A stretch of DNA of 64,000 bases, taken from NCBI GenBank assembly GCA_963847195.1, contig CAWJZC010000009.1:17812-81811 (forward strand). The letters are read 5' to 3'. Positions 1 to 64,000 of this stretch are shown in pieces. Under the pieces are notes generated by a model that was given only the letters and a program-made list of their open reading frames with translations, was not told the origin of the DNA and did not search any database. Position 1 is the first letter of the stretch. The number at the start of each line of letters is the position of its first letter. The stretch comes from an uncultured Chloroflexia bacterium (GTDB lineage: Bacteria; Chloroflexota; Chloroflexia; Thermomicrobiales; JALYUS01). Made by a program: the position numbers and the translations under genes.

Positions 1-1751
1 TTGCATCCCCTGGACCTTCGGCTGCGTGATCAGGTAGTTGGGCGAGAAATAGTAGAATGCATGCGGCGCGTCGTCCACGATCAGTTTCTGCACCTGCTGA
101 TAGAGATCCTTCCGCTGCGCTTGGTCGCCGGCCGCGCGGGCCTTCTCCATCAGAGTCGTCCGCCTGCGGGTTGGAATACTTGCCGTAGTTGAGGCCGGCG
201 CCGGTGTGGAAGTTGTTGTAGATGTTCCCATCGGGATCGATGCGACCGCTCCAGCCGAACGGGACGATCTGGAAGTTGCCGGACATCTGATCGGCGGACT
301 GCGTCGCCCCCTCTTCCTGTTTGATGGTGACGATGATGCCGACTTTCGCCATCTGATCCTTGACGAGTTGGGCGAGTTGCGTCGTGGTCGCCGATCCGGA
401 GGCGATCAGCAGTTCGCAGGAGAAACCACCCGGCGAACCGCCCGCCGCGAGATATTGCTTCGCCTTGTCCACATTGCCGCCGTACGGCTTGAAGTTCGGG
501 TCGTAGGCCCAACTGGAGGGCTGGATCGGCCCCTGGCCGGCCTGCCCGGCGCCGAAGTTGACGGTCTTGAGGATCTGGTCGCGGTCGAGCGCCTCCGCGA
601 ACGCCTGCCGGAACTCCTTCTTGCTGAAGGGTTCCTTCGCGGCGTTGAACTGGAAACTGCTGAACCCGATGCCCGGCGCATCTTTGTATGACCAGCGCGT
701 TGCCGGACTTAACCGCCGCAACATCCTTGCCCGCGATGGAATACATCGCATCGAGATCGCCGGTCTGCGCGTTCGTGAGGAGCACGGTCGCGTCCGCGAT
801 CGGCCGGTAGGTGATCTGGTCCAGATACGGCAGTTGCGTGCCGCTCGCATCCTTCTTCCAGTAGTTCGGGTTGCGCGCGACCGTGATGTGATCGTTCTTG
901 ATCCACTCCACGAATTTGAATGCCCCGGTGCCCGCGCCGACCGGTTTCTGCACCACACCGTCGGGGCCGAGCGCCTGGACCGCCGTCGGCGAGAGCATCA
1001 TTCCCGCGCGGTCCACAAGCGTCGCCAGGAGGGGGGCGAAGGCGGACTTGAGCGTGAACTTGACCGTGTACGGGTCCATCACATCAACGGACGAGATCGT
1101 GTCGATCTCCGCCTTGCGCAGGCTCTTCGGATCGGTCAGATACCGCATGATATTGAACTTGACGGCGTCGGCGTTGAAATCGGTGCCGTCGTGGAACTTG
1201 ACGCCCTGCCGCAGATGGAGGATGTACGTCTTCGGGTCCGGCGTCTCCCACTTCTCGGCCAGCGCGGGGATGATCTGCGCGTTCACATCAATCGCGACGA
1301 GCGAGTCATAGATGTTGTAGTAGATCTCCCGATCGATGATCGCGCCCGAGGTGAGCGGGTCCAGGCTAAGGATGTCCGAGCCGAACAGGCCGGCCTTCAG
1401 CGTGCCACCTTTCTTCGCCGCGCCCGCCGATGCCGCCGGACTCGCCGCCGCAGCGGGCGTCGCCGCTGGCACCGACGTTGCCGCTACCGCGGCTGACGAT
1501 GCCGCCGCCGTCGTCGGCGCGCTACCCGTCACGCTACTTGCAGCGGCGGCGGTCGGTTGCGTCGCCGCGCTCGCCGGTTTCGTCGCCGCCGGGGCGGCGG
1601 TATTCGTCGCGGTCGTGCTGCTCCCGCCGCACGCCGCCAGCAGCGCGCCGAGCGCGCCGGATGCCCCGACAGCGGCAACGCCGCGCAGCATGGCGCGGCG
1701 GCTGAGGCGGGCGGATGCCATCGGTGTATCAGTGTCGTTCACTCGCGTCAT
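1..1751 (-). pseudogene. ABC transporter substrate-binding protein, family 5 (peptide/nickel, DppA/OppA-like); C-terminal end runs off the window; frame broken twice
   Basis: ORF 150..1751 has a Tat-type signal (SRRAMLRG), LAAC lipobox, Ala/Thr linker, then a family-5 SBP core (KKGGTLK, YDSLVAID, NPNYWKKDASGTQLPYLD) alignable with neighbour 1810..3590. After ...SGNALV the frame turns to Arg/Pro junk. Hand translation of the adjacent frame continues homologously (YKDAPGIGFSSFQFNAAKEPFSKKEFRQAFAEALDRDQILKTVNFG; shift near 690). A second shift near 165 gives NPQADD/LMEKARAAGDQAQRKDLYQQVQKLIVDDAPHAFYYFSPNYLITQPKVQGMQ, reaching base 1. Confidence 0.8.
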
Positions 1752-1769
1752 GCTCTTCCTATCCCCCTG

Positions 1770-1792
1770 CCCCTTCCCTCCGAGGGAAGGGG
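1770..1792. repeat. GC-rich palindrome CCCCTTCCCT-CCG-AGGGAAGGGG between the two SBP genes
   Basis: Read directly: 10-bp perfect arms with a 3-nt loop. Same core as copies at 15681, 20981, 33412, 33513 and 47766. Confidence 0.85.
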
Positions 1793-1809
1793 AAATACGT
1801 GGCCACTAC

Positions 1810-3590
1810 TTACTTCAACCACGCGACATCGAAACGCATGATGTAATCGGCGTAGACTTGCATCCCCTGCACATTCGGCCGGGTGATCAGATAACCGGGC
1901 GCGAAACCGTACCAGGCCATCGGCGCGTCGTCCACGATCAACTTCTCCGCCTGCTGGTAGAAGCCTTTGCGCTGCGCCTGATCGGTGGTGCCCCGCGCCT
2001 TGTCGAGCAGGTCGTCCACCTGCGGGTTCGAATATTTCGTGTCCGAGAGGCCGCCGCCGGTGTGCAGTTGATTATAGGTGTTGCCGTCCGGGTCGATCCG
2101 GCCGCTCCAGCCGTAGTCCTCGGCCTGGAAAAGACCCTTCTGCGCGTCGTCCTGCGTCTTCACCGCCTCCGCGAGCACGATATTCATCGTGATGCCCGCC
2201 TTCGCGACCTGATCTTTGACCAGTTGCAGCAACTGCAACTCGACCGGCGAGCCGGAGACGCCCTCGTAATCGAAGGTGAAGCCATTCGGCTGGCCGCCCG
2301 CCTGCAAGTATTGCTTCGCCTTGGCGACATCGCCCGTATACGGCTTGAGATCGGGGTTGAAGGCCCAACTGGAGGCCGCAATCGGCCCCTGACCGACTTG
2401 CCACGTCCCGAAGTAGACGGTCTTGTTGATCTGATCGCGGTCGATCGCCTCGGCGAATGCCTGGCGCAGTTCCTTCTTATCGAAGGGCGCTTTCTGCGTG
2501 TTGAACTCGAAGGCGTTGAAGTTCAGCCCCGGCGCCTGGCGAAGCACGACATCGGTAGCGGTCTTGAGACTGGCGACATCCTTGGCGGGGACGACCCACG
2601 ACGCATCGAGGTCGCCGGTCTTGAGATTGGTGAGCAGCACGGTACTGTCGGTGATCGGGCGGAAGATGACTTTATCGAGGTAGGGCAACTGCGTGCCACT
2701 CGCGTCTTTCTTCCAGTAGTTCGGGTTACGATCCATCGTCAGATGGTCGTTATTCACCCACTCGGTGAACTTGAAGGCGCCCGTGCCCGCACCGACCGGC
2801 TTGCGGGAAAAATCCGCGCCGCCCGCCTGAATCGCTTTCGGCGAGAGCATCATCCCCGCGCGGTCGACGAGGTTGGCGAGGAAGGGCGCGAACGGCGCCT
2901 TGAGGGTAACCTTCAGCGTGTATGGATCGGTGATATCCATCGTCTGGATCGACGAGATCTCGCTGGCACGGCGACTCGCCTTATCGGTCAGGTAGCGGTC
3001 GAGATTGAACTTGACGGCATCGGCATTGAAATCGGTGCCGTCGTGGAACTTGACGCCCTGGCGCAAGTGGAAGATGTAGGTCTTCGGGTCCGGCGTCTCC
3101 CATGATTCGGCCAGCGCGGGGATGATCTTCAGGCTCGTGTCGATCGCGACGAGCGAGTCATAGATGTTGTAGTAAATCTCGCGCTCCGCGACGAACCCGG
3201 AGGTGAGCGGATCGAGCGTGGCGATCTCGATGTTGTTCGCGGCGCGCAGCGTGCCGCCCTTCTTGGGCGTGCCCGCCGCCGCTGCCGGGGCGGTCGTCGG
3301 CTGCGGCGGCGTGCGGCGCGCGGCGTCGCGGCTGGCGCGCTGGATGCCGCGGCGGGTGCGCTGGCGGCGGCCGGAGCGGTCGTCGCACCCGCCGCCGGGG
3401 CGGTCGTGGCCACGGCGGGCGCCGTCGTCGCTGCCGCCGGCTTCGGCGTATCCGTGGCGCTGCTGCTGCCGCAAGCGGCGAGCAGCGCACCGAGCGCGCT
3501 CGTCGCCCCGGCAGCCGCGACACCGCGCAGGAAGGTGCGCCGGCTCACCCCGGAGTGCATCGACCGATCGGACCCGATAGACATGCGCAT
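1810..3590 (-). CDS. ABC transporter substrate-binding protein, family 5 (peptide/nickel type), paralogue of 1..1751; one frame break in the low-complexity linker
   Basis: ORF 1810..3474 holds the whole mature SBP (KKGGTLRAANNIE ... YADYIMRFDVAWLK). The signal peptide (MRMSIGSDRSMHSGVSRRTFLRGVAAAGATSALGALLAACGSS) lies in ORF 3129..3680 in another frame, so a shift near 3300 inside the Ala/Pro/Thr linker joins them. Start ATG taken at 3590. Confidence 0.85.
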
Positions 3591-3871
3591 CACGTTCCCT
3601 CCCGTACCCTTAACGCCGCCACGGACACCACGCGGTGTCGAACCGTGTTCGCCAGAGACCGAGGACCCGATTGTGTCCATCCATTGTGCCGAGTATACAC
3701 GGTGAACCGCATCAGTATACGATCAATCGGGCAGAAATGGATCGTTTTCCTATTGCAGTTGCACAAGAATGGGTCGGATCGCTCTCTCCTCACGCTGTCT
3801 CCATTGCAGTGAGATCGCGGTATCAATCGCCTTTGTATGGTGATCGAGAGGAGGGCAGGGGATGAGGCAGA

Positions 3872-5218
3872 TCACGGCGTCGGTGTCGGCGCGACGGTCG
3901 GGCGCGGCGTGGGGATCGGTGTCGGTGGCGGCACGGTCGGTGTGGGTACCGGGGTAGGGGTCGGAATGGCAGTCACCGTGACCTGAATCGATGGCGGATC
4001 GGTCTTGATCACCGTGACAGGATTGCCCGGCGGCAATTGGATCTCCACATTGACGGAGTTCGGTCCGCCGGGTCCGGCGAAACTCGCAAGGTTGGCGAGA
4101 GCGATGATGTTCGTCCCGTTGATTTGGTCGAGTTGCTGGCGCGTCCCCCGCAGCGTGACGGTGACCTCCCGCTGAGAGAGGGTCGCCTGCAGGCCGGTGC
4201 GCAGGTTCACCGGCGTGACCGGCACCGCTGGGAACGCGCGGTCCTGAGTGATTTCGACGATATTCACTTGCACCTTGACGTTCGTCACATTGTCCTTGAT
4301 CGTCACCCCTAGTGGAAGTTTCGAAATGTCGAGCGGCACGGTCAGCGTGGTTGTCCGGTTCAACCCGTCAATGAGAATCGGTTGCGTCGGGATGTTCGGG
4401 ATGGTGCGGATCACCTGCGGATCGCCCATCAGCGTCACCTGATTTGGCGTGACGACGATGGTATCGAGCTTGAAGCCGGGCGCCGGGGCGCCGGTCACAT
4501 CGGCGGTGCTGATCGGCACGACGCGCACGTTGCGGTTGTCGGTGAGATCGACGGCGACCGTGACACGCGGCGGCGAGAGCGTCACACCCGTGACATCTCT
4601 ACCGCTCGCATCCACCGCTTTCACATCGACCGGCAAGCTCGTGAAGTTCGTCGTTTGGTTGCCGATATCGAGCGCGGCGATGGCCTGCGTGACCGCGTTT
4701 ACTTTGCTCTCGGGCCCACTGACCCGCACGTCCGTAGGCGTCGGGGTGACGTTATTCACGGTGACGCCCGGCTGTGTCGGCGTGGGCACGACGACCGGCA
4801 GCGTTTTCTCGATGCTGCGTTCGACCGTCACCTGCGCGGTTGAGGGGTTGGCGCTCTTTTTCCGCAGGTTGCTCTGCGTCGTCTGCACGTGGATCGGCAC
4901 GTCCTGCGTGCCCGGTTTGACATCTTTCAGGTCGATTGTCGCCGAGAAGTTGCCCGCCACCAGCGCCCGATTCGTGACGACACTGCGCGGCCCCCAGATC
5001 GAGATGGTCACCGTCGTCGGACTCATACTGGTGATAGCGACGCCGGCGGGAGTATTGATCGGCGTGATGGGAATATCGGGGAAGTCCTGCCGGCGGTCGG
5101 GGTCGTTGTTGTTCGTCACCCACGCCCAGAAGCCGAAGGCGAGCACGATAGCGAGCACCGCGCGGCTCACCACGCCGCTCGATACGGGGCGGTTAGTCTG
5201 CTGCCGGGCGCTCGCCAT
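3872..5218 (-). CDS. cdaR: YbbR-domain protein, CdaR-type regulator of diadenylate cyclase
   Basis: ORF 3872..5266: N-terminal TM helix (AVLAIVLAFGFWAWV), then four repeated beta-rich modules of YbbR type (VTVxxSGPxxxV..., VxVxVxGxxxxL) and a Pro/Thr tail. It lies immediately downstream of and overlaps cdaA. Start chosen at MASARQQ (5218). Confidence 0.8.
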   Translation of the reverse strand: MASARQQTNRPVSSGVVSRAVLAIVLAFGFWAWVTNNNDPDRRQDFPDIPITPINTPAGVAITSMSPTTVTISIWGPRSVVTNRALVAGNFSATIDLKDVKPGTQDVPIHVQTTQSNLRKKSANPSTAQVTVERSIEKTLPVVVPTPTQPGVTVNNVTPTPTDVRVSGPESKVNAVTQAIAALDIGNQTTNFTSLPVDVKAVDASGRDVTGVTLSPPRVTVAVDLTDNRNVRVVPISTADVTGAPAPGFKLDTIVVTPNQVTLMGDPQVIRTIPNIPTQPILIDGLNRTTTLTVPLDISKLPLGVTIKDNVTNVKVQVNIVEITQDRAFPAVPVTPVNLRTGLQATLSQREVTVTLRGTRQQLDQINGTNIIALANLASFAGPGGPNSVNVEIQLPPGNPVTVIKTDPPSIQVTVTAIPTPTPVPTPTVPPPTPIPTPRPTVAPTPTP

Positions 5219-6097
5219 CGGTCGTCGTCTCCGTCTTTCCGCTGCCGTTGCGGTCGCCCCGCCCATTGAGGAAGTTCGGGCGGTGCGAGCGGTTCACCTC
5301 GCGATCGACGCGGAGGCGTGCCCGCAGCGTCGCCTTCAACTTGTCGTGCGTCAGGTCGCGGATGAGCCGCCCGCCCATCGCCATCGAGATCTGCCCCGTC
5401 TCCTCGGATACGACGATAGCAATCGCATCCGACTGCTCGCTGATGCCGACCGCCGCGCGATGGCGCGTGCCGAGCGTCCCGCCAATCGGCGCCTCGGTGA
5501 GTGGCAGGACGACGGCGGCGGCGAGGATGCGGTTCTGCCGCACGATCACCGCGCCATCGTGCAGGGGCGTATTCGGCGTGAAGATCTGAATGAGGGTTTG
5601 CCGCGTCAGGGCCGCGTCGAGCGGCACGCCGCGATCGGCGTACTCCTGCAAGCCCGTCTCCCGCTCGATGACGATCAGCGCGCCGATCCGCTGCCGGGAG
5701 AGTTGCACGACCGCACGGACTGATCTCGTCGATCGTCTTCTCGATATCCTCCTCGGTGTGCGCGAAGGGGAGATTGAGCCAGGTGCGCGTCTGGCCCAGT
5801 TGTTCGAGCGCGCGTCGCAACTCGGGTTGGAAGATGACCGGCACGGCGATGACGAGTGCGGGGAAGGCGATTTCCAGCAGCCGCCGGAGCGCGGTGAGAT
5901 TGAGCGTGGTGGACAAGGACAGCGATCATGCCGAGCAGGATGGCGATGCCGCGCAGGAGAGGCATCGCCCGCGTCCCGCGCGCCACCGTAAGCAACCAGA
6001 AGAAGATGGCGGCCACGACGAAAATATCGAGCAGCGCGAGCAGCGTCAGGCGCGTGAATATCCACGGCAGTTCGAAGGCGATCAGCAGCGGTGTCAT
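5193..6097 (-). pseudogene. cdaA: diadenylate cyclase CdaA (DisA_N/DAC domain), frame broken twice
   Basis: Three pieces in three frames. TM region MTPLLIAFELPWIFTRLTLLALLDIFVVAAIFFWLL... is in ORF 5675..6208. LSTTLNLTALRRLLEIAFPALVIAVPVIFQPELRRALEQLG...EKTIDEI is in ORF 5167..5916. DAC core VRAVVQLSRQRIGALIVIERETG...TPLHDGAVIV...GTRHRAAVGISEQSDAIAIVVSEETGQISMAMGG is in ORF 5193..6218. Junctions are near 5918 and 5721. Confidence 0.85.
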
Positions 6098-6309
6098 GTG
6101 AGGCGCGTTCCGCTCCTTTGCCACGCGATGGGGTGGCGTCTGGGCTGCGCGGAGCCGGCCGGAAGGCCGCACAGCAGACTGCGCGTGCGTCGGTCGCCAT
6201 TGTAGCACGCGGTTTCACGCTGTGACTATCCGTGTCAGGGCGGGAAAACCCACCCCCGCCAGCCCGTATACGCCCGCCACCTCGGGGAAATGCGGGCGTC
6301 GTTTGGCTG

Positions 6310-7956
6310 TCAGGACGCGCCCCGCACGCGATCGATCAGCGCGAGCGCATCCTCCGGCTGGGTATCGCCCCGCCAGGCGATATGCTGATCGGGCCGCGAG
6401 AGGACGAGCCGGGTGTCGTAGGCGGCGGCATCGTCCGCGACGATATCGAGCAGCCGGAGCGGGAGGTCGCGCTTGCGCGCGGCGTCCAGCACTCCATCGA
6501 CGGCGACCGTTGGATCGAAACGCAGCAGGGTATACTCCGGGCCGAGCGCGTCGTAGAGCGACCGCCCGTCGGCCAGCCAGAGGTGCGGCGTCCGGCAGCC
6601 GGGGACGGTCGAGGGCGTGAAGTCCCCCATCGAGTAGGGCGGATGCGGCGCGCCATCGTAGGCGATGATCGGCGAATCGTCGTAGTAGTAGCCGAAGTTC
6701 AGCCCGGCGGCGCAATATTGCTGGACATTGAGGTCGTAGGCCGCCTGACCGACCGCCGCGCGGGCCGGCGTCGCCCGCCGCGCTCTCCTCCTCGATCTCC
6801 GCCGGGACGCCGCGCCGCTGCTTCGCCATCGCGTGGGCGTGATCCATCGCGAAGCGCGATACCTGCTCGGTGATCGGCTGGCGCTCGCGCTCGTAGGCAT
6901 CGAGGATGCCCGCCGCGCCCCAGCCATTGAGATGGGCGGCGAGGAGCCAGCCGAGATTCGCCGCGTCCGCCAGGCCCGCGTTCATGCCGTAGCCCGCGTA
7001 GGGCACCCAGATATGCGCCGCGTCGCCGCAGAGGAAGACGCGCCGGTCGCGGAAGCGATCCGCGACGAGGCGGCGACCGAACCAATCCTCCTTGCTGATG
7101 ATCTCGTAGCGGAAATCCGCGCCGACGCCGAGGATGGCGCGGATCGCCCAATCGCGGTCAACCGCGTCGAAGTCCGCCTCATCGTCCTTGAGGTAATTGT
7201 GGATCAGCCACGTCTCGCGCCCGTCGATGGCGTAGACGGTGCCGCTGCGACGCGGGTTGAGCGAGATGTTCCCCCACGCGGGCGCCCCGCCCACGAGCGA
7301 CAACAACTGTGGCGCGCGGATGTAACTGGACTGCACGCGCTGCACGACGGGATCGCCCACCAGCCGCGCGCCAATCGCGCGGCGCACCTCGGATCGTCCG
7401 CCATCGCACCCGATGAGGTAGCGCGCGGAGAGGGACAGTTCTTCGCCCGAGTCGAGATGGCGGGCCCGCGCCGTCACACCATCGTCGTTCTGCGCGAGAT
7501 CCGTGAAGCAGGTCCGATTCAGGATCGTGACGCCGGGCGCCGCCGAGGCATGGTCGAAAAGGATCGGTTCGAGAAAGATCTGGTTGATCCGATGCGGCGG
7601 CTCCGGGGTCGGCCACCATGTATCCGGGCCACCCGTGGCGGTGTAGCGGTCGCGGCGGCAGGGGATCGGGATGCGCGACAACTCCCGCCCGACCATCGTC
7701 GTGCGATAGGCGATGTCGTTCGGATAGTCCGCCGGCAACCCGGCGTCCCGGAGCTTGCGGCGCGACGCCGAGCCGCCGGAACAACTCCATCGAGCGGGCG
7801 GCGACATGATTGCACTTGACGCTCGGCGGCTCGCCCCGCTCGCGCTGCTCCGAGCACCGTCACCCGGACGCCGCGCCCGGCGAGGTCCATCGCGAGGGTC
7901 AAGCCCACCGGCCCGCCGCCGACGATCGCCACATCCGTTTCGAGGCTCTCCACCAT
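6310..7956 (-). pseudogene. FAD-dependent aromatic-ring monooxygenase (PheA/TfdB-like), three frame breaks
   Basis: GxGxxG (DVAIVGGGPVGLTLAMDLAGRG) in ORF 7519..7989. EQRERGEPPSVKCNHVAARSMELFRRLGV is in the frame of ORF 7179..7790. The core with GCDGGRSEVR and FLCGDAAHIWVPYAGYGMNAGLADAANLGW is in ORF 6215..7807. The C-terminal domain (AAYDLNVQQY...RSLYDALGPEYTLLRFD...) is in ORF 6310..6927. Junctions are near 7850, 7762 and 6770. Confidence 0.8.
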
Positions 7957-8089
7957 GCCGCGCTGCTCCCGCCGTTGCCTTCCCCGCACGCAGGCAATAC
8001 TACGCGCCGCCGCGCCGTGTCAATCGCTCCGGCAGGGTCACGTAGAGGCAAGCGGGGTGCGTACCTCCACCGATTGATCCACCCGCTTC

Positions 8090-8956
8090 TCAATACTGAC
8101 GGCGCGGCGGGCGGGGGGTGATGACGGAGGGGTAGCCGGTCTGCCGCTTGCGGTAATCGCCGGCGGGGATATGAATGTGCCGCACCATGCGGACATCGGC
8201 GAGGCGAGAGGCGATGCGGTCGTCCACGCCGGGGAAGTCGATACCCAGTTTCTGGTCGGGCCGGATGTTATTGCTCGTCACGATGAGCGGGAGGCGCTGC
8301 ATCGCGCGGTAATTGATGATCTGGAAGAGCTTCTCGCGCGCCCATGGCGTCGTGTTCTCGGTGCCGAGGTCGTCCAGCACGAGCACGCCGACCTCGCGGA
8401 TCTGATTGAAGCGATCATCGAACGAGACGCCGCTCTTCGGGTCATAGGCGGAGCGCAATTGGTCGAGCAGATCGGGGACGACGGCGAAGAGCACGGTCAT
8501 CTGCTGGCGGACGGCCTCATTGGCGATCGCGGCGGCGAGATGCGTCTTGCCCGTGCCGTAACCGCCGAAGAGGACGATCCAGATCGGCTCATACGTCTCG
8601 CTGTACTGCTTCGCCTGGATAAACGCCTCGCGCGTGCCGGGTACGTCCTTATCGAAGGTGGCGAAGGTGCTGTCCACGAAGTGATCGAGATTGGAGAGCG
8701 CGCGCTGGTCGCTGTAGCGCGAGGCCGCCCGCTCCCGCTCCTGACACTGGCAGGGCACCGTCCGCCCGAACTGCGGATGGCCGACCGGCACATCGAGCCG
8801 CAGGAAGCCCGCTCCCCCGCAGATCGCGCAGACATCGCCCTCGCCACGATCCCGCCGGTTGACCGGAATCTCCACCTCGCCCGCCTCGCTGCCCACCCGT
8901 TCCTCGACATACGCCGCCAACCGCGAACCGCGAATGACATCCTTAATGCTCTGCAT
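8090..8956 (-). CDS. DnaC/DnaI-family helicase-loader AAA+ ATPase with N-terminal Cys-rich (zinc-ribbon-like) region
   Basis: 288-aa intact ORF. It has CAICGGAGF...PCQC, Walker A (GGYGTGKTHLAAAIANEA), Walker B (VLVLDDLG) and a sensor region (LIVTSN). It lies directly downstream of dnaB, and no IstA-like transposase is nearby. Confidence 0.8.
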   Translation of the reverse strand: MQSIKDVIRGSRLAAYVEERVGSEAGEVEIPVNRRDRGEGDVCAICGGAGFLRLDVPVGHPQFGRTVPCQCQERERAASRYSDQRALSNLDHFVDSTFATFDKDVPGTREAFIQAKQYSETYEPIWIVLFGGYGTGKTHLAAAIANEAVRQQMTVLFAVVPDLLDQLRSAYDPKSGVSFDDRFNQIREVGVLVLDDLGTENTTPWAREKLFQIINYRAMQRLPLIVTSNNIRPDQKLGIDFPGVDDRIASRLADVRMVRHIHIPAGDYRKRQTGYPSVITPRPPRRQY

Positions 8957-8970
8957 ACACCCCTCCGGGG

Positions 8971-9046
8971 AGTAACGAGTAGCGAGTAGCGAGTAACGAG
9001 AAGATGCTGGCGCCCTTCGTTACTCGCTACTCGCTGCTCGTTACTC
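8971..9046. repeat. inverted tandem-heptamer hairpin (AGTAACG/AGTAGCG units) between dnaB and the loader gene
   Basis: Left arm AGTAACGAGTAGCGAGTAGCGAGTAACGAG, spacer, right arm CGTTACTCGCTACTCGCTGCTCGTTACTC. The right arm overlaps the dnaB stop codon. Confidence 0.85.
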
Positions 9047-10391
9047 ACATGGGCTCACGATAGACTTCAAGGTCGGCGAAGCGGGTCAGGGCCTGGAAGA
9101 AGCGGAGGTTGACGACGCCCATCGGGCCGTTGCGGTGCTTGGCGATGTGGATTTCCGCGATGCCCTTCTTCTCCGTCTCGGGGTCGTACAACTCCTCGCG
9201 GTAGATGAACATGACGATGTCCGCGTCCTGCTCGATGGAGCCGGATTCGCGCAGGTCGGAGAGCACCGGCACCTTCTCGGCGCGCGATTCGACGGCGCGG
9301 GAGAGCTGCGAGAGCGCGACGACCGGGACGTTCAACTCGCGGGCCAGTTCCTTGAGCGAGCGCGTGATCTCCGCCACTTCCTGCACGCGGTTGTCGGTGC
9401 GGCCGCCGCGCATCAGTTGCAGGTAATCGACGATAATCATGTCCACGCCGAACTCCGCCTGCAAGCGGCGCGCCTTGGAGCGCAGTTCGACGACGCTGAT
9501 CGCGGGGGTATCGTCGATAAAGATCGGCGCGCTGGCGAGGTTGCCTAGCGAGCGGGAGATGGCGGGCCACTCGTCGTCGTCGACATAGCCAAGGCGCAGC
9601 CGCTGCGAATCGACGCCGGTATCCATCGACAAGAGGCGCTGGACGAGCTGCTCGCCGCTCATTTCGAGCGAGAACACGCCGACATGCTTGCCGTAGCGGA
9701 GCGCGGCATTGAAGGCCATCGTCATGCTGAGCGAGCTCTTGCCGACGCCGGGACGGGCCGCGATGATGATGAGGTCCGACTGCTGCAAGCCGCCCGTCAT
9801 CTTATCGAGGTCCGCGAAGCCCGTCGGCACACCGGCGAGTTCGCCGCGATGCTGCTGGACGAAGTCGATCCGCTCGAAGAAGGCGTCGAGGTAGTGCGAG
9901 ATCGGCTTGAAATCCCGCTCCAAGCGATCCTGCGCGACATCGAAGATCAACTTCTCGCTCTTGTCGAGCGCGTCGACCAGTTCGAGGTCGTCGTTGTAGG
10001 CGATGCTGACGATGCTCGACCCGGCGTCGATCAGGCGGCGGCGCGTCGCCTCGCGCTTGACGATCTCCGCGTAATACTCGACGTGCGCGGCGGTCGGCAC
10101 GATGCTGAGCAGGGTGGTCAGGTAGGCGATGCCGCCGACATCATCGAGGCGACCCCGGCGCTGCAATTCGTCCGGCAGGGTGGTGAGGTCGGCGGGCTCG
10201 CGCTTGTCGTAGAGATCGACGATGGCGGCGTAGATTTCCCGGTGCGCGCCGCGATAGAAATCCTCCGGGTGGAGGTTGGGGCGCACGCGGACAATCGCCT
10301 CGCGGTCGATGAGGAGGGAACCGAGGACGGATTGCTCCGCCTCGCCATTGTTCGGTGGTAATCGGTCGAGAACCCGCTCTTGTAGCGCCAT
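9045..10391 (-). CDS. dnaB: replicative DNA helicase DnaB
   Basis: 448-aa intact ORF. N-terminal domain (PPNNGEAEQSVLGSLLID), Walker A (IIIAARPGVGKSSLSM), Walker B (MIIVDYLQLM), and SRAVESR...LSDLRESGSIEQDADIVMFIYRE. Confidence 0.97.
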   Translation of the reverse strand: MALQERVLDRLPPNNGEAEQSVLGSLLIDREAIVRVRPNLHPEDFYRGAHREIYAAIVDLYDKREPADLTTLPDELQRRGRLDDVGGIAYLTTLLSIVPTAAHVEYYAEIVKREATRRRLIDAGSSIVSIAYNDDLELVDALDKSEKLIFDVAQDRLERDFKPISHYLDAFFERIDFVQQHRGELAGVPTGFADLDKMTGGLQQSDLIIIAARPGVGKSSLSMTMAFNAALRYGKHVGVFSLEMSGEQLVQRLLSMDTGVDSQRLRLGYVDDDEWPAISRSLGNLASAPIFIDDTPAISVVELRSKARRLQAEFGVDMIIVDYLQLMRGGRTDNRVQEVAEITRSLKELARELNVPVVALSQLSRAVESRAEKVPVLSDLRESGSIEQDADIVMFIYREELYDPETEKKGIAEIHIAKHRNGPMGVVNLRFFQALTRFADLEVYREPM

Positions 10392-10408
10392 CCGTCGCTT
10401 CGCTCCTT

Positions 10409-10530
10409 CAGGACTGAGCGATGAGGACTGAGGACTGAGGTTCAGCCGTCAATACTCTCGCCACCCACTGAGGAACGAAGCGACGCGGGACTGACCTCAC
10501 TCAGTCCTCAGTCCTCAGTCCTCAGTCCTC
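10409..10530. repeat. inverted tandem-heptamer hairpin (GGACTGA units) between rplI and dnaB
   Basis: Left arm CAGGACTGAGCGATGAGGACTGAGGACTGAGG (10409..10440). Right arm CTCACTCAGTCCTCAGTCCTCAGTCCTCAGTCCTC (10496..10530), about 55 nt apart. The right arm supplies the last codons and stop of rplI. Confidence 0.85.
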
Positions 10531-11055
10531 GCTCGGCGGTTCCGGCTGATCGGGCTGCGCGTCTTCCGGCGCGCTGGCTTCCGGGCTTGCCGCCGTTTCG
10601 CCGCCCTCACCCGTGACGATGACCGTCACTTCCGGGATGAGCCGACCGACGAGACGAACGGGGACCTTGTGCTCCCCGATGCTGCGGATCGGCTCATCGA
10701 GGGCGATCTTGCGCCGGTCAACCTCCTCGCCCACCACGCGGGAGAGCTGGTCCGCGATCTCCTGCGCCGTGATCGAACCGAAGAGCCGCCCGCTCTCGCC
10801 CACCCGCGCCGTGAAGGTGAGCGTCGTCGCGGCGATCCGGTCGCCGAGCGAGCGCAGTTCCTCTTCCTGCTTGCGGATGCGCTTGTCGGCCGCCGCCTGC
10901 CGCTCCTGCACCTGCTTGATCGTGCCGGGCGTGGCGATCTCCGCCAGCTTCTTCGGCAACAGGTAGTTGCGGGCGAACCCCTCTTTGACCGTCTGCACCG
11001 TCCCCGCCATCCCCAGATGCTCGACATCCTGGGTGAGAATCACTTTCGTCGCCAT
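10522..11055 (-). CDS. rplI: 50S ribosomal protein L9
   Basis: MATKVILTQDVEHLGMAGTVQTVKEGFARNYLLPKKLA... is a typical L9 N-domain. It is followed by the long helix, the C-domain and an acidic tail. The upstream 41 codons of ORF 10522..11178 look non-coding. Confidence 0.95.
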   Translation of the reverse strand: MATKVILTQDVEHLGMAGTVQTVKEGFARNYLLPKKLAEIATPGTIKQVQERQAAADKRIRKQEEELRSLGDRIAATTLTFTARVGESGRLFGSITAQEIADQLSRVVGEEVDRRKIALDEPIRSIGEHKVPVRLVGRLIPEVTVIVTGEGGETAASPEASAPEDAQPDQPEPPSED

Positions 11056-11230
11056 TGCGCGCTTACTCCTCGATGACCGTGTACCACAGCAAAGTAGCGG
11101 CACCAACGCCGCCACAGCGACGGTCAGTATACGTGCCGACGAGCAATCCGCGCAAGGGACTGTGTACGGACAGTACATCTGTGCGAGAACAATGTCAAGA
11201 GGGCTCGTACGTACTTTGCAGAAGCCGGGG

Positions 11231-11284
11231 GCCGGTAGCGAGGAGCCGGGGCGGCATGAGGGCTGCGAACTTCTCGCTACCGGC
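11231..11284. repeat. 12-bp perfect inverted repeat GCCGGTAGCGAG / CTCGCTACCGGC in the rplI-ndh divergent region
   Basis: Read directly. The loop is 30 nt and the arms carry the TAGCGAG motif of the heptamer family. Confidence 0.7.
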
Positions 11285-11376
11285 TACTCGATGCAGGATG
11301 GGACGAGAAGGAGGATGATAGGAACGGAAGATGCGACAACGGCGTTGCGTCAAGAACACCGAGAGGAGGTCACGTC

Positions 11377-12705
11377 ATGGTACGCAATCACGCACCCACC
11401 GCAACGCGAGATGAGGCCCAGGCGATACGCGCCACTGCCGCGCCGCATGTCGTCATTGTCGGGGGCGGCTTCGGCGGTCTGGCGGCGGCGAAGGCGCTGA
11501 GGGACGCGCCGGTGCGCGTGACGCTCGTGGACCGCGTGAACCATCACCTCTTCCAACCGCTCCTCTATCAGGTGGCGACCGCCGCCCTCTCGCCCGCCGA
11601 CATCGCCGCCCCGATCCGCTCGATCCTGCGCAATCAGCGAAACACGACGGTGCTGCTCGGCGAGGTGATCGCTATCGACCTCGCGCACCGCGCCGTCATC
11701 CTCACGCCGAACCCCGAGACGGGCGAGACTGCCGACGATCGTCTCTCCTACGATTATCTGATCCTCGCGCCGGGCACGGTGACGACCTATTTCGGCCATC
11801 ACGAGTGGGAGAAGGACGCGCCCGGCCTGAAAAGCCTGGACGACGCGATCGAGGTGCGCCGCCGCGTCTTCCTCGCCTTCGAGGCGGCGGAGCGCGAGCG
11901 GCGCCCGGAGACGCGGCAACGTCTGCTCACTTTTGTGGTTGTCGGCGGCGGGCCGACGGGTGTGGAACTGGCGGGAGCGCTCGCGGAGATCGCGCACGAG
12001 GCGCTCGAACGGGAATTTCGCGCCATCAATCCGGACGACGCGACGATCTACCTGATCGACGCCGGCTCGCGCATCCTCGCCACCTTCCCCGAGGACCTTG
12101 CCGGCGCGGCGGCAGCCTCCCTCGAACGCCTCGGCGTCCGCCTCCGCCTCCACGCGGCGGTGACGCAGGTAGACCGCGACGCCGTGCATCTCGGCGACGA
12201 GCGCATCGCCGCCGAGACGGTGATCTGGGCGGCGGGTGTCACCGCGTCGCGCCTCGGGGCATCGCTCGGCGTCCCGCTGGAGAAAGGCGGGCGCGTGCCG
12301 GTCGAGCCGGATCTGACGCTCAAGGACCACCGAGAAGTGTACGTGATCGGCGACCTCGCCGCATTGAATGACCGTTCCGGTCAACCGCTGCCCGGCCTCG
12401 CGCCCGTCGCGACGCAGGAGGGCGAGACGGCGGCGAAGAATATCACCCGCACCCTGCGCGGCACGCCGACGATACCGTTCCACTATCGCGACCGGGGGAA
12501 CATCGCCACCATCGGCCGGAATCGCGCCGTCGCGGTCGTCTACGGGATCAAGACACGCGGCTTCATCGCCTGGGCGATATGGGTCTTCATCCACATTCTG
12601 ACCCTGATCGGCTACCGCAACCGCTTCGCTGTGATGGTGCAATGGACGTACGCCTACTTCACCCACCGCCGCCCCGCCCGCTTGATTCGGGCGGAAAAAC
12701 GCTAA
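11377..12705 (+). CDS. ndh: type II NADH:quinone oxidoreductase (NDH-2)
   Basis: 442-aa intact ORF with two dinucleotide-binding motifs (VVIVGGGFGGLAAAKAL; VVVGGGPTGVELAGAL), VYVIGDLAAL, and a C-terminal hydrophobic segment (FIAWAIWVFIHILTLIGY). Confidence 0.9.
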   Translation: MVRNHAPTATRDEAQAIRATAAPHVVIVGGGFGGLAAAKALRDAPVRVTLVDRVNHHLFQPLLYQVATAALSPADIAAPIRSILRNQRNTTVLLGEVIAIDLAHRAVILTPNPETGETADDRLSYDYLILAPGTVTTYFGHHEWEKDAPGLKSLDDAIEVRRRVFLAFEAAERERRPETRQRLLTFVVVGGGPTGVELAGALAEIAHEALEREFRAINPDDATIYLIDAGSRILATFPEDLAGAAAASLERLGVRLRLHAAVTQVDRDAVHLGDERIAAETVIWAAGVTASRLGASLGVPLEKGGRVPVEPDLTLKDHREVYVIGDLAALNDRSGQPLPGLAPVATQEGETAAKNITRTLRGTPTIPFHYRDRGNIATIGRNRAVAVVYGIKTRGFIAWAIWVFIHILTLIGYRNRFAVMVQWTYAYFTHRRPARLIRAEKR

Positions 12706-12799
12706 CCATAGAGACACGGAGAACACAGAGAAGAGACTAGGAGCCGACTATTTTTCTTCTCGCTTCCGTATTTCTTTGCGTTCTCTGTGTCTCTGTGGT
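12706..12799. repeat. long imperfect hairpin with purine-rich (CACAGAG/GGAGAAC) and pyrimidine-rich arms between convergent ndh and parB; possible bidirectional terminator
   Basis: CCATAGAGACACGGAGAACACAGAGAAGAG ... CTTCTCGC...GCGTTCTCTGTGTCTCTGTGG. Same design as 23578, 42086 and 53152. Confidence 0.7.
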
Positions 12800-12813
12800 T
12801 CAGTAGTATCACC

Positions 12814-13665
12814 TTACCGTGTCAGGCGACCGACGATGGCGTTGAGGCTGTCATCGTCGGAGACGTGTAGGGTGAGTTGGTAGCCGCGACGCATTTTCTT
12901 CACCTGCACGCGGGAGATCTGCGCGCCGAGAGAGGCGCCGATGCGGCCCTGCACCGCCTCGATCTCCGGCGGCGCGGGCGCGGGCTCCGGCGACCGCTCA
13001 TCCCACGTGCGGACGAGCGCCTCGGTCTGGCGCACATTGAGGCCGCGTTCCGTGACCGATTCGAGCGCGGCGACCTGCTCGGTGTGATCGGTGATGCCGA
13101 GCAGGGCGCGGGCGTGCCCCTCGGAGACCCTGCCCGCCGCGAGCGCTTCCTGCACGGCGGTCGCGGCGCCGAGCAGGCGGATGCCGTTCGCGACCGTCGT
13201 GCGGTTCTTGCCGACGCGCTGCGCGACCTGCTCCTGCGTCATGCCGAACTCGCCGACGAGCGTGCGGTAGGCGTAGGCCTCTTCGAGAGGGTTGAGGTCG
13301 GCGCGCTGGATATTCTCGACCAGCGCCAGTTCGAGCATCTGCTGCGGGGTGGCGTCCTTGACGACGACGGGCACCTGCCGCAATCCGGCGCGGCGGGCCG
13401 CCTGCCAGCGCCGCTCCCCGGCGATGATCCGGTACGGCGTGGTATCCGTCGCGTCGGCGCGGGCGACGAGCAGGGGCTGGATGATGCCGTGGGCGGCAAT
13501 CGAATCGGCGAGGGCGGCGATCTCGTCTTCGACAAAGATCGTGCGGGGCTGGTAGGGGTTCGGCGCAATGGCGTCGATATCGACCTCGATGCCGCCGCCA
13601 CCGAGCGCGCCTTCCGGCATCAGCGCCCCGAGGCCGCGGCCCAGTCCCCCCCGTTTTGCGCCCAT
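12814..13665 (-). CDS. parB: ParB/Spo0J-family partition protein (no parA adjacent)
   Basis: MGAKRGGLGRGLGALMP N-terminus, ParB box (IIAGERRWQAARRAGL), HTH (MTQEQVAQRVGKNRTTVANGIRLL). Start taken at 13665 within ORF 12814..13743. Confidence 0.9.
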   Translation of the reverse strand: MGAKRGGLGRGLGALMPEGALGGGGIEVDIDAIAPNPYQPRTIFVEDEIAALADSIAAHGIIQPLLVARADATDTTPYRIIAGERRWQAARRAGLRQVPVVVKDATPQQMLELALVENIQRADLNPLEEAYAYRTLVGEFGMTQEQVAQRVGKNRTTVANGIRLLGAATAVQEALAAGRVSEGHARALLGITDHTEQVAALESVTERGLNVRQTEALVRTWDERSPEPAPAPPEIEAVQGRIGASLGAQISRVQVKKMRRGYQLTLHVSDDDSLNAIVGRLTR

Positions 13666-13844
13666 CCCTCGCCCCCTCCGCCTGCATGTCCGTTCACCTG
13701 ATCCCCGCGCGGCAAGTGTACCCGTATCCCGGCCACGGAGCAAACCGATGAACGGCCAATCGGCATCCCGTCAGTCCTCAGCTCTCCCCGTGATACACTT
13801 GCCTTCCTTCGGAAGAGGGGCAGGGAAGGTCAGGGGGAGGCAGC

Positions 13845-16062
13845 GTGGGCCTGCGGGCGAAGGGAGCGGAGCCGGGCGAGCGGGCAGCCCTTCCGCCATC
13901 ACAGCAGCGGATGACAGCCGGAGCAGCCGGCGGTCGGATCGCCGCGCTTGGCTGGTGGTGGCATGTCGCGGCGGTCGCGCTGATCGCGGCGGTGGTCATC
14001 GGCGCGGCCTACCAGACGCACCCCTCCTACGACATCGCCATCGGACAGCGCGTGCAGGACGATCCGCTCGTCTCCGGCTTCAACGGGGCGGAACTGCAAC
14101 CGGCGACGGCGGGCGGGCGCGCGTACCGCTGGACGGGCGCGGAGAGCACGATCACCTTCCCCGGCATCGGCAGGACGGCGGCCAACGTTCTCCTGACGAT
14201 GGCAGGCGGCGCCGAACCCGAACCCGGATGTCACGATTCTCGCCAACCACGGCCAGGTCGCCCGCCTCCACCTCGCGCCGGACTTCGCGGACTATCCCAT
14301 AACGGTGCCCGCGTCGTACCTGACGACCGGCACCCTCGCGCTGACCATCCAGGCGATGCCGTTCCACGCACCGGGTGACCGCCGCGACCTCGGCGTGCTC
14401 ACCAGCCGCGCCCAGGTGCGGGTCGCCGGCGGCCTCGCCTTGCCCCCCGCGCGGACGGCGCTCGCACTCTGGGGCGCGATCATCCTACTGATGGTCGCGC
14501 TGCTCGTGGCCGGGCTGCGTGGGTGGGAGGCGGCAACGGCGGCGCTTCTCCTCATCGTCGGCTGCGCGCTCCTGCTCGCCCGCGACCGGCTCTTCATCGC
14601 GCTCGGCGCGGGGCCGTGGCTGCGCGTCGCCGCCGCGACGCTCCTGCTCGCCTTGATCCTTCGCCTCGCCATGCCGCCCATCATGCGCAGGCTCACCATC
14701 GCGGGCGGCATTTTGGAGGCGCGCTGGATGCTCGCGGCGGTTGTCGGCCTCTTCGCGGTGCGCCTCTGCGGCCTGTATCACCCGGCAATGATCGTCAGCG
14801 ACCTTCTCTTCCACGTCCATCGCTTCGAGGACGTGATCGTGCGGCACATCTGGTATCAGGAGATCGCCGCGCTCTACGACAAGAACCGTCCCGTCCCCTA
14901 TCCGCCCGGCGCGTATTTGCTCTTCGCCCCCTTCGCGCCGTTCGTGCGCAATCGCGCCGATCTGCTCACCATCGGCACGCAACTGCTCGACGCCTCGCGC
15001 ATCCTCGTCATCGGTCTCGTCGTCTGGAAGGCAACGCGGGACCGGATCGCGGCGGCCTGCGCGACGCTGATCGCGGGCGTCGTCCCGATCGCGTTCATGC
15101 TCTTCTCGTGGGGTAATCTGACGAACGCGGTCGGTGAGTGGGCATTGACGCTTCTCTTCGCGCTCCTCGCACTCGGGTCGGAGCGACTGCGGCGGCCCTG
15201 GCTTGCCGTCGCCTTCGTCGCCCTCGTGCTGCTCGCCCTTCTCTCGCACATCGGCGTCGCCGTCACGACCGTTGCACTTCTGCTCGCGGCCTTCGCGCTC
15301 CGGCTGTGCCTCTTGCTCGGGCAGCGGCGCGCGCCGTGGCGCGACCGTGACTTCCTGACGGCGCTCAGCCTCGCCAGCATCGCGGGCCTGCTCGCCTTCG
15401 CGCTCTTCTACCGCATCCCGCTGACCGGATCGCGCAAGGTCTCCGCCACCAATGATCCCGCGCTCGCCACCGCTCCCGTCGCACAGAGCGGCGGCCGGTA
15501 TGAGATCGGCGGGCCGCGCCCCGACCCGTCCATCGGCCTGATCGATCGCCGCACAAACAATCCCGCAGCGGCGGTCGTTGGGCAATTCGCCGTTGAGGGC
15601 TTTGCCTTTTACCGCGTCTGGCCGCTCCTCCTCGCGCCGCTCGGCTTCTGGCTGCTGTGGCGGGGACACCCATCCCCTAGCCCCTTCCCGACACGGGAAG
15701 GGGAACCGGAGGGCGGTTCATCCTGCCCCGAGGGCATCCGCGCCCCTCCGAAACGCGCCGCTCCGTCTCCGCCTTCCCTCCGAAGGAAAGGGGTAGGGGG
15801 GTTAGGCAAACAACTTTGCCTCATGTGCCTCGTTTGGTTCGGTGTTTCACTGGCTTTTCTCGTCATCGGTGTGCTGGCGGGGCGGTATGTGCGGTACGCC
15901 GTGACGGCGATCCCTGCCGTGGCGGTGGGCGCGGGCGTCGCGCTCGGATACGGCTGGCAATGGCGATGGGGGAGGGTGATCGCGTTAATGCTGCTCGCGT
16001 TCAGCACCGGGGCCACGCTGCTCATCTGGTATGGGCGGATCACGCGGGCGTACCATCCATGA
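13845..16062 (+). CDS. large polytopic membrane protein with N-terminal extracytoplasmic module (paralogue of 18852..20958); putative GT-C-like; one frame break
   Basis: ORF 13845..14378 (TM helix WWWHVAAVALIAAVVIGAAYQ, then ...GRAYRWTGAESTITFPGIGR...LLTMAGG) continues after a 1-nt shift near 14218 as PNPNPDVTILANHGQVARLHLAPDFADYPITVPASYL... into ORF 14305..16062, which has more than 10 hydrophobic helices. It aligns along its whole length with 18852..20958. An alternative ATG is at 13911. Confidence 0.75.
15681..15803. repeat. two GC-rich palindromes (CCCCTTCCCG-ACA-CGGGAAGGGG and CCTTCCCTCCGAAGGAAAGGGG + GGGGGGTTAGG tail) inside the coding sequence of 13845..16062
   Basis: Read directly. 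In frame they encode ...PSPSPFPTREGEPEGG...SPPSLRRKGVGGLGK, a segment absent from the paralogue. Confidence 0.8.
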
Positions 16063-17174
16063 GCGGGACGATGGAGCGGGAGGCCCTAACCCCCCGGCCC
16101 CCTTCCGGGCGCGGGCGCCCTTTGGGCAGTATGGGGAAGGCGGAGGCCGGACCTCGGACTGCGGTCGTGCTGCTTGGTATTGTCGTGCTCTCGGTGATCG
16201 GGCTCGTGGCGGCGATGCAGCGATCGTACGTCATCGCCATTCCGCCCGCGAGCGCGACCTTCGACCATGCGTCGGTCAACTGGAATGACGGCGAGCGGGC
16301 GAAGGACGGCACGGCCTTCCGGTGGACGAAGGACGAATCGACGCTCAATTTCCGGGCGGCGCGGCGCGTCCTGCCTGCGAATACGCGATTGATGCTGACG
16401 ATGCGCTTCTCCGGGCGGCCACCGGGCGCGCCAGTGACGACCGTCACCCTGCTGGCGAACGGTCGCGTCCTCGATTCCTGGCCGTCGAATGTCGAGCATC
16501 CGGTCGCGGTCGATGTCGCCTCGCTCTTGCGACAGCACGACGAACTGCACCTCACCGTCCGGGTGGATGATACGTACTCGCCGCCGCGCGACCGGCGGGA
16601 CCTCGGCATCGCACTCGTCGGGGACGCACAGTTGACGTCGTCGCCGGGCACGAAATTGCCCGCCCCCGATGCCGTCGCGAGCGTGATCCTGCTCGTGTTG
16701 CTGGCCGCGCTGGCGATGGGGCGGCGGGCCGCGTATCGCTGGCGGCTGGTCGCGGCGGGCGCGATGGGGTGCGTGGTGATATTCGGCGTGCTGATGGCGC
16801 GCGTCCCTTTCTGGCGGATCGCCATGCCGCTCGAATTGCTGTTGGGCCTGTTCGTCGTCGCGCTCTGGGCGCGCGAGTGGTGGGCAGCGCTGACGTGGCC
16901 GCTCCGGGTAGCGCAGGCACGCACGGGCGCCGATGATCGCATACTGGTGATTGCCGGAGCGGTCGTCGCGGTGGCCGGGCAGGCCATCGTCGCGCAGCAT
17001 CGGTGGACGTTCATTGGGACGGTGGTATTCGTCGTCGGATTGGTGACGCTGCTGGCGGGGTTTCTCCCTACCCCCACGGCCCCCTCCCCCGGTGAGGAAG
17101 GGGGGAGATGCGGGAGCGGCAGAGGCGCACAGCCGCGCCCCCTCCGCCACCGACCTTGCGCTGATGCTGCATGA
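16059..17174 (+). CDS. membrane protein carrying the same N-terminal extracytoplasmic module followed by about 5-6 TM helices
   Basis: Start ATG 16059 overlaps the upstream stop (ATGA). After TM helix AVVLLGIVVLSVIGLVAA comes ...GTAFRWTKDESTLNF...LLANGRV...YSPPRDRRDLGIALVGD, alignable with the N-termini of 13845.. and 18852... Hydrophobic helices follow. The tail contains a GC-rich palindrome (about 17071..17107). Confidence 0.7.
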   Translation: MSGTMEREALTPRPPSGRGRPLGSMGKAEAGPRTAVVLLGIVVLSVIGLVAAMQRSYVIAIPPASATFDHASVNWNDGERAKDGTAFRWTKDESTLNFRAARRVLPANTRLMLTMRFSGRPPGAPVTTVTLLANGRVLDSWPSNVEHPVAVDVASLLRQHDELHLTVRVDDTYSPPRDRRDLGIALVGDAQLTSSPGTKLPAPDAVASVILLVLLAALAMGRRAAYRWRLVAAGAMGCVVIFGVLMARVPFWRIAMPLELLLGLFVVALWAREWWAALTWPLRVAQARTGADDRILVIAGAVVAVAGQAIVAQHRWTFIGTVVFVVGLVTLLAGFLPTPTAPSPGEEGGRCGSGRGAQPRPLRHRPCADAA

Positions 17175-18715
17175 GGTGCGGCTGGCGCGATGGCAGATCG
17201 CCGTGCTGCTGGGGATCGCGGCGCTGGCGGTGGCGTTGCGCCTGACGCTGCTGACGGAGATGCCCGCCAGCCTCTTCCGGGATGAAGCGCGACACGCATT
17301 GAAGGCGGCGCGCATCCTCGACGACGCCTCCTACCGGCCGGTCTACGAGCCGGAAATCTCTCTCCCCGCGCTCTTCCTCTATCCGCTGGCGCTCGCGTTC
17401 AAGCTCTTCGGCGTCTCGATGCTGACATTGCGGCTCTTCATGGCGTCCGTGGGCGTTGTCGACGTGCTGCTCCTCTTCTTCCTCGCGCGGCGGCTGTTCG
17501 GCACGCGCGTCGGCCTGATCGCCGCCTATCTCTTCGCCGTGGCATTCTGGGCGCTACGGATGCAGCGGGTCGCCCTCGCGCCGTGCTTCTCGACCGGATT
17601 GGTGCTCCTCGGCCTGCTACTCTTCGTGCGGGCGGTCCAGTTGCGCCGCTGGTGGGATTGGGCGCTGGCGGGTGTGGGCGCGGCGGGGACGGTCTACTGC
17701 TACCATTCCGGTCCCTTCGCGCTCGTCCTGATGGCGCTCGTCGCGCTCGTCTTCCTCGTGCGCGGGCCACGCCACTTCGCGCGATTCTGGTTGCCCCGCT
17801 TCGCGGTGCTCGCGGTCGTCTTCCTCATCCTTGCCGCGCCGCTCCTGCGCTATATCGCGCTCAATTTCGATCAATATCTCTTCCGACCGCGCCAGACGGC
17901 GATCTTCTCGGAGGAGAATCTGCGCCGCCTCGGGCAGGACCGGCTTGCTGCGCTGCAAGACAATATCCGCCCGAACCTCGGCATGTATACCGTGCGCGGC
18001 GACCGCGAGGCGAAGGCCAATCTCCCCTTCGCCCCCAATCTCGACGCGATTATCGCCGTCCTCTTCCTTACCGGCCTCGCCCTCCTCCTGGCGCGCCGAC
18101 GGTACGGGCCTCCGTCGCCCGCGCGCCGGTTCGGGGAGTGGCTGGCGCTGGGCTATCTCGCCGTCATGCTCATCCCCAGTATGCTCGCCATCGATGCGCC
18201 GAGCACCCTCCGCGCCTTCGACACGCTGCCACCCGCCCTTTTGATCGCCGCACTCGCCGCCGACGCGATCTGGATACGGCTGAAAGCCCCCACCCCCACC
18301 TGCCCAGAGGGCACCCGCTCCCCCGCCGTGCGGGAGATGGGCGCAGCCCTCGCCCCACTCGCACTCGCCGCCGTCCTCGCGCTCAATGCGGGCACCTATT
18401 TCGGGCTGATGCGGCACGAACCCGGTCGAGACATTCCGGTTCGATACCTACTTCGCGACTCAGGCGGGCAAACGGATGGCGGCGGAGAGCGCCGCGCGCC
18501 CCGGCATGACCTTCCTCGTCCCGCAGGCGGCGATCGACCGCGATGTCTTCCCCTTCTTCGCGCGCGTCATCGTCCAGACGGGGGCGCTCCTGCCGCTCGA
18601 GGGGCAGAGCCCGGCGACGCTGCCCGCGCGGTACGCGATTCTGCTCCCGAACGGCAAATTCGACCCGCCGCCCGATGACGCTCATTGCCGCGCTGCCCTG
18701 GGCGAAGGGGCTTGA
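17164..18715 (+). CDS. GT-C fold glycosyltransferase, family 39 / ArnT-PMT-like; one frame break near the C-terminus
   Basis: Start ATG 17164 overlaps the previous stop (17174). First-loop acidic motif ...EMPASLFRDEARHALKAARIL..., then more than 10 hydrophobic helices (ORF 17092..18678). The soluble C-terminal part continues in the frame of ORF 18476..18715 (VETFRFDTYFATQAGKRMAAESAARPGMTFLVPQAAIDRDVF...) after a shift near 18422. Confidence 0.6.
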
Positions 18716-18851
18716 ACGCATCCCCGGCAATAGCCCGGCGGGCGCGGGCGGTGTGCCCGCCTTCATCGAGTATCGGACACCGCAGCAATGAGCAACGAGC
18801 AATGAGCGATGAGGCGGCGGAATCGAGGTTCAGACCCGCGATCGACCTGTT

Positions 18852-20958
18852 TTGAACTCCGAACTCCGAACCGTGCTCTGGCTGCTCGCCGCCGCGCTGA
18901 TCGCCGCTGTCTTGCTCTCGGCGGCATATCAGGCGCGGCCCACGTATCGGATCGCGGTCGGCGACGCGGCGCAGGACACGCGCGCTCGTGCGAGGCTTCT
19001 ATGGGCCGGAACGACAAGCGGCGGCGGATGGCGGCGTGCGCTATCGCTGGGCGCGCGGGAACGCGCGGATCGTCTTCCCCGGCATCGGGCGGGGCGCGCT
19101 GCACCTCGAACTCGTCATGTCCAGCGCGCTCAACCCGTCGCGCACCGTCCGCGTGCTGGCGAACGGCGGCGAGGTCGGGCAGGTGGAGTTGACACCCGCC
19201 TTCGCGCCGTACCCGATCGATGTGCCCGCCTCCTTCATGCGGAGCGGTTCGCTGGTCGTCACGCTCGACGCGCAACCGTACACGCCGCCGGGCGAGCAGC
19301 GGGCGCTCGGTGTCGCGGTCGCGGCGATCACCGTCCGGCCCATGGGGCACGGCCTCGCGCTGCCACCCGTGCGGATCATGCTTTCGCTCTGGGTCGGCGC
19401 GCTCTGCGTCGCGCTCGCGCTCTGGATCGCGGGGTTGGGCGGCCTCGGCGCCTGCACCGGCGCAACCATGGTCGCGGTCGCGATGGCCTGCTTCCTGATC
19501 GGCAACCGCCTCTTTCTCACGACGGACGCGGGCGGCGTTGTCCGCGCCGGGGCGCTGATGATCGTCGCGACAGCGGCGATTCGTTTCGGCTTCGCGCCCC
19601 TCTGCCGCCGCCTCGGGCTGGCGATGACGGCGCGGGATGTTCGCTGGCTCGCCGTGATTGCCGGGGCGACGCTCGCCCTCCGCTTCGCGGGCGTGCTGCA
19701 TCCGAGCATCGTCATCGTCGATCTCAAATTCCATCTGCACCGCCTCGCGGACGTGGCGGACAGACACACGCTGCTCCTGCCGATCCAATCGGCGGAATTC
19801 GGCGGGCGCACGGTGCTCTACGCGCCGACGCCCTATCTCTTCATGCTGCCCTTCTCCTGGCTGATCCGCGACCGGACGCTGCTGCTCTTCCTCTTCTCGC
19901 TCGGCGTCGACCTCGCCCGCTTCTGCGTCCTCTGGCTGGTGGCGCGGCGTGCGACGCGGGACATCCTGACGGCGAACCTCGTCGCCCTGACGATGGCGCT
20001 GATGCCCGTCGGTTGGATCGTCTATTCGTGGGGAACGTTCGCCAACATCTTCGCGGAGGGGATGCTGACGCTCCTCTTCGCCCTGCTGGCCCTCGCCTAT
20101 GGGCGGCTCGGCGGGCCACACGGCTGGCGGTGGTGCGCCATCTTCGCCGCCGCGATCAGTCTGACCCTGCTCGCGCATATCGGCGTCTTCGTGTTGACGT
20201 CGTTGACGGTTACCCTCTACCTGCTGGGTCGGGTAGCGCTGCTCGCCGTCTCGCGTCGGCAGCCATCCACCGGGTTGCACCACGAACGGCGCGCTGCATC
20301 GCTCTTCGCACTGGCCGGGTTGATCGCTGCGCTGGTCGCCTTCGCGCTCTTCTATCGCTTCCCCGCGCACGACCTCATCGCGGGCCAGCAGGCGACCGCC
20401 GTCGATCAGGAAACGACGAACACCCAGCCAACAGCGCAAACCCAGCAGTACCGCACCGGCGGCGCGACCCCGGACGACCGTATCGGCCTGCCCGCCATCT
20501 CGACATCGCACCTCAGCGTCGCGCTCGCGCGGGAGGCGTGGGAGCAATCCTTCGCCTTCTACCGCGTCTGGCCGGTGATCGCCGCCATCGCCGGGGCGGT
20601 GGTGCTCTGGGGCGGCATGAGGGCCGAGGACTCAGGGCTGAAGAGTGAGGGGGAAGCGTCAGACTCAGTTCTCATGCCGCCCAGAGGGCGCCTGCAGTCC
20701 TCGGCCCTTACCCTCGCGGTATGGATGGTGGTTGCGGCGACGATGCTCGTAGTGGGGATCGTGGCGCGGCTCTATGTGCGCTATCCGCTTTTCGCGCTGC
20801 CGGCCGTCGCGCTCGGGAGCGGTGTCGCACTCGCCCGGCTCATGCGGCGGGCGTGGTGGGGGCGTTATGCCGCCGCGGTACTCCTCGCCTTCTCCGCCAT
20901 CACGACGCTGCTGATGTGGTACGACCGCATCGTCTACGCCTTCAAACCGCTGGTGTAA
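18852..20958 (+). CDS. large polytopic membrane protein, paralogue of 13845..16062; one frame break
   Basis: ORF 18852.. gives MNSELRTVLWLLAAALIAAVLLSAAYQARPTYRIAVGDAAQDT. After a shift near 18982, ORF 18988..20958 continues LVRGFYGPERQAAADGGVRYRWARGNARIVFPGIGR...YTPPGEQRALGVAV and the multi-TM body. A conserved loop motif is VDLKFHLHRL (paralogue: SDLLFHVHRF). Confidence 0.75.
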
Positions 20959-20980
20959 CGTGTCATGCGTATGTCCGGCT

Positions 20981-21003
20981 CCCCTTCCCCACTGGGGAAG
21001 GGG
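20981..21003. repeat. GC-rich palindrome CCCCTTCCCC-ACT-GGGGAAGGGG between convergent genes
   Basis: Read directly: perfect 10-bp arms. Confidence 0.85.
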
Positions 21004-21024
21004 TCAGGGCATTCGGGCGGCTAC

Positions 21025-22317
21025 TCAGCCGATCTTCCAGGATTCGACATCGGCCATGACGGCGGCGACAGAGGGGAAGTCGTCGGCGTTGCGGAGGAAA
21101 GCGCCGGTCGGCGGGAGCAGGGAGAGGATTTGTTCCCGATTGAGGTGCTTTTCGATCACCTTCACCTGGATATGCGCCGCGCCCTCATAGATGCGGATCA
21201 CCGCCGAGTCGCCGAGGATCTGCGAGATCGGCATCTCCTTGGTGTATCCCATGCCGCCGTGCAGGAGCATCGCCTCCTGCGCCGCCCAGAGCGCCGTCTC
21301 GCCGGCGACCAGTTTGGCGATGGACGCCCAGACGAAGAACTGCGCGTCCCCCGCCTCCTCGTGCGTCGCCGCTTTGTGGACGAGCGCCCGCGCGATGGCG
21401 ACCTGGCGCTGGATGATCCGCAGGTGGTTGGCGACCTCGGGGATATCCGCCAATTTCTTGCCGAACTGCTCGCGCTCGTGGGTGTATTTGTCGGCCTCAT
21501 CGAGCGCGTGGCGCGCGATGCCCGAGCCCTGCGCCGCGACCCAGATGCGCGAGTGCTGAAGCGTCGACTCGATGATGAACCAGCCCTCATTGACCGCGCC
21601 CATCAGCCCGCTTTCCGGGACGAAATGGTCCTGAAAGACGACCTCGCACAGTTGCGAGCCGGGCTGCCCGAACTTGTCGAAAACCGAGACTTCGACGCTC
21701 GGCACGCCCGGCCCGATCTCGGTGAGGAGGACCGTGATGCCCCTACCCCGGTCCTCCGGTCGCCCCGTCCGCGCGGCCAGGACGATCACCTCCGCCGCGT
21801 TCGCACTGGTGATGAAGCGCTTGGCGCCGTTGACGATCCAGCCCTTCTTCGCGTCGTCCCAGGTCGCCTTGAGGCGAATCGCCTTCGCGTCCGACCCCGT
21901 GTTCGGCTCGGTGAGGCCGAAACAGGCGATCAGTTCGCCGCTCGCCATGCGCGGCAGATAGCGCCGCTTCTGCTCCTCGGTGCCGAAGCGGGCGATCGGA
22001 AAGGCGGTGAGCGAGTTCTGGACGAGGACATCGAGGCCGAGCCCGGCATCCCCACGCGCCAGTTCCTCCATCACCGCCGCCTGCTGGACGGGTGGGACGA
22101 TGTTGCCGCCGTACTCCTCGGGGATCTCCAATCCGAGCAAGCCGATCTCGGCGCACTTGACGATCAATTCGCGGGGGTAGGCGTGCGGGTTCGCGACCGC
22201 CTCGGCGCGAAAGCGCGGAAATTCCTTATTGACGAAATCCCGCGTCAGGCGCGCAAACTCGTCCCCGCTCTCGGAGTCTGCGTCGGGGTAGGTTGTGGCC
22301 GCGATTGTGCTTGTCAT
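21025..22317 (-). CDS. acyl-CoA dehydrogenase
   Basis: Intact ORF, start MTSTIAATTY at 22317. It has typical ACAD blocks (GCFGLTEPNTGSDA, WITNG-like IVNGAKRFITSA, YEGAAHIQ near the C-terminus). Confidence 0.9.
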   Translation of the reverse strand: MTSTIAATTYPDADSESGDEFARLTRDFVNKEFPRFRAEAVANPHAYPRELIVKCAEIGLLGLEIPEEYGGNIVPPVQQAAVMEELARGDAGLGLDVLVQNSLTAFPIARFGTEEQKRRYLPRMASGELIACFGLTEPNTGSDAKAIRLKATWDDAKKGWIVNGAKRFITSANAAEVIVLAARTGRPEDRGRGITVLLTEIGPGVPSVEVSVFDKFGQPGSQLCEVVFQDHFVPESGLMGAVNEGWFIIESTLQHSRIWVAAQGSGIARHALDEADKYTHEREQFGKKLADIPEVANHLRIIQRQVAIARALVHKAATHEEAGDAQFFVWASIAKLVAGETALWAAQEAMLLHGGMGYTKEMPISQILGDSAVIRIYEGAAHIQVKVIEKHLNREQILSLLPPTGAFLRNADDFPSVAAVMADVESWKIG

Positions 22318-22384
22318 AGCGAACAATGATAAAGCAATTTCCGTGCCAGTCAAGCGCGCAACGAGACGCTCACGGGGCGGTAAC

Positions 22385-23528
22385 TCACACCATCGTCCGC
22401 AGCAGGGTGCGGAGGCGGGTGGCGATCTGCTCCGCGTCGCCGTCGCGCAGGCAGTGGGTATTGATGCTGATGCCGCCCTGCTCGACATTGACGAAGATGC
22501 CGGGGTCGCCCGCCGCCAGCGTCTGCCGGATGGCGGCGCCGGACCACGCGCCGCCGACGGGGCGGACGACCGCGACCGGCATCGGGTGGCGCTCCGGGTC
22601 GGCGATCACCTCGCACTCCGCGTTCGGGAAGTCGGCCAACTCGTGCGCAATCAGTTCCGCCTGCGCGCGGTGCTCCGCAAAATCGCGCGCGTGGTCGTGC
22701 GCCATGAAGCGGTCGAGCGCGACGGCGAGGCCGACCATCGCCTCCTTGCTCACCTTCGCCGCGCGGCCAATGGCGGCGTTCGGGTTGCCGTTCATCCGCG
22801 CGGCGGCGATCAAATCCGCCCGCCCGGCGAGCAAGCCGGAGTCCTGCGGGCCGCGAATTCCCTTGCCGCCGCTGTAGATGACGAGGTCCGCACCCCCGGC
22901 GATCCAGCGCGTCAGGTGAGCTGACGGGAGGCAGCGTCGAGGCGGCATCGACGATCACCGGCACATCGCGCGCATGGGCGACCGCCACGACGGTCGCGAA
23001 ATCGAGCGCGCCGGGGCCGATGGAGGGGGAGTCGATGAAGGCGACCGCCGCCGTGCGCTCGGTGAACGCGGCTTCGTACTCCCACCGCTCGGTCGCGCTC
23101 GGGATGCCGATCTCCACCAGTTTCGCGCCCGGCGCGCGGAACATCTGGTCGTAGTTGATGCGGTGCGCGCGGTGGACGATGATCTCGTTCGGCATCCCCG
23201 TCGTGTCCGGCAGGCGGCGGATGCGCGCCATCTCCGTGCCGGTGATGCAGGCGGCCGCCGCGAGCAGCATCCCCGCCGCCGAGCCGCAGGTGACGTAGCC
23301 CGCCTCCGCGCCCGTCACCGCCGCGATCTTCTCGCCCACCGCCGCGTTCAGTTCATCCAGCACGACGAACGCCTTGGACGCCTCCGCCATCGCCGCCGTC
23401 ACCTCCGGCGGCATGAGCGTCCCGCCCACGGCGGTCGTCGCCCCCCGCGCATTGATGATCGTGCGCACGCCGAGTTGCCGGTAAATGTCCGTCCCCCGCT
23501 CCGCCGGCGCAGAGAAGACCGTCACCAT
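22385..23528 (-). CDS. SelA-like (DgaE-type) PLP-dependent enzyme; one frame break
   Basis: N-terminal two thirds are in ORF 22350..23555 (IINARGATTAVGGTLMPPEV...VIVDAAS). The remainder is in ORF 22385..22948 (GADLVIYSGGKGIRGPQDSGLLAG, with the putative PLP lysine). The junction is near 22930. Confidence 0.7.
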
Positions 23529-23577
23529 CACTTCCCCCTTCTCACGATCTCGCAATCAGTCCGGATCGAAGCAGATG

Positions 23578-23670
23578 AACCACCAAGACGCAAAGAACAC
23601 CAAGAGAGAAGATTTCGTTCTTCGCTCTCTCTTTCGTGTCCTTTGTGTCCTTTGCGTCTTTGCGTTGCGG
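23578..23670. repeat. long purine-arm/pyrimidine-arm hairpin (ACCAAGACGCAAAGAACACCAAGAGAGAAG ... CTTCGCTCTCTCTTTCGTGTCCTTTGTGTCCTTTGCGTCTTTGCG)
   Basis: Read directly. It lies between the Ldh_2 gene end and the SelA-like gene start, and reads as KDAKDTKDTKE / LCVLCVF in spurious ORFs. Confidence 0.75.
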
Positions 23671-23686
23671 TTCAACCTGTTCCGTC

Positions 23687-24794
23687 TTATGCGGCTGTGG
23701 CGTTCGGCATGGCGACGCCGAAGCGGGCGCCGACTTGGCGAGGTCCTGCCAGATCGGGTCCGGGATCGGGATGCCCTCGCGCTCGCGGGCGGCGCGGGAG
23801 CGGATTTCCGGTTCGCCGGGGACGAGCACTTCGTCCTTGCCGGGGGCGGGCGGCGTCTGCTTGACGGCGGCGAGGGTTTCGCCGGTCAGCCGCCGGTATT
23901 CCTCGCGCATCACCGAAGGCGGCCGGGTCCATCGCGATCACGAAGACGCCGCCGAGGGCGCCGCGCTGCAGTACCGTCATTCGGGATGCGCCGACGGCAC
24001 GGGCATCACCGCCCGGTCATCGTCCACCATCGCGAGACCGGCGATCAGCGCGGAGGCCATCGAGAGGCCGTACCCCTTGTGGCCGCTGAGGTCGCCGCCG
24101 ACCGGCAGGAGCGCGCCGCCATTGTAGAAGTCCATCGGGTCGGTCGAGGGATTGCCGTCTTTGTCCACGATCAGCCCCGGCGCGAGCGGCGGCGTTCTTG
24201 GAGCGCGCGACGCGCAATTTCCCCTCCGCGACCGCCGAGGTGGCGGCGTCGTAGACCATGTTCGTCGGGCCGTCCGCCGGGACGCCGAAGGACCACGGGT
24301 TCGTGCCGAGGAAGCGGCGCGCCCCGTGGAACGGGCACGACGCCGCCACTGTTCGGCGCGGCGGTGCCGATCGTGACGATGGCGATCATCCCCGCCGCGC
24401 TCGCCCGCTCGGTGTATTCACCGAGGCGGCCGATATGCGTCGCGTGGCGGATGGCGACAGCGGCGATACCGTGCGTATGCGCCCGCTCCATCGCCCAATC
24501 GAGCGCGACGGCGGTGGAATACTGGCCGAAGCCGAAATGCGCGTCCATCACCGCCGTGCCGCCCATCTCGCGCACCACCTCGGGCCGCGCGTTCGGTACA
24601 AGGCCCCCTGTGTCCGCCTGCTGGACATACTGCGGCAGCCGCAAGACGCCATGCGAGTCGTGGCCGGAGAGATTCGCCTTGACGAGATGATTCGCCAGTT
24701 CGTCCGCGATGTCGCCCTCCGCGCCCATCGCCAGCGCCACCTGCCGGACATATGCGCGCAACTGGTCAGAGGGACAAAGGTGCATCTCCGCCAT
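23687..24794 (-). pseudogene. Ldh_2-family (malate/L-lactate/ureidoglycolate-type) dehydrogenase, about five frame breaks
   Basis: Colinear pieces lie in ORFs 24171..24794 (SGHDSHGVLRLPQYV...), 24017..24349 (FLGTNPWSFGVPA...MVYDAATSAVAEGKLRVA), 23977..24168 (DKDGNPSTDP...GGDLSGHKGYGLSMASALIAG), 23687..23980 (GGVFVIAMDPAAF), 23542..23913 (REEYRRLTGETLAAVKQ...PGEPE) and back to 23687.. (VGARFGVAMPNATAA*). Junctions are near 24350, 24185, 23980, 23915 and 23745. Confidence 0.75.
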
Positions 24795-24817
24795 CTACCC
24801 CGCTCCTTCATTCATGG

Positions 24818-24866
24818 TACCGCAGGCTTTCCAGCCTGCGAGAGAGGCAGGCTGGAAAGCCTGCGG
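24818..24866. repeat. perfect 21-bp hairpin ACCGCAGGCTTTCCAGCCTGC-GAGAGAG-GCAGGCTGGAAAGCCTGCGGT
   Basis: Arms checked base by base. It is related to the 34519..34572 hairpin (GCAGGCTGAAGCC core, GAGAG loop). Confidence 0.9.
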
Positions 24867-24885
24867 TATCGATTTGATCCCTCTC

Positions 24886-24935
24886 CGAAGCATCGCACCG
24901 GCCGATTGTCATTGCAATCGGCCGGTGCGATGCTT
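24886..24935. repeat. perfect 22-bp hairpin GAAGCATCGCACCGGCCGATTG-TCATTG-CAATCGGCCGGTGCGATGCTTC
   Basis: Arms checked base by base. It lies 20 nt after the previous hairpin. Confidence 0.9.
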
Positions 24936-25099
24936 CCCGGGAGAACGTCCGACAAACACACCGGGGAGTGCCATTGTCCATGTATTTGCTCGGTAGGCAG
25001 CGCTACTGTCCCGGCGAGGGCAAGCAAACGACACCTCTTACTACCGTAGCACTCGATCCTGATGCAGAATGGGGGCCTACCGGCTACGATACACGCCCA

Positions 25100-25186
25100 C
25101 GTCCCATCGCGACCACCTTGCCGGGTTTCGCAACCATGCTCACCGTGCTCGCCATCAACCTGATCGGCGATGGCCTACGGAAGTAA
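25100..25186 (+). pseudogene. remnant: last about 25 codons of an ABC (Dpp/Opp-type) permease gene
   Basis: ORF 24968..25186 ends ...LPGFATMLTVLAINLIGDGLRK*. This is the characteristic C-terminal helix/tail of DppC/OppC-type permeases. Nothing upstream in that frame resembles the rest of a permease. Confidence 0.5.
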
Positions 25187-25199
25187 CGGCGGATTGGCC

Positions 25200-27764
25200 T
25201 CACCGCCCGGTAGGGATCGGCGCGGGAGCGGGCGGGGTTGCCCCCGGCTGACTCGTCGTCCCGCTCGGGCGGCTCGCCGGAGCGGGCGGCATCGAGACCC
25301 CTGTCAGCGTTGGCGCGGTTACCGTCACACTCGTTTGCCCGGTGATACTCCCCATACTCGCCGTCGGATGAGCCGTCCCCGGCGAGACTCCCGTCACCAT
25401 GCCACCGCTCGTGATACTCGCCACGCTCGGCACGTCACTCGTCCACGTCACCTGCCCCGTCAGGTCCGCCGTGGAGTTATCCGCGTACTTGCCCGTCGCC
25501 GTGTACTGCTGCGTCTGCCCGACCTTGAGCGTCGCGCCCGCCGGGGTCACCGCGATACTGACCAGGGGCGCGGCGGTGATCGTCACGGTGTACTGTTGGT
25601 TGCCCGTGTTGCCCAGCGAGTCCTGCGCCTGCACCATGAAGGTGCTCATCCCCGCCGTGGTCGGCGTACCACTCAGCGTGCCGCTCGCGCTGAGCGCGAG
25701 ACCGGGCGGCAGGGTGCCGCTCGCCACCGAGAAGGTGTAGCCTGTGCCACTGCCTCCGCTCGCCGTCAGCGTCTGGCTATACGCCGCGCCCACCACCCCA
25801 CCGGGCAGCGTCGCCGGGCCGAGGGTAATGAGCGGCAGGTTGGTGAGGGCGAAGGTCGCCGTCGGTGTCACGCCCGCCACGCTCGCCACGACCCCATCGG
25901 AGCCCGTCGTCCCGTTCGCCGTGTACGCCGGTGCCGTCGCCACCCCACCGGCATTCGTCAGGCAGGTCGCGCTCGCACCGCCGCCCGCGACCGTGCATCC
26001 CGGCCCCGTCGTGAAGGCGCCGCTCGCGCCGCTGGCCGGGGCGGTGAAGGTTACCGGGATGTTCGCCAGCCCGGCCCCGGTGCTGTCGGTCACTTTGGCA
26101 GCCAGCGCTGTGCCGAAGGGATGGTTGATGAGCGCGGATTGCGGCGTGCCCGCCGTCGCGGCGATGCCACTGGCGATTGTCAGCGGCGCGGCGAACTCCG
26201 AGGTGTCGTTCAGTTGTGGGCCGGTCGTCGTGTTCGTCGCCGTCGCCGTGATTACGGAGCCGGTGGGCAGCGCGCCCGGCGCGGTGAAGATGAAGGCGCT
26301 ATGGCCGCTGCCGTCCGTCGTGCTGGTGAGGAAGCCGAGGAAGGTTTGGCCGTTGCGCCCGCCCGGTGCGCCGCTGGAGGAAGCGAAGAACTCGATGCGG
26401 AAGAAAGCGGAGGGGACGCTATCGAGCGTGCCGGTGACGGTCGTACCGAAGGCGGCGGTGAGGAGGGGGAAGTTCTGGCCGTCATTGGGGAAGGCGCGGG
26501 GATTGGCGCCGTTCGGAGTAACGCCATCGCTGGCAAGATCAATGCCGGTCGCGACGCCGTTGTCGTGGATAGGGTTGCCGAGCACGGCGTTATTGACCGC
26601 GGTGCTATCGGCGGCATTGGTACCGATCGTGACGCCTGTGACGGTGTTGAAGGCGATGACGTTGCCCGCCCCCGCCGCCGTGCCGCCCACCGTGTTGCCG
26701 CTCGCGGCGCCGGCGATGTTGACGCCGTTGCCATTGGCAATGGCGGCGGTACCCGCGACGTTCGTGCCGACCAGATTGCCTTCGACGACGTTGCCGCTCG
26801 TGCCGCTGCTCTGGATGAGGACGCCGCTGCTGGTATTGCCCGAGATGACGTTGCCCGCCCCCGCCGCCGTGCCGCCCACCGTGTTATTCGTCGCGCCACC
26901 GAGGATGTTGACACCGAAGGCGTTGGCGAGCGCGGCGGTGCCGGCGGCATCCGTACCGATGTAGTTGCCCTCCACCGTGTTGCCCGTCGTGCCGCTGCTC
27001 TGGATGCCGACGCCGCTGCCGCCGGTATTGCCCGAGATGACGTTGCGCGCCCCGGCGGCGGTGCCGCCCACCGTGTTGCCGCTCGCGCCGCCGTTGAGGA
27101 CGATGCCGTTGCCATTGGCGAGCGGCGCAGTGCCCGTCGGGTTCGTGCCGATGAAGTTGCCCGCGATGATCGTGTTGCCGCCGTTGAGGACGATGCCGCT
27201 GCCGACGAAGCGCGTGATATTCAGCCCCCTGATCGTGCAGGCGTTCGCGTTGATCGTCAGGCCATCGGTACTGCCCGCACCCGTACCATCCAGTTGGATC
27301 AGGATAACCGCATTGTCGCCGTTCGCCAGCGTGTTCGTCGCGGCGCCCAACTGCGAATAGCCGTCGATCGTCATCGGCTTGGCGATCGTCGGCAAGGCGC
27401 TTCCCCCAGAGATCATGTGCACACCGGCGCCGGGGATGTTGAACGTGATCGTATCATTGACGCCGTACGCCCCCACCCGGTTCGCGGTCACGTCCGCGCC
27501 CGTGTCCGCCTGGTTATTGATCGAAGTGATCGCCTCACGCAAGGAGGCGGAGGCATCGGTAGCGACGGTCTCGTCCGCCGTCGTCGTGACGGTGATGGTG
27601 GCGGCGTGGGCGCGCAAGGGATGGAGGAGGGCGAAGGCGACGAAGAGCGCCACGGCAGCGAAGACGACAAGCCAGGGCCGAGGAACCGCGAATCGTACCA
27701 CCGATCGTACCCCTCCTCCACGCCATCCGCATCGCGAAGGCGGTATCGTCACATGTTTGCACAA
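25200..27764 (-). CDS. secreted CSLREA-motif / right-handed parallel beta-helix repeat protein with Ig-like C-terminal domains
   Basis: 854-aa intact ORF. Signal/TM (PWLVVFAAVALFVAFALL), TTADET...ASLREAITSINN. About 8 repeats follow of GNxIGTxxxGTxAxANxxxGVxIxGxxxGNTVGGTAAGAGNVISGN. Then come a He_PIG-like segment (LPPGLALSASGTLSGTPT) and a Big_2-like segment (LKVGQTQQYTATGKYADNSTADLTGQVTWTSD). Confidence 0.8.
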   Translation of the reverse strand: MCKHVTIPPSRCGWRGGGVRSVVRFAVPRPWLVVFAAVALFVAFALLHPLRAHAATITVTTTADETVATDASASLREAITSINNQADTGADVTANRVGAYGVNDTITFNIPGAGVHMISGGSALPTIAKPMTIDGYSQLGAATNTLANGDNAVILIQLDGTGAGSTDGLTINANACTIRGLNITRFVGSGIVLNGGNTIIAGNFIGTNPTGTAPLANGNGIVLNGGASGNTVGGTAAGARNVISGNTGGSGVGIQSSGTTGNTVEGNYIGTDAAGTAALANAFGVNILGGATNNTVGGTAAGAGNVISGNTSSGVLIQSSGTSGNVVEGNLVGTNVAGTAAIANGNGVNIAGAASGNTVGGTAAGAGNVIAFNTVTGVTIGTNAADSTAVNNAVLGNPIHDNGVATGIDLASDGVTPNGANPRAFPNDGQNFPLLTAAFGTTVTGTLDSVPSAFFRIEFFASSSGAPGGRNGQTFLGFLTSTTDGSGHSAFIFTAPGALPTGSVITATATNTTTGPQLNDTSEFAAPLTIASGIAATAGTPQSALINHPFGTALAAKVTDSTGAGLANIPVTFTAPASGASGAFTTGPGCTVAGGGASATCLTNAGGVATAPAYTANGTTGSDGVVASVAGVTPTATFALTNLPLITLGPATLPGGVVGAAYSQTLTASGGSGTGYTFSVASGTLPPGLALSASGTLSGTPTTAGMSTFMVQAQDSLGNTGNQQYTVTITAAPLVSIAVTPAGATLKVGQTQQYTATGKYADNSTADLTGQVTWTSDVPSVASITSGGMVTGVSPGTAHPTASMGSITGQTSVTVTAPTLTGVSMPPAPASRPSGTTSQPGATPPAPAPIPTGR

Positions 27765-27991
27765 TTGAGATTACCCTAAGTGCTTCGTGAAGGTTTGTCA
27801 AGCAAACGAACAGCGCCCCACTCCGTTAAATGGAGGTTCGCAGGGCACAGGCTGAAGTCTGCGTGCCCGTGCCCCGTCTCGACACCATCACTTTTTCCTC
27901 ACCCACGCGCACGAGTCACGCGGGAGACGGAAAAAATGATCCATGCGAGCGTGGAGAGGACGGAAGCCTTGGGGACAGTCTTGAGAGGATG

Positions 27992-29018
27992 CTAGGTCCC
28001 CCGCGTGATCCGGTCGATGCCGCGCATGATGTCGCGGACGAGGGTGAGGCGGGGCACGGCGACCCCCGCGCGCTCGGCCCGCTCCACGAGGTCCCCGAAG
28101 ACCTGCTCGACCTCCATCGGGCGACCGGCGAGCACGTCCTGCGTCATCGAGGGGAGGCTGCCGCCGCGCGGGAGCGGGCCGGGTTTGACGATCTTCGCCA
28201 GCGTCTCCTCGTCCGGCGTGACGGTGTAGGTATAGATAGGCGGGAAGTTCGGATAATCGCCGACCGCGACGCCATAGGCCGCGCCGGTCTCGGCGGTCTC
28301 GCGGACGAGCCCGAGATAGGCGTGCATCATGTTCGCGTCGCCGCTCATTTGCGGCCCGGTGGCGCGCGCGAGCACGGAGACGCCGAAGACGCCCGCCGCG
28401 TTGCACGCCTTGGACCAGAGGATGCTCTGGATGCTCTCCGGCGCTTGCGCGGGGATGCCCGCCGCCATCAGTGCGCTAACCGCCGCATCGACGCGCGGCG
28501 AACTGCCGCCCTGCTTCTCCCCGAGATAGGTCATGCCGAGGGCCGTCACGGTGACAATGCCGTCCGCGCCGCGCCCGCCGCCGAGGATCGTCGCGCCCGG
28601 CACGACCCGCTCCGCACCGAACGCCGCCGCGAGCATGTCGTCCTTCGCGAGGCCGTTCTGCAAGCCCGCCACCCACGCGGCGTCATCGCCCGCCACAGGC
28701 CACGCAGCGCGAACGGTCGCGATGGCCCCCGCGAGGTCGTGCCCCTTTGTGAGAAAGATCAACCCCACACCAGCGGGCAAATCCGCCGCATCGTCCGTGA
28801 CGCCGACGCTGCCCGGTGGGGCCGGGACCGGGGCGACGGGGATTTCTTCATCGACGACGCCCGTGAGCCGGATACGACCCGCTTCACGCAGCGATGCGGC
28901 GGTTCGGGGCGTCGCGAGCAGGGTGACGGATTGCCCATTCTTCGCGAGCAATCCGGCGAATGCCTGGCCGAGCGCGCCCGCGCCGACGAATGCGAGTGAT
29001 GCTGCGGTGCTGCTCATG
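27992..29018 (-). CDS. 2-dehydropantoate 2-reductase (PanE/ApbA) family oxidoreductase
   Basis: Start MSSTAASLAFVGAGALGQAFAGLLAKNG (Rossmann motif) at 29018. The rest of the 507-aa ORF upstream overlaps the SDR gene and is spurious. The start overlaps the SDR stop (29014). Confidence 0.8.
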
Positions 29019-29850
29019 GGGCTACGTCCTCCATTGGCCAGAGCTTGCTCCCACCGGCATTGAGCGCGAGGTTGCCGCCATCGACGGGGAGCGAATGGCC
29101 GGTGATGAAGCTCGCCCCATCCGAGACGAGGAAGTGGACGGCGCGGGCGATATCCTCCGGCTCGGCGATGCGGTCGAGCGGGATACCGCGCAAGAAGCGG
29201 GCGGTGAGCGTCTTCGGGTCGAGTTGCGGGTCGTTCAGCATGTTCGTCATCGCCTGCGTCCTGACCTGCACGGGTTGGATGGCGTTGACGCGAATCTGAT
29301 GGGGTGCCCACTCCACGGCCAACTCGCGCGTGAACTGGATGATGCCCGCCTTCGTCACGCTGTAGACGAAGTTGCCGCGCCCGAGCGCGGAACTGCCGGC
29401 AATCGAGCTGATGCTGACGATTGCCCCGCCCCGCCCGGCGCGGATCATCCGCCGGCCCGTCTCCTGCGTGCAGACCCACGTTCCTTCGAGGTTGATGCGC
29501 ACGATCTTCCGCCACTCGTCCAGCGGCAAATCCTCCGGTCGGTAGCGCGTGCCGATGCCGCAGTTGTTGACGAGGATATCGACGCGGTCATAGGCACGAT
29601 CGAAGTCGGTGAACATCGAGACGATGGCGTCCGCGTCGCCCATGTCGCACTGCACCGCCGTGCATCGGCGGCCAAGCGCCTCCACCTCGCGCGCCGTCTG
29701 CTGTGCGCCCTCGCCGTCGATGTCGCAGACGAAGAGGTCCGCGCCCGCCCGCGCCAGTTCGAGGGCCGTCGCGTGGCCGATGCCACCGCGCGCCGAACCG
29801 GCCGTCACAATCGCCACGCGGCCCGTCAAATCAAGCCAGTCCACCGCCAT
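29014..29850 (-). CDS. SDR-family oxidoreductase
   Basis: 278-aa intact ORF: TAGSARGGIGHA (TGxxxGIG), NNCGI, and a Ser...YxxxK triad (SSIAGSS...YSVTKAG). Confidence 0.9.
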   Translation of the reverse strand: MAVDWLDLTGRVAIVTAGSARGGIGHATALELARAGADLFVCDIDGEGAQQTAREVEALGRRCTAVQCDMGDADAIVSMFTDFDRAYDRVDILVNNCGIGTRYRPEDLPLDEWRKIVRINLEGTWVCTQETGRRMIRAGRGGAIVSISSIAGSSALGRGNFVYSVTKAGIIQFTRELAVEWAPHQIRVNAIQPVQVRTQAMTNMLNDPQLDPKTLTARFLRGIPLDRIAEPEDIARAVHFLVSDGASFITGHSLPVDGGNLALNAGGSKLWPMEDVAP

Positions 29851-29873
29851 AAAGCGCTCCTTTCAGTCGTCGA

Positions 29874-29935
29874 AGTAACGAGTAGCGAGTAACGACACGG
29901 GACCACGAGTCCCTCGCTACTCGCTCCTCGTTGCT
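29874..29935. repeat. inverted tandem-heptamer hairpin (AGTAACG/AGTAGCG) between E2 and SDR genes
   Basis: AGTAACGAGTAGCGAGTAACG ... CTCGCTACTCGCTCCTCGTTGCT. The right arm abuts the E2 stop. Confidence 0.85.
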
Positions 29936-31218
29936 CATCGGGTCAACCAAATCAGCGGCTGCTCGACGAACTGCTTGACGCGCTTGAGGAAGCGGGCGGC
30001 GGGCGCACCGTCCACGACGCGGTGGTCGAAGGTCAGGCTGAGGGCGACCATCTTCCGCACCGCGACCGTCTCCGCCTCCTCGTCCACGACGACGGGGCGC
30101 GCGACGATCCGACCAATGCCGAGGATGGCGCACTCCGGCAGGTTGATGATCGGCGTGAAGGCGTCGATCTCGTACATGCCGAGATTGGTGATCGTGAACG
30201 TGCCGCCCTGCAGGTCATCGAGCGCGGCTTTCCCCGCCCGCGCCTGCCCGATCAGGCGGGCCGACTCCACCGCAATCGCCTGCACCGACTTGCTGTGCGC
30301 ATCGCGGATCACCGGGACGAGCAGACCCCTCTCCGTGTCGACGGCCACGCCCAGATGCACCGCCTCATGCCGCACGATCCCACCATCGCCGAGGGAGGCG
30401 TTGAGGTCCGGGAACTCCTGGAGGGCGACCGCGACGAGCCGGGCGAAGAGGTCGTTGTAGGACGGCATCACGCTATCGGTGGCCATCAGTGCGCCCGCAA
30501 GATCGTCCCGCAGCCGGACGAGCGCGGTGGCGTCCGCCTCGGTCGTCAGCGTTACCGGCGCGGCGGTGTGCGCGCTCAGCGCCATCCGCTCGCCGATGAT
30601 GCGGCGCATGGTGCTGATCGGCGCTCCGGCAGGCGCGGCAGGCGCAGCAGGCGCCTGGCCCGGTGGCGGCAGGCTCGCGACCTGCCTACTCGCGGGTTGC
30701 GCACCTGCGCTACCGGGGGGTGTCTGTTCGGCGGCGGCGCGCACATCGCGCTCGACAATCCGGCCGCCGCCGCCCGTGCCGGTCAGTTTTGTCCAGTCCA
30801 CACCGAGTTCACCCGCGATGCGGATCGCCCGCGGGCTGGCAGCAGGCAACCCACCGGCCTGCGCCGGCGCCGCGGCTGATACGACGGGCGCCGATGAGGT
30901 TGATGCGGGGGCGGACGGCGCGGCATTCCCACCCGGGGTAGACCCGTTACCGCCATTGGTGGGTACATTCTCTCCCTCTTGCACGAGGTAGCCGAGCACC
31001 GTGCCAACCGGCAGTTCTTCACCGATGCGCAAGGCATTCTCGGGGATGCGGAGGATGCCACTGTCGAGCGATTCCACCTCGGTCGTCGCCTTGTCGCTCT
31101 CAACGAGGAAGAGGTATTCGCCCGCGTTCACCCGGTCGCCGTCATGCTTCAGCCATTCCACCACCGTCCCGGCTTCCATGTTCCAGCCGAGCCGGGGCAT
31201 GACCACTTCAATCGCCAT
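29935..31218 (-). CDS. dihydrolipoamide acyltransferase (E2) of a 2-oxoacid/acetoin-type dehydrogenase complex
   Basis: 427-aa intact ORF: lipoyl domain (VESDKATTEVES), E3/E1-binding domain (ASPRAIRIAGELGVD), catalytic domain (LSLTFDHRVVDGAPAARFL). Confidence 0.92.
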   Translation of the reverse strand: MAIEVVMPRLGWNMEAGTVVEWLKHDGDRVNAGEYLFLVESDKATTEVESLDSGILRIPENALRIGEELPVGTVLGYLVQEGENVPTNGGNGSTPGGNAAPSAPASTSSAPVVSAAAPAQAGGLPAASPRAIRIAGELGVDWTKLTGTGGGGRIVERDVRAAAEQTPPGSAGAQPASRQVASLPPPGQAPAAPAAPAGAPISTMRRIIGERMALSAHTAAPVTLTTEADATALVRLRDDLAGALMATDSVMPSYNDLFARLVAVALQEFPDLNASLGDGGIVRHEAVHLGVAVDTERGLLVPVIRDAHSKSVQAIAVESARLIGQARAGKAALDDLQGGTFTITNLGMYEIDAFTPIINLPECAILGIGRIVARPVVVDEEAETVAVRKMVALSLTFDHRVVDGAPAARFLKRVKQFVEQPLIWLTR

Positions 31219-31239
31219 CGTCGCTCACTCCGTTCGCTC

Positions 31240-31300
31240 AGTAACGAGTAACGAGTAGCGAGGCGGGAGCGGAACCCCTCGTTACTCGTTACTCGTTACT
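31240..31300. repeat. inverted tandem-heptamer hairpin (AGTAACG) between E1beta and E2 genes
   Basis: AGTAACGAGTAACGAGTAGCGAG ... CTCGTTACTCGTTACTCGTTACT. Confidence 0.85.
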
Positions 31301-31302
31301 TC

Positions 31303-32280
31303 TCATGCTGCCAGCAAATCGCGGATTGCCCGCGCGATGGTCTCCGCGTTCGGCACGAGCGCTTGTTCGAGCGGCGCGCTGTACGGCACCGGCGCGGAGA
31401 CGCCCGTCAATCGTGCGATAGGCGCGTCGAGATCGTCGAAACCGCGCTCCATCACCTGCATACCGATCTCGGCAGCGACCCCGCACGGGCCGTAATCTTC
31501 ATCCACCACAAGGAGTCGCCCGGTCTTGTGGACGGAGGCGAGGATCGTGTCGATGTCGAGCGGCACGAGCGTACGCGGGTCGACAACTTCGACCGAGACG
31601 CCCTCACCGGCGAGCGTCTCGGCGGCGGCGAGCGCGCGGTTGACCACCCCGCCAATGGCAACGACGGTGACATCCGTGCCGTCGCGGGCGATACGCGCCT
31701 GCCCGAAGGGGATGAGGTATTCCTCCTCCGGCACCAGCCCCTTCGTGTTCAGAACGGAGCGATGCTCCATGAAGACGACCGGATCGTCCGAGCGGATGGC
31801 GGTCTTGAGCAGCCCCTTGGCGTCGTACGGCGTGGTCGGCACGACGACGCGGAAGCCGGGGAAATGCGTGAAGATCGAGTAGTAGCTGCCGGAGTGATGC
31901 GTCGCCGCCGAGTTGCCGACGCCGATGCAGCCGCGCAGCACAATCGGCATCTTCAGGCGGCCGTCGCTCATGTACTGAATTTTCGCGGTCTGGTTGAGCA
32001 GTTCACCCATCCCATCGAGGCCGAAGTCGATGAACATGTAGTCCACAATCGGCCGCGCGCCGGTCATCGCGGCGCCGGTGCAGAGGCCGGTAAAGCCGCG
32101 CTCGGTGATCGGCGTATCCCGCAGGCGGGCGGGGCCGAAGCGTTCGTAGAGACCGACGGTCGTGCCGAAGTTCCCGCCGCGCGCCCCGATCCCTTCGCCG
32201 ACGACGAAGATCATCGGGTCGCGCTCCATCTCTTCCGCCAACCCCTCGAGCGCGGCCGCAGTGAAGGTCATCTCGCGCAT
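31303..32280 (-). CDS. 2-oxoacid dehydrogenase E1 component, beta subunit
   Basis: 325-aa intact ORF with typical transketolase-like pyrimidine-binding and C-terminal domains (VVGEGIG..., DTPITERGFTG, FMEH, VTVVAIGG). Confidence 0.92.
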   Translation of the reverse strand: MREMTFTAAALEGLAEEMERDPMIFVVGEGIGARGGNFGTTVGLYERFGPARLRDTPITERGFTGLCTGAAMTGARPIVDYMFIDFGLDGMGELLNQTAKIQYMSDGRLKMPIVLRGCIGVGNSAATHHSGSYYSIFTHFPGFRVVVPTTPYDAKGLLKTAIRSDDPVVFMEHRSVLNTKGLVPEEEYLIPFGQARIARDGTDVTVVAIGGVVNRALAAAETLAGEGVSVEVVDPRTLVPLDIDTILASVHKTGRLLVVDEDYGPCGVAAEIGMQVMERGFDDLDAPIARLTGVSAPVPYSAPLEQALVPNAETIARAIRDLLAA

Positions 32281-32296
32281 GATAACTCCTTCCGAA

Positions 32297-32387
32297 GGAC
32301 TGAGGACTGATGGCTGGGCGGAGACGGCGCAATGACAACTCAGCCCTCACCCCTCGGCCCTCAGTCCTCAGTCCTCAGTCCTCAGTC
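32297..32387. repeat. inverted tandem-heptamer hairpin (GGACTGA) between E1alpha and E1beta genes
   Basis: GGACTGAGGACTGA ... CTCAGCCCTCACCCCTCGGCCCTCAGTCCTCAGTCCTCAGTCCTCAGTC. The right arm overlaps the E1alpha stop. Confidence 0.85.
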
Positions 32388-33386
32388 ATCACTGAAGACG
32401 TGATCCGTCGCGGTCGCCGCATCGGGCCAGGGGCTGTTCTTGGCGAACTCCGTCGCTTCGGCGATCAGGTCCTGCACGTCGCGCGTCGATCTGGCCGATC
32501 TCTTCTTCGCTGGCGGTACCGTCCGCCGAGCAGGCGCTCGCGCAGCCGCGCGATCGGGTCGCGCCCGCGCCACTCGCTCGACCTCGTCCTGCGTGCGGTA
32601 GCCCACGTCGCGCATCCCCTCGGAGTGCGGCGCGCGTGCGATAGGTCTTGCATTCGAGCAGGGTCGGCCCGCCGCCGGAGCGCGCGCGGCTGATCGCCTC
32701 GCCCGCCGCCTGATAGATGCCGAGCACATCGTTGCCATCCAGCTCGATACCCGGCAAGCCGTACGCCGCCGCCTTCGACGCGACGCTCGGTGTTCTTCGT
32801 AATCGTCGCGAAGGGCACTTCGGTCGCGTACTGGTTGTTCTCGCAGACGAAGAGGACCGGCAAGTCCCAGACGGTGGCGAGATTCAGCCCCTCGTGGAAG
32901 GCGCCGTTACTGACCGCGCCATCGCCGAAGAAGGCGACGGCGACCTGATCCGATTTCTTCAGCATGTAGGTGTAGCCCGCGCCCGCCGCCATCAGGATGC
33001 TCGGCCCGACGATGCCGCTCGTGCCCAGCATGCCGACTTCCGGCTTGAAGAGGTGCATGCTGCCGCCGCGCCCATGCGAGCAGCCCGTCACCTTGCCGAG
33101 CAGTTCGGCGATCAACTCGCGCGGCGGCACGCCCTTGGCGAGCGCGTGGCCGTGGCCGCGATGCGTGCTCATCACCGTGTCGCTCTCGCGCAGGTGCGCG
33201 CAGACCGCCGTCGCGATCGCCTCCTCGCCCACGTAGGTGTGGCACGCGCCGGGGATGAACCCCGTCTGGTGCAGCCGCGCCAGTTGCTCCTCGCAGCGGC
33301 GAATTTCCAGCATCTGCCGGTAGAGACGCGAGCATCTCCTCTTTGCCGACCTGCGTCTGCGTCTCCTGTGCCGTCTCAACTGCCAT
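32382..33386 (-). pseudogene. 2-oxoacid (acetoin-type) dehydrogenase E1 component, alpha subunit (TPP-binding), about six frame breaks
   Basis: MAVETAQETQTQVGKEEML is in ORF 32907..33470. The core with [17 protein letters not shown]...VCENNQYA is in ORF 32465..33442. [21 protein letters not shown]...LLECKTYR is in the frame of ORF 32389..32757. The last about 300 nt then zig-zag between three frames: [17 protein letters not shown] / [16 protein letters not shown] / [15 protein letters not shown] / [19 protein letters not shown]...FSDD*. Junctions are near 33330, 32785, 32630, 32580, 32530 and 32485. Confidence 0.85.
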
Positions 33387-33411
33387 ACATCCCGTCCTTC
33401 CTGGCCCCCGG

Positions 33412-33537
33412 CCCCTTCCCGAAACGGGAAGGGGTGATTCATGTAGGTACCGTGGCCGACTCTTACTCACCCCGCCAGATCGGGAGGGCGCACGGCTGTG
33501 CGCCCCTACGCTCCCCCTTCCCTGCGTGGGAAGGGGG
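33412..33537. repeat. cluster of three small palindromes: CCCCTTCCCG-AAA-CGGGAAGGGG (33412..33434), GGGCGCAC-GGCT-GTGCGCCC (33486..33505), CCCCCTTCCC-TGCGT-GGGAAGGGGG (33513..33537)
   Basis: Read directly. They lie in the gap between the 2-hydroxyacid DH and E1alpha genes. Confidence 0.85.
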
Positions 33538-33545
33538 CCGGCGGG

Positions 33546-34515
33546 TTAGGAAACCACCTCGTTCGCGGGGAAGCGGGGGCGGTCGCCGCGCAGCACGCGC
33601 ACGACCTCGTCCGCGCCCTTCGCGCGCACATCGATACTCGCCTCATCCGAGGCCCACGCGACATGCGGCGTGACCGTCACGCGCGCATCGTCAGGAGCGG
33701 GTGCTCCGGGCGGCGGCGGTTCGGTGGCGAGAACGTCGAGTCGCCGCTCCGGCAATTGTGCCGCGTTGCAGCGCCGCGAGCAAGGCGTCTTCGTCGACCA
33801 CGCCGCCGCGCGCCGTGTTGATGAGATAGGCGTGCGGCTGCATCAACGAAAGTGCCGCCGCGTTGATGATCTTCGCCGTCCCGTCTGTCAGCGGCACATG
33901 GAGCGAGAGATAGTCCGATGTGCGCAGCAGCGTCTCCCAATCCACCGGTTCGACACCCGCCGCGCGGATCGTCTGCGGATCAATGTACGGGTCGTGGGCG
34001 ATGACACGCAGGCCGAGACCGCGTCCCTTCGCCGCCGCCGCGCTGCCGATCCGGCCAAAGCCGAGCACGCCGAGCGTCAGGCTGCCGGGCCGGCGCATCG
34101 TATTGGCCGCCGCGCCGTTCCACTCCCCCCGCCGCGTCATCGCCCCCCATGCCGGCACGCGCCGCAGGTGCGCGAGCATCAGCGCGATTGCGTGCATCGA
34201 GACTTCGTCGATCGCGTAGTCCGGTACATTGGTCACCCAGATGCCGCGCGCCGTGGCGGCGGGGATGGCGATGTTATCCAATCCGACCCCGACGCGGCTG
34301 ATGATCCTGCAGCGCTCCAGCGTGCCGATCACCGCCGCCGTGACGGGCTGGATCGTCACCATCACCGCGTCCGCCGTCCGCACGTTCGGTGCATCGAGGC
34401 CGTCCGCATAGACGATCCGCGCGTCGGTCGCCGCCAGCGCCGCCTCCTCGATACTCGTGTCACCAATCCCCGAATAGACGATCGCCACCGTCGGTGCGCC
34501 CAATGATCCCCCCAT
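33546..34515 (-). pseudogene. D-isomer-specific 2-hydroxyacid dehydrogenase (PGDH-like), at least one frame break near the C-terminus
   Basis: ORF 33691..34515 has the NAD motif (LGVLGFGRIGSAAA) and ...LINTARGGVVDEDALLAALQRGTIAGAA. The tail LDVLATEPPPP...VTVTPHVAWASDEA... is in ORF 33546..33755. The junction is near 33745. A third frame reads EHPLLTMRA, hinting at further shifts near 33715/33675. Confidence 0.85.
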
Positions 34516-34518
34516 ATC

Positions 34519-34572
34519 GGTGGCGTAGGCTTCAGCCTGCGCGAGAGATCGCAGGCTGAAGCCTACGCCACC
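34519..34572. repeat. perfect 23-bp hairpin GGTGGCGTAGGCTTCAGCCTGCG-CGAGAGAT-CGCAGGCTGAAGCCTACGCCACC
   Basis: Arms checked base by base. It fills the gap between the permease stop (34576) and the dehydrogenase start (34515). Confidence 0.9.
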
Positions 34573-34575
34573 ACC

Positions 34576-35431
34576 TTAGCCCTTGACCGCACCGGCGGTG
34601 ATGCCGGAGACGTACTGCTCGACGAAGAACGAGTAGAGGATCGCCACCGGGAATCGAACCGATCAGCGCCGATGCCATCAACGGTCCCCACGGCAGCAGA
34701 TCGCCGCGCACCAATTTCGTCAGCACGCCGACCGCGAGGGTGCGGCTGTTGTCCGTCGAGACGAGCACGAGCGAGTAGATGAACTCGTTCCACGAGAGCG
34801 TGAAGGCGAAGATCCCCGCCGTGACGACGCCCGGAATCGCGGAGGGCAGCACGATCCGCACGAGCGCCTGGAAGCGCGTCGCGCCGTCCACCATCGCGCA
34901 CTCGTCCAGTTCGCGCGGGATCGTCTGGAAGTAGCCGATCAGCAGCCAGGTGCAGAAAGGGACGAGGAAGGTCGGGTAGACGATGATCAGCGCGAGCGGG
35001 TTGTTGATCAGCCCGAACCGCTGGATGACCTGCGTCATCGGGATGAAGAGCAGCGTCGTCGGCACGAGATAGACGACGAAGATCGCGCCGCTGAAGAGCG
35101 AGCTGCCGGGGAAGCGCAGCCGCGCCAGCGCATAGCCCGCGAGGATGCTGATCACGATCGAGATGAGGGTGCTGGTGATCGCCACGTAGGTCGTGTTCCA
35201 GAACCAGCGGATATACGCGGTCTGCCAGAGGAGCCGGTAGTAGTGCGCCCACGTCGGGTTGTGCGGGTAGAACGGGTTGATCTTCAGGTTGGTCAGCTCG
35301 GAGTCCGCCTTGAAGGACGTGACGATCATCCAGTAGAACGGGAAGAGGATCAGAAACAGCACGATCAGCATCGGCAGGTAGATCGTCAGCAGGCGCAGGA
35401 GCGTCCGCCTGAGTGTGCGTTGCGATGTCAT
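34576..35431 (-). CDS. carbohydrate ABC transporter permease (MalG-like); one frame break 25 codons before the stop
   Basis: MTSQRTLRR... start at 35431 overlaps the upstream stop (ATGA). EAA-type loop: DECAMVDGATRFQALVRIVLPSAIPG. After ...ALIGSIP the listed frame is junk. Removing one G near 34654 gives VAILYSFFVEQYVSGITAGAVKG*, a typical C-terminus. Confidence 0.85.
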
Positions 35432-36369
35432 TTGGCGAGCCTCCGCACATTCCAGACTTGCAGGACGACCATCAGGAGCATGACGGGGAACATATAGAGC
35501 GAGATCGCCGCCCCCTGCCCGAGCAAGCCCGATTTCAGCCCCGACGAGTAACTGAGCGTCGCGAGCACCTGCGTGGCGTTGATCGGCCCGCCGCCGGTAA
35601 GGGCGTAGACGATCTGGATGTCCGAGAAGGTGCCGATGATCGAGACGATCAGCACAATCGTCACGACCGGCATCACGAGCGGGACGGTGATGCGGGCGAA
35701 CTTGACGAGCTGGCTCGCGCCGTCGATCGAGGCCGCCTCGTAGAGGTCGCGCGGGATGGTCTGCAACCCGGCAAGGATCGTGATGGCGAGGAAGGGCGTG
35801 CCGCGCCAGACATTGACGGTGACGATGCTGCCCATCGCCCACTTCGGGTCCGTCAGGAAGGGCAGGTTCTTGTGGATGAGATGGAGATTCTTGAAAAGCC
35901 AGTTCAGGCTGCTGAGATTGCTATCGAAGAGCCAGAGCCACGCCATCGTGCTGAGCACGCTCGGCACGATCCACGGCATGAGGATCGCGGCGCGGAAGAA
36001 CTTGCGCCCGCGAAACTCCTGATTGAGGAGGAGCGCCAGCGCGAAGCCGAGGACGAACTTGATCACCGTCGTCAGGAAGGTGTACCAGATCGTATTGCGG
36101 AAGGCCATCTTGAAGATCTGGCTGTCCAGTTGGTTCGTGAAGTTATGCAGGCCGACATACGTGCCGTCGTTGCCGACCGTCTTGTTCGTCAGGCTCAGCC
36201 AGAGGGCGAGACAGAACGGATAGGCGACGAGCACGATGAGCAGGATGATCGCGGGCGCGACCATGATGTAGCCCTGCGTCGCGTCGCGCCCCCGGATGAT
36301 CTGCCAACGGTGCTGCGCGGTCTCCTGCCGCCGCTCCTCGGGCTGGCCGACCGCATGCGAGATTCCCAT
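35428..36369 (-). CDS. carbohydrate ABC transporter permease (MalF-like)
   Basis: 313-aa intact ORF with six hydrophobic helices and EAA loop YEAASIDGASQLVKFARITVPLVMP. Confidence 0.9.
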   Translation of the reverse strand: MGISHAVGQPEERRQETAQHRWQIIRGRDATQGYIMVAPAIILLIVLVAYPFCLALWLSLTNKTVGNDGTYVGLHNFTNQLDSQIFKMAFRNTIWYTFLTTVIKFVLGFALALLLNQEFRGRKFFRAAILMPWIVPSVLSTMAWLWLFDSNLSSLNWLFKNLHLIHKNLPFLTDPKWAMGSIVTVNVWRGTPFLAITILAGLQTIPRDLYEAASIDGASQLVKFARITVPLVMPVVTIVLIVSIIGTFSDIQIVYALTGGGPINATQVLATLSYSSGLKSGLLGQGAAISLYMFPVMLLMVVLQVWNVRRLAK

Positions 36370-36390
36370 CGGATACCCTCACCCCCCAAC

Positions 36391-36494
36391 CCCCTCTCCA
36401 TCGCCGGCCGGCAATGGAGAGGGGGGAGTGAAATACGATGGCTATTCATCGCTGACGAATCATCCCTCTCCCTCGCGATGGCGAGGGGCAGGGG
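36391..36494. repeat. two GC-rich palindromes (CCCCTCTCCAT-N12-ATGGAGAGGGG; CCCTCTCCCTCGC-GATG-GCGAGGGGCAGGG) between SBP and permease genes
   Basis: Read directly. The flanking CCCTCACCCCCCAAC tail is typical of the family. Confidence 0.8.
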
Positions 36495-36508
36495 ATGAGG
36501 ACCGCGAA

Positions 36509-37996
36509 CTACGCGCCCTTGAGGAGCACGTTGTACTCGTTGACGGCGAAGGCGATCGCGTCTTTCGGCGCCGTCCCCTGCGCGACCTTCGCGAACGTGT
36601 CGATGATGATGAACTTGTTCTGCGCCGCGCCGACGACCTGCGTGAATGGGCCGGGAGAACCGGGCATCCGGGTCGACTTTGCGAGTGTCCGCGCGCTGGC
36701 GAGCTTCGGGTCGGTCGGCCACGCGGCATCGACGCTGTCCAGCATCGGGAACGGCGGCAGGTTGTAGCCATTGCCCGCCTTCGTCCACTGCGTCTGGAAG
36801 TCCTTGGTGTAGAAGGCGTCGGTCAGATACGCCTTCGCGGCATCGACGTTCTTGGCGTAGGTCGGGATGCCCCAGTACTGCATGCTCATGTACTGGAACG
36901 CGCCGCCCGGCCCACCGATCGTCACGCCGTGGCTCGAATTCCCGGCCAGATCCGGGTCGGTCTTGAGCAGGCCGGCGTAGATCGTGTTCGCGTTGTTCGT
37001 CACCGCGACCTGCTTGGAGGTGTAGGCGAGGTTGTTGCCCGTCTCATCCCAGGCGAAGGCATTCTCGGCGAGCGAGTCCTTGTAGTAGGTCTGGAAGAAG
37101 GTCAGGCAGTCCAGCATCTCTTTCGAGTTGAGGGCGAGCGTCTTGCCGTCCGCCTCGAACTCCTTGGCGCCGAAGCTCCACATCAGCGAGTAGTTGTGCG
37201 TCGCGCCATCGGTGACGGCGTGGCCGAGGGTGTGCCCGATCGGCGTGCCGGCGGCCTTCAGCTTCTTGCCCGCCTGGTGGAAGTCCTCGTACGTCTTCGG
37301 GAACTCGGTGATGCCCGCCTTCTGGAAGAGGTCCGTGCGGTAAATCCAGTACTGGCCGTAGATCGCCGCCGGGAGCGCCTTCCACTTGCCGTCGCCCCGG
37401 ATGCAGACGCTCTTCGGCCCGTCGTACCAGCCGCCGACCGTCGTGTTCAGTTGCCCGGACAAGTCCGAGATGTCGATCATCACGTTCTCGTTCGTCGCGA
37501 CGTGCTGCGCGTACATGCTGACGAGGTCCGCGCCCTGCTTGGTCTGGGCGTTCGTCGCCAGTTTCGCGTCCCACTGATCGAGCGCGACGGTGTCCTTCGT
37601 CAGTTTGACGCCCGCGCCCTTCGCCCAGTCGTCCATGTTCTTTTCCTGGAGGTCCGCCGCCGCCTGGATGGACGGCGGCATCCAGAGGATCGTGATCGAC
37701 GTGCCGTTGATCGGCTTACCCGTCGATGCGCTCGCGGGCGCTTGGGTCGCGGTTGTGCCGGCAGCGGCCGAAGCAGCGGGCTTGGTCGCTGCCGCAGCTG
37801 CCGACGCGCCTGCGGTCGTCGGCGCAGCCGCGGCGGGCGCGGTTGTCGCGGCGGGCTTCGGTGTATCCGTTGCGCTACTGCCGCCGCCGCACGCGGCGAG
37901 GATCGCCGCGCCCGCCGCGGCTGTTGCACCGGCGAGGAACCGCCGCCGCGTGATCACGACCGCCCCGAACGTTTTACCCATCTCACGTCCAGACAT
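36509..37996 (-). CDS. ABC transporter sugar-binding lipoprotein (family 1 SBP)
   Basis: ORF 36509..38038: Tat signal (TRRRFLAGATAAAGAAILAACGGG), Ala/Thr/Pro linker, then a family-1 SBP body. The start is ambiguous (38038, 37996 or 37981). Confidence 0.85.
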   Translation of the reverse strand: MSGREMGKTFGAVVITRRRFLAGATAAAGAAILAACGGGSSATDTPKPAATTAPAAAAPTTAGASAAAAATKPAASAAAGTTATQAPASASTGKPINGTSITILWMPPSIQAAADLQEKNMDDWAKGAGVKLTKDTVALDQWDAKLATNAQTKQGADLVSMYAQHVATNENVMIDISDLSGQLNTTVGGWYDGPKSVCIRGDGKWKALPAAIYGQYWIYRTDLFQKAGITEFPKTYEDFHQAGKKLKAAGTPIGHTLGHAVTDGATHNYSLMWSFGAKEFEADGKTLALNSKEMLDCLTFFQTYYKDSLAENAFAWDETGNNLAYTSKQVAVTNNANTIYAGLLKTDPDLAGNSSHGVTIGGPGGAFQYMSMQYWGIPTYAKNVDAAKAYLTDAFYTKDFQTQWTKAGNGYNLPPFPMLDSVDAAWPTDPKLASARTLAKSTRMPGSPGPFTQVVGAAQNKFIIIDTFAKVAQGTAPKDAIAFAVNEYNVLLKGA

Positions 37997-38192
37997 CTGT
38001 CTCCCCTTCTGGCGAAGATCGCCTTGGCACATCCCCACAATTCGTCACATGCCCCCGGTTGTTGCTGGCGTCGCTCGCATCCTCCTCTGCCCTGGGCTGC
38101 CACGCCCGCTCGCACGCTGGGTCGCCGCCTGGCTCAGGCGGGTTTGCATGATTGGCTAGCGCACCGGCGCGAATGCCGCCTCCGCCGGGCGG

Positions 38193-38884
38193 TCATCCCG
38201 CTCGGGCATCGAACCGGTCGACGCGCTCATACGAGCCGCGCAGATGATCCTCGATCAGCGCAACCGCCGCGCTCCGCGTCCCGCTCGCGCAGCGCATCGA
38301 GGATCACCTGATGCGATGAGACGGTAACGACCCGGTAGTCCGCATCCGCGACATTGCGGCTGAGGAGGAGAATGTGGATCTGCCGCCGCAGATTGACCCA
38401 GCAGTCATAGAGCCGCTTGTGGTCGCTCGCCTGATAGAGCATCTCGTGGAACTGCGACGTCGAGTTCCGCCGCTTCCTGCTCGGTGATGCCGCGCTCGGT
38501 GCAGGCGGCCATCGTGTCGATCACCTGCTGCATGGCGTCGAGGTGCGCCGCCGTCGCGCAGGCGACCACCCGCTCGACGGCCAGCCGCTCCAGTACGCGG
38601 CGGAGGCTGTAGATCTCCTCCGCGTCCTCCCGCGTCAGGCGCGCGACAAACGTGCCCCGGTTGCGCTGAATGACGACGAGCCCCTCGCGCTCGAGTTGCG
38701 TGAACGCCTCGCGGACCGGCCCGCGGCTGACACCCATCGACTTGGCGAGCGCCTCCTCGCGCAGCCGCTCGCCGGGGCCGAAATAGCCGTGCAGGATCGC
38801 CGTGCGCAGCCGCAGCGCGATATCGGCCGCAAGGCCGCGATTGAGTGGCGACGACAAAATGGCGTCCAGGGCTTCCGCTTGCAT
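38193..38884 (-). pseudogene. GntR-family (FadR/FCD-type) transcriptional regulator, two frame breaks
   Basis: wHTH: ERLREEALAKSMGVSRGPVREAFTQLEREGLVVIQRNRGTFV (ORF 38405..38938). The FCD domain continues in ORF 38227..38442 (FHEMLYQASDHKRLYDCWVNLRRQIHILL...) after a shift near 38455. A shift near 38270 gives ...VALIEDHLRGSYERVDRFDARAG* ending at 38193. Confidence 0.8.
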
Positions 38885-39111
38885 TCCCCATGCCCCCGAT
38901 GATCCGTTGTGCAATTGTCTCTTTCTGACTGTTAACAATCGTACAATACGCTGGTAGCCGCTCTCATGTCAAGCCTATGAATGGGATTCTCAGTTAGTGA
39001 AATGCGGCGGCGCGACTACCCTTGCTTTGTGCGGTGAAACGGCGAATACTGCGCCGAGCGCACACGACTCCGCATCCGCCCTTGCGGACTGCCATCAGAA
39101 AGGACTACCCG

Positions 39112-40140
39112 ATGTCCGTCATGCCAGCACGCACAGCACCCGCAAACGACCGCTCAAAGTCGGCATCCACCTGCCGATCACCGACCCGTGGGACGACGAC
39201 GCTGGCGATGGCGCAGCGCGCGGCGGAGGTCGGCTTCGATTCGCTCTGGCTGCCGGATCATCTCTCGCATCAAGCGCGACCAACTCTGGATCACCGCCGG
39301 GCGGCCCGTCCCGCCCGGCGTCGAGTTGGACCCGCCCGCCGGTGCATGGGAGACGTGGTCGATGCTCTCCGCGCTCGCCATGGCGGTGCCGAATGTCGAA
39401 CTCGGCACGCTGGTTGCCTGCACCGGGATTCCGCAACCCGGCGCTGCTGGCGAAGATGGCGGAGACGCTGGACGCGATCAGCGGTGGCCGGCTGATCCTC
39501 GGCCTCGGCTCCGGCGATGTGGCGCACGAGTTCCACGCCTTCGGCTTCCCCTTCGACCACGCCGTCAGCCGCTTCGAGGAGGCATTGCAGATCATCACGT
39601 CGCTCCTGCGCGAGGGCTACTGCGATTTCCACGGCACGTACTATGAGGTGAACGATCTAACGCTGGAGCCGCGCGGCCCGCGCCCGAACGGCCCGCCGAT
39701 CCTGATCGGCACCCTGCTCACCGGCAAGCGGATGCTCCGCCTGACGACGCAGTACGCGGACCTCTGGAACGGCTTCCTCTGCTACGGCCGCAACTGGCCC
39801 GATGTCCTGCCGCCGATCCGCGACGCGATCGACGCCGCCTGCATCCAGCATGGCCGCGACCCCGCCACGCTCGGCCGCACCGTCGGCGTGCGCGTCGCGC
39901 TGCTCGGCGAGCAAGTGACGGGCGGCGTCGAACCGCTCGAAGGCACGCCGCGAGCAGATCGCCGACGCCCTCCGCGAGTACGCGCGCTGCGGCGTCTCGC
40001 ATGTGCAGGTCTGGCACGCACCGCGCACCCTCGCCGGGATCGAAGCCTTCGCGCCCGTGCTGGAGGAGTTGGATACGAGGTTAGCAAAATTTCCCGCTTG
40101 CGCCCCCGCGCCGTCTGCGTTTCATACTCCGCACCATTGA
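39112..40140 (+). pseudogene. luciferase-like monooxygenase (LLM) family oxidoreductase, about five frame breaks
   Basis: ATG 39112 is preceded by GAAAGGA. The pieces are PLKVGIHLPITDP / TTLAMAQRAAEVGFDSLWLPDHLS / AGAWETWSMLSALAMAVPNVELGTLVACTG / FRNPALLAKMAETLDAISGGRLILGLGSG...GRTVGVRVALLG / EQIADALREYARCGVSHVQVW, in alternating frames. Junctions are near 39150, 39190, 39275, 39425 and 39950. Confidence 0.75.
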
Positions 40141-40171
40141 GCCGTCCGTCGATGAGAGGAAGTAGGAGGAG

Positions 40172-41256
40172 ATGTCATGCCAATGCTGCCGCCGAGAACC
40201 GCGCGCGTATCCCCGTTCAGTCGTTGATGGACTTCACCGTGCGCGCCTTCCTGCGCGTCGGGCTGACGCAACCGGACGCCGAGACGATGGCGGACGTACT
40301 GATCGGCGCGGACATCCGCGGTATTGACTCGCACGGCGCTCCCCGAATGCGCATGTACGTCGATCCGGCTGCGCGACGGCCTGACGAACCCGGAGCCGCG
40401 CATCGCGACCGTCTCGGAGACACCCGGCACGCTCGTCCTCGACGGTAACAACGGCTCCGGCCCGGTCGTCGGCAAGTACGCGATGCAGCGATGCATCGAG
40501 AAGGCGCGCGAGAACGGCGTCGCGACGGTGACGATGCGCAACAGCAATCACTACGGCTCGCTCTACTACTATCCGCTGATGGCCGTCGCGGAGAATATGG
40601 CGGGCATGACGATGACGACGACCGGGCCGTTCATCGTGCCGACCTTCGGCGCGGCGGGCATCCTCGGCACGAACCCGATCTGCATCGCCTTCCCCGGCGG
40701 CAACGCGCGCGCAACCCTTCATGATTGACATGTCCACCAGCGTCGTCGCGGGCGGCAAACTGGAGATCGCCCGCCGCGAGAACCACGACATCCCGAGCGG
40801 CTGGGCGCTGGACGAACAATTCCAGCCGACGACCGACCCCTTCAAGGCGAAGCTATCCTCAATCCGCTCGGCGGCGACCGCGAGCATGGCAGCCAGAAGG
40901 GCTACGGCCTCAATGTCGCGGTGGACCTCTTCGCGGGGCTGCTCTCCGGCGGCAAGGTGAGCGCGGAGAACACGCAGATCGAACGGACGGCGAAGGCGAC
41001 GCACACCGCGCATATGTTCAGCGCCTGGCGGATTGACGCCTTCGTGCCGTGGGAGCAGTACGCCGCCCGCTTCGACGAGTACATGCAGATGCTGCACGAC
41101 TGCCCGCCCGCCCCCGGCCACGACCGCGTCCTCACCCCCGGCGAGCCCGAATGGACCGCCGAAGACGACCGCCGCGCCAACGGCATCCCCCTCCACCCCG
41201 CCGTCGTCGACGACTTGCAGCAACTCGCGGACGAACTGGACATGCCGTTCGTGTAG
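40172..41256 (+). pseudogene. Ldh_2-family dehydrogenase (second copy), about four frame breaks
   Basis: AGGAGGAG + ATG at 40172. The pieces are ...IRGIDSHGAPRMRMYV / RLRDGLTNPEPRI...VTMRNSNHYGSLYYY...ILGTNPICIAFPGG / PFMIDMSTSVVAGGKLEIARRENHDIPSGWALD / AILNPLGGDREHGSQKGYGLNVAVDLFAGLLSGG...LTPGEPEW... Junctions are near 40175, 40365, 40708 and 40853. Confidence 0.75.
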
Positions 41257-41273
41257 GGGGCTGGGGTAGCATT

Positions 41274-42056
41274 TTACTGCGCTGTATAGCCGCCATCCGC
41301 CGCCAGCACATGGCCGGTGACGTATGACGAGGCGTCCGAACAGAGAAAGAGCACCGGGCCGACCATCTCATCCGGGGTGCCGAAGCGACCGATCGGATGC
41401 TTGGCGCGGAAGGCGTCGTAGAAGGCCGGCTCGCGCGAGACTTGCCGCGCGACCCCGGCCGTCTGGATCACTCCCGGCGCGATGGCATTGACGCGCACGC
41501 CGGTCGTCGCCCATTCGACGGCCAGCGACCGGGTGATCTGCACGACGCCGCCTTTGCTGGCGATGTAGGCCGGATTACCGGGGTAGGCGATCAGCCCCGC
41601 GATGGAGGCGAAGTTGACGATCCGGCCATCGCCGCGCGGGATCATCACACGGGCGGCGGCCTGGCAGCAGAGGAATGTCCCGGTCACGTTGAGCGTGAGC
41701 ACGTCGTCGAATGTCTTGCGGTCGTAGTCGAGCGCCAGCCCCCGGCTGCCGCCGCCCGCCGTGTTGATGAGGATGTCGAGGCGGCCCCACTGATCCACCG
41801 CGCGCTTGACCATCGCGTCCACCTGGCGCTCGTCCAGCACGTCCACCGGCATCGCGAGCGCGTCACCGCCCGCCGCGCGCAACTCGGCGGCGACCGTCTC
41901 CGCGCGCTCCCCATCGCGATCGGCGACGATGACGGACGCGCCGCTGGCGATCAAGCCATGCGCGATCGGCGTCGCGAGCGCCCCCCCGCCGCCGGTGATA
42001 ATCGCCACCCGCCCATCCATCCGCCACATACCCGGTACCGTCTTCCGCTCGTCCAT
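41274..42056 (-). CDS. SDR-family oxidoreductase (FabG-like)
   Basis: Start MDERK (42056) or MWRM (42029). ITGGGGALATPIA, NTAGG, and SIAG...YIASKGG triad. Intact. Confidence 0.9.
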   Translation of the reverse strand: MDERKTVPGMWRMDGRVAIITGGGGALATPIAHGLIASGASVIVADRDGERAETVAAELRAAGGDALAMPVDVLDERQVDAMVKRAVDQWGRLDILINTAGGGSRGLALDYDRKTFDDVLTLNVTGTFLCCQAAARVMIPRGDGRIVNFASIAGLIAYPGNPAYIASKGGVVQITRSLAVEWATTGVRVNAIAPGVIQTAGVARQVSREPAFYDAFRAKHPIGRFGTPDEMVGPVLFLCSDASSYVTGHVLAADGGYTAQ

Positions 42057-42085
42057 GCATCCCTCCCGTCTGACAAAACGACTGA

Positions 42086-42191
42086 ACCACAGAGACACAG
42101 AGAGCACAGAGAAACGCGGAGAAGAAGTGAAAAAGGGTTCTCTTGTATCTTCCTCTCGTCTCCTTCTCGCTTTCTCCTCTGTGTCTCTGTG
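42086..42191. repeat. long purine-arm/pyrimidine-arm hairpin (ACCACAGAGACACAGAGAGCACAGAGAAACGCGGAGAAG ... CTTCTCGCTTTCTCCTCTGTGTCTCTGTGG)
   Basis: Read directly. It lies in the divergent gap between the SDR and HAD genes. Confidence 0.8.
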
Positions 42192-42274
42192 GCTCAATCC
42201 CCCCTCAAGTCGCGCCATCATACGGGGGATGGCGCGGCTCTGCTATGCTGCGGGCCGAGAGAAAGGCAGGGGAC

Positions 42275-43130
42275 ATGGCGATTCGGCTGATTGCGCTCGA
42301 TGTGGATGGCACGCTGCTCACCTCCGCCGGGGAGGTCTCGCCCGCCGTGCGTGACGCGATCCGGGAGGCGGTGGCGCGCGGCGTCCACGTCACGCTCGCA
42401 ACGGGGCGTCGGCTCTACGCGGCACGCACGTACGCGGAGGCGCTCGGCTTCCGGCTTGCCGCTTATCCTCCAGGGCGGCGCGGTGATCCAGGAATCGTCC
42501 ACCGGCGCGGTGCTCTACGAGGACGCCATCCCGCCCGATGTGCTCGCGCGGTCGGTCGCAATCAGCCTCGCCCATGGCTATCAACCCGTCCTGCTGGAAA
42601 GCCCCGCGCATGGCGGGCGGCTCTACACCGGCCCGCTGGAGGCCGATAACCGCGCCACGCGCGAATATCTCATCGCGCGCGATGGCGTGACGCGCACTGA
42701 CCACGCCACCCTGCCGACGCTCGGCAATATTCTCAGCGTCGCGACATTCGATGATACGCTGCCGCCGCTGGTGACGCTGCGCGATGCACTCGTCGATGCG
42801 CTCGGCGACCGCATCAGCCGCCTGATCGACCGGCCGGTAACGGCGACCGCGAGCGTCAAGACCTTCGCGCTCGATCTCTTCAACGCGGGTTGCGGCAAGG
42901 GCAAGGCGCTCGCCCACCTCGCCGCGCAGGAAGGTATCACCCTCGCCGAGACGATGGTCATCGGCGATTATCTGAACGACCTCGAAATGCTCACCGCCGT
43001 GCGCGATGGCGGCGGCATCGCCGTGGCGATGGGCAACGCCGAACCCGAACTGAAGGCCGTCGCCACCGCCGAAGTCGCCACCAACGACAACGACGGCGTC
43101 GCGGAAGCCATCCATCGCTTTGTCCTCAAA
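42275..43130 (+). CDS. Cof-type HAD-IIB hydrolase; one frame break; no stop codon before the next HAD gene
   Basis: [15 protein letters not shown] (motif I) in ORF 42143..42649. After a shift near 42455 the body continues in ORF 42291..43943 (...[36 protein letters not shown]...). The frame then runs on through a repeat into the next HAD domain. Confidence 0.8.
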
Positions 43131-43154
43131 CCGGAGGAACATACCGTCAGAGTC

Positions 43155-43228
43155 GCAGAAGCACAGAGAACACGGAGAAGGGAACCTTCAATTGCTCCCT
43201 CTGCGATCTCCGCGCCTCCGCGTCTCGC
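43155..43228. repeat. degenerate purine-arm/pyrimidine-arm repeat (GCAGAAGCACAGAGAACACGGAGAAGGGA ... TCCCTCTGCGATCTCCGCGCCTCCGCGTCTCGC) lying in frame between two HAD domains
   Basis: Read directly. The arms are only loosely complementary. It translates as AEAQRTRRREPSIAPSAISAPPRLA. Confidence 0.6.
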
Positions 43229-43250
43229 AGTTCCCCGTTGTCCATTCGCG

Positions 43251-43943
43251 GTGCTGTTGATTTTCGACTTCGACGGGCTGATCCTCGATACGGAACTGCC
43301 GGATTTCGAGTCGTGGCAGGAGATGTTCGTCGAGCATGGCGCGACGTTGCCGCTGTCGTCGTGGGCGCCGCTGATCGGCACGGCCTCATCATTCGACCTC
43401 TACGACTATCTGGAGCAGCAGGCGGGCAGGCCGATTGATCGCGCCGACGTGCGCGAGCGTCGGCGGCAGCGGTTCCACGAGCGGGTCGTCAATCAGGCGA
43501 TCCTGCCGGGCGTCGAGCGGTGCATCACGGACGCGAAGGCGCGCGGCATGAAAGTTGGCTTGGCGTCGGCGTCGTCGGCGGATTGGGTGCTGGGGCACCT
43601 CGAACGGCTCGGGTTGCACGTCCATTTTGATGCGGTAAAGACGGCGGACGATGTGGAGCGGGTCAAGCCGGACCCCGCGCTCTACCGCGCCGCCCTCGCC
43701 GCCCTTGGCCTCGACGCAGCCGAGGCAATCGCGCTGGAGGATTCGCCGAATGGCATTGCGGCGGCAAAGGCGGCGGGCCTCTTCTGCGTCGCCATCCCAA
43801 ATGCGATGACGCGCGACCTCGATGTCGGCGCGGCGGACCTGCGCCTTGCCTCGCTGGCGGAGATGCCACTGGCGGAATTGCTGGCCGTCGTGGACAATCG
43901 GCGGGCCAACCATGTCGCCTCGCAGCGAAAGGAAGATGCATGA
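43251..43943 (+). CDS. HAD-IA hydrolase (beta-phosphoglucomutase/phosphatase-like)
   Basis: In-frame GTG at 43251: VLLIFDFDGLILDTE (motif I), GLASASS (motif II), and EDSPNGIAAAKAAG (motifs III/IV region). Confidence 0.8.
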   Translation: MLLIFDFDGLILDTELPDFESWQEMFVEHGATLPLSSWAPLIGTASSFDLYDYLEQQAGRPIDRADVRERRRQRFHERVVNQAILPGVERCITDAKARGMKVGLASASSADWVLGHLERLGLHVHFDAVKTADDVERVKPDPALYRAALAALGLDAAEAIALEDSPNGIAAAKAAGLFCVAIPNAMTRDLDVGAADLRLASLAEMPLAELLAVVDNRRANHVASQRKEDA

Positions 43944-44416
43944 GCGCGTCCGTCCCCGCCCATCCGGAAATCGTCGCATTTTCAGAGCCGATCTGCACCG
44001 CCATCGAACGGATCATGCGCTGCCTGGAGGGGCAAGACGCGGAGGGTCTGAACTGGCGGCCACCGGCGGCGGCGACGAACAGTCTCTTTGTCCTCGCCTT
44101 CCATTCGCTCGGCAGCGCGGAGGGATTCATCCTCGGCCTGCTCGGCGGCGAGCAGATCGTGCGGGACCGCGATGCGGAATTCATGGCGCGCGGCGATTCC
44201 GCCGAACCGCTCGCGGCGCGCTGGGCAAGCCTCCAACCGCGTCTGCGCGCCGCCCTGGATACGATGCCGCCCTCGATGCTCGATCGGACATTCACGCATC
44301 CGCGCCTCGGCGCGATGACCGGGCGCGCGTTCCTCATCCTCGTCGCGCAGCACATGGCCGAGCACGCGGGCCACGCCGAGTTGACGCGCGATCTGCTCAG
44401 GGCCGCGCGCGACTGA
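43940..44416 (+). CDS. DinB-family (DinB_2) four-helix-bundle protein
   Basis: 158-aa intact ORF. The start overlaps the upstream stop (ATGA). His-containing helices are present (AFHSLGSAEG, VAQHMAEHAGHAELT). Confidence 0.7.
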   Translation: MSASVPAHPEIVAFSEPICTAIERIMRCLEGQDAEGLNWRPPAAATNSLFVLAFHSLGSAEGFILGLLGGEQIVRDRDAEFMARGDSAEPLAARWASLQPRLRAALDTMPPSMLDRTFTHPRLGAMTGRAFLILVAQHMAEHAGHAELTRDLLRAARD

Positions 44417-44537
44417 TCGCCCGCTGAACTTTTCGTCACACGTCGTACGTCGCGGATCGACGCGCTGTGCTATGCTGTGGGAACGTCGCACCCCGGCTCG
44501 CACCGCAGTTGCGTTACGCCGGTATTACCAATTTCAT

Positions 44538-44660
44538 CTCATATGGCAGTGGGCGTCTCGATGCGAGGCGCACAGGGGGAAGTCCGGTGCAAGTCCGGCG
44601 CTGTCCCGCAACGGTATCCGACCACGATGGTCGGGAGCCCGATTACCCGCCGCTGCCCGG
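44538..44660 (+). promoter_or_regulatory. cobalamin (B12) riboswitch aptamer
   Basis: Core GGGAAGTCCGGTGCAAGTCCGGCGCTGTCCCGCAACGGTA matches the conserved AGGGAA..GGTG..AA..CC...GCTG.CCCGCAAC.GTA block. GAGCCCGATTACCCGCC matches the B12 box (compare GCCCGAAGACCTGCC). The candidate closing helix is GGCAGTGGGCG / CGCCGCTGCC. It lies upstream of an ECF-transporter operon. Confidence 0.88.
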
Positions 44661-44712
44661 TATCGTCACCCTTCGCGTGAAAGGAGACGGACGTTGGCGC
44701 GCTCGCCGTGAT

Positions 44713-44758
44713 GCGTCCCTCGCCCGGTCCCCGCAAGGACTGGCAGGGGCGCTTTTTT
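44713..44758 (+). terminator. riboswitch expression platform: imperfect GC hairpin followed by T6
   Basis: GCGTCCCTCGCCCGGTCC-CCGCAA-GGACTGGCAGGGGCGC-TTTTTT. The stem has internal mismatches, and it lies 55 nt before the first gene. Confidence 0.6.
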
Positions 44759-44812
44759 GTGCTGAGGACTGAGGGCTGAGGACGAAGGATTGAGTGGGAA
44801 AGGGTGGAGACA

Positions 44813-45745
44813 ATGAAGTCTACATGGCGGTTCGGTGTACGGATCGCTCTGGTAATGGCGATGGCGTTGGTCGCCTTGACGGCGGGGGTGGTCGCGCCGG
44901 TCGGGGCGGCGGGGACGGAGACGGCGAGCGCGGCGGCGTGGTTGCGGGGTCAACAGAATGCGGATGGCGGCTACCCCGGCTTCTCCGGGCCGGCCAGTGA
45001 CCCGAGCGCGAGCGCCGATGCCGCCCTTGCCTTCGTCTCGGCAGGCATCGGGCTTGGTGATGTCAAGAAGGGCGACGCGAGCCTGCTCGACTACCTGCAT
45101 GCGAGTGCATCGGGCCTGAAGACCGGCCCGGCGGCGACGTACCTGCTTGTCGCCGCCAATATCGGCGAGAATCCATCGTCGTTCGGCGGGGCGGACCTCG
45201 TCGCCCTGAGCACCGCCGAGAAGAGCGCGGACGGCATCTACGGCGGTTCGTACTTCATTCACGCGCTCGTCGTCCTCGCGCAGACGATCGCGACGTCGCC
45301 GGATGCCGCCAAGTCGCTCGATAACGGCGTACTCCTGCGGGCGCAACAGGTCGACGGCGGCTGGGGTTTCGATGCGAAGGGGACGAGCGACACGAACACG
45401 ACCGCGCTCGTCGTGCAGGCGCTCGTCGCCAGCGGGCAGGGTGGCGACGCCACGACACGCGGCATGGCGTACATGGAAGGCACGCTCCAATCAACCGGTC
45501 TCTACCCCTTCGACGCGAAATCCGGCGACGGCGACGCGAACAGCACCGCCTACGTCCTTCAAGCAAAGATCGCTGCCCGCGCCAACCCGGCGGAGATCAC
45601 CCGTACGCGCACTGCCATGCTCGCCCTGCAAAACCCGAGCGGCGCCTTCCCCTTCCAGAAGGCCGCGCCGGATGACAACCTCCTCGCCACCGTGCAAGCA
45701 ATCCCCGCCCTGAACGGCGTCGCCTTCCCCGCCTTCCGTGGATAG
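44813..45745 (+). CDS. secreted alpha/alpha-toroid (prenyltransferase/terpene-cyclase-like repeat) protein, putative corrinoid-binding alpha-domain
   Basis: GGTGGAGA + ATG 44813. Signal peptide: MKSTWRFGVRIALVMAMALVALTAGVVAPVGAAG. Repeated motifs are LRGQQNADGGYPGF, LRAQQVDGGWGFD, LQSTGLYPFD and LQNPSGAFPF. It is the first gene after the B12 riboswitch. Confidence 0.65.
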   Translation: MKSTWRFGVRIALVMAMALVALTAGVVAPVGAAGTETASAAAWLRGQQNADGGYPGFSGPASDPSASADAALAFVSAGIGLGDVKKGDASLLDYLHASASGLKTGPAATYLLVAANIGENPSSFGGADLVALSTAEKSADGIYGGSYFIHALVVLAQTIATSPDAAKSLDNGVLLRAQQVDGGWGFDAKGTSDTNTTALVVQALVASGQGGDATTRGMAYMEGTLQSTGLYPFDAKSGDGDANSTAYVLQAKIAARANPAEITRTRTAMLALQNPSGAFPFQKAAPDDNLLATVQAIPALNGVAFPAFRG

Positions 45746-45896
45746 GGCTGGGCATCCCTACAGGAACTGAGGACTGAGCGGAGGGAACTGCACCATGGCT
45801 TGGAGAAATGAGATCGAGCCGAGACGGAGGGCCTCGGTCCTCACGCCGCCCGAAGGGCACCCGCAGTCCTCAGCCCTGCCCCGCGATACGAGCGGC

Positions 45897-46661
45897 GTGA
45901 AGGTGCTCTTCGTCGCGCTGCTCGTCCTGCTCGCGCTGAGCGGCGGCACCGCGCCCGTCCAGCCCGCGCGGGCGGCGGGTGCGGCCGGCATCGTCATCCG
46001 GCACAGCAACGGACGCCTCGTCTATGCCCTCGTCCCGCTGGCGGGCGACGGGATGACCGGCGCGGAGGCGTTGCAAAAGTCCGGGCTCGACCTCAATGTC
46101 AGCGTCGGCGGGTCGTTCGGGGTGGCGGTCTGCACAATCGACGGCGAGGGGTGCCAATCGCCGAAGGAGGATTGCTTTTGTAAATCCTACGGTGATCCCG
46201 CCCTGTACTGGCACTACTATCAGCGCAACGCCGACGGCTCGTGGCGCACATCGGCGCTCGGCGCGGGGAACCGCATCCTCCACGATGGCGACGTGGACGG
46301 CTGGTCGTGGACGGGCGGCGAGAGCAATCTGCCATCCGTGACGCTCCAACAAATCGCGGCGGCGGTGCAATCGACCGGCGCGACGCCGACACCGCCCGCC
46401 GCGCTCGCCATGACGGATGCGCCCGCGCCGACGGTCGCCGCATCCGTCCCGACGACACCAACGGAACCGCAGCCGCTCACCGCAATCGTTGCGCCGAATG
46501 GCGCCGCGACGCCGCTCGCACCCGCAACGAAGCCGCCCAACCCGGCGCGCGGTCGGGCGATTGGCGGCTTCGTTGCCGTCGCAGCGGTTATGCTTGCGCT
46601 CCTTGCGCTCGTCCCACTCGGTGCGCGACGACGCAATCGACGGCTGAGGGCTGAGGGCTGA
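45897..46661 (+). CDS. DUF4430-like (transcobalamin C-terminal beta-domain-like) protein with signal peptide and C-terminal membrane anchor
   Basis: In-frame GTG 45897/45903 starts the signal VKVLFVALLVLLALSGG. The earlier ATG 45795 lies inside a repeat. The core is GAEALQKSGLDLNV...GSFGVAVCTIDGEG...YWHYYQRNADGSWRTSALGAGNRILHDGDVDGWSW. A Pro/Thr/Ala linker and TM (GGFVAVAAVMLALLALVPLG) + RRRNRR follow. Confidence 0.6.
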   Translation: MKVLFVALLVLLALSGGTAPVQPARAAGAAGIVIRHSNGRLVYALVPLAGDGMTGAEALQKSGLDLNVSVGGSFGVAVCTIDGEGCQSPKEDCFCKSYGDPALYWHYYQRNADGSWRTSALGAGNRILHDGDVDGWSWTGGESNLPSVTLQQIAAAVQSTGATPTPPAALAMTDAPAPTVAASVPTTPTEPQPLTAIVAPNGAATPLAPATKPPNPARGRAIGGFVAVAAVMLALLALVPLGARRRNRRLRAEG

Positions 46662-46812
46662 GGCTGACGGCGAGGACTGAGAAGGTCACATGCGAACAGA
46701 TCGAGCGGGCGAGAAAGCGAGAGGCAGTGCGTTCGCGGGCCATTCCGAGGAGGTCATTCGCAAACCGCTCTCCCCGCCCTCCCTCAACTCTCAGCCCTCG
46801 GTTCTCAGCCCT
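46643..46812. repeat. inverted tandem-heptamer arrays (GCTGAGG / CCTCAGC type) flanking the annotated start of the EcfT gene
   Basis: Left GCTGAGGGCTGAGGGCTGAGGCTGACGGCGAGGACTGA (46643..46680). Right CTCAACTCTCAGCCCTCGGTTCTCAGCCCT (46783..46812). Single arms of the same unit are at 44761..44783, 45764..45777 and 45866..45880. Confidence 0.8.
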
Positions 46813-49462
46813 GTATCGTGGTTGGCATGGGCGAGCGCGTGTACGCTCGTCGTCGCAACGACGCGGAACCCGCTCTATGTGGCGCTCGTCGCGCTCTGCG
46901 CGGGGGCGGCGTATCGGGCCGCGCGCAACGATGGGATAGTGCGCGGCGCGGCCGAATGGTCATTCGTCCTGCGGGCGGCGTGGACGCTGACGACGGTCGC
47001 GATCCTCTTCAACACGCTCACCGTCCATGCCGGTGATCGCGCGCTCTTCGCGCTGCCGCGCGACCTGCCGCTGGTCGGGCGCGGTGATCGGCGGGCCGGT
47101 GACGCTCAATGCGCTGCTCTACGGCATCATCTCCGCCCTCGCGCTCGGCACGTTAATGCTCGTCTTCGCGGCGCTCAACGCGGCGGTGGGCTACGAGGAA
47201 TTGCTCCGTCTGCTGCCCGGCCCGCTCACCGGCCTCGGCGTGACGATGACCGTCGCGCTCGGCTTCCTGCCGCAAACGATTGCCGCATTCGGCGAGGTGC
47301 GCGAGGCGCAGGCGGTGCGCGGCCATACCGCCCGGCGCGGCGTGCGCGGCAGCCCTTTGGGCGGCATCCCGCCGCTCGTCGTGCCCGTGCTCGCCCTCGG
47401 CCTGGAACGGGCCATTGCGCTGGCGGAAGCGATGGCGGCGCGCGGCTTCGGCGTGCCGCGGGGCGATGGCCCGCGCGCCCGGCGCACCGCATACCGCGCC
47501 CGCCCGTGGCGGATACTGGATAGCGCAATCGTCGCGGGGGCCGGTGTGGTGGCAGCCGCTATCGTCATCGTCGCGCTCGGCGGCAGCGCGCTCATCTATT
47601 ATCCCTACCCGACTCTTCTCTGGCCGCCGTTTGATCCGCTGATCGGCGCGGCTCTCCTGCCGCTCCTGCTCCCGGCGGTGCTGCTGCCGTACGGAGAGGA
47701 GTATGGAGGGGGCGCGACCCCGCACAACGGTCAAGCACAATCCGAGGCGGCTTCTCCCCCCGTTTCCCCCTCCCTTCGAGGGAGGGGGTTAGGGGGTAGG
47801 AGCTCCCTCGCCCGACTCGACCGCGTGACCTATGCCTATCCTCGCGCATCCACCCCCGTACTTGATGCTATCTCATGGGATATGTTCGAGGGAGAGACGG
47901 TACTGCTCGTCGGCACATCCGGCGCGGGGAAATCGACGCTGCTGCGGGCCTTCAACGGGCTGGCACCACATTTTACCGGCGGGCGCTTCGGCGGCACGGT
48001 GACGGTCGCGGGGCTGGCGGCGCATCGCGCGGGGCCGCGCGGGATGAGCGGCGTGGTCGGGATGCTTTTCCAGGACCCGGAGGCCGCCGCGGTCGCGCCC
48101 CGCGTCGCGGATGATGTCGCCTTCGCCCTCGAACAGCACGGCATCCGCCGGCCGGAGATGCGGCGGCGGGTGCGAGATGCGCTCGATGCGGTCGGGGCGG
48201 CGCACCTCGCGGAGCGGGAGATCGCGACGCTCTCCGGCGGGGAGCGGCAGCGGGTCGCCCTCGCGGCGGCGATTGTCCGCGCGCCTCGCCTGCTCGCCCT
48301 CGACGAGCCGACCTCGCAACTCGACCCGGATGGAGCGCGCGCGATACTCGACGCGCTTGCGGCCGTGCAGGCCGCGTCCGGCATGGGCGTCGTCATCGCG
48401 GAGCATCGGTTGGAGCGGATCGCACCGCGCGCGACAGGCGCTTTGCTCCTGCCGGGCAATGGTACGCTGGTGCGCGGCGATCCGCGCGGCATCCTCGCGG
48501 CGGCGGGCGCGCGGTCGGCGGCGTGGCTGCCGCCGGTGGTCGCACTTGGGCAAGCGATGGGTTGGCTTCCCCTCCCCCTCTCGGTCGCGGAGGCTCGTCC
48601 GCTCGCGCTCCGCGATGGCCTGACCGCATTGGAGGCATCGGCGGCCCCTGCGTCGCATCCGGCCGGCGCGCCGCTGCTCACCGCATCAGGGCTCTCGGTC
48701 ACACTTGGCGGGCAGACGGCGCTGCGCGATATCGAACTGGCCCTGCACGCGGGCGAAATCGTCGCGGTGGTCGGCGTCAATGGCGCGGGCAAGACGACAC
48801 TGCTGCGGGCGCTTCTTGGCCTCCGCACGCCGGAGAGCGGCAGCGTCATGCTCATGGGGCGCGATGTGACGGCGGGCGGCGTCCGGGCGCGCGGCGGGCA
48901 GATCGGCTACGTCCCGCAGCAGCCGGGTGCGCTGCTCTTCGCCGAAACGGTGGCGGACGAACTCGCCTTCACGCTCAGGGCACGCGGGCGGAGCGATTAT
49001 CCCGCGCGCTATGGCGGCATGGAGGGTCTGCTCGTCGCGCTCCGACTCGGCGGGATGGCCGACCGCTATCCGCGCGACATCTCCGTCGGCGAGCGCGCGC
49101 GGGTCGCGCTCGCCGCGACGCTGGCGGGCGATCCGCCGCTCCTGCTGCTCGATGAACCGACGCGCGGCCTCGACCCCGAGGCGAAAGACGATCTGATCGC
49201 CGTCCTCCACGGCCTGCGCGATGCCGGTCGTGCCGTCCTGCTCGTCACGCACGATGGCGACCTCGTCGCCCGCGCCGCCGACCGGGTGATCCTGCTCGAC
49301 CGGGGGCGGATCGTCGCCATGGGCCACCCGCGCCAGGTGTTGCCGGGCACGCCCTTCGCGCCGCAGATCAGCCAGCTACTCGGCGGCGCCTTCCTGACTG
49401 TGCCGGACGTGCTGGCGGCGCTCCCGGCAGCCGTGCGGCCGGGGCGGGAGGTACACGCATGA
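46690..49462 (+). CDS. ECF transporter fusion: T component (CbiQ/EcfT) + two ATPase domains (EcfA-EcfA'); one frame break in the T part
   Basis: The T part starts in ORF 46690..47523 (WLAWASACTLVVATTRNPLYVALVAL...). After a shift near 47080 it continues in ORF 47027..49462 (GAVIGGPVTLNALLYGIISALALGTLML...ERAIALAEAMAARGF). Two ABC domains follow (GTSGAGKST / LSGGERQRVAL / LLALDEPTSQLD; GVNGAGKTT / ISVGERARVAL / LLLLDEPTRGLD). The true start is uncertain because the ATG lies within a repeat. Confidence 0.85.
47766..47800. repeat. GC-rich palindrome CCCCCTCCCT-TCG-AGGGAGGGGG + TTAGGGGGTAGG tail, in frame in the T-to-ATPase linker
   Basis: Read directly. It encodes ...SPPVSPSLRGRGLGGRS. Confidence 0.85.
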
Positions 49463-50395
49463 AGCGCTGGCGCACCACGCTGGTGCTCGCCGTCACCTCG
49501 CTAATCGGCGTGGCGGCCTTCCTCAGTCCCTTCTGGCTGGCGCGGACGCGGACCGTCGGGGCGGATCGCACCGCGCACGGCAGCGACGCGCCGCTGCTCT
49601 TCGCCCTCGTCGGCATGCTCTGCCTGATCGTGCTGCTCATCGAAACGGGCGGCGGGGCGGACCCGGACGCGAAGCGGGTGGCGCTGCTCGGCGTACTCGT
49701 CGCGGCGAACGCGGCGTTGCGGCTGATCCCCGGCATCTTCGGGGCGAGCCCGATCTTCTTCCTGCCGATCTGCGTCGGCTTCGTCTGGGGGCCGTCCTTC
49801 GGCTTCCTGCTCGGCGCGGCGAGCATTGCCGTCTCGGGGTTGCTCACCGGCGGCATCGGCCCGTGGCTCCCCTTCCAGATGATGACCCTCGGCTGGGTCG
49901 GACTGACGGCGGGAGTGGTGGGAGCCCCTAACCCCCCGGCCCCGCTTCCCTCGCGAAGGGAAGGGGGAGGCGGAAGATGGCTTGCGCCATCTTCCCGCAC
50001 TCAGCACTCAGTCACTTAGCACTCAGCACTTCGTCCTTTTGGCGATCTTCGGCGCGGCGTGGGGCTTCCTGTTCGGGGCGATTATGAATCTCTGGTTCTG
50101 GCCGTTCGCGGCGCCCGCCTCGCCCGCCGAGAGCGGGCTCTACTGGGCGCCGGGGTTGGGGCTGGGGGAGACGGTGCGGCGGTATCTCGTCTTCTACGGG
50201 GCGACCTCCGCCGTCTACGACGCCTTCCGGGCGGCGGGGAACGTGGCGATGTTCGCCCTCTTCGGGCGGCCCGTGTTGCTGCTCCTGCTGCGCTTCCGGG
50301 ATCGGTTCACCTGGCAGCCAGTCGCGACGATACCGGCCCCGGAGGCGCAGGACGCACTTATATCGGATAGCCCTTCAGCCCCTGCATGCCCTTGA
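49459..50395 (+). CDS. ECF transporter S (substrate-capture) component-like membrane protein, interrupted by a repeat insert with a frame break
   Basis: The start overlaps the upstream stop (ATGA). ORF 49459..50019 holds 4 hydrophobic helices (...FGASPIFFLPICVGFVWGPSFGFLLGAASIAVSGLL...). ORF 49982..50395 in the neighbouring frame holds 2-3 more (FVLLAIFGAAWGFLFGAIMNLWFWPF...). The junction lies inside repeats at 49925..50035. Confidence 0.6.
49925..50035. repeat. composite repeat insert: CCCTAACCCCCCGG + CTTCCCT-CGCGA-AGGGAAG palindrome, GGAAGATGGC-TTGC-GCCATCTTCC hairpin, and a heptamer array CTCAGCA/CTCAGTC/CTTAGCA
   Basis: Read directly, inside the S-component gene. Confidence 0.8.
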
Positions 50396-50891
50396 GCATG
50401 GAGATCTCGCCGCAATGCCAGTTGGCGTTGCCGAGCACGATCCCGCTGATGAAGAAGCCGAGCGAGACCGTGCCGAGGCCGGCAGCGCTCAGGTCGATCT
50501 CGCGGTCGAGGTCTTCCGGTGTCAGCGAGGCGATATATGCCTCGGTATTCTCCGTGACTGCCTGCCCATAGGCACGCAGTGCGGGCAGATCGATCGTCAC
50601 CGTCCGGGACCAATCGCTGAACGAGCCGCGCGGCATCGGCTCGCTGAGGCCGGTCCTGCCCGCCCAGTCGGTCGCCGCCATCGGCGCGCCGCCCTTGATG
50701 ACCGCGTTAATCAGCATATCCTCGCTGCCGAGGATATGCGCGTAGTGTACGCCGACCGACATCGCGCCCTTCGGCGCCCATTGCGCCTGCTCGGGCGTGA
50801 TATCACCGAGAGTCCCTGCCAGCCACTGGTGCGTGCCATGCGCTTGTTGTTTGAGGAGGGTCACCGCGTCCATCGTCTCTCTCCTTGTCAT
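50358..50891 (-). CDS. DinB-family (DinB_2) protein
   Basis: Start MTRRETMDAV (50891) within ORF 50358..50990. His-bearing helices are present (GTHQWLAGTL, VHYAHILGSED, NANWHCGEISMLKG). Confidence 0.7.
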   Translation of the reverse strand: MTRRETMDAVTLLKQQAHGTHQWLAGTLGDITPEQAQWAPKGAMSVGVHYAHILGSEDMLINAVIKGGAPMAATDWAGRTGLSEPMPRGSFSDWSRTVTIDLPALRAYGQAVTENTEAYIASLTPEDLDREIDLSAAGLGTVSLGFFISGIVLGNANWHCGEISMLKGMQGLKGYPI

Positions 50892-51128
50892 CTCCGGTTC
50901 CCAATTCGGTATCGACGGTCCATCGAATGAAGTGACACTTCCCCCTTTCTTGGCATATTCTTCATAGCGATCTTGCGTATTACTATACAAATATTAGCGT
51001 GTCTTTGCAATGGGGAGAGTCGCGACCGCGTGGCTACCGGCAATCTCTATCGCGCATCCGGGCGTATGGATATACTAGCGGGCACGCGCGTGACTGGCGC
51101 GGCAGTATCAACGAAGGGGAAGCGTACG

Positions 51129-51878
51129 ATGGGAACACGACAATGGCGTCAGACCCTCATCGCGGCACTGGTCGTCGCGGCGGTAATGATGATGAGCGCG
51201 GGTGCGGTCTCCGCGCATGCGCGCCCGACGGCGTCCGACCCGGCGGATAAGGCGACCGTCACGAAAGCGCCGACGCAGGTGACGATCACCTTCTCCGAGG
51301 AGACGAACCCCACCAAAAGCGGCGGCTCCGTCACCGATGCGAGCGGCGCGACGGTCTCCACCGGCTTCAAGGTGGACCTCAACGAGCGCACGAAGATGAC
51401 CATCGATCTGAAGCCGAACCTGCCCAACGGCGCCTACACCGTCAAGTGGAACAGTTTCACCGACAACGATAGCGGCGTGGCCGACGGCACCCTCAGCTTC
51501 ACGATCCAGGCACCGGCTGCGGGCACCGGCACCGCGACGACGGGCACGACACCGGCGGGCGGTTCCGCCACGGCGGGCACAGCGGCCCCCTCGGCGACGA
51601 CCGCACCGGCCGCGACCACCGCGCCAGCCGCGACGGTTGCCCCGACCGCGGCACCGACGGCGACGGTTGCTCCCACCGCCACCCGGCCCGCGACCACCGC
51701 CGTCGCGACGGGTACGGGCGGCGGTACGGTAGCCGCGACGACCGCCCCCGCGACCTTGCCGAAGACCGGCAACGGCGCCGGAACGAGCGGCACGCCATGG
51801 GCGCTGATCGTCCTCGCGGTCGCCGCGATTGCCGTCGCAGGCGGCGTCGCCTTCCGATTGCGTGCCGCGCGCCGCTGA
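51129..51878 (+). CDS. CopC-domain copper-binding protein with LPXTG cell-wall sorting signal
   Basis: Signal peptide ...AGAVSAHA. CopC-like fold: HARPTASDPADKATVTKAPTQVTITFSE...LPNGAYTVKWNSFT...GTLSFTI. A long Ala/Thr/Pro linker follows, then LPKTGN + hydrophobic helix (WALIVLAVAAIAVAGGVAF) + RLRAARR. Confidence 0.75.
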   Translation: MGTRQWRQTLIAALVVAAVMMMSAGAVSAHARPTASDPADKATVTKAPTQVTITFSEETNPTKSGGSVTDASGATVSTGFKVDLNERTKMTIDLKPNLPNGAYTVKWNSFTDNDSGVADGTLSFTIQAPAAGTGTATTGTTPAGGSATAGTAAPSATTAPAATTAPAATVAPTAAPTATVAPTATRPATTAVATGTGGGTVAATTAPATLPKTGNGAGTSGTPWALIVLAVAAIAVAGGVAFRLRAARR

Positions 51879-51892
51879 AATCCCCACCCCCG

Positions 51893-51951
51893 CCCCTCTC
51901 CATCGCAGAGAGATCACGATACCTACCAGTCCTGTACAGCGATGGAGAGGG
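51893..51951. repeat. 13-bp inverted repeat CCCCTCTCCATCGC / GCGATGGAGAGGG with 32-nt loop just after the copC-like stop; terminator-like
   Basis: Read directly. The arm sequence is the same as in the 36391 palindrome. Confidence 0.75.
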
Positions 51952-52041
51952 AAATCTCACTCGCTATGGCGGTATACTGCTGGATGGAATCGGCAGCGGG
52001 CTGGGTGCCACGCCCTCGGTCACACGTCGTCGGAGGCGCTC

Positions 52042-52344
52042 ATGCACGGAGAATATAAGACGCCGGGCGGCAAACTGGTCATCGTCGATTTCGCCGTCCG
52101 CAACGGCCAACTGACGGAGATGGAAGTGACCGGAGACTTCTTCCTCTATCCCGAGGAAGCCCTCGATACGATTATCCACAGCCTCAACGGCCTCCCCACC
52201 AGCCTGCCCGCCGACGAAATCGCCGCCCACATCCAGCACACCGTCGGCGCCGACGTCACCTTCCTCGGCTTCTCCCCCGAAGCAATCGGCATCGCCATCC
52301 AGCGAGCAATGGCGAATGAGATAGCGGGCAGCGAAGATGACTGA
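52042..52344 (+). CDS. lipoate-protein ligase accessory (C-terminal) domain encoded as a separate small protein (LplB-like)
   Basis: 100-aa ORF from ATG 52042: MHGEYKTPGGKLVIVDFAVRNGQLTEMEVTGDFFLYPEEAL... matches the pattern of the LplA C-terminal domain (YKxPGGKLIRV...I.GDFF..P). Its stop overlaps the start of lplA by 8 nt. Confidence 0.7.
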   Translation: MHGEYKTPGGKLVIVDFAVRNGQLTEMEVTGDFFLYPEEALDTIIHSLNGLPTSLPADEIAAHIQHTVGADVTFLGFSPEAIGIAIQRAMANEIAGSEDD

Positions 52345-53128
52345 ACACTCAGCACTCGATTCTCGCTGGCGCGCGCTCGACTGGCGTCTGATCCCCGCCG
52401 TGCCGCGCAGTCCGGCGATGAATATGGCGCTCGATGCGGTGCTGACGGAGCGTGTCGGCGCGGGGCAGCGACCGCCGACGCTCTGGATCTGGGGATGGGA
52501 CGCCTCGTGCGTCGTGCTCGGGCGGTTCCAGTCCGTCCGCAACGAGATCGACGAAGAGGCAGCGCGCGCGCTCGACATCAGCTTCGTGCGGCGGATCACC
52601 GGCGGCGGGGCGATGTACATCGAGCCGCTGGGGGCGATCACCTATTCGCTCTGCGCGCCGGAATCGCTCGTCGCGGGGATGAGTTTCGCCGAGTCGTACG
52701 CCTTCATGGATGCCTGGGTGGTCGATGGATTGCGGGCGCTGGGCGTCGATGCCTCCTACGTGCCGCTCAATGACATCACCTCCTCGACGGGGAAAATCGG
52801 CGGCGCGGCCCAGGCGCGGCGCGGCGGCGCGGTGCTTCACCACGCGACGATCGCGTGCGAGCTCGACACGACGAAGATGTCGCGCGTCTTGCGAATCGGG
52901 CGCGAGAAGTTGAGCGATAAGGGGATCGCCAGCGCGGCGAAGCGCGTCTCCCCGCTCCGGCAGCAGACCGATCTGCCGCGCGACGCGATCATCGACCGCC
53001 TCGTCGCCTCCTTCGCCGCGCGCTACGGCCTCACCCCGGACACCGTCCACCCCGACGAGGAGGCGGAGGCCGAACGCCGCGTCCGCGAGCAATTCGGCAC
53101 GCGCGATTGGCTCTACATCCTGCCGTAA
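52337..53128 (+). CDS. lplA: lipoate-protein ligase A, catalytic domain only
   Basis: 263-aa intact ORF: MNMALDAVL..., VVLGRFQSV, FVRRITGGGAMY, and KIGGAAQARRGGAVLHHATI (lipoyl-AMP-binding lysine motif). Confidence 0.88.
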   Translation: MTEHSALDSRWRALDWRLIPAVPRSPAMNMALDAVLTERVGAGQRPPTLWIWGWDASCVVLGRFQSVRNEIDEEAARALDISFVRRITGGGAMYIEPLGAITYSLCAPESLVAGMSFAESYAFMDAWVVDGLRALGVDASYVPLNDITSSTGKIGGAAQARRGGAVLHHATIACELDTTKMSRVLRIGREKLSDKGIASAAKRVSPLRQQTDLPRDAIIDRLVASFAARYGLTPDTVHPDEEAEAERRVREQFGTRDWLYILP

Positions 53129-53151
53129 GGTGCAAAACCCACCGGGAATGA

Positions 53152-53230
53152 ACCGCCAAGACGCCAAGCGGGAAGAGAAGAAAAGAATCACCTCGGCCTC
53201 TTCGTGGCGTCCTTGGCGGCTTGGCGGCTT
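53152..53230. repeat. purine-arm/pyrimidine-arm hairpin (ACCGCCAAGACGCCAAGCGGGAAGAGAAG ... CCTCTTCGTGGCGTCCTTGGCGGCTTGGCGGC) between convergent genes
   Basis: Read directly. Confidence 0.8.
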
Positions 53231-53242
53231 TGAAAGCGGCGA

Positions 53243-54325
53243 TTATCCCGGTGCGGCGCCCTGAGTGTTGACGTAGAGCGCGTAGATGGACTGGCTGGCG
53301 GCCATGAAGAGCCGGTTGCGCCGGGGGCCACCGAAGCAGACATTGGCGCACGTCTCCGGCAGCCGGATACGCCCGAGCAGATCGCCCTCGGGCGTGAAGA
53401 CGAGCACGCCGTTGTAGCCGACGCCGCTGGCGCCGGCGTTGCTGCCGCACCAGAGATTACCGTGGACATCGGCGCGCATACCGTCCGGCCCACATTTCAC
53501 GCCATCGAGCATCATGTCCGTGAAGACGCGGCCATTCGCGAGCGTATTGCGGTCCGTGACATCGAAGACCTTGATGTCGCGCGGGCCGGGGCCGGTGTCG
53601 CAGATGTAGACGTGCCGATAGTCGGGCGAGAAGCAGATGCCGTTCGGGTAGGCGATCTCGTCGGTGAGGAGATCGACCCGGCCGCTCGGATCGACACGGT
53701 AGACCCCGTTCGGCACCTGCCGCGACTGCCCGCCCGCATCAACGTTGCCGAGGCGCGGGTTGAACAGCCCACCCTCGCTCGGCTGCCCCTCGTAGAGCGA
53801 GTCGCCGTAGGAGGGGTCGGTGAACCAGATGCTCCCGTCGGGGTGGGGAGCGAGATCGTTCGGCGAGGTGAGCCGCTTGCCGTCGTAGGCATCCGCGATG
53901 ACGGTCATCGAGCCGTCGTGTTCCCATCGGACGACGCGGCGGGAGAAGTGCTCGCAGGAGAGTTGGTGGCCCTGAAAATCGAAGGTGTTGCCATTGCTCT
54001 GGCGCGCCGGGGCACGGTAGGCTGAGACATGGCCGTCCTCCTGCAACCAGCGGTACTGCTTGTCGTTCGGAATATCGCTCCAGACGAGATAGCGGCCCAG
54101 CCCGGACCACGCGGGGCCTTCCGCCCAGAGCGCCCCGGTCCACAGGCGCTGGATAGGCGTGTTGCCCTGGAGCAGCGGGCGGAAGCGCGCATCCACGACG
54201 ATGACATCGGGGTCGGGGTACATGCTCGGCGGCGCATCCGGCCCCCACTGGCGCGGGGGATTCGTCACGGTGCTCGGCGGCGTGCCGGGGCTGGTCGGTG
54301 CGGGGTTCTGGCCTGGGTGCGTCAT
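53243..54325 (-). CDS. SMP-30/gluconolactonase/LRE-family beta-propeller protein
   Basis: Intact ORF 53243..54349, start MTHPGQ at 54325. It has LWAEGPAWS..., NDLAPHPDGSIWFTDP, PNGICFSPD, DGMRADVHGNLW and NVCFGGPRRNRLFM. Confidence 0.85.
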   Translation of the reverse strand: MTHPGQNPAPTSPGTPPSTVTNPPRQWGPDAPPSMYPDPDVIVVDARFRPLLQGNTPIQRLWTGALWAEGPAWSGLGRYLVWSDIPNDKQYRWLQEDGHVSAYRAPARQSNGNTFDFQGHQLSCEHFSRRVVRWEHDGSMTVIADAYDGKRLTSPNDLAPHPDGSIWFTDPSYGDSLYEGQPSEGGLFNPRLGNVDAGGQSRQVPNGVYRVDPSGRVDLLTDEIAYPNGICFSPDYRHVYICDTGPGPRDIKVFDVTDRNTLANGRVFTDMMLDGVKCGPDGMRADVHGNLWCGSNAGASGVGYNGVLVFTPEGDLLGRIRLPETCANVCFGGPRRNRLFMAASQSIYALYVNTQGAAPG

Positions 54326-54525
54326 CCGTAATTCCTCCTCTAACGGCAAACGACGGCGCTATGATTGCAGGCAAACCGGCGATTGTCACCTCCATGGGTG
54401 ATAGGAGTTCCCTGAACTCGCTCCGTGCAGCCAATGATAGACATTGCCGCAACCGCATGGGAGACTAGCGGCCTGGTGCGATGTGCGGTGTGCGGTGTCC
54501 ATGATTTTGCTCAGGAGACGAGACG

Positions 54526-55466
54526 ATGCAATTCGGCTTGCAAATCAACCCCTACCGGGACGGCCCGACCGGCAATCCGTGGGATAGCGTCGCGCGCGTC
54601 GCGCGGGCTGCTGACGCGAGCGCCTTCGACTCTCTCTGGGTCTACGACCATTTCCTCTACGAGGGCGGCTACTCCGGCCACCCTTACTCCGAGCCGGTGA
54701 TGGAGTGCTTCACGACATTGGGGGCGATTGCCGCCGTCACGGAGCGCATCCGGCTCGGCCAACTGGTACTCGGCGTCCCCTATCGCAACCCGGCGGCGAT
54801 GGCAAAAATGGCGACGACGCTCGACTTGATCAGCCACGGGCGCTCGATCCTCGGCCTCGGCGCGGGCTGGCACAAGCGCGAGTACGAGGCGTACGGCTGG
54901 GGAGCGTTCGAGCCGGCGGCGGCGCGCATGAAGCGGCTGGAGGAGGCGCTGCGCATCGTGCTGGCAATCTGGACGGAGCGCCCCGCGCATTTCGAGGGGA
55001 ATTCTACCGCCTCGATCACGCGCAGGAGAACCCGCTGCCGGTCCAGCGGCCGCACCCGCCGATCATGGTCGGCGGTAGCGGCGAGAAAGTGACGCTGCGA
55101 CTGGTCGCCCAATATGCCCAATTCTGCAACGTCTCGGGCGATCCCGGGACGGTCGGGCGACTCTTTGCGGCCATGCGCGCGCACTGCGAGCGGCTTGGCC
55201 GCCCCTATGAGGAGATTACCCGCTCGATCTACACGACGGTCGTGATCGGCGAGGACGAGGCGGATGTCGCCGCCAAGCGCGAGCGACTGGCCGCGTTCAT
55301 CCCCGATGGTGCGTTGATCGGCACGGCGGAGCAGTTGATCGCGATCTTCGCGGAGTACGCGCGGGTCGGCTGCCAATACGTCGTCTTCCGCACGCCGGAT
55401 TGGGTCGATGTCGAGCCGGTGCAACGCTTCGCCGAACGCGTCATCCCGGCCCTCGCCGCAGACTAG
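54526..55466 (+). CDS. LLM-family (F420/flavin-dependent luciferase-like) oxidoreductase; one frame break
   Basis: MQFGLQINPY...FDSLWVYDHF...RLGQLVLGVPYRNPAAMAKMATTLDLISHGRSILGLGAGW is in ORF 54526..55092. After a shift near 54995 it continues in ORF 54705..55466 (FRGEFYRLDHAQENPLPVQRPHPPIMVGGSGEK...). Confidence 0.8.
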
Positions 55467-55520
55467 GAATAGGGCAGTCGCGCTAATTCGGTAGCGGCGC
55501 TCCATCCAGTACCTTTGTTG

Positions 55521-55558
55521 GGCGGGGCGGTATGTCTCATACCGCCCCGCCGTTGTGT
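55521..55558. terminator. perfect 14-bp GC hairpin GGCGGGGCGGTATG-TCT-CATACCGCCCCGCC flanked by T-rich (plus) and A-rich (upstream) runs; bidirectional terminator candidate
   Basis: Arms checked base by base. It lies between convergent genes ending at 55466 and 55567. Confidence 0.6.
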
Positions 55559-55566
55559 GCCGAGCG

Positions 55567-56838
55567 CTATCGCGAGGGCGGTAGCGGGCTCGGGTTGCCC
55601 AGCGGCTGCCCCGCCGGTTGCCGCGACCCCGGCAGTGGGCTCGGCCCCCCCGATCCCCCGCCCCCCGGCTGCGGTGCGGGCAGCGCGCTCGGCGTCAGCA
55701 CCGTGAACACGAGCGCGGCCGTCGCGCCGCCCAGCGGGTCCGCCACCGTCACCTGCGCCGTCCCCCCGTGCGCGGTCAGCGTGGCCGGCACCGTCGCCGT
55801 CAGCGTCGTCGCCGAGACGAAAGTCGTCGCCAGCGGGGTGCTATTCCACTCGACCGTCGCGCCGTTGACGAAGTTCGTGCCCGTCACGGTGAGGGTGAAG
55901 GCCGGGCCGTCGGGGGCGACGCTGTTCGGGGAGAGCCCGGCGATGGTCATCGTCGTGGCGTGGGTGACGGTGAAGGTGGCGGGCAGCGAGGCGCCGCCGT
56001 TCGGGTCGGGGTTGATGACGAGCACATCGAGCGCGCCGCGGTAGAGGAGGAGGTCGGCGGGGATGGTGGCGTGTAGTTGCGTGGCGGAGTCGACGGCGGT
56101 GGCGAGCTGGACGCCGCCGTAGGAGAGGACGGAGCCGGCCACGAACCCCGTGCCCGTCGCCGTCAGCGTGAAGGCGGGATCGCCGGTATGGGCGCTGGTG
56201 CGCGATAAGCTCGTGATCGTGGCGGGATGACCGTCGTGGGGGTTGAGGTTGGTGATCGTGTAGGTAACGGACTTGGTGATGCCGTCGATGGAGAGGGTGC
56301 GGGTGAAGGTGCCGGGGATGCCGTTGGAGGCGACGGGCGGGGCCATGATGATGCCGTGGGCATCGGTACTGGCGATGTAGTCGCCGGTCGGGGAGGAGGA
56401 TACGGTCGTCCGTATCGGCGCGCCCCCGCTGGCGTTCTGAGCGGGATGAGAGACCGGGGACTGCGACGAAGACTTGGCGGCGCCCATCTGGGCGATGTTA
56501 CCGCCGCCCGAGGCGACGAGGCTGCCACCGTCATTACTGATAACGCTTCCGCCGTCATGGGAGACGACGCTCCCACCGTCATGGGAGACGACGCCGGCGC
56601 CGTGCTCGCTGATGATGGTCCCGCCGCTGTTGCCGACGAGCTCGCCGCCGACGCTGCCGACGAAGCCGGTTCCCTTGCCGGTGAGGATGCTGGGCACGGG
56701 AACTCTCCCTGCATCCAGGACCTGGCACGGCGGCGGCACAAGGAGCGCGCCCGGGACGGCGAGCATGCTCAGCGAACCGCTGCAGGCGAGCGCGCTGTTC
56801 GCTGGTGCCGGGCGGGGCAGCGCAAGCACAAGCGTCAC
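55567..56838 (-). CDS. secreted IPT/TIG-domain protein with short (V/I)S(H/N)DGGS repeats
   Basis: 423-aa intact ORF. The start overlaps the upstream stop (ATGA). Repeats: GGTIISEHGAGVVSHDGGSVVSHDGGSVISNDGGSLVASGGGNI. Two IPT/TIG-like modules follow (ITSLSRTSAHTGDPAFTLTATGTGFVAGSV...; IAGLSPNSVAPDGPAFTLTVTGTNFVNGAT...), then a Pro/Gly tail. Confidence 0.7.
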   Translation of the reverse strand: MTLVLALPRPAPANSALACSGSLSMLAVPGALLVPPPCQVLDAGRVPVPSILTGKGTGFVGSVGGELVGNSGGTIISEHGAGVVSHDGGSVVSHDGGSVISNDGGSLVASGGGNIAQMGAAKSSSQSPVSHPAQNASGGAPIRTTVSSSPTGDYIASTDAHGIIMAPPVASNGIPGTFTRTLSIDGITKSVTYTITNLNPHDGHPATITSLSRTSAHTGDPAFTLTATGTGFVAGSVLSYGGVQLATAVDSATQLHATIPADLLLYRGALDVLVINPDPNGGASLPATFTVTHATTMTIAGLSPNSVAPDGPAFTLTVTGTNFVNGATVEWNSTPLATTFVSATTLTATVPATLTAHGGTAQVTVADPLGGATAALVFTVLTPSALPAPQPGGGGSGGPSPLPGSRQPAGQPLGNPSPLPPSR

Positions 56839-59563
56839 CGGGTCGAAAAGCCACCATCGCCGGCGCCCGCACTACTCGGCGGGTTATAGACCGTGATGGT
56901 CGCCGTTGTGTCAGCGGTAATACCGTTGAACATTCCGGCGGAGCCTGAGACGTAGACGGTCAGATCGGTTGCGCTGTTGTACGTCGTGTCCATTCGGATA
57001 GATGGATCGAGCCCATGCTGGAAGTATGCAGTCGTGCCGAGTACTTGCGAGACGAAGCCCGCCCCGGTGACGTGGATCCCGTAGTTCATATTCGGGTCGA
57101 TGATCACCATCGCCGGGCTGAGGCCGGGCGGCTGTTGTGCCGCCGCCGCGCTGATCGCCGGTCCTTGCTTCGCGGCGCTGGTCGTCCGCGCCGGGATGAC
57201 CGGGTTGATCGTCGGTTTCGGCACACTGGGGATGATCGTGAGCGTGTAGGTCGCGCCGAGCGCGGTGCCGTCCGCCGTCGCGGTGACGGTGAAGGAACCG
57301 ACGGTGCTCGACGGGTAGAGGCTGATCGTGCCGGTCTGACCGGCGGTCGTGCCGGCCACCGTGCCGTCATTCGTCGTGGTATGGAGGATCGTGCTGGTGG
57401 GGCCGGCGGCCTTGAACACGCCGCCCGCGCCGCCGTTCGTATTGACGATGAAGGTGATGCCGGTGGGCGGGATGGGGTTGCCGTTGCCGTCCACGACGGC
57501 GGCGGCGAGGTGAAAGGGGGTGCCGGAGTAGTTATTGGCGGCGGGGCTGGCGACCGTCTGCGCGCCGTCGCCGAAGGTCGCCCGCACGGAGGCTTGCGCG
57601 CTCCACGACGAGACGGTCGCCGTCCCGGTCTGTGCCGCCCCGCCGAGGTTGCCGATCGCCCCGCCGACGACGACCGGGTCGCCGGTGGGGGGGTCGTCGC
57701 CATCACCACGCTCTCTCCGTAATAGTCTCCTGCCTGACCACTCAATTCGGGCAGCGACGATTGCGCGTAGGCAGTCCCATCCTGCGTGAAGATCAGCACG
57801 CCGTCCGCCGGGTTGCCGGTGCGCGCGTTCTTCCCCGGTGCGCCGACCGCGACGAGCGTCTGGCTGTAGCTGTAGCCGACCGCCACCGATCCGCCGAACG
57901 CGTCGGGGTTCGCCCCATCCGCGTCGACGAGCCTGGTCGTCGTGTATGACGTGCCGGAGCCGGTGAAGACAAAGACCGAACCGGCCGGGTGATATCGGTC
58001 GCCGAGCGGGGGGTCGCTGTAGGCGACGGTGGTGATGCCGTTCAGGATCCCGACCGCGACCACATGGCCGATGTTGGTGTTCGCATTCGGCTGACCATTC
58101 GACGCGGTCAGGCCCACAGCGCTATAATTCGTCCCGCTCCCCGTGAAGACGAGGACCGACCCTTGGGTGTAACCGCCGGCGGAGACCGATTTCATGGGTA
58201 CGCCGACTGCCAGCGTGTTCGTGCCGCCATTGCTCACGAGCGCGACGCTGTAGCCGAACTGCTCACCGGCGACGCCGGTCGGGTCGTCCAACTCGAGTTG
58301 CAGCGGATACGTCCCCCCGCTACCGGCGAACAGGTAGACCGAGCCCTGCCCGAGGTTCGCGCCCGCCGCGTGGGCGTACGCGCCGACCGCGATGATCGTC
58401 GTCCCGCCGTTCGTCGCCGCAGCGACGCCGAAACCGAATTCGTCGCTCCCATTGCTGTAGGTCGGATCAGGTGCGACGAGTCGGGCCTGCTCGGTGTAGG
58501 CACCGCCGCTGCTCGTGTAGACGTACGCCTTGCCCAGGTTGAATGTGCCGACCACGACGGTCGTCGTCCCGCCACCGACCGTGACCGCCACCGATTGGCC
58601 GAAATGGTTCTGACGAGCCCCGTCGCTGGCGACCAAACGCGCCTGCTGCGTGTACCCGCCGCCGCTGCCGGTGTAGACGTAGACCGCCCCCTGATCGTCC
58701 TGTGTGCCGACCCGCTCCCCGGGCGCGCCGACGACGACTGTGGTCACGCCGTTCGCCGTGGCGATGGCGGTGCTGATGCCGAAGAGGGCGGCGGTATTCC
58801 CCGCCGGCGTCTGCGGCGCGAGGGCGGCCTGGGTGATGAGCGGGTCGATTGTCACCGGCCATTGCGCGCCGCGAGCATCCACCGCGATGCGGATCGCGCC
58901 GTCCGCCGTATCGAGATGGGCCGGGAGCGTCGCGCCGGTGGCGTCCATCGCCGTCAGGTCACTGTAACGCAGACCGCCGATCATAAGCGCGGTATCGGCC
59001 TGTGTCGCAGTCGCGTCCGTGACCGCAAGCGCGAGGGCGAACCGCGCCGCACCGGCGGGCGGGGCATCGAGGGTGAAGCCCTGTTCCATGCCATTCGGCC
59101 CGTTGATGTACCACTCGGTCAGCCCATCGCGCCGGTACTCGACGCGTAGGCCATGAGTGGTCGGGGGAATTGCGACAAGGGGGATGTTCTCGTCCGCCGT
59201 GCTGAGCGCGGTCGCGCGCATCGTCCACACCGGGCCACCGACGGGCGCGACATTGATGCCGTCCGCAGTGAAGGTGGTCGCGAACCGCTGGGCGGGGTTG
59301 TCCGCCCGCAAGGTATCGGGCGAGGAGGCGAGCGCGGCATAGCCCTGCCCGCTATCGGCGGCGAGGGTGGCATTGAGGACGGGGCCGAGGCCGGGCGGCA
59401 GGGTCTGCGTCGTCTGGGCCGGTTGCGCTGCTGCCGGGGCGGCGTTCACCGGGGTCGTGGCCTGCTGCACGGGTTGTGTGACCCACTGATACTGATGCGC
59501 GACGGGTGGCAGCGCGGTAAAGAACAGCGTGCTCAGAACGGCGGCGACCGCCAGACAGATCAT
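56835..59563 (-). CDS. secreted FG-GAP (integrin-alpha beta-propeller) repeat protein with Big_1-like and IPT-like C-terminal domains; one frame break
   Basis: ORF 57104..59812: signal/TM MICLAVAAVLSTLFFTAL (ATG 59563; alternative GTG 59611), then about 7 repeats of FG.SVA....G..T.VVGAP......G.VYVFTGSG..Y. After ...YYGESVVM the frame breaks near 57700. It continues in ORF 56835..57587 (...FHLAAAVVDGNGNPIPPTGITFIVN...). Confidence 0.8.
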
Positions 59564-60149
59564 CTGCCGGTGGACGCGGGGCGAGATGAGCGCCGGGTTG
59601 AGGGAGAGCACGGTCGATCCTTTCGCGGGGCTGCGGCGGCGCAGTCGCCACCGACAAGACGAGGAGGACCGACCGGATTCAGATGCGCGCCTGTTCGTGC
59701 CCGAAAGCCACGGGTCGCGTGTGGAATCACTCGCTTCTCGCGCACCAGCACCGAGGAAGCCGCTCAGTCCCATTGTATGAACGCTTGCCGACCAGATTTG
59801 TGACGCCCTCATAGAGATTGTCTATTCGTAGGTATGCCAGCATACAACAATAGCGGAAAGGGCAATTTCTTCATCGCGCTGATTGCTGTAGGCTGATTCG
59901 TGCCAATCCTGATGCGGGTTTCGCCACAGGCAGTATTCTCCGTAGCCTGTCCTAGCACCCTCTACATCAGCGACCCGCGACCGTGGCAGCTTCCTATTCG
60001 TTGGGGCGATCACGCCGCAGTCGGCGACCGGGTGGGACCCGATTGTTAGAAGGTACGATTGACGACGCTCGGCGCTGCGGATAGTCTTGGCCGGTGGGAG
60101 CGGAAACGCCGGCGCCCGCGCGAGGGATTGCGGCAAGGGAGACGATTAC

Positions 60150-61307
60150 ATGCTCGATTTCTTCGCGGTCGAGGGACTGCTGACGCCGGAGCAACGCGCA
60201 ATCCGGGAGACGACGCGCCGCTTCGTGGACCGCGAGGTGCTGCCCGGCATCCGCGCGTGGTGGGACCGCGACGAGTTCCCGCTCCATCTCGTCAAGACCT
60301 TCGCCGAACTGGGCGTCCTCGGGGCGAACCTGCCGGAGGAGTACGGCTGCGCCGGGATCGATAACGTCGCCTACGGGCTGATGATGTACGAGTTGGAGCG
60401 GGGGGACAGCGGGCTGCGCTCGTTCGCCTCGGTGCAGGGCGCGCTGGTGATGTATCCGATCTACACCTACGGCTCGGAGGAGCAGAAGCGCCGCTACCTG
60501 CCGGAACTGGCCGCCGGGCGGCTGATCGGCTGCTTCGGCCTGACCGAGAGCGACGGCGGCAGCGACCCCGGCGCGATGCGCACCCGCGCCCGCCGCGATG
60601 GCGACGGCTGGGTGCTGAACGGCTCCAAGATGTGGATCACCAATAGCCCCGTCGCCGACCTCGCCGTCATCTGGGCGAAGGATGATGAGGGCACCGTGCG
60701 CGGCTTCCTCGTGCCGACCGACACGGCAGGATTCAGCGCGCCGAAGATCACCGGGAAGATGAGCATGCGCGCCAGCATCACGGGCGAGGTCGTCTTGCAG
60801 GACTGCCGCATCCCCGGCGACGCCATCCTGCCGGGGTCGGGCGGCCTGCGCTCGCCCCTCGGCTGCCTGACGCAGGCGCGCTACGGCATCGCCTGGGGTG
60901 CGCTCGGCGCACTTGAGGCGGTCTACACGACCGCAAAGGAGTATGCGACGACGCGCACGACCTTCGGCAAGCCGATCGCCGCGCGCCAGCTCGTGCAGGA
61001 TAAACTGGTGCGCATGGCGACCGACCACAGCCTCGGCCTCTTGATGGCGCATCAACTCGGCGCGCTCAAGGACGCGAAGCAGATGAGTTTCGCGCAGGTC
61101 TCGATGGCGAAGCGCAACAACGTCCGCGTCGCCCTGAACGGCGCGCGCCTCGCCCGCGAAATCCTCGGCGGCAACGGCATCACGACCGAGTACCCCGTCA
61201 TCCGCCACATGCTCAATCTGGAGACGGTCGATACCTACGAGGGCACGCACGACATCCACACGCTCATCGTCGGTCGGGAACTCACCGGCCTCGGCGCGCT
61301 GGAATAA
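60150..61307 (+). CDS. acyl-CoA dehydrogenase, glutaryl-CoA dehydrogenase-like
   Basis: GGGAGA + ATG 60150 (MLDFFAVEGLLTPEQRAIRETTRRF). It has GCFGLTESDGGSDPGAM, WITNSPVADLAVIWAK and TYEGTHDIHTLIVGRELTG. Intact. Confidence 0.85.
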   Translation: MLDFFAVEGLLTPEQRAIRETTRRFVDREVLPGIRAWWDRDEFPLHLVKTFAELGVLGANLPEEYGCAGIDNVAYGLMMYELERGDSGLRSFASVQGALVMYPIYTYGSEEQKRRYLPELAAGRLIGCFGLTESDGGSDPGAMRTRARRDGDGWVLNGSKMWITNSPVADLAVIWAKDDEGTVRGFLVPTDTAGFSAPKITGKMSMRASITGEVVLQDCRIPGDAILPGSGGLRSPLGCLTQARYGIAWGALGALEAVYTTAKEYATTRTTFGKPIAARQLVQDKLVRMATDHSLGLLMAHQLGALKDAKQMSFAQVSMAKRNNVRVALNGARLAREILGGNGITTEYPVIRHMLNLETVDTYEGTHDIHTLIVGRELTGLGALE

Positions 61308-61315
61308 GCGGAGGC

Positions 61316-63188
61316 TTACGGGCGCGGCAAGGCGTAGACCTGGACATAGTCGAAGGCTGCGGTGAACCCGGCGCCGCCCATCGACACCAGGCCGATGCGG
61401 GCATCCCGCCCCAGCGCATCGGTCCAGGTACTGCCCTGGAGCCACCGGGCGCCATCGCGGCTCGAATAGGCGGTGTAGGTCTCTTCGCCATAGCGCGTGC
61501 GCTTGACGATCCGCAGGTAGATCGACGTGGCGGCCGGCCCGACTACCGCGTTCCCCTCGTGCGGCGTCCGTCGCGGCACCGGCCCGACCGCCTTGGTGAA
61601 GACGATCTGCCGCGTCTCCTCGACGGAGAGGTGCGCGAGTTCGAGATAGTTGTTGTCGTCGCCGTAGATCACCAGACCGGCCTGCACGAAGTTCTGGCAG
61701 CAGCCATCGGGCGGCACATCGAGCTGCATGCGCGTCTCCACGGCGTAATCCCCCGCCGGCGTCGGTTCGGTCAGGACGCTGGCGGTATGGTCGGCCAGAC
61801 CTCCCGGCTGCGTCGCGAAACGCAGCGTCCCGTCCACCAGCCCGACGGTGTCGGCGGCAGGCGGGCGTATCCATGCCCACGATCCGGGCGGGACGGCGGG
61901 GTCCATGGCGGCGCCATCGGTCGGTAGGGCGGCGAAATCGACCGAGAGCGCGTCGTCGAGCGGCCCGAGCGGATCGGGCTGCGCGAGATCGACCGCGGTA
62001 TTGATCCCCCCGCCCGGCCGCATCGCCGGGGCTCGCTGTGGCGTATCGGAAGGGCCGAGGCCGCCATGCACGACGGGCCAGCCGTCGAGCCAGTCGAGCC
62101 GGTCGAGGAGCGCCGGGCGCTTGGTCGCGGTGCTGCCCGCGAAGTATGGATCGGTCCGGTCCACCGCGTGATAGAGCAACCAGTCCTGCCCCGCGCCGTC
62201 GGTGAAGACCGTGCCGCCCCCGCCCGATCCACCGGTTGCCGTTGGCGCTCAGGACGGGCGTGCCGCCGACCTGACCGGCGAGCAGCGGCACCCCCTCGCG
62301 ATCCGTGTACGGCCCGAGGATGTCCGTGGCGCGCCCGGCGAGCACGCCGTATCCCGAGAGGGGGCCGTTGCAGCACTCGCCCGCCGAGGCGAACAGGAAG
62401 TAGTAGTCTCCGTGCTTGACGACCGCCGTCGCTTCGTACCGGTTTGCGCTCGCGATCCGCACCTCGCTGGCAGGATCGGTGTGCAGGCCATCGGACGATA
62501 AGCGTCGCGCCGAGATGCCGCCGATGAAACTGCCATAGAAGAGGTAGCGCTGCCCCGCGTCGTCGGTGACGACCGCCGAGTCGAAGACCCAGCGCCGATC
62601 CGGCCCGCCGCTCGGGTCGGCCTGCGGTTCGACGACCGGGCCGCCGCTGTCCGTCCAGGGCCCCGTCGGGGTCGGCCCGGTGGCGACGCCGATCGCGCTC
62701 TCCCGCGCCGGGAGCCGCCGGCCAACAATGGTGTAGTAGAGGTAATACTGGCCGTTGAAGTATTGGACATCCGGCGCCCAGAGCCCGCTGAATGTATCGA
62801 ACCACTGCGGGCGCGCGTTGAAGGCGTCGCCCACATAGGTCCACTCGATCAAGTCGCGCGAGCGGAGCATAGGGATGAAACGGTCGTTGAGCCGGCCATT
62901 CGCGTCGCGATCGGCGCCGTTCAGCGGGTTGTCCGTGCAATAGACGTACCAGAATTGATCGCCGAGTTGCTGGCCGCGGATAATGGCCGGGTCCGCGCAA
63001 CTCTCGAACGGCCCGGTGGCGGTGGGGAGGATGCGGAGCGGATTCGTGTAGAGGCGTGCGGCGGGCGCGTTACCCCCGCATCCTCCCAGGAGCGACGCGA
63101 TCAGGGCGACGATAAGGGGGAGGCGCACAGGAGCCGACACCCGCAATGGGCGGGCGCGCGAGATGTGACGGTGAAGATGGTCGACCAT
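61316..63188 (-). CDS. glycoside hydrolase family 43 lipoprotein with C-terminal concanavalin-like (GH43_C2/LamG-like) domain; one frame break
   Basis: N-terminal third of ORF 59994..63188: lipobox LIASLLGGCGG, ADPAIIRG, WAPDVQYFNGQYYLYYT, YEATAVVKHGDYYFLFASAGECC. After ...SANGNRWIG a shift near 62210 leads into ORF 61316..62179 (LLYHAVDRTDPYF...LDWLDGWP...). The rest of the 1064-aa ORF is antisense to the ACAD gene. Confidence 0.8.
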
Positions 63189-63532
63189 CCAGACTCTCCA
63201 TCGCGATGCGGTGTATCACGCCGACAGGATGCAGATATGCAGCCGCGCCCGCGTCTCACACGAGTCTACGCTCTGATCCCACGTCGGCTCTCCACCGGAG
63301 CGCCGCCGCCATCATACCGTATCGGCCATGGGAGCGTAGCCGCCCGCTGTGCCACCGGCGGCGCACCGGTCTCCCCGCGTGCGGGCGCGTCACAACCGCC
63401 GTCCTCCGCCGTTAATCCTTGTAGGGCGGGGACTTTTTACCAACCCCTCGCGGGGATGCGCGTCTACGATTAGTATTCTGTGTGGGCAAGCGTGGGCAAG
63501 CGGCGGACCGCGACGTGAGGTGACAACGAGCG

Positions 63533-64000
63533 ATGCGAGGAGATGTTGAGCGGTTCGATAGAGACGCGCGCGCGCCCGGAGCCCTGCACGCCGAGGCAAT
63601 CCTCCCCTTTCCGCTGCCCGTGCCGCCCACGCGGGGCGACGGCAACCTGCTCGGCACGCTACGCCGGGGAGGGCGCCGGTTCACGACCGGGGGGCGCTGG
63701 TCGGAAACGCTCGCGCTCGTCGTCCTCGCGCTCGCGCTCGCGTTGCTGGTCGGCAAGGCGGTCGGGGTAGCGCGCTATGAGGCGGCGATTCTCGGCTACC
63801 CCTTCCAGCGGGATGACGCGGAGGGCGTCATCCTCGCCGAGGCGAAGATGATCGCGCAGGGCACGGACCCGTACGCCTACCAGCCATCCCCGGCCCACCA
63901 TTTCTACGCGGGGCCGTACACCCCCCTCTACACCGCCATCAACGCCGCTGTCGTGTGGATCGCGGGCCCGACCTTCGCGGCGGGCCGCGTCGTGCAATTG
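63533..64000 (+). CDS. polytopic membrane protein, possibly GT-C-like, 5' part only (runs off window)
   Basis: My own translation from ATG 63533; it is not in the ORF track because no stop is reached. It reads MRGDVERFDRD...RWSETLALVVLALALALLVGKAVGVARYEAAILGYPFQRDDAEGVILAEAKMIAQGTDPYAYQP...YTPLYTAINAAVVWIAGPTF: a TM helix, then an acidic first loop. Confidence 0.4.
   Translation, partial: MRGDVERFDRDARAPGALHAEAILPFPLPVPPTRGDGNLLGTLRRGGRRFTTGGRWSETLALVVLALALALLVGKAVGVARYEAAILGYPFQRDDAEGVILAEAKMIAQGTDPYAYQPSPAHHFYAGPYTPLYTAINAAVVWIAGPTFAAGRVVQL

Follow-up and report, generated by a model that had tools for sequence, protein, structure and literature searches.

Inverted tandem-heptamer arrays with predicted hairpin folds and variable units at gene junctions of a Thermomicrobiales-like bacterium

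At five gene junctions of the window, the 64,000-nucleotide stretch of DNA from an uncultured Chloroflexia bacterium analyzed here, two arrays of tandem 7-nt units face each other as inverted repeats and are predicted to fold into long hairpins. The reading that we favor, with a probability of about 0.5, is that such paired inverted heptanucleotide arrays ("palindromic simple-sequence repeats," or palindromic SSRs) are a hypervariable, dispensable, REP-like class of intergenic elements, which would arise by replication slippage and template switching and would have a REP-like effect on RNA. The hairpins are a variant of the paired heptamer repeats known from Xanthomonas and do not make up a wholly new class.

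Tandem Repeats Finder returned period-7 arrays in the window at 8970-9000/9017-9046, 10410-10440/10500-10530, 29874-29895, 31240-31262/31278-31300, and 32296-32310/32339-32391, and further ones at 18784-18813, 44762-44794, 46642-46681, and 49997-50030. The junctions at which inverted tandem-heptamer arrays are strong are the following.

8970..9046, minus strand: AGTAACG/AGTAGCG hairpin between dnaB and the dnaC/IstB-like loader gene, with 4.3 to 4.4 units per arm and a 17-nt loop
10410..10530, minus strand: GGACTGA hairpin between rplI and dnaB, with 4.4 units per arm and a 60-nt loop
29874..29935, minus strand: AGTARCG hairpin between the gene for 2-oxoacid dehydrogenase E2 and that for a short-chain dehydrogenase, with 3 units per arm and a loop of about 19 nt
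31240..31300, minus strand: AGTAACG hairpin between E1beta and E2, with 3.3 units per arm and a 13-nt loop
32296..32391, minus strand: asymmetric GGACTGA hairpin between E1alpha and E1beta

The earlier note had proposed, from the letters alone, that inverted heptamer arrays occur at gene junctions and would form long hairpins; the first proposal was confirmed, and the predicted folds support the second. The arrays were recovered by Tandem Repeats Finder and by an inverted-repeat scan, and strings of three units were far in excess of expectation: AGTARCGx3 (up to 2 mismatches) had 8 matches in the window and GGACTGAx3 (up to 3 mismatches) had 11, against 0.00 expected for either in 100 shuffles. 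The computed folding energies of the RNA at the five sites ranged from -39.7 to -74.6 kcal/mol (z, -4.7 to -9.3). An Rfam 15 scan of the window at the gathering score placed no family at any hairpin, the sole match being a cobalamin riboswitch at 44533-44668.

The 8970 hairpin (-59.9 kcal/mol; z, -9.3) has its mRNA 5′ arm at 9046-9017 and its 3′ arm at 8999-8970. Its arms are 30 nt long and 97% complementary in the inverted-repeat scan, and their unit variants are mirrored, running in the order AAC, AGC, AGC, AAC in each arm. The dnaB stop codon (9045-9047) overlaps the arm, and the SD sequence GGAGGGG and the ATG at 8956 come within 13 nt after the hairpin. In the 10410 hairpin (-74.6 kcal/mol; z, -4.7), with arms of 30 nt that are 90% complementary, the 5′ arm contains the rplI stop codon (10522-10524), and the 3′ arm is followed by AAGGAG and the ATG at 10391. 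The E2 stop codon (29935-29937) forms the foot of the arm of the 29874 hairpin (-39.7 kcal/mol; z, -5.0), and the E1beta stop codon (31303-31305) lies 2 nt outside the arm of the 31240 hairpin (-40.5 kcal/mol; z, -6.4), whose 24-nt arms are 96% complementary. The 32296 hairpin (-62.1 kcal/mol; z, -5.2) has an mRNA 5′ arm of 7.6 units, some of them degenerate, and a 3′ arm of 2.1 units; a TGA inside the array (32382-32384) closes the E1alpha reading frame. Stop codons of dnaB, rplI, and E1alpha thus lie inside or overlap the arms, as had been observed previously.

The list of paired sites drawn up in the earlier note holds for these five junctions and has to be shortened elsewhere. Other arrays considered were the following.

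46642..46813, plus strand: GCTGAGG/GGACTGA direct array at 46642-46681, which contains the stop codon of the upstream ORF
44762..44794, plus strand: direct array of 4.7 CTGAGGA units, lying between the terminator of the cobalamin riboswitch and the gene that opens the downstream operon
45764..45786, plus strand: short direct array GGAACTGAGGACTGAG immediately 5′ of the SD sequence GGAGGG and the ATG at 45795
49997..50030, plus strand: direct array of 4.7 GCACTCA units, the stop-free orientation of AGTGCTG
18784..18871, plus strand: direct array of 4.3 AGCAATG units at 18784-18813

The 46642 array turned out to be a weaker case: a weaker, complementary array of CTCAGCC units at 46783-46813 lies inside the next ORF, so that the SD sequence and the ATG at 46690 would fall within the loop, and the pairing is predicted at long range only (-90.7 kcal/mol; z, just -2.8). 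The remaining candidates were rejected as hairpins. For 45764/45866, z was -1.9, 8 of 200 shuffles folded equally well, and the supposed arm at 45866 lies within a coding sequence. The arrays at 44762 (z, -0.4) and 49997 (z, -0.75) are unpaired, and the fold at 18784 is not significant (z, +0.4); the array there is followed by a short, degenerate inverted pair of the AGTTCGG type, which ends in 2.6 units of GAACTCC (18854-18871).

Pairing of the arrays clearly exceeds chance, so the earlier claim of inverted pairs stands. The pooled loci contained 97 reverse-complement partners, compared with 4 to 5 for reversed or complemented control sequences. Of the 71 arrays in 596 kb ascertained by protein, 27 (about 40%) had such a partner, compared with 1 for the control. 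We then took a census of periods in the same 596 kb at equal stringency, replacing an earlier comparison that had been too lenient for short periods. Period 7 gave 71 arrays (27 partnered), period 8 gave 14 (4 partnered), period 6 gave 10 (1 partnered), and period 5 gave 3 (none partnered); periods of 9 and above are not comparable in this census, because 16 nt hold fewer than two copies. The density of arrays was 2.2 to 3.4 per 10 kb in the clade of the window and 0.07 to 0.25 in distant relatives, and no heptamer array was present in the Sphaerobacter locus. The arrays are a lineage-specific proliferation in the Thermomicrobiales-like lineage of the window, whose closest named DnaB homologues are those of Sphaerobacter, Nitrolancea, and Thermomicrobiales (66 to 68% identity). 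The window itself carries 5 to 7 copies in 64 kb, every one of them extragenic, and its arrays are intergenic throughout and for the most part internal to operons.

The elements share a common order, namely, (unit)n, a nonconserved loop of 13 to 130 nt, and (reverse-complement unit)n, read 5′ to 3′. The 5′ arm begins either right at the upstream gene's stop codon or no more than about 15 nt away, and the SD sequence and start codon of the next cistron lie 13 to 23 nt or less beyond the 3′ arm. Among 59 hairpins from high-GC loci, whose arms likewise start typically within about 15 nt of the upstream stop, the gene context was codirectional in 32, convergent in 8, and divergent in 2. The 5′-arm unit of most copies includes a stop codon and, as 7 is not divisible by 3, three stop-bearing units block all three frames, on both strands by symmetry. 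A universal rule of 5′-arm stops was nevertheless rejected: strong when copies are counted, it rests on only 10 versus 4 when independent unit families are counted (stops in the 5′ arm only, 10; in the 3′ arm only, 4; in both, 3; in neither, 10), so it is not claimed as established. Purine richness of the 5′ arm is confounded with the presence of stop codons there. The 5′ arm was the longer one in sense orientation in 12 cases versus 5 (Wilcoxon P = 0.03; binomial P = 0.14), which, given the nonindependence of the loci, is only a weak trend. Polarity was far more regular. AGTARCG formed the 5′ arm in all 25 pairs with up to 1 mismatch and in 43 of 44 pairs with up to 2 mismatches, and in the pooled loci, both polarities were never seen for one unit family. 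In the 8970 and 31240 hairpins, G-U wobbles fall on the antisense, not the mRNA, strand and give no signal of selection on the RNA; as a test of selection on the mRNA, wobble asymmetry was discarded as uninformative, with just four informative mismatches and no preference for the sense strand.

Under the palindromic-SSR reading, the elements would be cotranscribed in operon mRNAs and fold as stems of 20 to 35 bp lacking a U-tract. They would likely behave like REP-type stem-loops, as a barrier to 3′-to-5′ exonucleases or as weak terminators; ribosomes may terminate at the foot of the stem, and the translation of neighboring cistrons could thereby be kept separate. Such an effect at the RNA level is one that we infer. 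A stronger claim, that the hairpins are intrinsic (Rho-independent) transcription terminators, would agree with the long G+C-containing stems directly 3′ of stop codons and with the T-runs that follow some copies in other phyla (for example, at locus L018), but we consider it highly improbable. The stems are present and the T-run is missing, no U-tract follows any hairpin of the window, a terminator scan of 8000-13500 calls none of them, and the five strong hairpins separate the cistrons of obviously coexpressed operons (E1alpha-E1beta-E2 and rplI-dnaB-dnaC).

We next compared orthologous junctions in metagenomic relatives of the window, designated here by L numbers. At the E1alpha-E1beta junction, the unit is GGACTGA in the window, AGTTCGG in L119, AGTCGGT in L120 and L121, AGTGCTG in L122 and L124, and AGTAACG in L123, and the hairpin is absent in L127 to L130 and in more distant relatives. 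Units turn over likewise at the E1beta-E2 and E2-SDR junctions and, independently, at rplI-dnaB and dnaB-dnaC. In L200, the last GGACTGA unit remains next to a new AGTTCGG hairpin, and at its dnaB-dnaC junction, there is no hairpin but a TAGATG overlap of stop and start; the junctions of L127 to L130 are short. Presence/absence polymorphism and full replacement of the unit occur at 1 to 6% nucleotide divergence. The L122 and L124 loci, for instance, are 98.6% identical in E1beta and entirely different at the E1beta-E2 junction. A single arm in L122 runs through a gradient from AGTAGCG via AGTGACG to AGTGCTG, and the E2-SDR junction of L122 to L124 carries unpaired direct arrays. At one and the same junction, the 12-nt loops of L120 and L121 are exact reverse complements of each other; L119 has two copies, 1 kb apart, that are alike in arms and loop and lie in opposite orientations. 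Since hairpins are missing from the same junctions in close relatives, any function of theirs is dispensable.

Different units, absences, and one exact loop inversion at the same junctions fit slippage combined with template switching between arms. The mirrored unit variants of the 8970 hairpin also speak for this account, as do arrays in the E2 linker coding region of relatives, which are stop-free and would reflect slippage under a coding filter. Replication slippage would change the number of units, and template switching of DNA polymerase between the arms would keep them complementary, extend them, occasionally reseed them, and invert the spacer; the unit sequence could change gradually or give way to another without loss of the inverted-array architecture at the junction. 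Homogenization of arms and inversion of the spacer by template switching between the arms of inverted repeats have been described (PMC5941160, PMC8604942). Template switching can thereby create and maintain RNA hairpins without stepwise compensatory substitutions (PMC5941160, PMC8604942). The published quasipalindromes (PMC5941160, PMC8604942, PMC8794818) share with the present elements the homogenization of arms, their extension, and the inversion of the spacer; they are ordinary short inverted repeats, whereas here the arms are tandem repeats, for which slippage is a second fast process. The window and its metagenomic relatives amount to a natural time series, with five units, no element, direct-only arrays, and a flipped spacer, in which birth, concerted evolution, and loss of long RNA/DNA hairpins are directly observable, and the junctions offer a test of template switching against selection for compensatory changes as the process that maintains the stems.

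A tentative alternative dispenses with the RNA function: the hairpins may be a neutral or selfish by-product of a high rate of 7-nt slippage and of quasipalindrome correction, occupying the space that coding constraint leaves free. Presence/absence and unit replacement at 1 to 6% divergence, as in the E1beta-E2 contrast of L122 and L124, argue for it, as do the unconstrained sequence and orientation of the loops and the partnerless direct arrays at equivalent junctions (44762, 46642, and E2-SDR in L122 to L124). The mRNA strand shows no wobble asymmetry, and arrays invade even the E2 linker coding region of relatives, where they are solely stop-free (for example, CAGTCGG units encoding QSAVGSR repeats). 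The polarity, too, would follow, because an array that originates at a stop codon would gain its inverted copy only on the noncoding side. Against a purely neutral origin stand the persistence of a hairpin of some unit type at rplI-dnaB down to 75% DnaB identity and the retention of hairpins at each of the three E1/E2 junctions throughout a clade. Moreover, the placement is tight on the upstream stop instead of random in the intergenic space, as it is in the data of Rehm et al. If the elements are neutral, they are a warning that conserved-looking intercistronic stem-loops, and even 7-residue repeats in protein linkers, can be purely mutational products.

Slippage and template switching alone leave two observations unexplained. 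One unit family is found at several loci of a genome (AGTARCG three times and GGACTGA two to three times in the window, and AGTTCGG three times in L119), and AGTARCG pairs recur across at least 9 phyla or classes. Inverted arrays of the AGTAGCG/NNNGAGT type were found in Chloroflexota, Alphaproteobacteria (e.g., Mesorhizobium), Gammaproteobacteria (Chromatiaceae), Verrucomicrobiota, Gemmatimonadota, Acidobacteriota, Armatimonadota, Planctomycetota, and Nitrospirota. It is doubtful, but worth stating, that these arrays could be a single cross-phylum family of dispersed elements with invariant polarity. Such a family would be either an evolved bidirectional cistron-insulating module, combining three-frame stops with a long RNA stem, or the footprint of an as yet unrecognized GTAG-specific RAYT-like enzyme that acts on single-stranded DNA and spreads and reseeds the elements. 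If the fixed polarity and the stop-bearing 5′ arm are selected, the element would be a simple and portable cistron-insulating device.

Both observations would also agree with nonautonomous REPIN- or MITE-like mobile elements, whose inverted heptamer repeats would serve as binding sites for a transposase supplied in trans, such as a RAYT-like HUH enzyme reading GTAG. The tetranucleotide does occur in AGTAGCG, the AGTARCG pairs keep a single fixed polarity in many phyla, the two L119 copies share arms and loop in opposite orientations, and the new AGTTCGG hairpin of L200 adjoins a remnant of the old GGACTGA arm. In addition, a bona fide REPIN-like doublet beginning with GGTAGCG is present at the E1beta-E2 junction of L120 and L122 and in the window (24818-24868 and 34519-34572). 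We regard mobility as unlikely all the same. The loops of the three AGTARCG and the two GGACTGA copies of the window are unrelated, and because loops are not conserved between copies, a mobile element of the REP or MITE type is not demonstrated. A comparison of filled with empty junctions showed no target-site duplication, unit number and sequence vary continuously, as in the within-arm gradient of L122, and GTAG is missing from GGACTGA and other units. The earlier note had suggested looking for a cognate RAYT; within the window, Pfam revealed no RAYT or other transposase and no Y1/HUH domain among 50 ORFs scanned.

REP, BIME, and REPIN elements are extragenic, often intercistronic multicopy palindromes that are cotranscribed and form stable stem-loops without a U-tract. 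The REPs of Escherichia coli reportedly shield upstream mRNA from 3′ exonucleases and, when near the stop codon, disturb termination, findings that are credited to Newbury et al. in 1987 and to Liang, Rudd and Deutscher in 2015. REP families combine a conserved, nonperiodic sequence with a link to a RAYT gene; the present elements differ in having tandem-heptamer arms that vary in number and sequence, unrelated loops, and no RAYT in the window ORFs scanned. Nor is there a conserved family sequence with a 5′ GTAG: AGTAGCG contains GTAG, GGACTGA, AGTTCGG, and AGTGCTG lack it, and units are freely replaced at orthologous sites. A separate, genuinely REPIN-like family exists in the same genomes.

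The closest known counterparts are the GGGAATC arrays of Xanthomonas campestris and X. axonopodis (PLoS One 10:e0144275), of which two genomes contain 70 and 75 cases of two nearby convergent arrays (Rehm et al. 2015, PMC4692102). The earlier note had taken tandem heptamers to be known as direct arrays only, and this does not hold; accordingly, its proposal of a distinct REP-like class is right in that the elements are real, paired, and predicted to be very stable, and goes too far in calling the class distinct. In both systems, one heptamer forms two arrays, one on each strand, that lie close together in a fixed convergent polarity, with the potential for stem-loops or cruciforms. As here, the Xanthomonas pairs are intergenic (89 to 93%), closer to the upstream ORF, whose 3′ end is a mean of 28 nt away, than to the following start, and mostly between codirectional genes, with few between divergent genes, and their length and sequence differ between closely related species. 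The Xanthomonas unit is G-rich, has been studied as a former of G-quadruplexes, and contains no stop codon. By contrast, the units of this Chloroflexota host, AGTARCG, GGACTGA, and their relatives, mostly bear stops, and AGTARCG, GGACTGA, and GCTGAGG have no G3 tracts and so fall outside the GGGNATC G-quadruplex type. Unit replacement at orthologous junctions and spacer inversion were not reported in the Xanthomonas study. Full-text literature searches for the heptamer repeat strings gave no match, nor did a search on tandem heptamers with hairpin and intergenic; STRR with hairpin gave unrelated papers only.

Heptamers are the most over-represented long SSRs in bacteria, and the paired hairpin form has been mentioned merely in passing, in Xanthomonas. 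Three STRR units of cyanobacteria, CCCCAGT, TTGGTCA, and CAACAGT, are said to have been described by Mazel et al. in 1990. The host here is Thermomicrobiales-like and not a cyanobacterium, and its units differ from STRR1 to STRR3. The arrays do have the character of heptanucleotide long SSRs, being head-to-tail 7-nt copies, longer than expected by chance and chiefly noncoding. Over-representation of heptanucleotides among prokaryotic SSRs is stated in two reports (PMC4679880, PMC4692102). The STRRs and the long SSRs of Mrazek et al. 2007, as summarized in both, likewise consist of tandem 7-nt units, are mainly intergenic, and are attributed to slippage. They are given there as direct arrays, with "a few" paired in Nostoc, in contrast to the roughly 40% with an inverted partner in the present material.

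Unpaired arrays have a parallel in the TAACTGA repeats of marine Beggiatoaceae, cyanobacteria, and Bacteroidetes (MacGregor 2015, PMC4679880). In the forward orientation, the stops of these repeats block all frames, the overlap with a gene end may be a few nucleotides, and the repeats lie directly 5′ of starts; inside ORFs, they occur only in the reverse, stop-free orientation. The arrays at 44762, 45764, and 46642 and those in the E2 linkers of relatives behave in the same way. Unlike the elements described here, the TAACTGA repeats have a single unit sequence, one inverted pair among 170 sets, and no predicted structure. S1, Csp, or CsrA-type proteins have been proposed to act on the RNA of the TAACTGA repeats, and the heptamers of the window might, analogously, serve as serial binding sites for a protein reading a 7-nt register, either on RNA or on DNA, with posttranscriptional or transcriptional regulation as the outcome. 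The recurrence of AGT (12 of 27 families) and GAG (10 of 27) in 5′-arm units would suit such a protein, as would the direct forward arrays just 5′ of start codons (44762, 45764, and 46642), which resemble those of Beggiatoaceae (PMC4679880). We hold this to be very unlikely, given that units are freely replaced at orthologous junctions, that the paired form would bury the putative sites in a stem of -40 to -75 kcal/mol, and that the flanking genes have no functional theme in common.

Two hairpins with units of about 8 nt, absent from the list of the earlier note, were also observed in the window.

12700..12805, no strand assigned: hairpin where the NDH-2 and parB genes converge, built of units of about 8 nt, CACAGAGA / TCTCTGTG
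42075..42203, no strand assigned: CACAGAGA-type hairpin in a divergent intergenic region, with units of about 8 nt and 46-nt arms

Both have the architecture of the heptamer hairpins; the predicted fold of the former is -52.9 kcal/mol (z, -8.2), and that of the latter is -70.7 kcal/mol (z, -6.7).

Five strong hairpins (8970-9046, 10410-10530, 29874-29935, 31240-31300, and 32296-32391), the arms of which are inverted tandem arrays of 7-nt units, lie in two minus-strand operons of the window (67% G+C). By Pfam annotation all five are intercistronic, the gene order being rplI, dnaB, dnaC/IstB-like in the first operon and E1alpha, E1beta, E2 (2-oxoacid dehydrogenase subunits), short-chain dehydrogenase (SDR) in the second.

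Genes (Pfam), inverted pairs (inverted-repeat scan), and hairpins of ~8-nt units (inverted repeats and RNA fold)
8090-8956, minus, dnaC/IstB-like loader
8970-8999/9017-9046, inverted pair, arms 30 nt, 97% complementary, loop 17 nt
9045-10391, minus, dnaB
10410-10439/10500-10529, inverted pair, arms 30 nt, 90% complementary, loop 60 nt
10522-11178, minus, rplI
12700-12805, hairpin of ~8-nt units, z -8.2
29014-29850, minus, SDR
29935-31218, minus, E2
31240-31263/31277-31300, inverted pair, arms 24 nt, 96% complementary, loop 13 nt
31303-32280, minus, E1beta
32296-32328/32343-32375, inverted pair
42075-42203, hairpin of ~8-nt units, z -6.7

Tandem Repeats Finder reported period-7 arrays everywhere the earlier note had placed them, and the three-unit patterns of AGTARCG (AGTAACG or AGTAGCG) and GGACTGA were found 8 and 11 times, respectively, vs 0.00 in 100 dinucleotide-preserving shuffles. 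The RNA folding proposed in that note favored the five strong sites, which on the transcribed (minus) strand had predicted energies of -39.7 to -74.6 kcal/mol, far more stable than shuffled sequences (z -4.7 to -9.3). In the 8970 hairpin the unit variants AAC, AGC, AGC, AAC follow in mirrored order across both arms. Among the other sites folded, 46642/46783-46813 paired at long range only (z -2.8), 45764/45866 was unconvincing as a hairpin (z -1.9), and 18784, 44762, and 49997 were direct arrays with no partner.

Two further hairpins of like build (12700-12805 and 42075-42203; units CACAGAGA), missing from the initial list, belong with 23600-23680 to a second periodic-arm family with units of ~8-10 nt (CACAGAGA... 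/ ...TCTCTGTG). Its 5' arm is purine-rich, and stop codons are absent; convergent genes flank one copy and divergent genes another. The family also occurs downstream of E1beta in two loci from other genomes or metagenomes (L157 and L133), and CACAGAG arrays resembling it are present in relatives with 73-77% E1beta identity. Other G+C-rich intergenic palindromes, different in sequence, lie at 33407-33541 and 36390-36425 (CCCCTTCCCGAAACGGGAAGGGG ... CCCCTTCCCTGCGTGGGAAGGGG; CCCCCTCTCCATCGCCGGCCGGCAATGGAGAGGGGG), and a 189-nt tandem repeat (26655-27162, 2.7 copies, 78% matches) lies inside ORF 25170-27779 (869 aa), which had no Pfam match.

The claim that arms frequently overlap stop codons was borne out: at each strong hairpin the stop of the upstream cistron (9045-9047, 10522-10524, 29935-29937, 31303-31305, and 32382-32384) fell inside the mRNA 5' arm or at a distance of 2 nt, and beyond the 3' arm came a Shine-Dalgarno sequence, then the next start codon at 13-23 nt. 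A stop codon is present in each of the units AGTAACG, AGTAGCG, and GGACTGA, and their reverse complements are free of stops. As 7 is not divisible by 3, an array of three units blocks every frame, and since the element is palindromic, this works for ribosomes from either side. Among 59 hairpins of high-GC loci, the flanking genes were co-directional for 32, convergent for 8, and divergent for 2, and the arm typically began no more than ~15 nt from an upstream stop. No T-run followed the strong hairpins (5/5 sites), and a terminator scan of 8000-13500 made no call at those it covered; intrinsic terminators were rejected because a U-tract is lacking.

An Rfam search of the whole window returned no family at the hairpins, its sole match being a cobalamin riboswitch (44533-44668, plus strand, 51.5 bits), which has a T-run and a stem resembling a terminator. 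It precedes an operon (44804-50019) in which a CbiQ-like domain is fused to a pair of ABC ATPase domains and which has a forward heptamer array at each junction (44762, 45764, 46642, and 49997).

Aligning the window E1alpha (32382-33442) with the intact L122 orthologue took four or more frame changes, and other ORFs showed partial Pfam domain matches or two unrelated domains fused (38997-40448, 54526-55092, and 150-1751), so the assembly may contain indel errors or the strain pseudogenes. The hairpin finding is unaffected, since dozens of independent assemblies show this architecture again.

Tandem arrays (16 nt or longer) in 596 kb selected through protein rather than repeat
Period 7: 71 arrays, 27 with a reverse-complement partner (1 in the reversed-sequence control)
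Period 8: 14 arrays, 4 with a partner
Period 6: 10 arrays, 1 with a partner
Period 5: 3 arrays, 0 with a partner

Proliferation is lineage specific: the window clade held 2.2-3.4 arrays per 10 kb, distant relatives 0.07-0.25, and the Sphaerobacter locus 0. Counted by copies, the rule that the stop lies in the 5' arm is strong; counted by the 27 independent unit families it is weak, because stops occurred in the 5' arm only in 10 and in the 3' arm only in 4, with 3 showing both and 10 neither; purine-richness and common ancestry of units are confounding factors. AGT was present in 12 and GAG in 10 of the 27 families, and each unit family observed had a single polarity. In sense orientation the 5' arm was the longer in 12 cases vs the 3' arm in 5, a weak trend.

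Relatives of the E1 operon, with E1beta identities from 90% to 44%, came from scanning metagenomes with that protein and were set in one common orientation; those of the rplI operon were contigs encoding DnaB homologues, which repeated the same turnover.

Elements at orthologous junctions (L-numbers are loci or contigs from other genomes or metagenomes)
E1alpha-E1beta: window, GGACTGA; L119, AGTTCGG; L120 and L121, AGTCGGT; L122 and L124, AGTGCTG; L123, AGTAACG; L125 and L126, direct 14-mers; L127-L130 and every relative more distant, short, without element
rplI-dnaB: window and L199, GGACTGA; L200, AGTTCGG hairpin beside a leftover last GGACTGA unit; L202, AGTGCTG; L204, CGTGCTG; L206, AGTGCCG/AGTACCG; L203 and Sphaerobacter (L208), none
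dnaB-dnaC: window, AGTARCG; L199, CAGTAGT; L202, GCTGAGG; L200, empty (stop and start overlap as TAGATG)

A like pattern was seen at E1beta-E2 and E2-SDR in the same relatives. For E1beta, L122 and L124 share 98.6% identity, and their E1beta-E2 elements are wholly different; in L120 and L122 this junction holds a non-periodic REPIN-like doublet where others hold a heptamer hairpin. At a given junction, the hairpin architecture outlasts by far any unit sequence.

The REPIN-like doublets are two inverted copies of GGT(A/G)(G/C)CG(C/T)AGGCT(TC/TTCC)AGCCTGCG, each of which is a small hairpin in its own right and has a GTAG-like 5' start. They occur in the window (24818-24868 and 34519-34572, unlike the palindrome at 24887-24936), in L120 (2556, 4775-4837, and 8126-8161), and in L122 (5990-6032).

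In E. coli, REP stem-loops have effects such as protection of the upstream mRNA against 3' exonucleases. The transcribed stems would most likely act in a similar way, shielding the upstream cistron from such enzymes or attenuating read-through, with ribosomes forced to terminate at the stem foot. A serious rival is that the elements arose neutrally or selfishly and play no part at the RNA level: the empty junctions in relatives mean that they are dispensable, and the four informative arm mismatches of the window hairpins give no sense-strand wobble signal.

Loops also invert. L120 has a 12-nt loop (ACGAACAGACAC) that matches exactly, as reverse complement, the loop at the orthologous junction of L121 (E1beta 93% identical), and the two copies in L119, separated by 1 kb, are also inverted relative to each other. 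DNA-polymerase template switching is credited with arm homogenization and spacer inversion in inverted repeats and is shown to be able to create and maintain RNA hairpins (PMC8604942, PMC8794818, PMC5941160); it probably accounts here for arm complementarity and loop flipping, while slippage would set unit number. One arm of L122 holds graded units, from outside inward AGTAGCG, AGTGACG, AGTGCTG, and AGTGCTG. Heptamer arrays (units CAGTCGG, CAGCACT, and AGCAGGG) also occur in the coding region of the E2 inter-domain linker of relatives (L121 6357-6394; L165 1135-1178 and 1211-1241; L119 2933-2961; L120 5130-5173), always in the stop-free orientation, and encode 7-residue repeats such as QSAVGSR or QSAVGSR-QSAVGSG. 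This pattern suggests a general slippage process with a coding-constraint filter, as likewise argued for TAACTGA by MacGregor (PMC4679880).

Heptamers are given as the most over-represented long simple sequence repeats in prokaryotes, with slippage blamed (Mrazek et al. 2007). Two Xanthomonas genomes hold 70 and 75 convergent close pairs of GGGAATC arrays, which are transcribed and intergenic, lie near the end of the upstream ORF, seldom separate divergent genes, and vary from species to species (Rehm et al. 2015, PMC4692102); a few pairs only are mentioned for Nostoc, and one for a Beggiatoa relative (PMC4679880). The paired-array architecture therefore has precedent, and the distinct class proposed in the earlier note is only partly supported. 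New are the host lineage and unit families, the stop-bearing 5' arm placed on the upstream stop codon, AGTARCG pairs of single polarity across phyla, unit replacement at orthologous junctions, and exact spacer inversion. Strictly speaking, the hairpins are no REPs: they differ in having no conserved family sequence and unrelated loops, and a Pfam scan of 50 window ORFs found no RAYT. MITEs were rejected because there is neither a conserved core nor a target-site duplication.

A scan for three AGTARCG units in one genome per GTDB species gave at least 118 stretches, of very broad taxonomic range among the matches listed, to which the following counts also refer. An inverted partner lay within 200 nt in at least 41 loci; AGTARCG formed the 5' arm at 43 paired sites vs 1 opposite (25 vs 0 with at most one mismatch), and reversed-sequence controls gave only 1-3 pairs. 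The arrays listed for low-GC Bacteroidota and cyanobacteria were direct only. Pairs were listed for Chloroflexia/Thermomicrobiales MAGs, Mesorhizobium, Nitratireductor, Aminobacter, Xanthobacteraceae, a Chromatiaceae MAG, Opitutae/Verrucomicrobiia, Gemmatimonadota, Acidobacteriota, Chthonomonadaceae, Planctomycetota, and Nitrospirota. The window itself is Thermomicrobiales-like, the nearest named DnaB homologues being from Sphaerobacter, Nitrolancea, and Thermomicrobiales (66-68% identity) and metagenomic ones reaching 93%. Mobilization in trans, a less probable reading overall, would best account for multi-locus unit families and cross-phylum AGTAGCG pairs.

Outside Chloroflexota, AGTAGCG pairs (L080 5340-5490 from Mesorhizobium loti, L011, L035, L042, L068, L021, and L115) are sometimes strongly asymmetric, e.g., 4 degenerate units vs 15 perfect ones; their arms may differ in unit variant (AATAGCG vs CGCTACT), and their loops reach ~180 nt.
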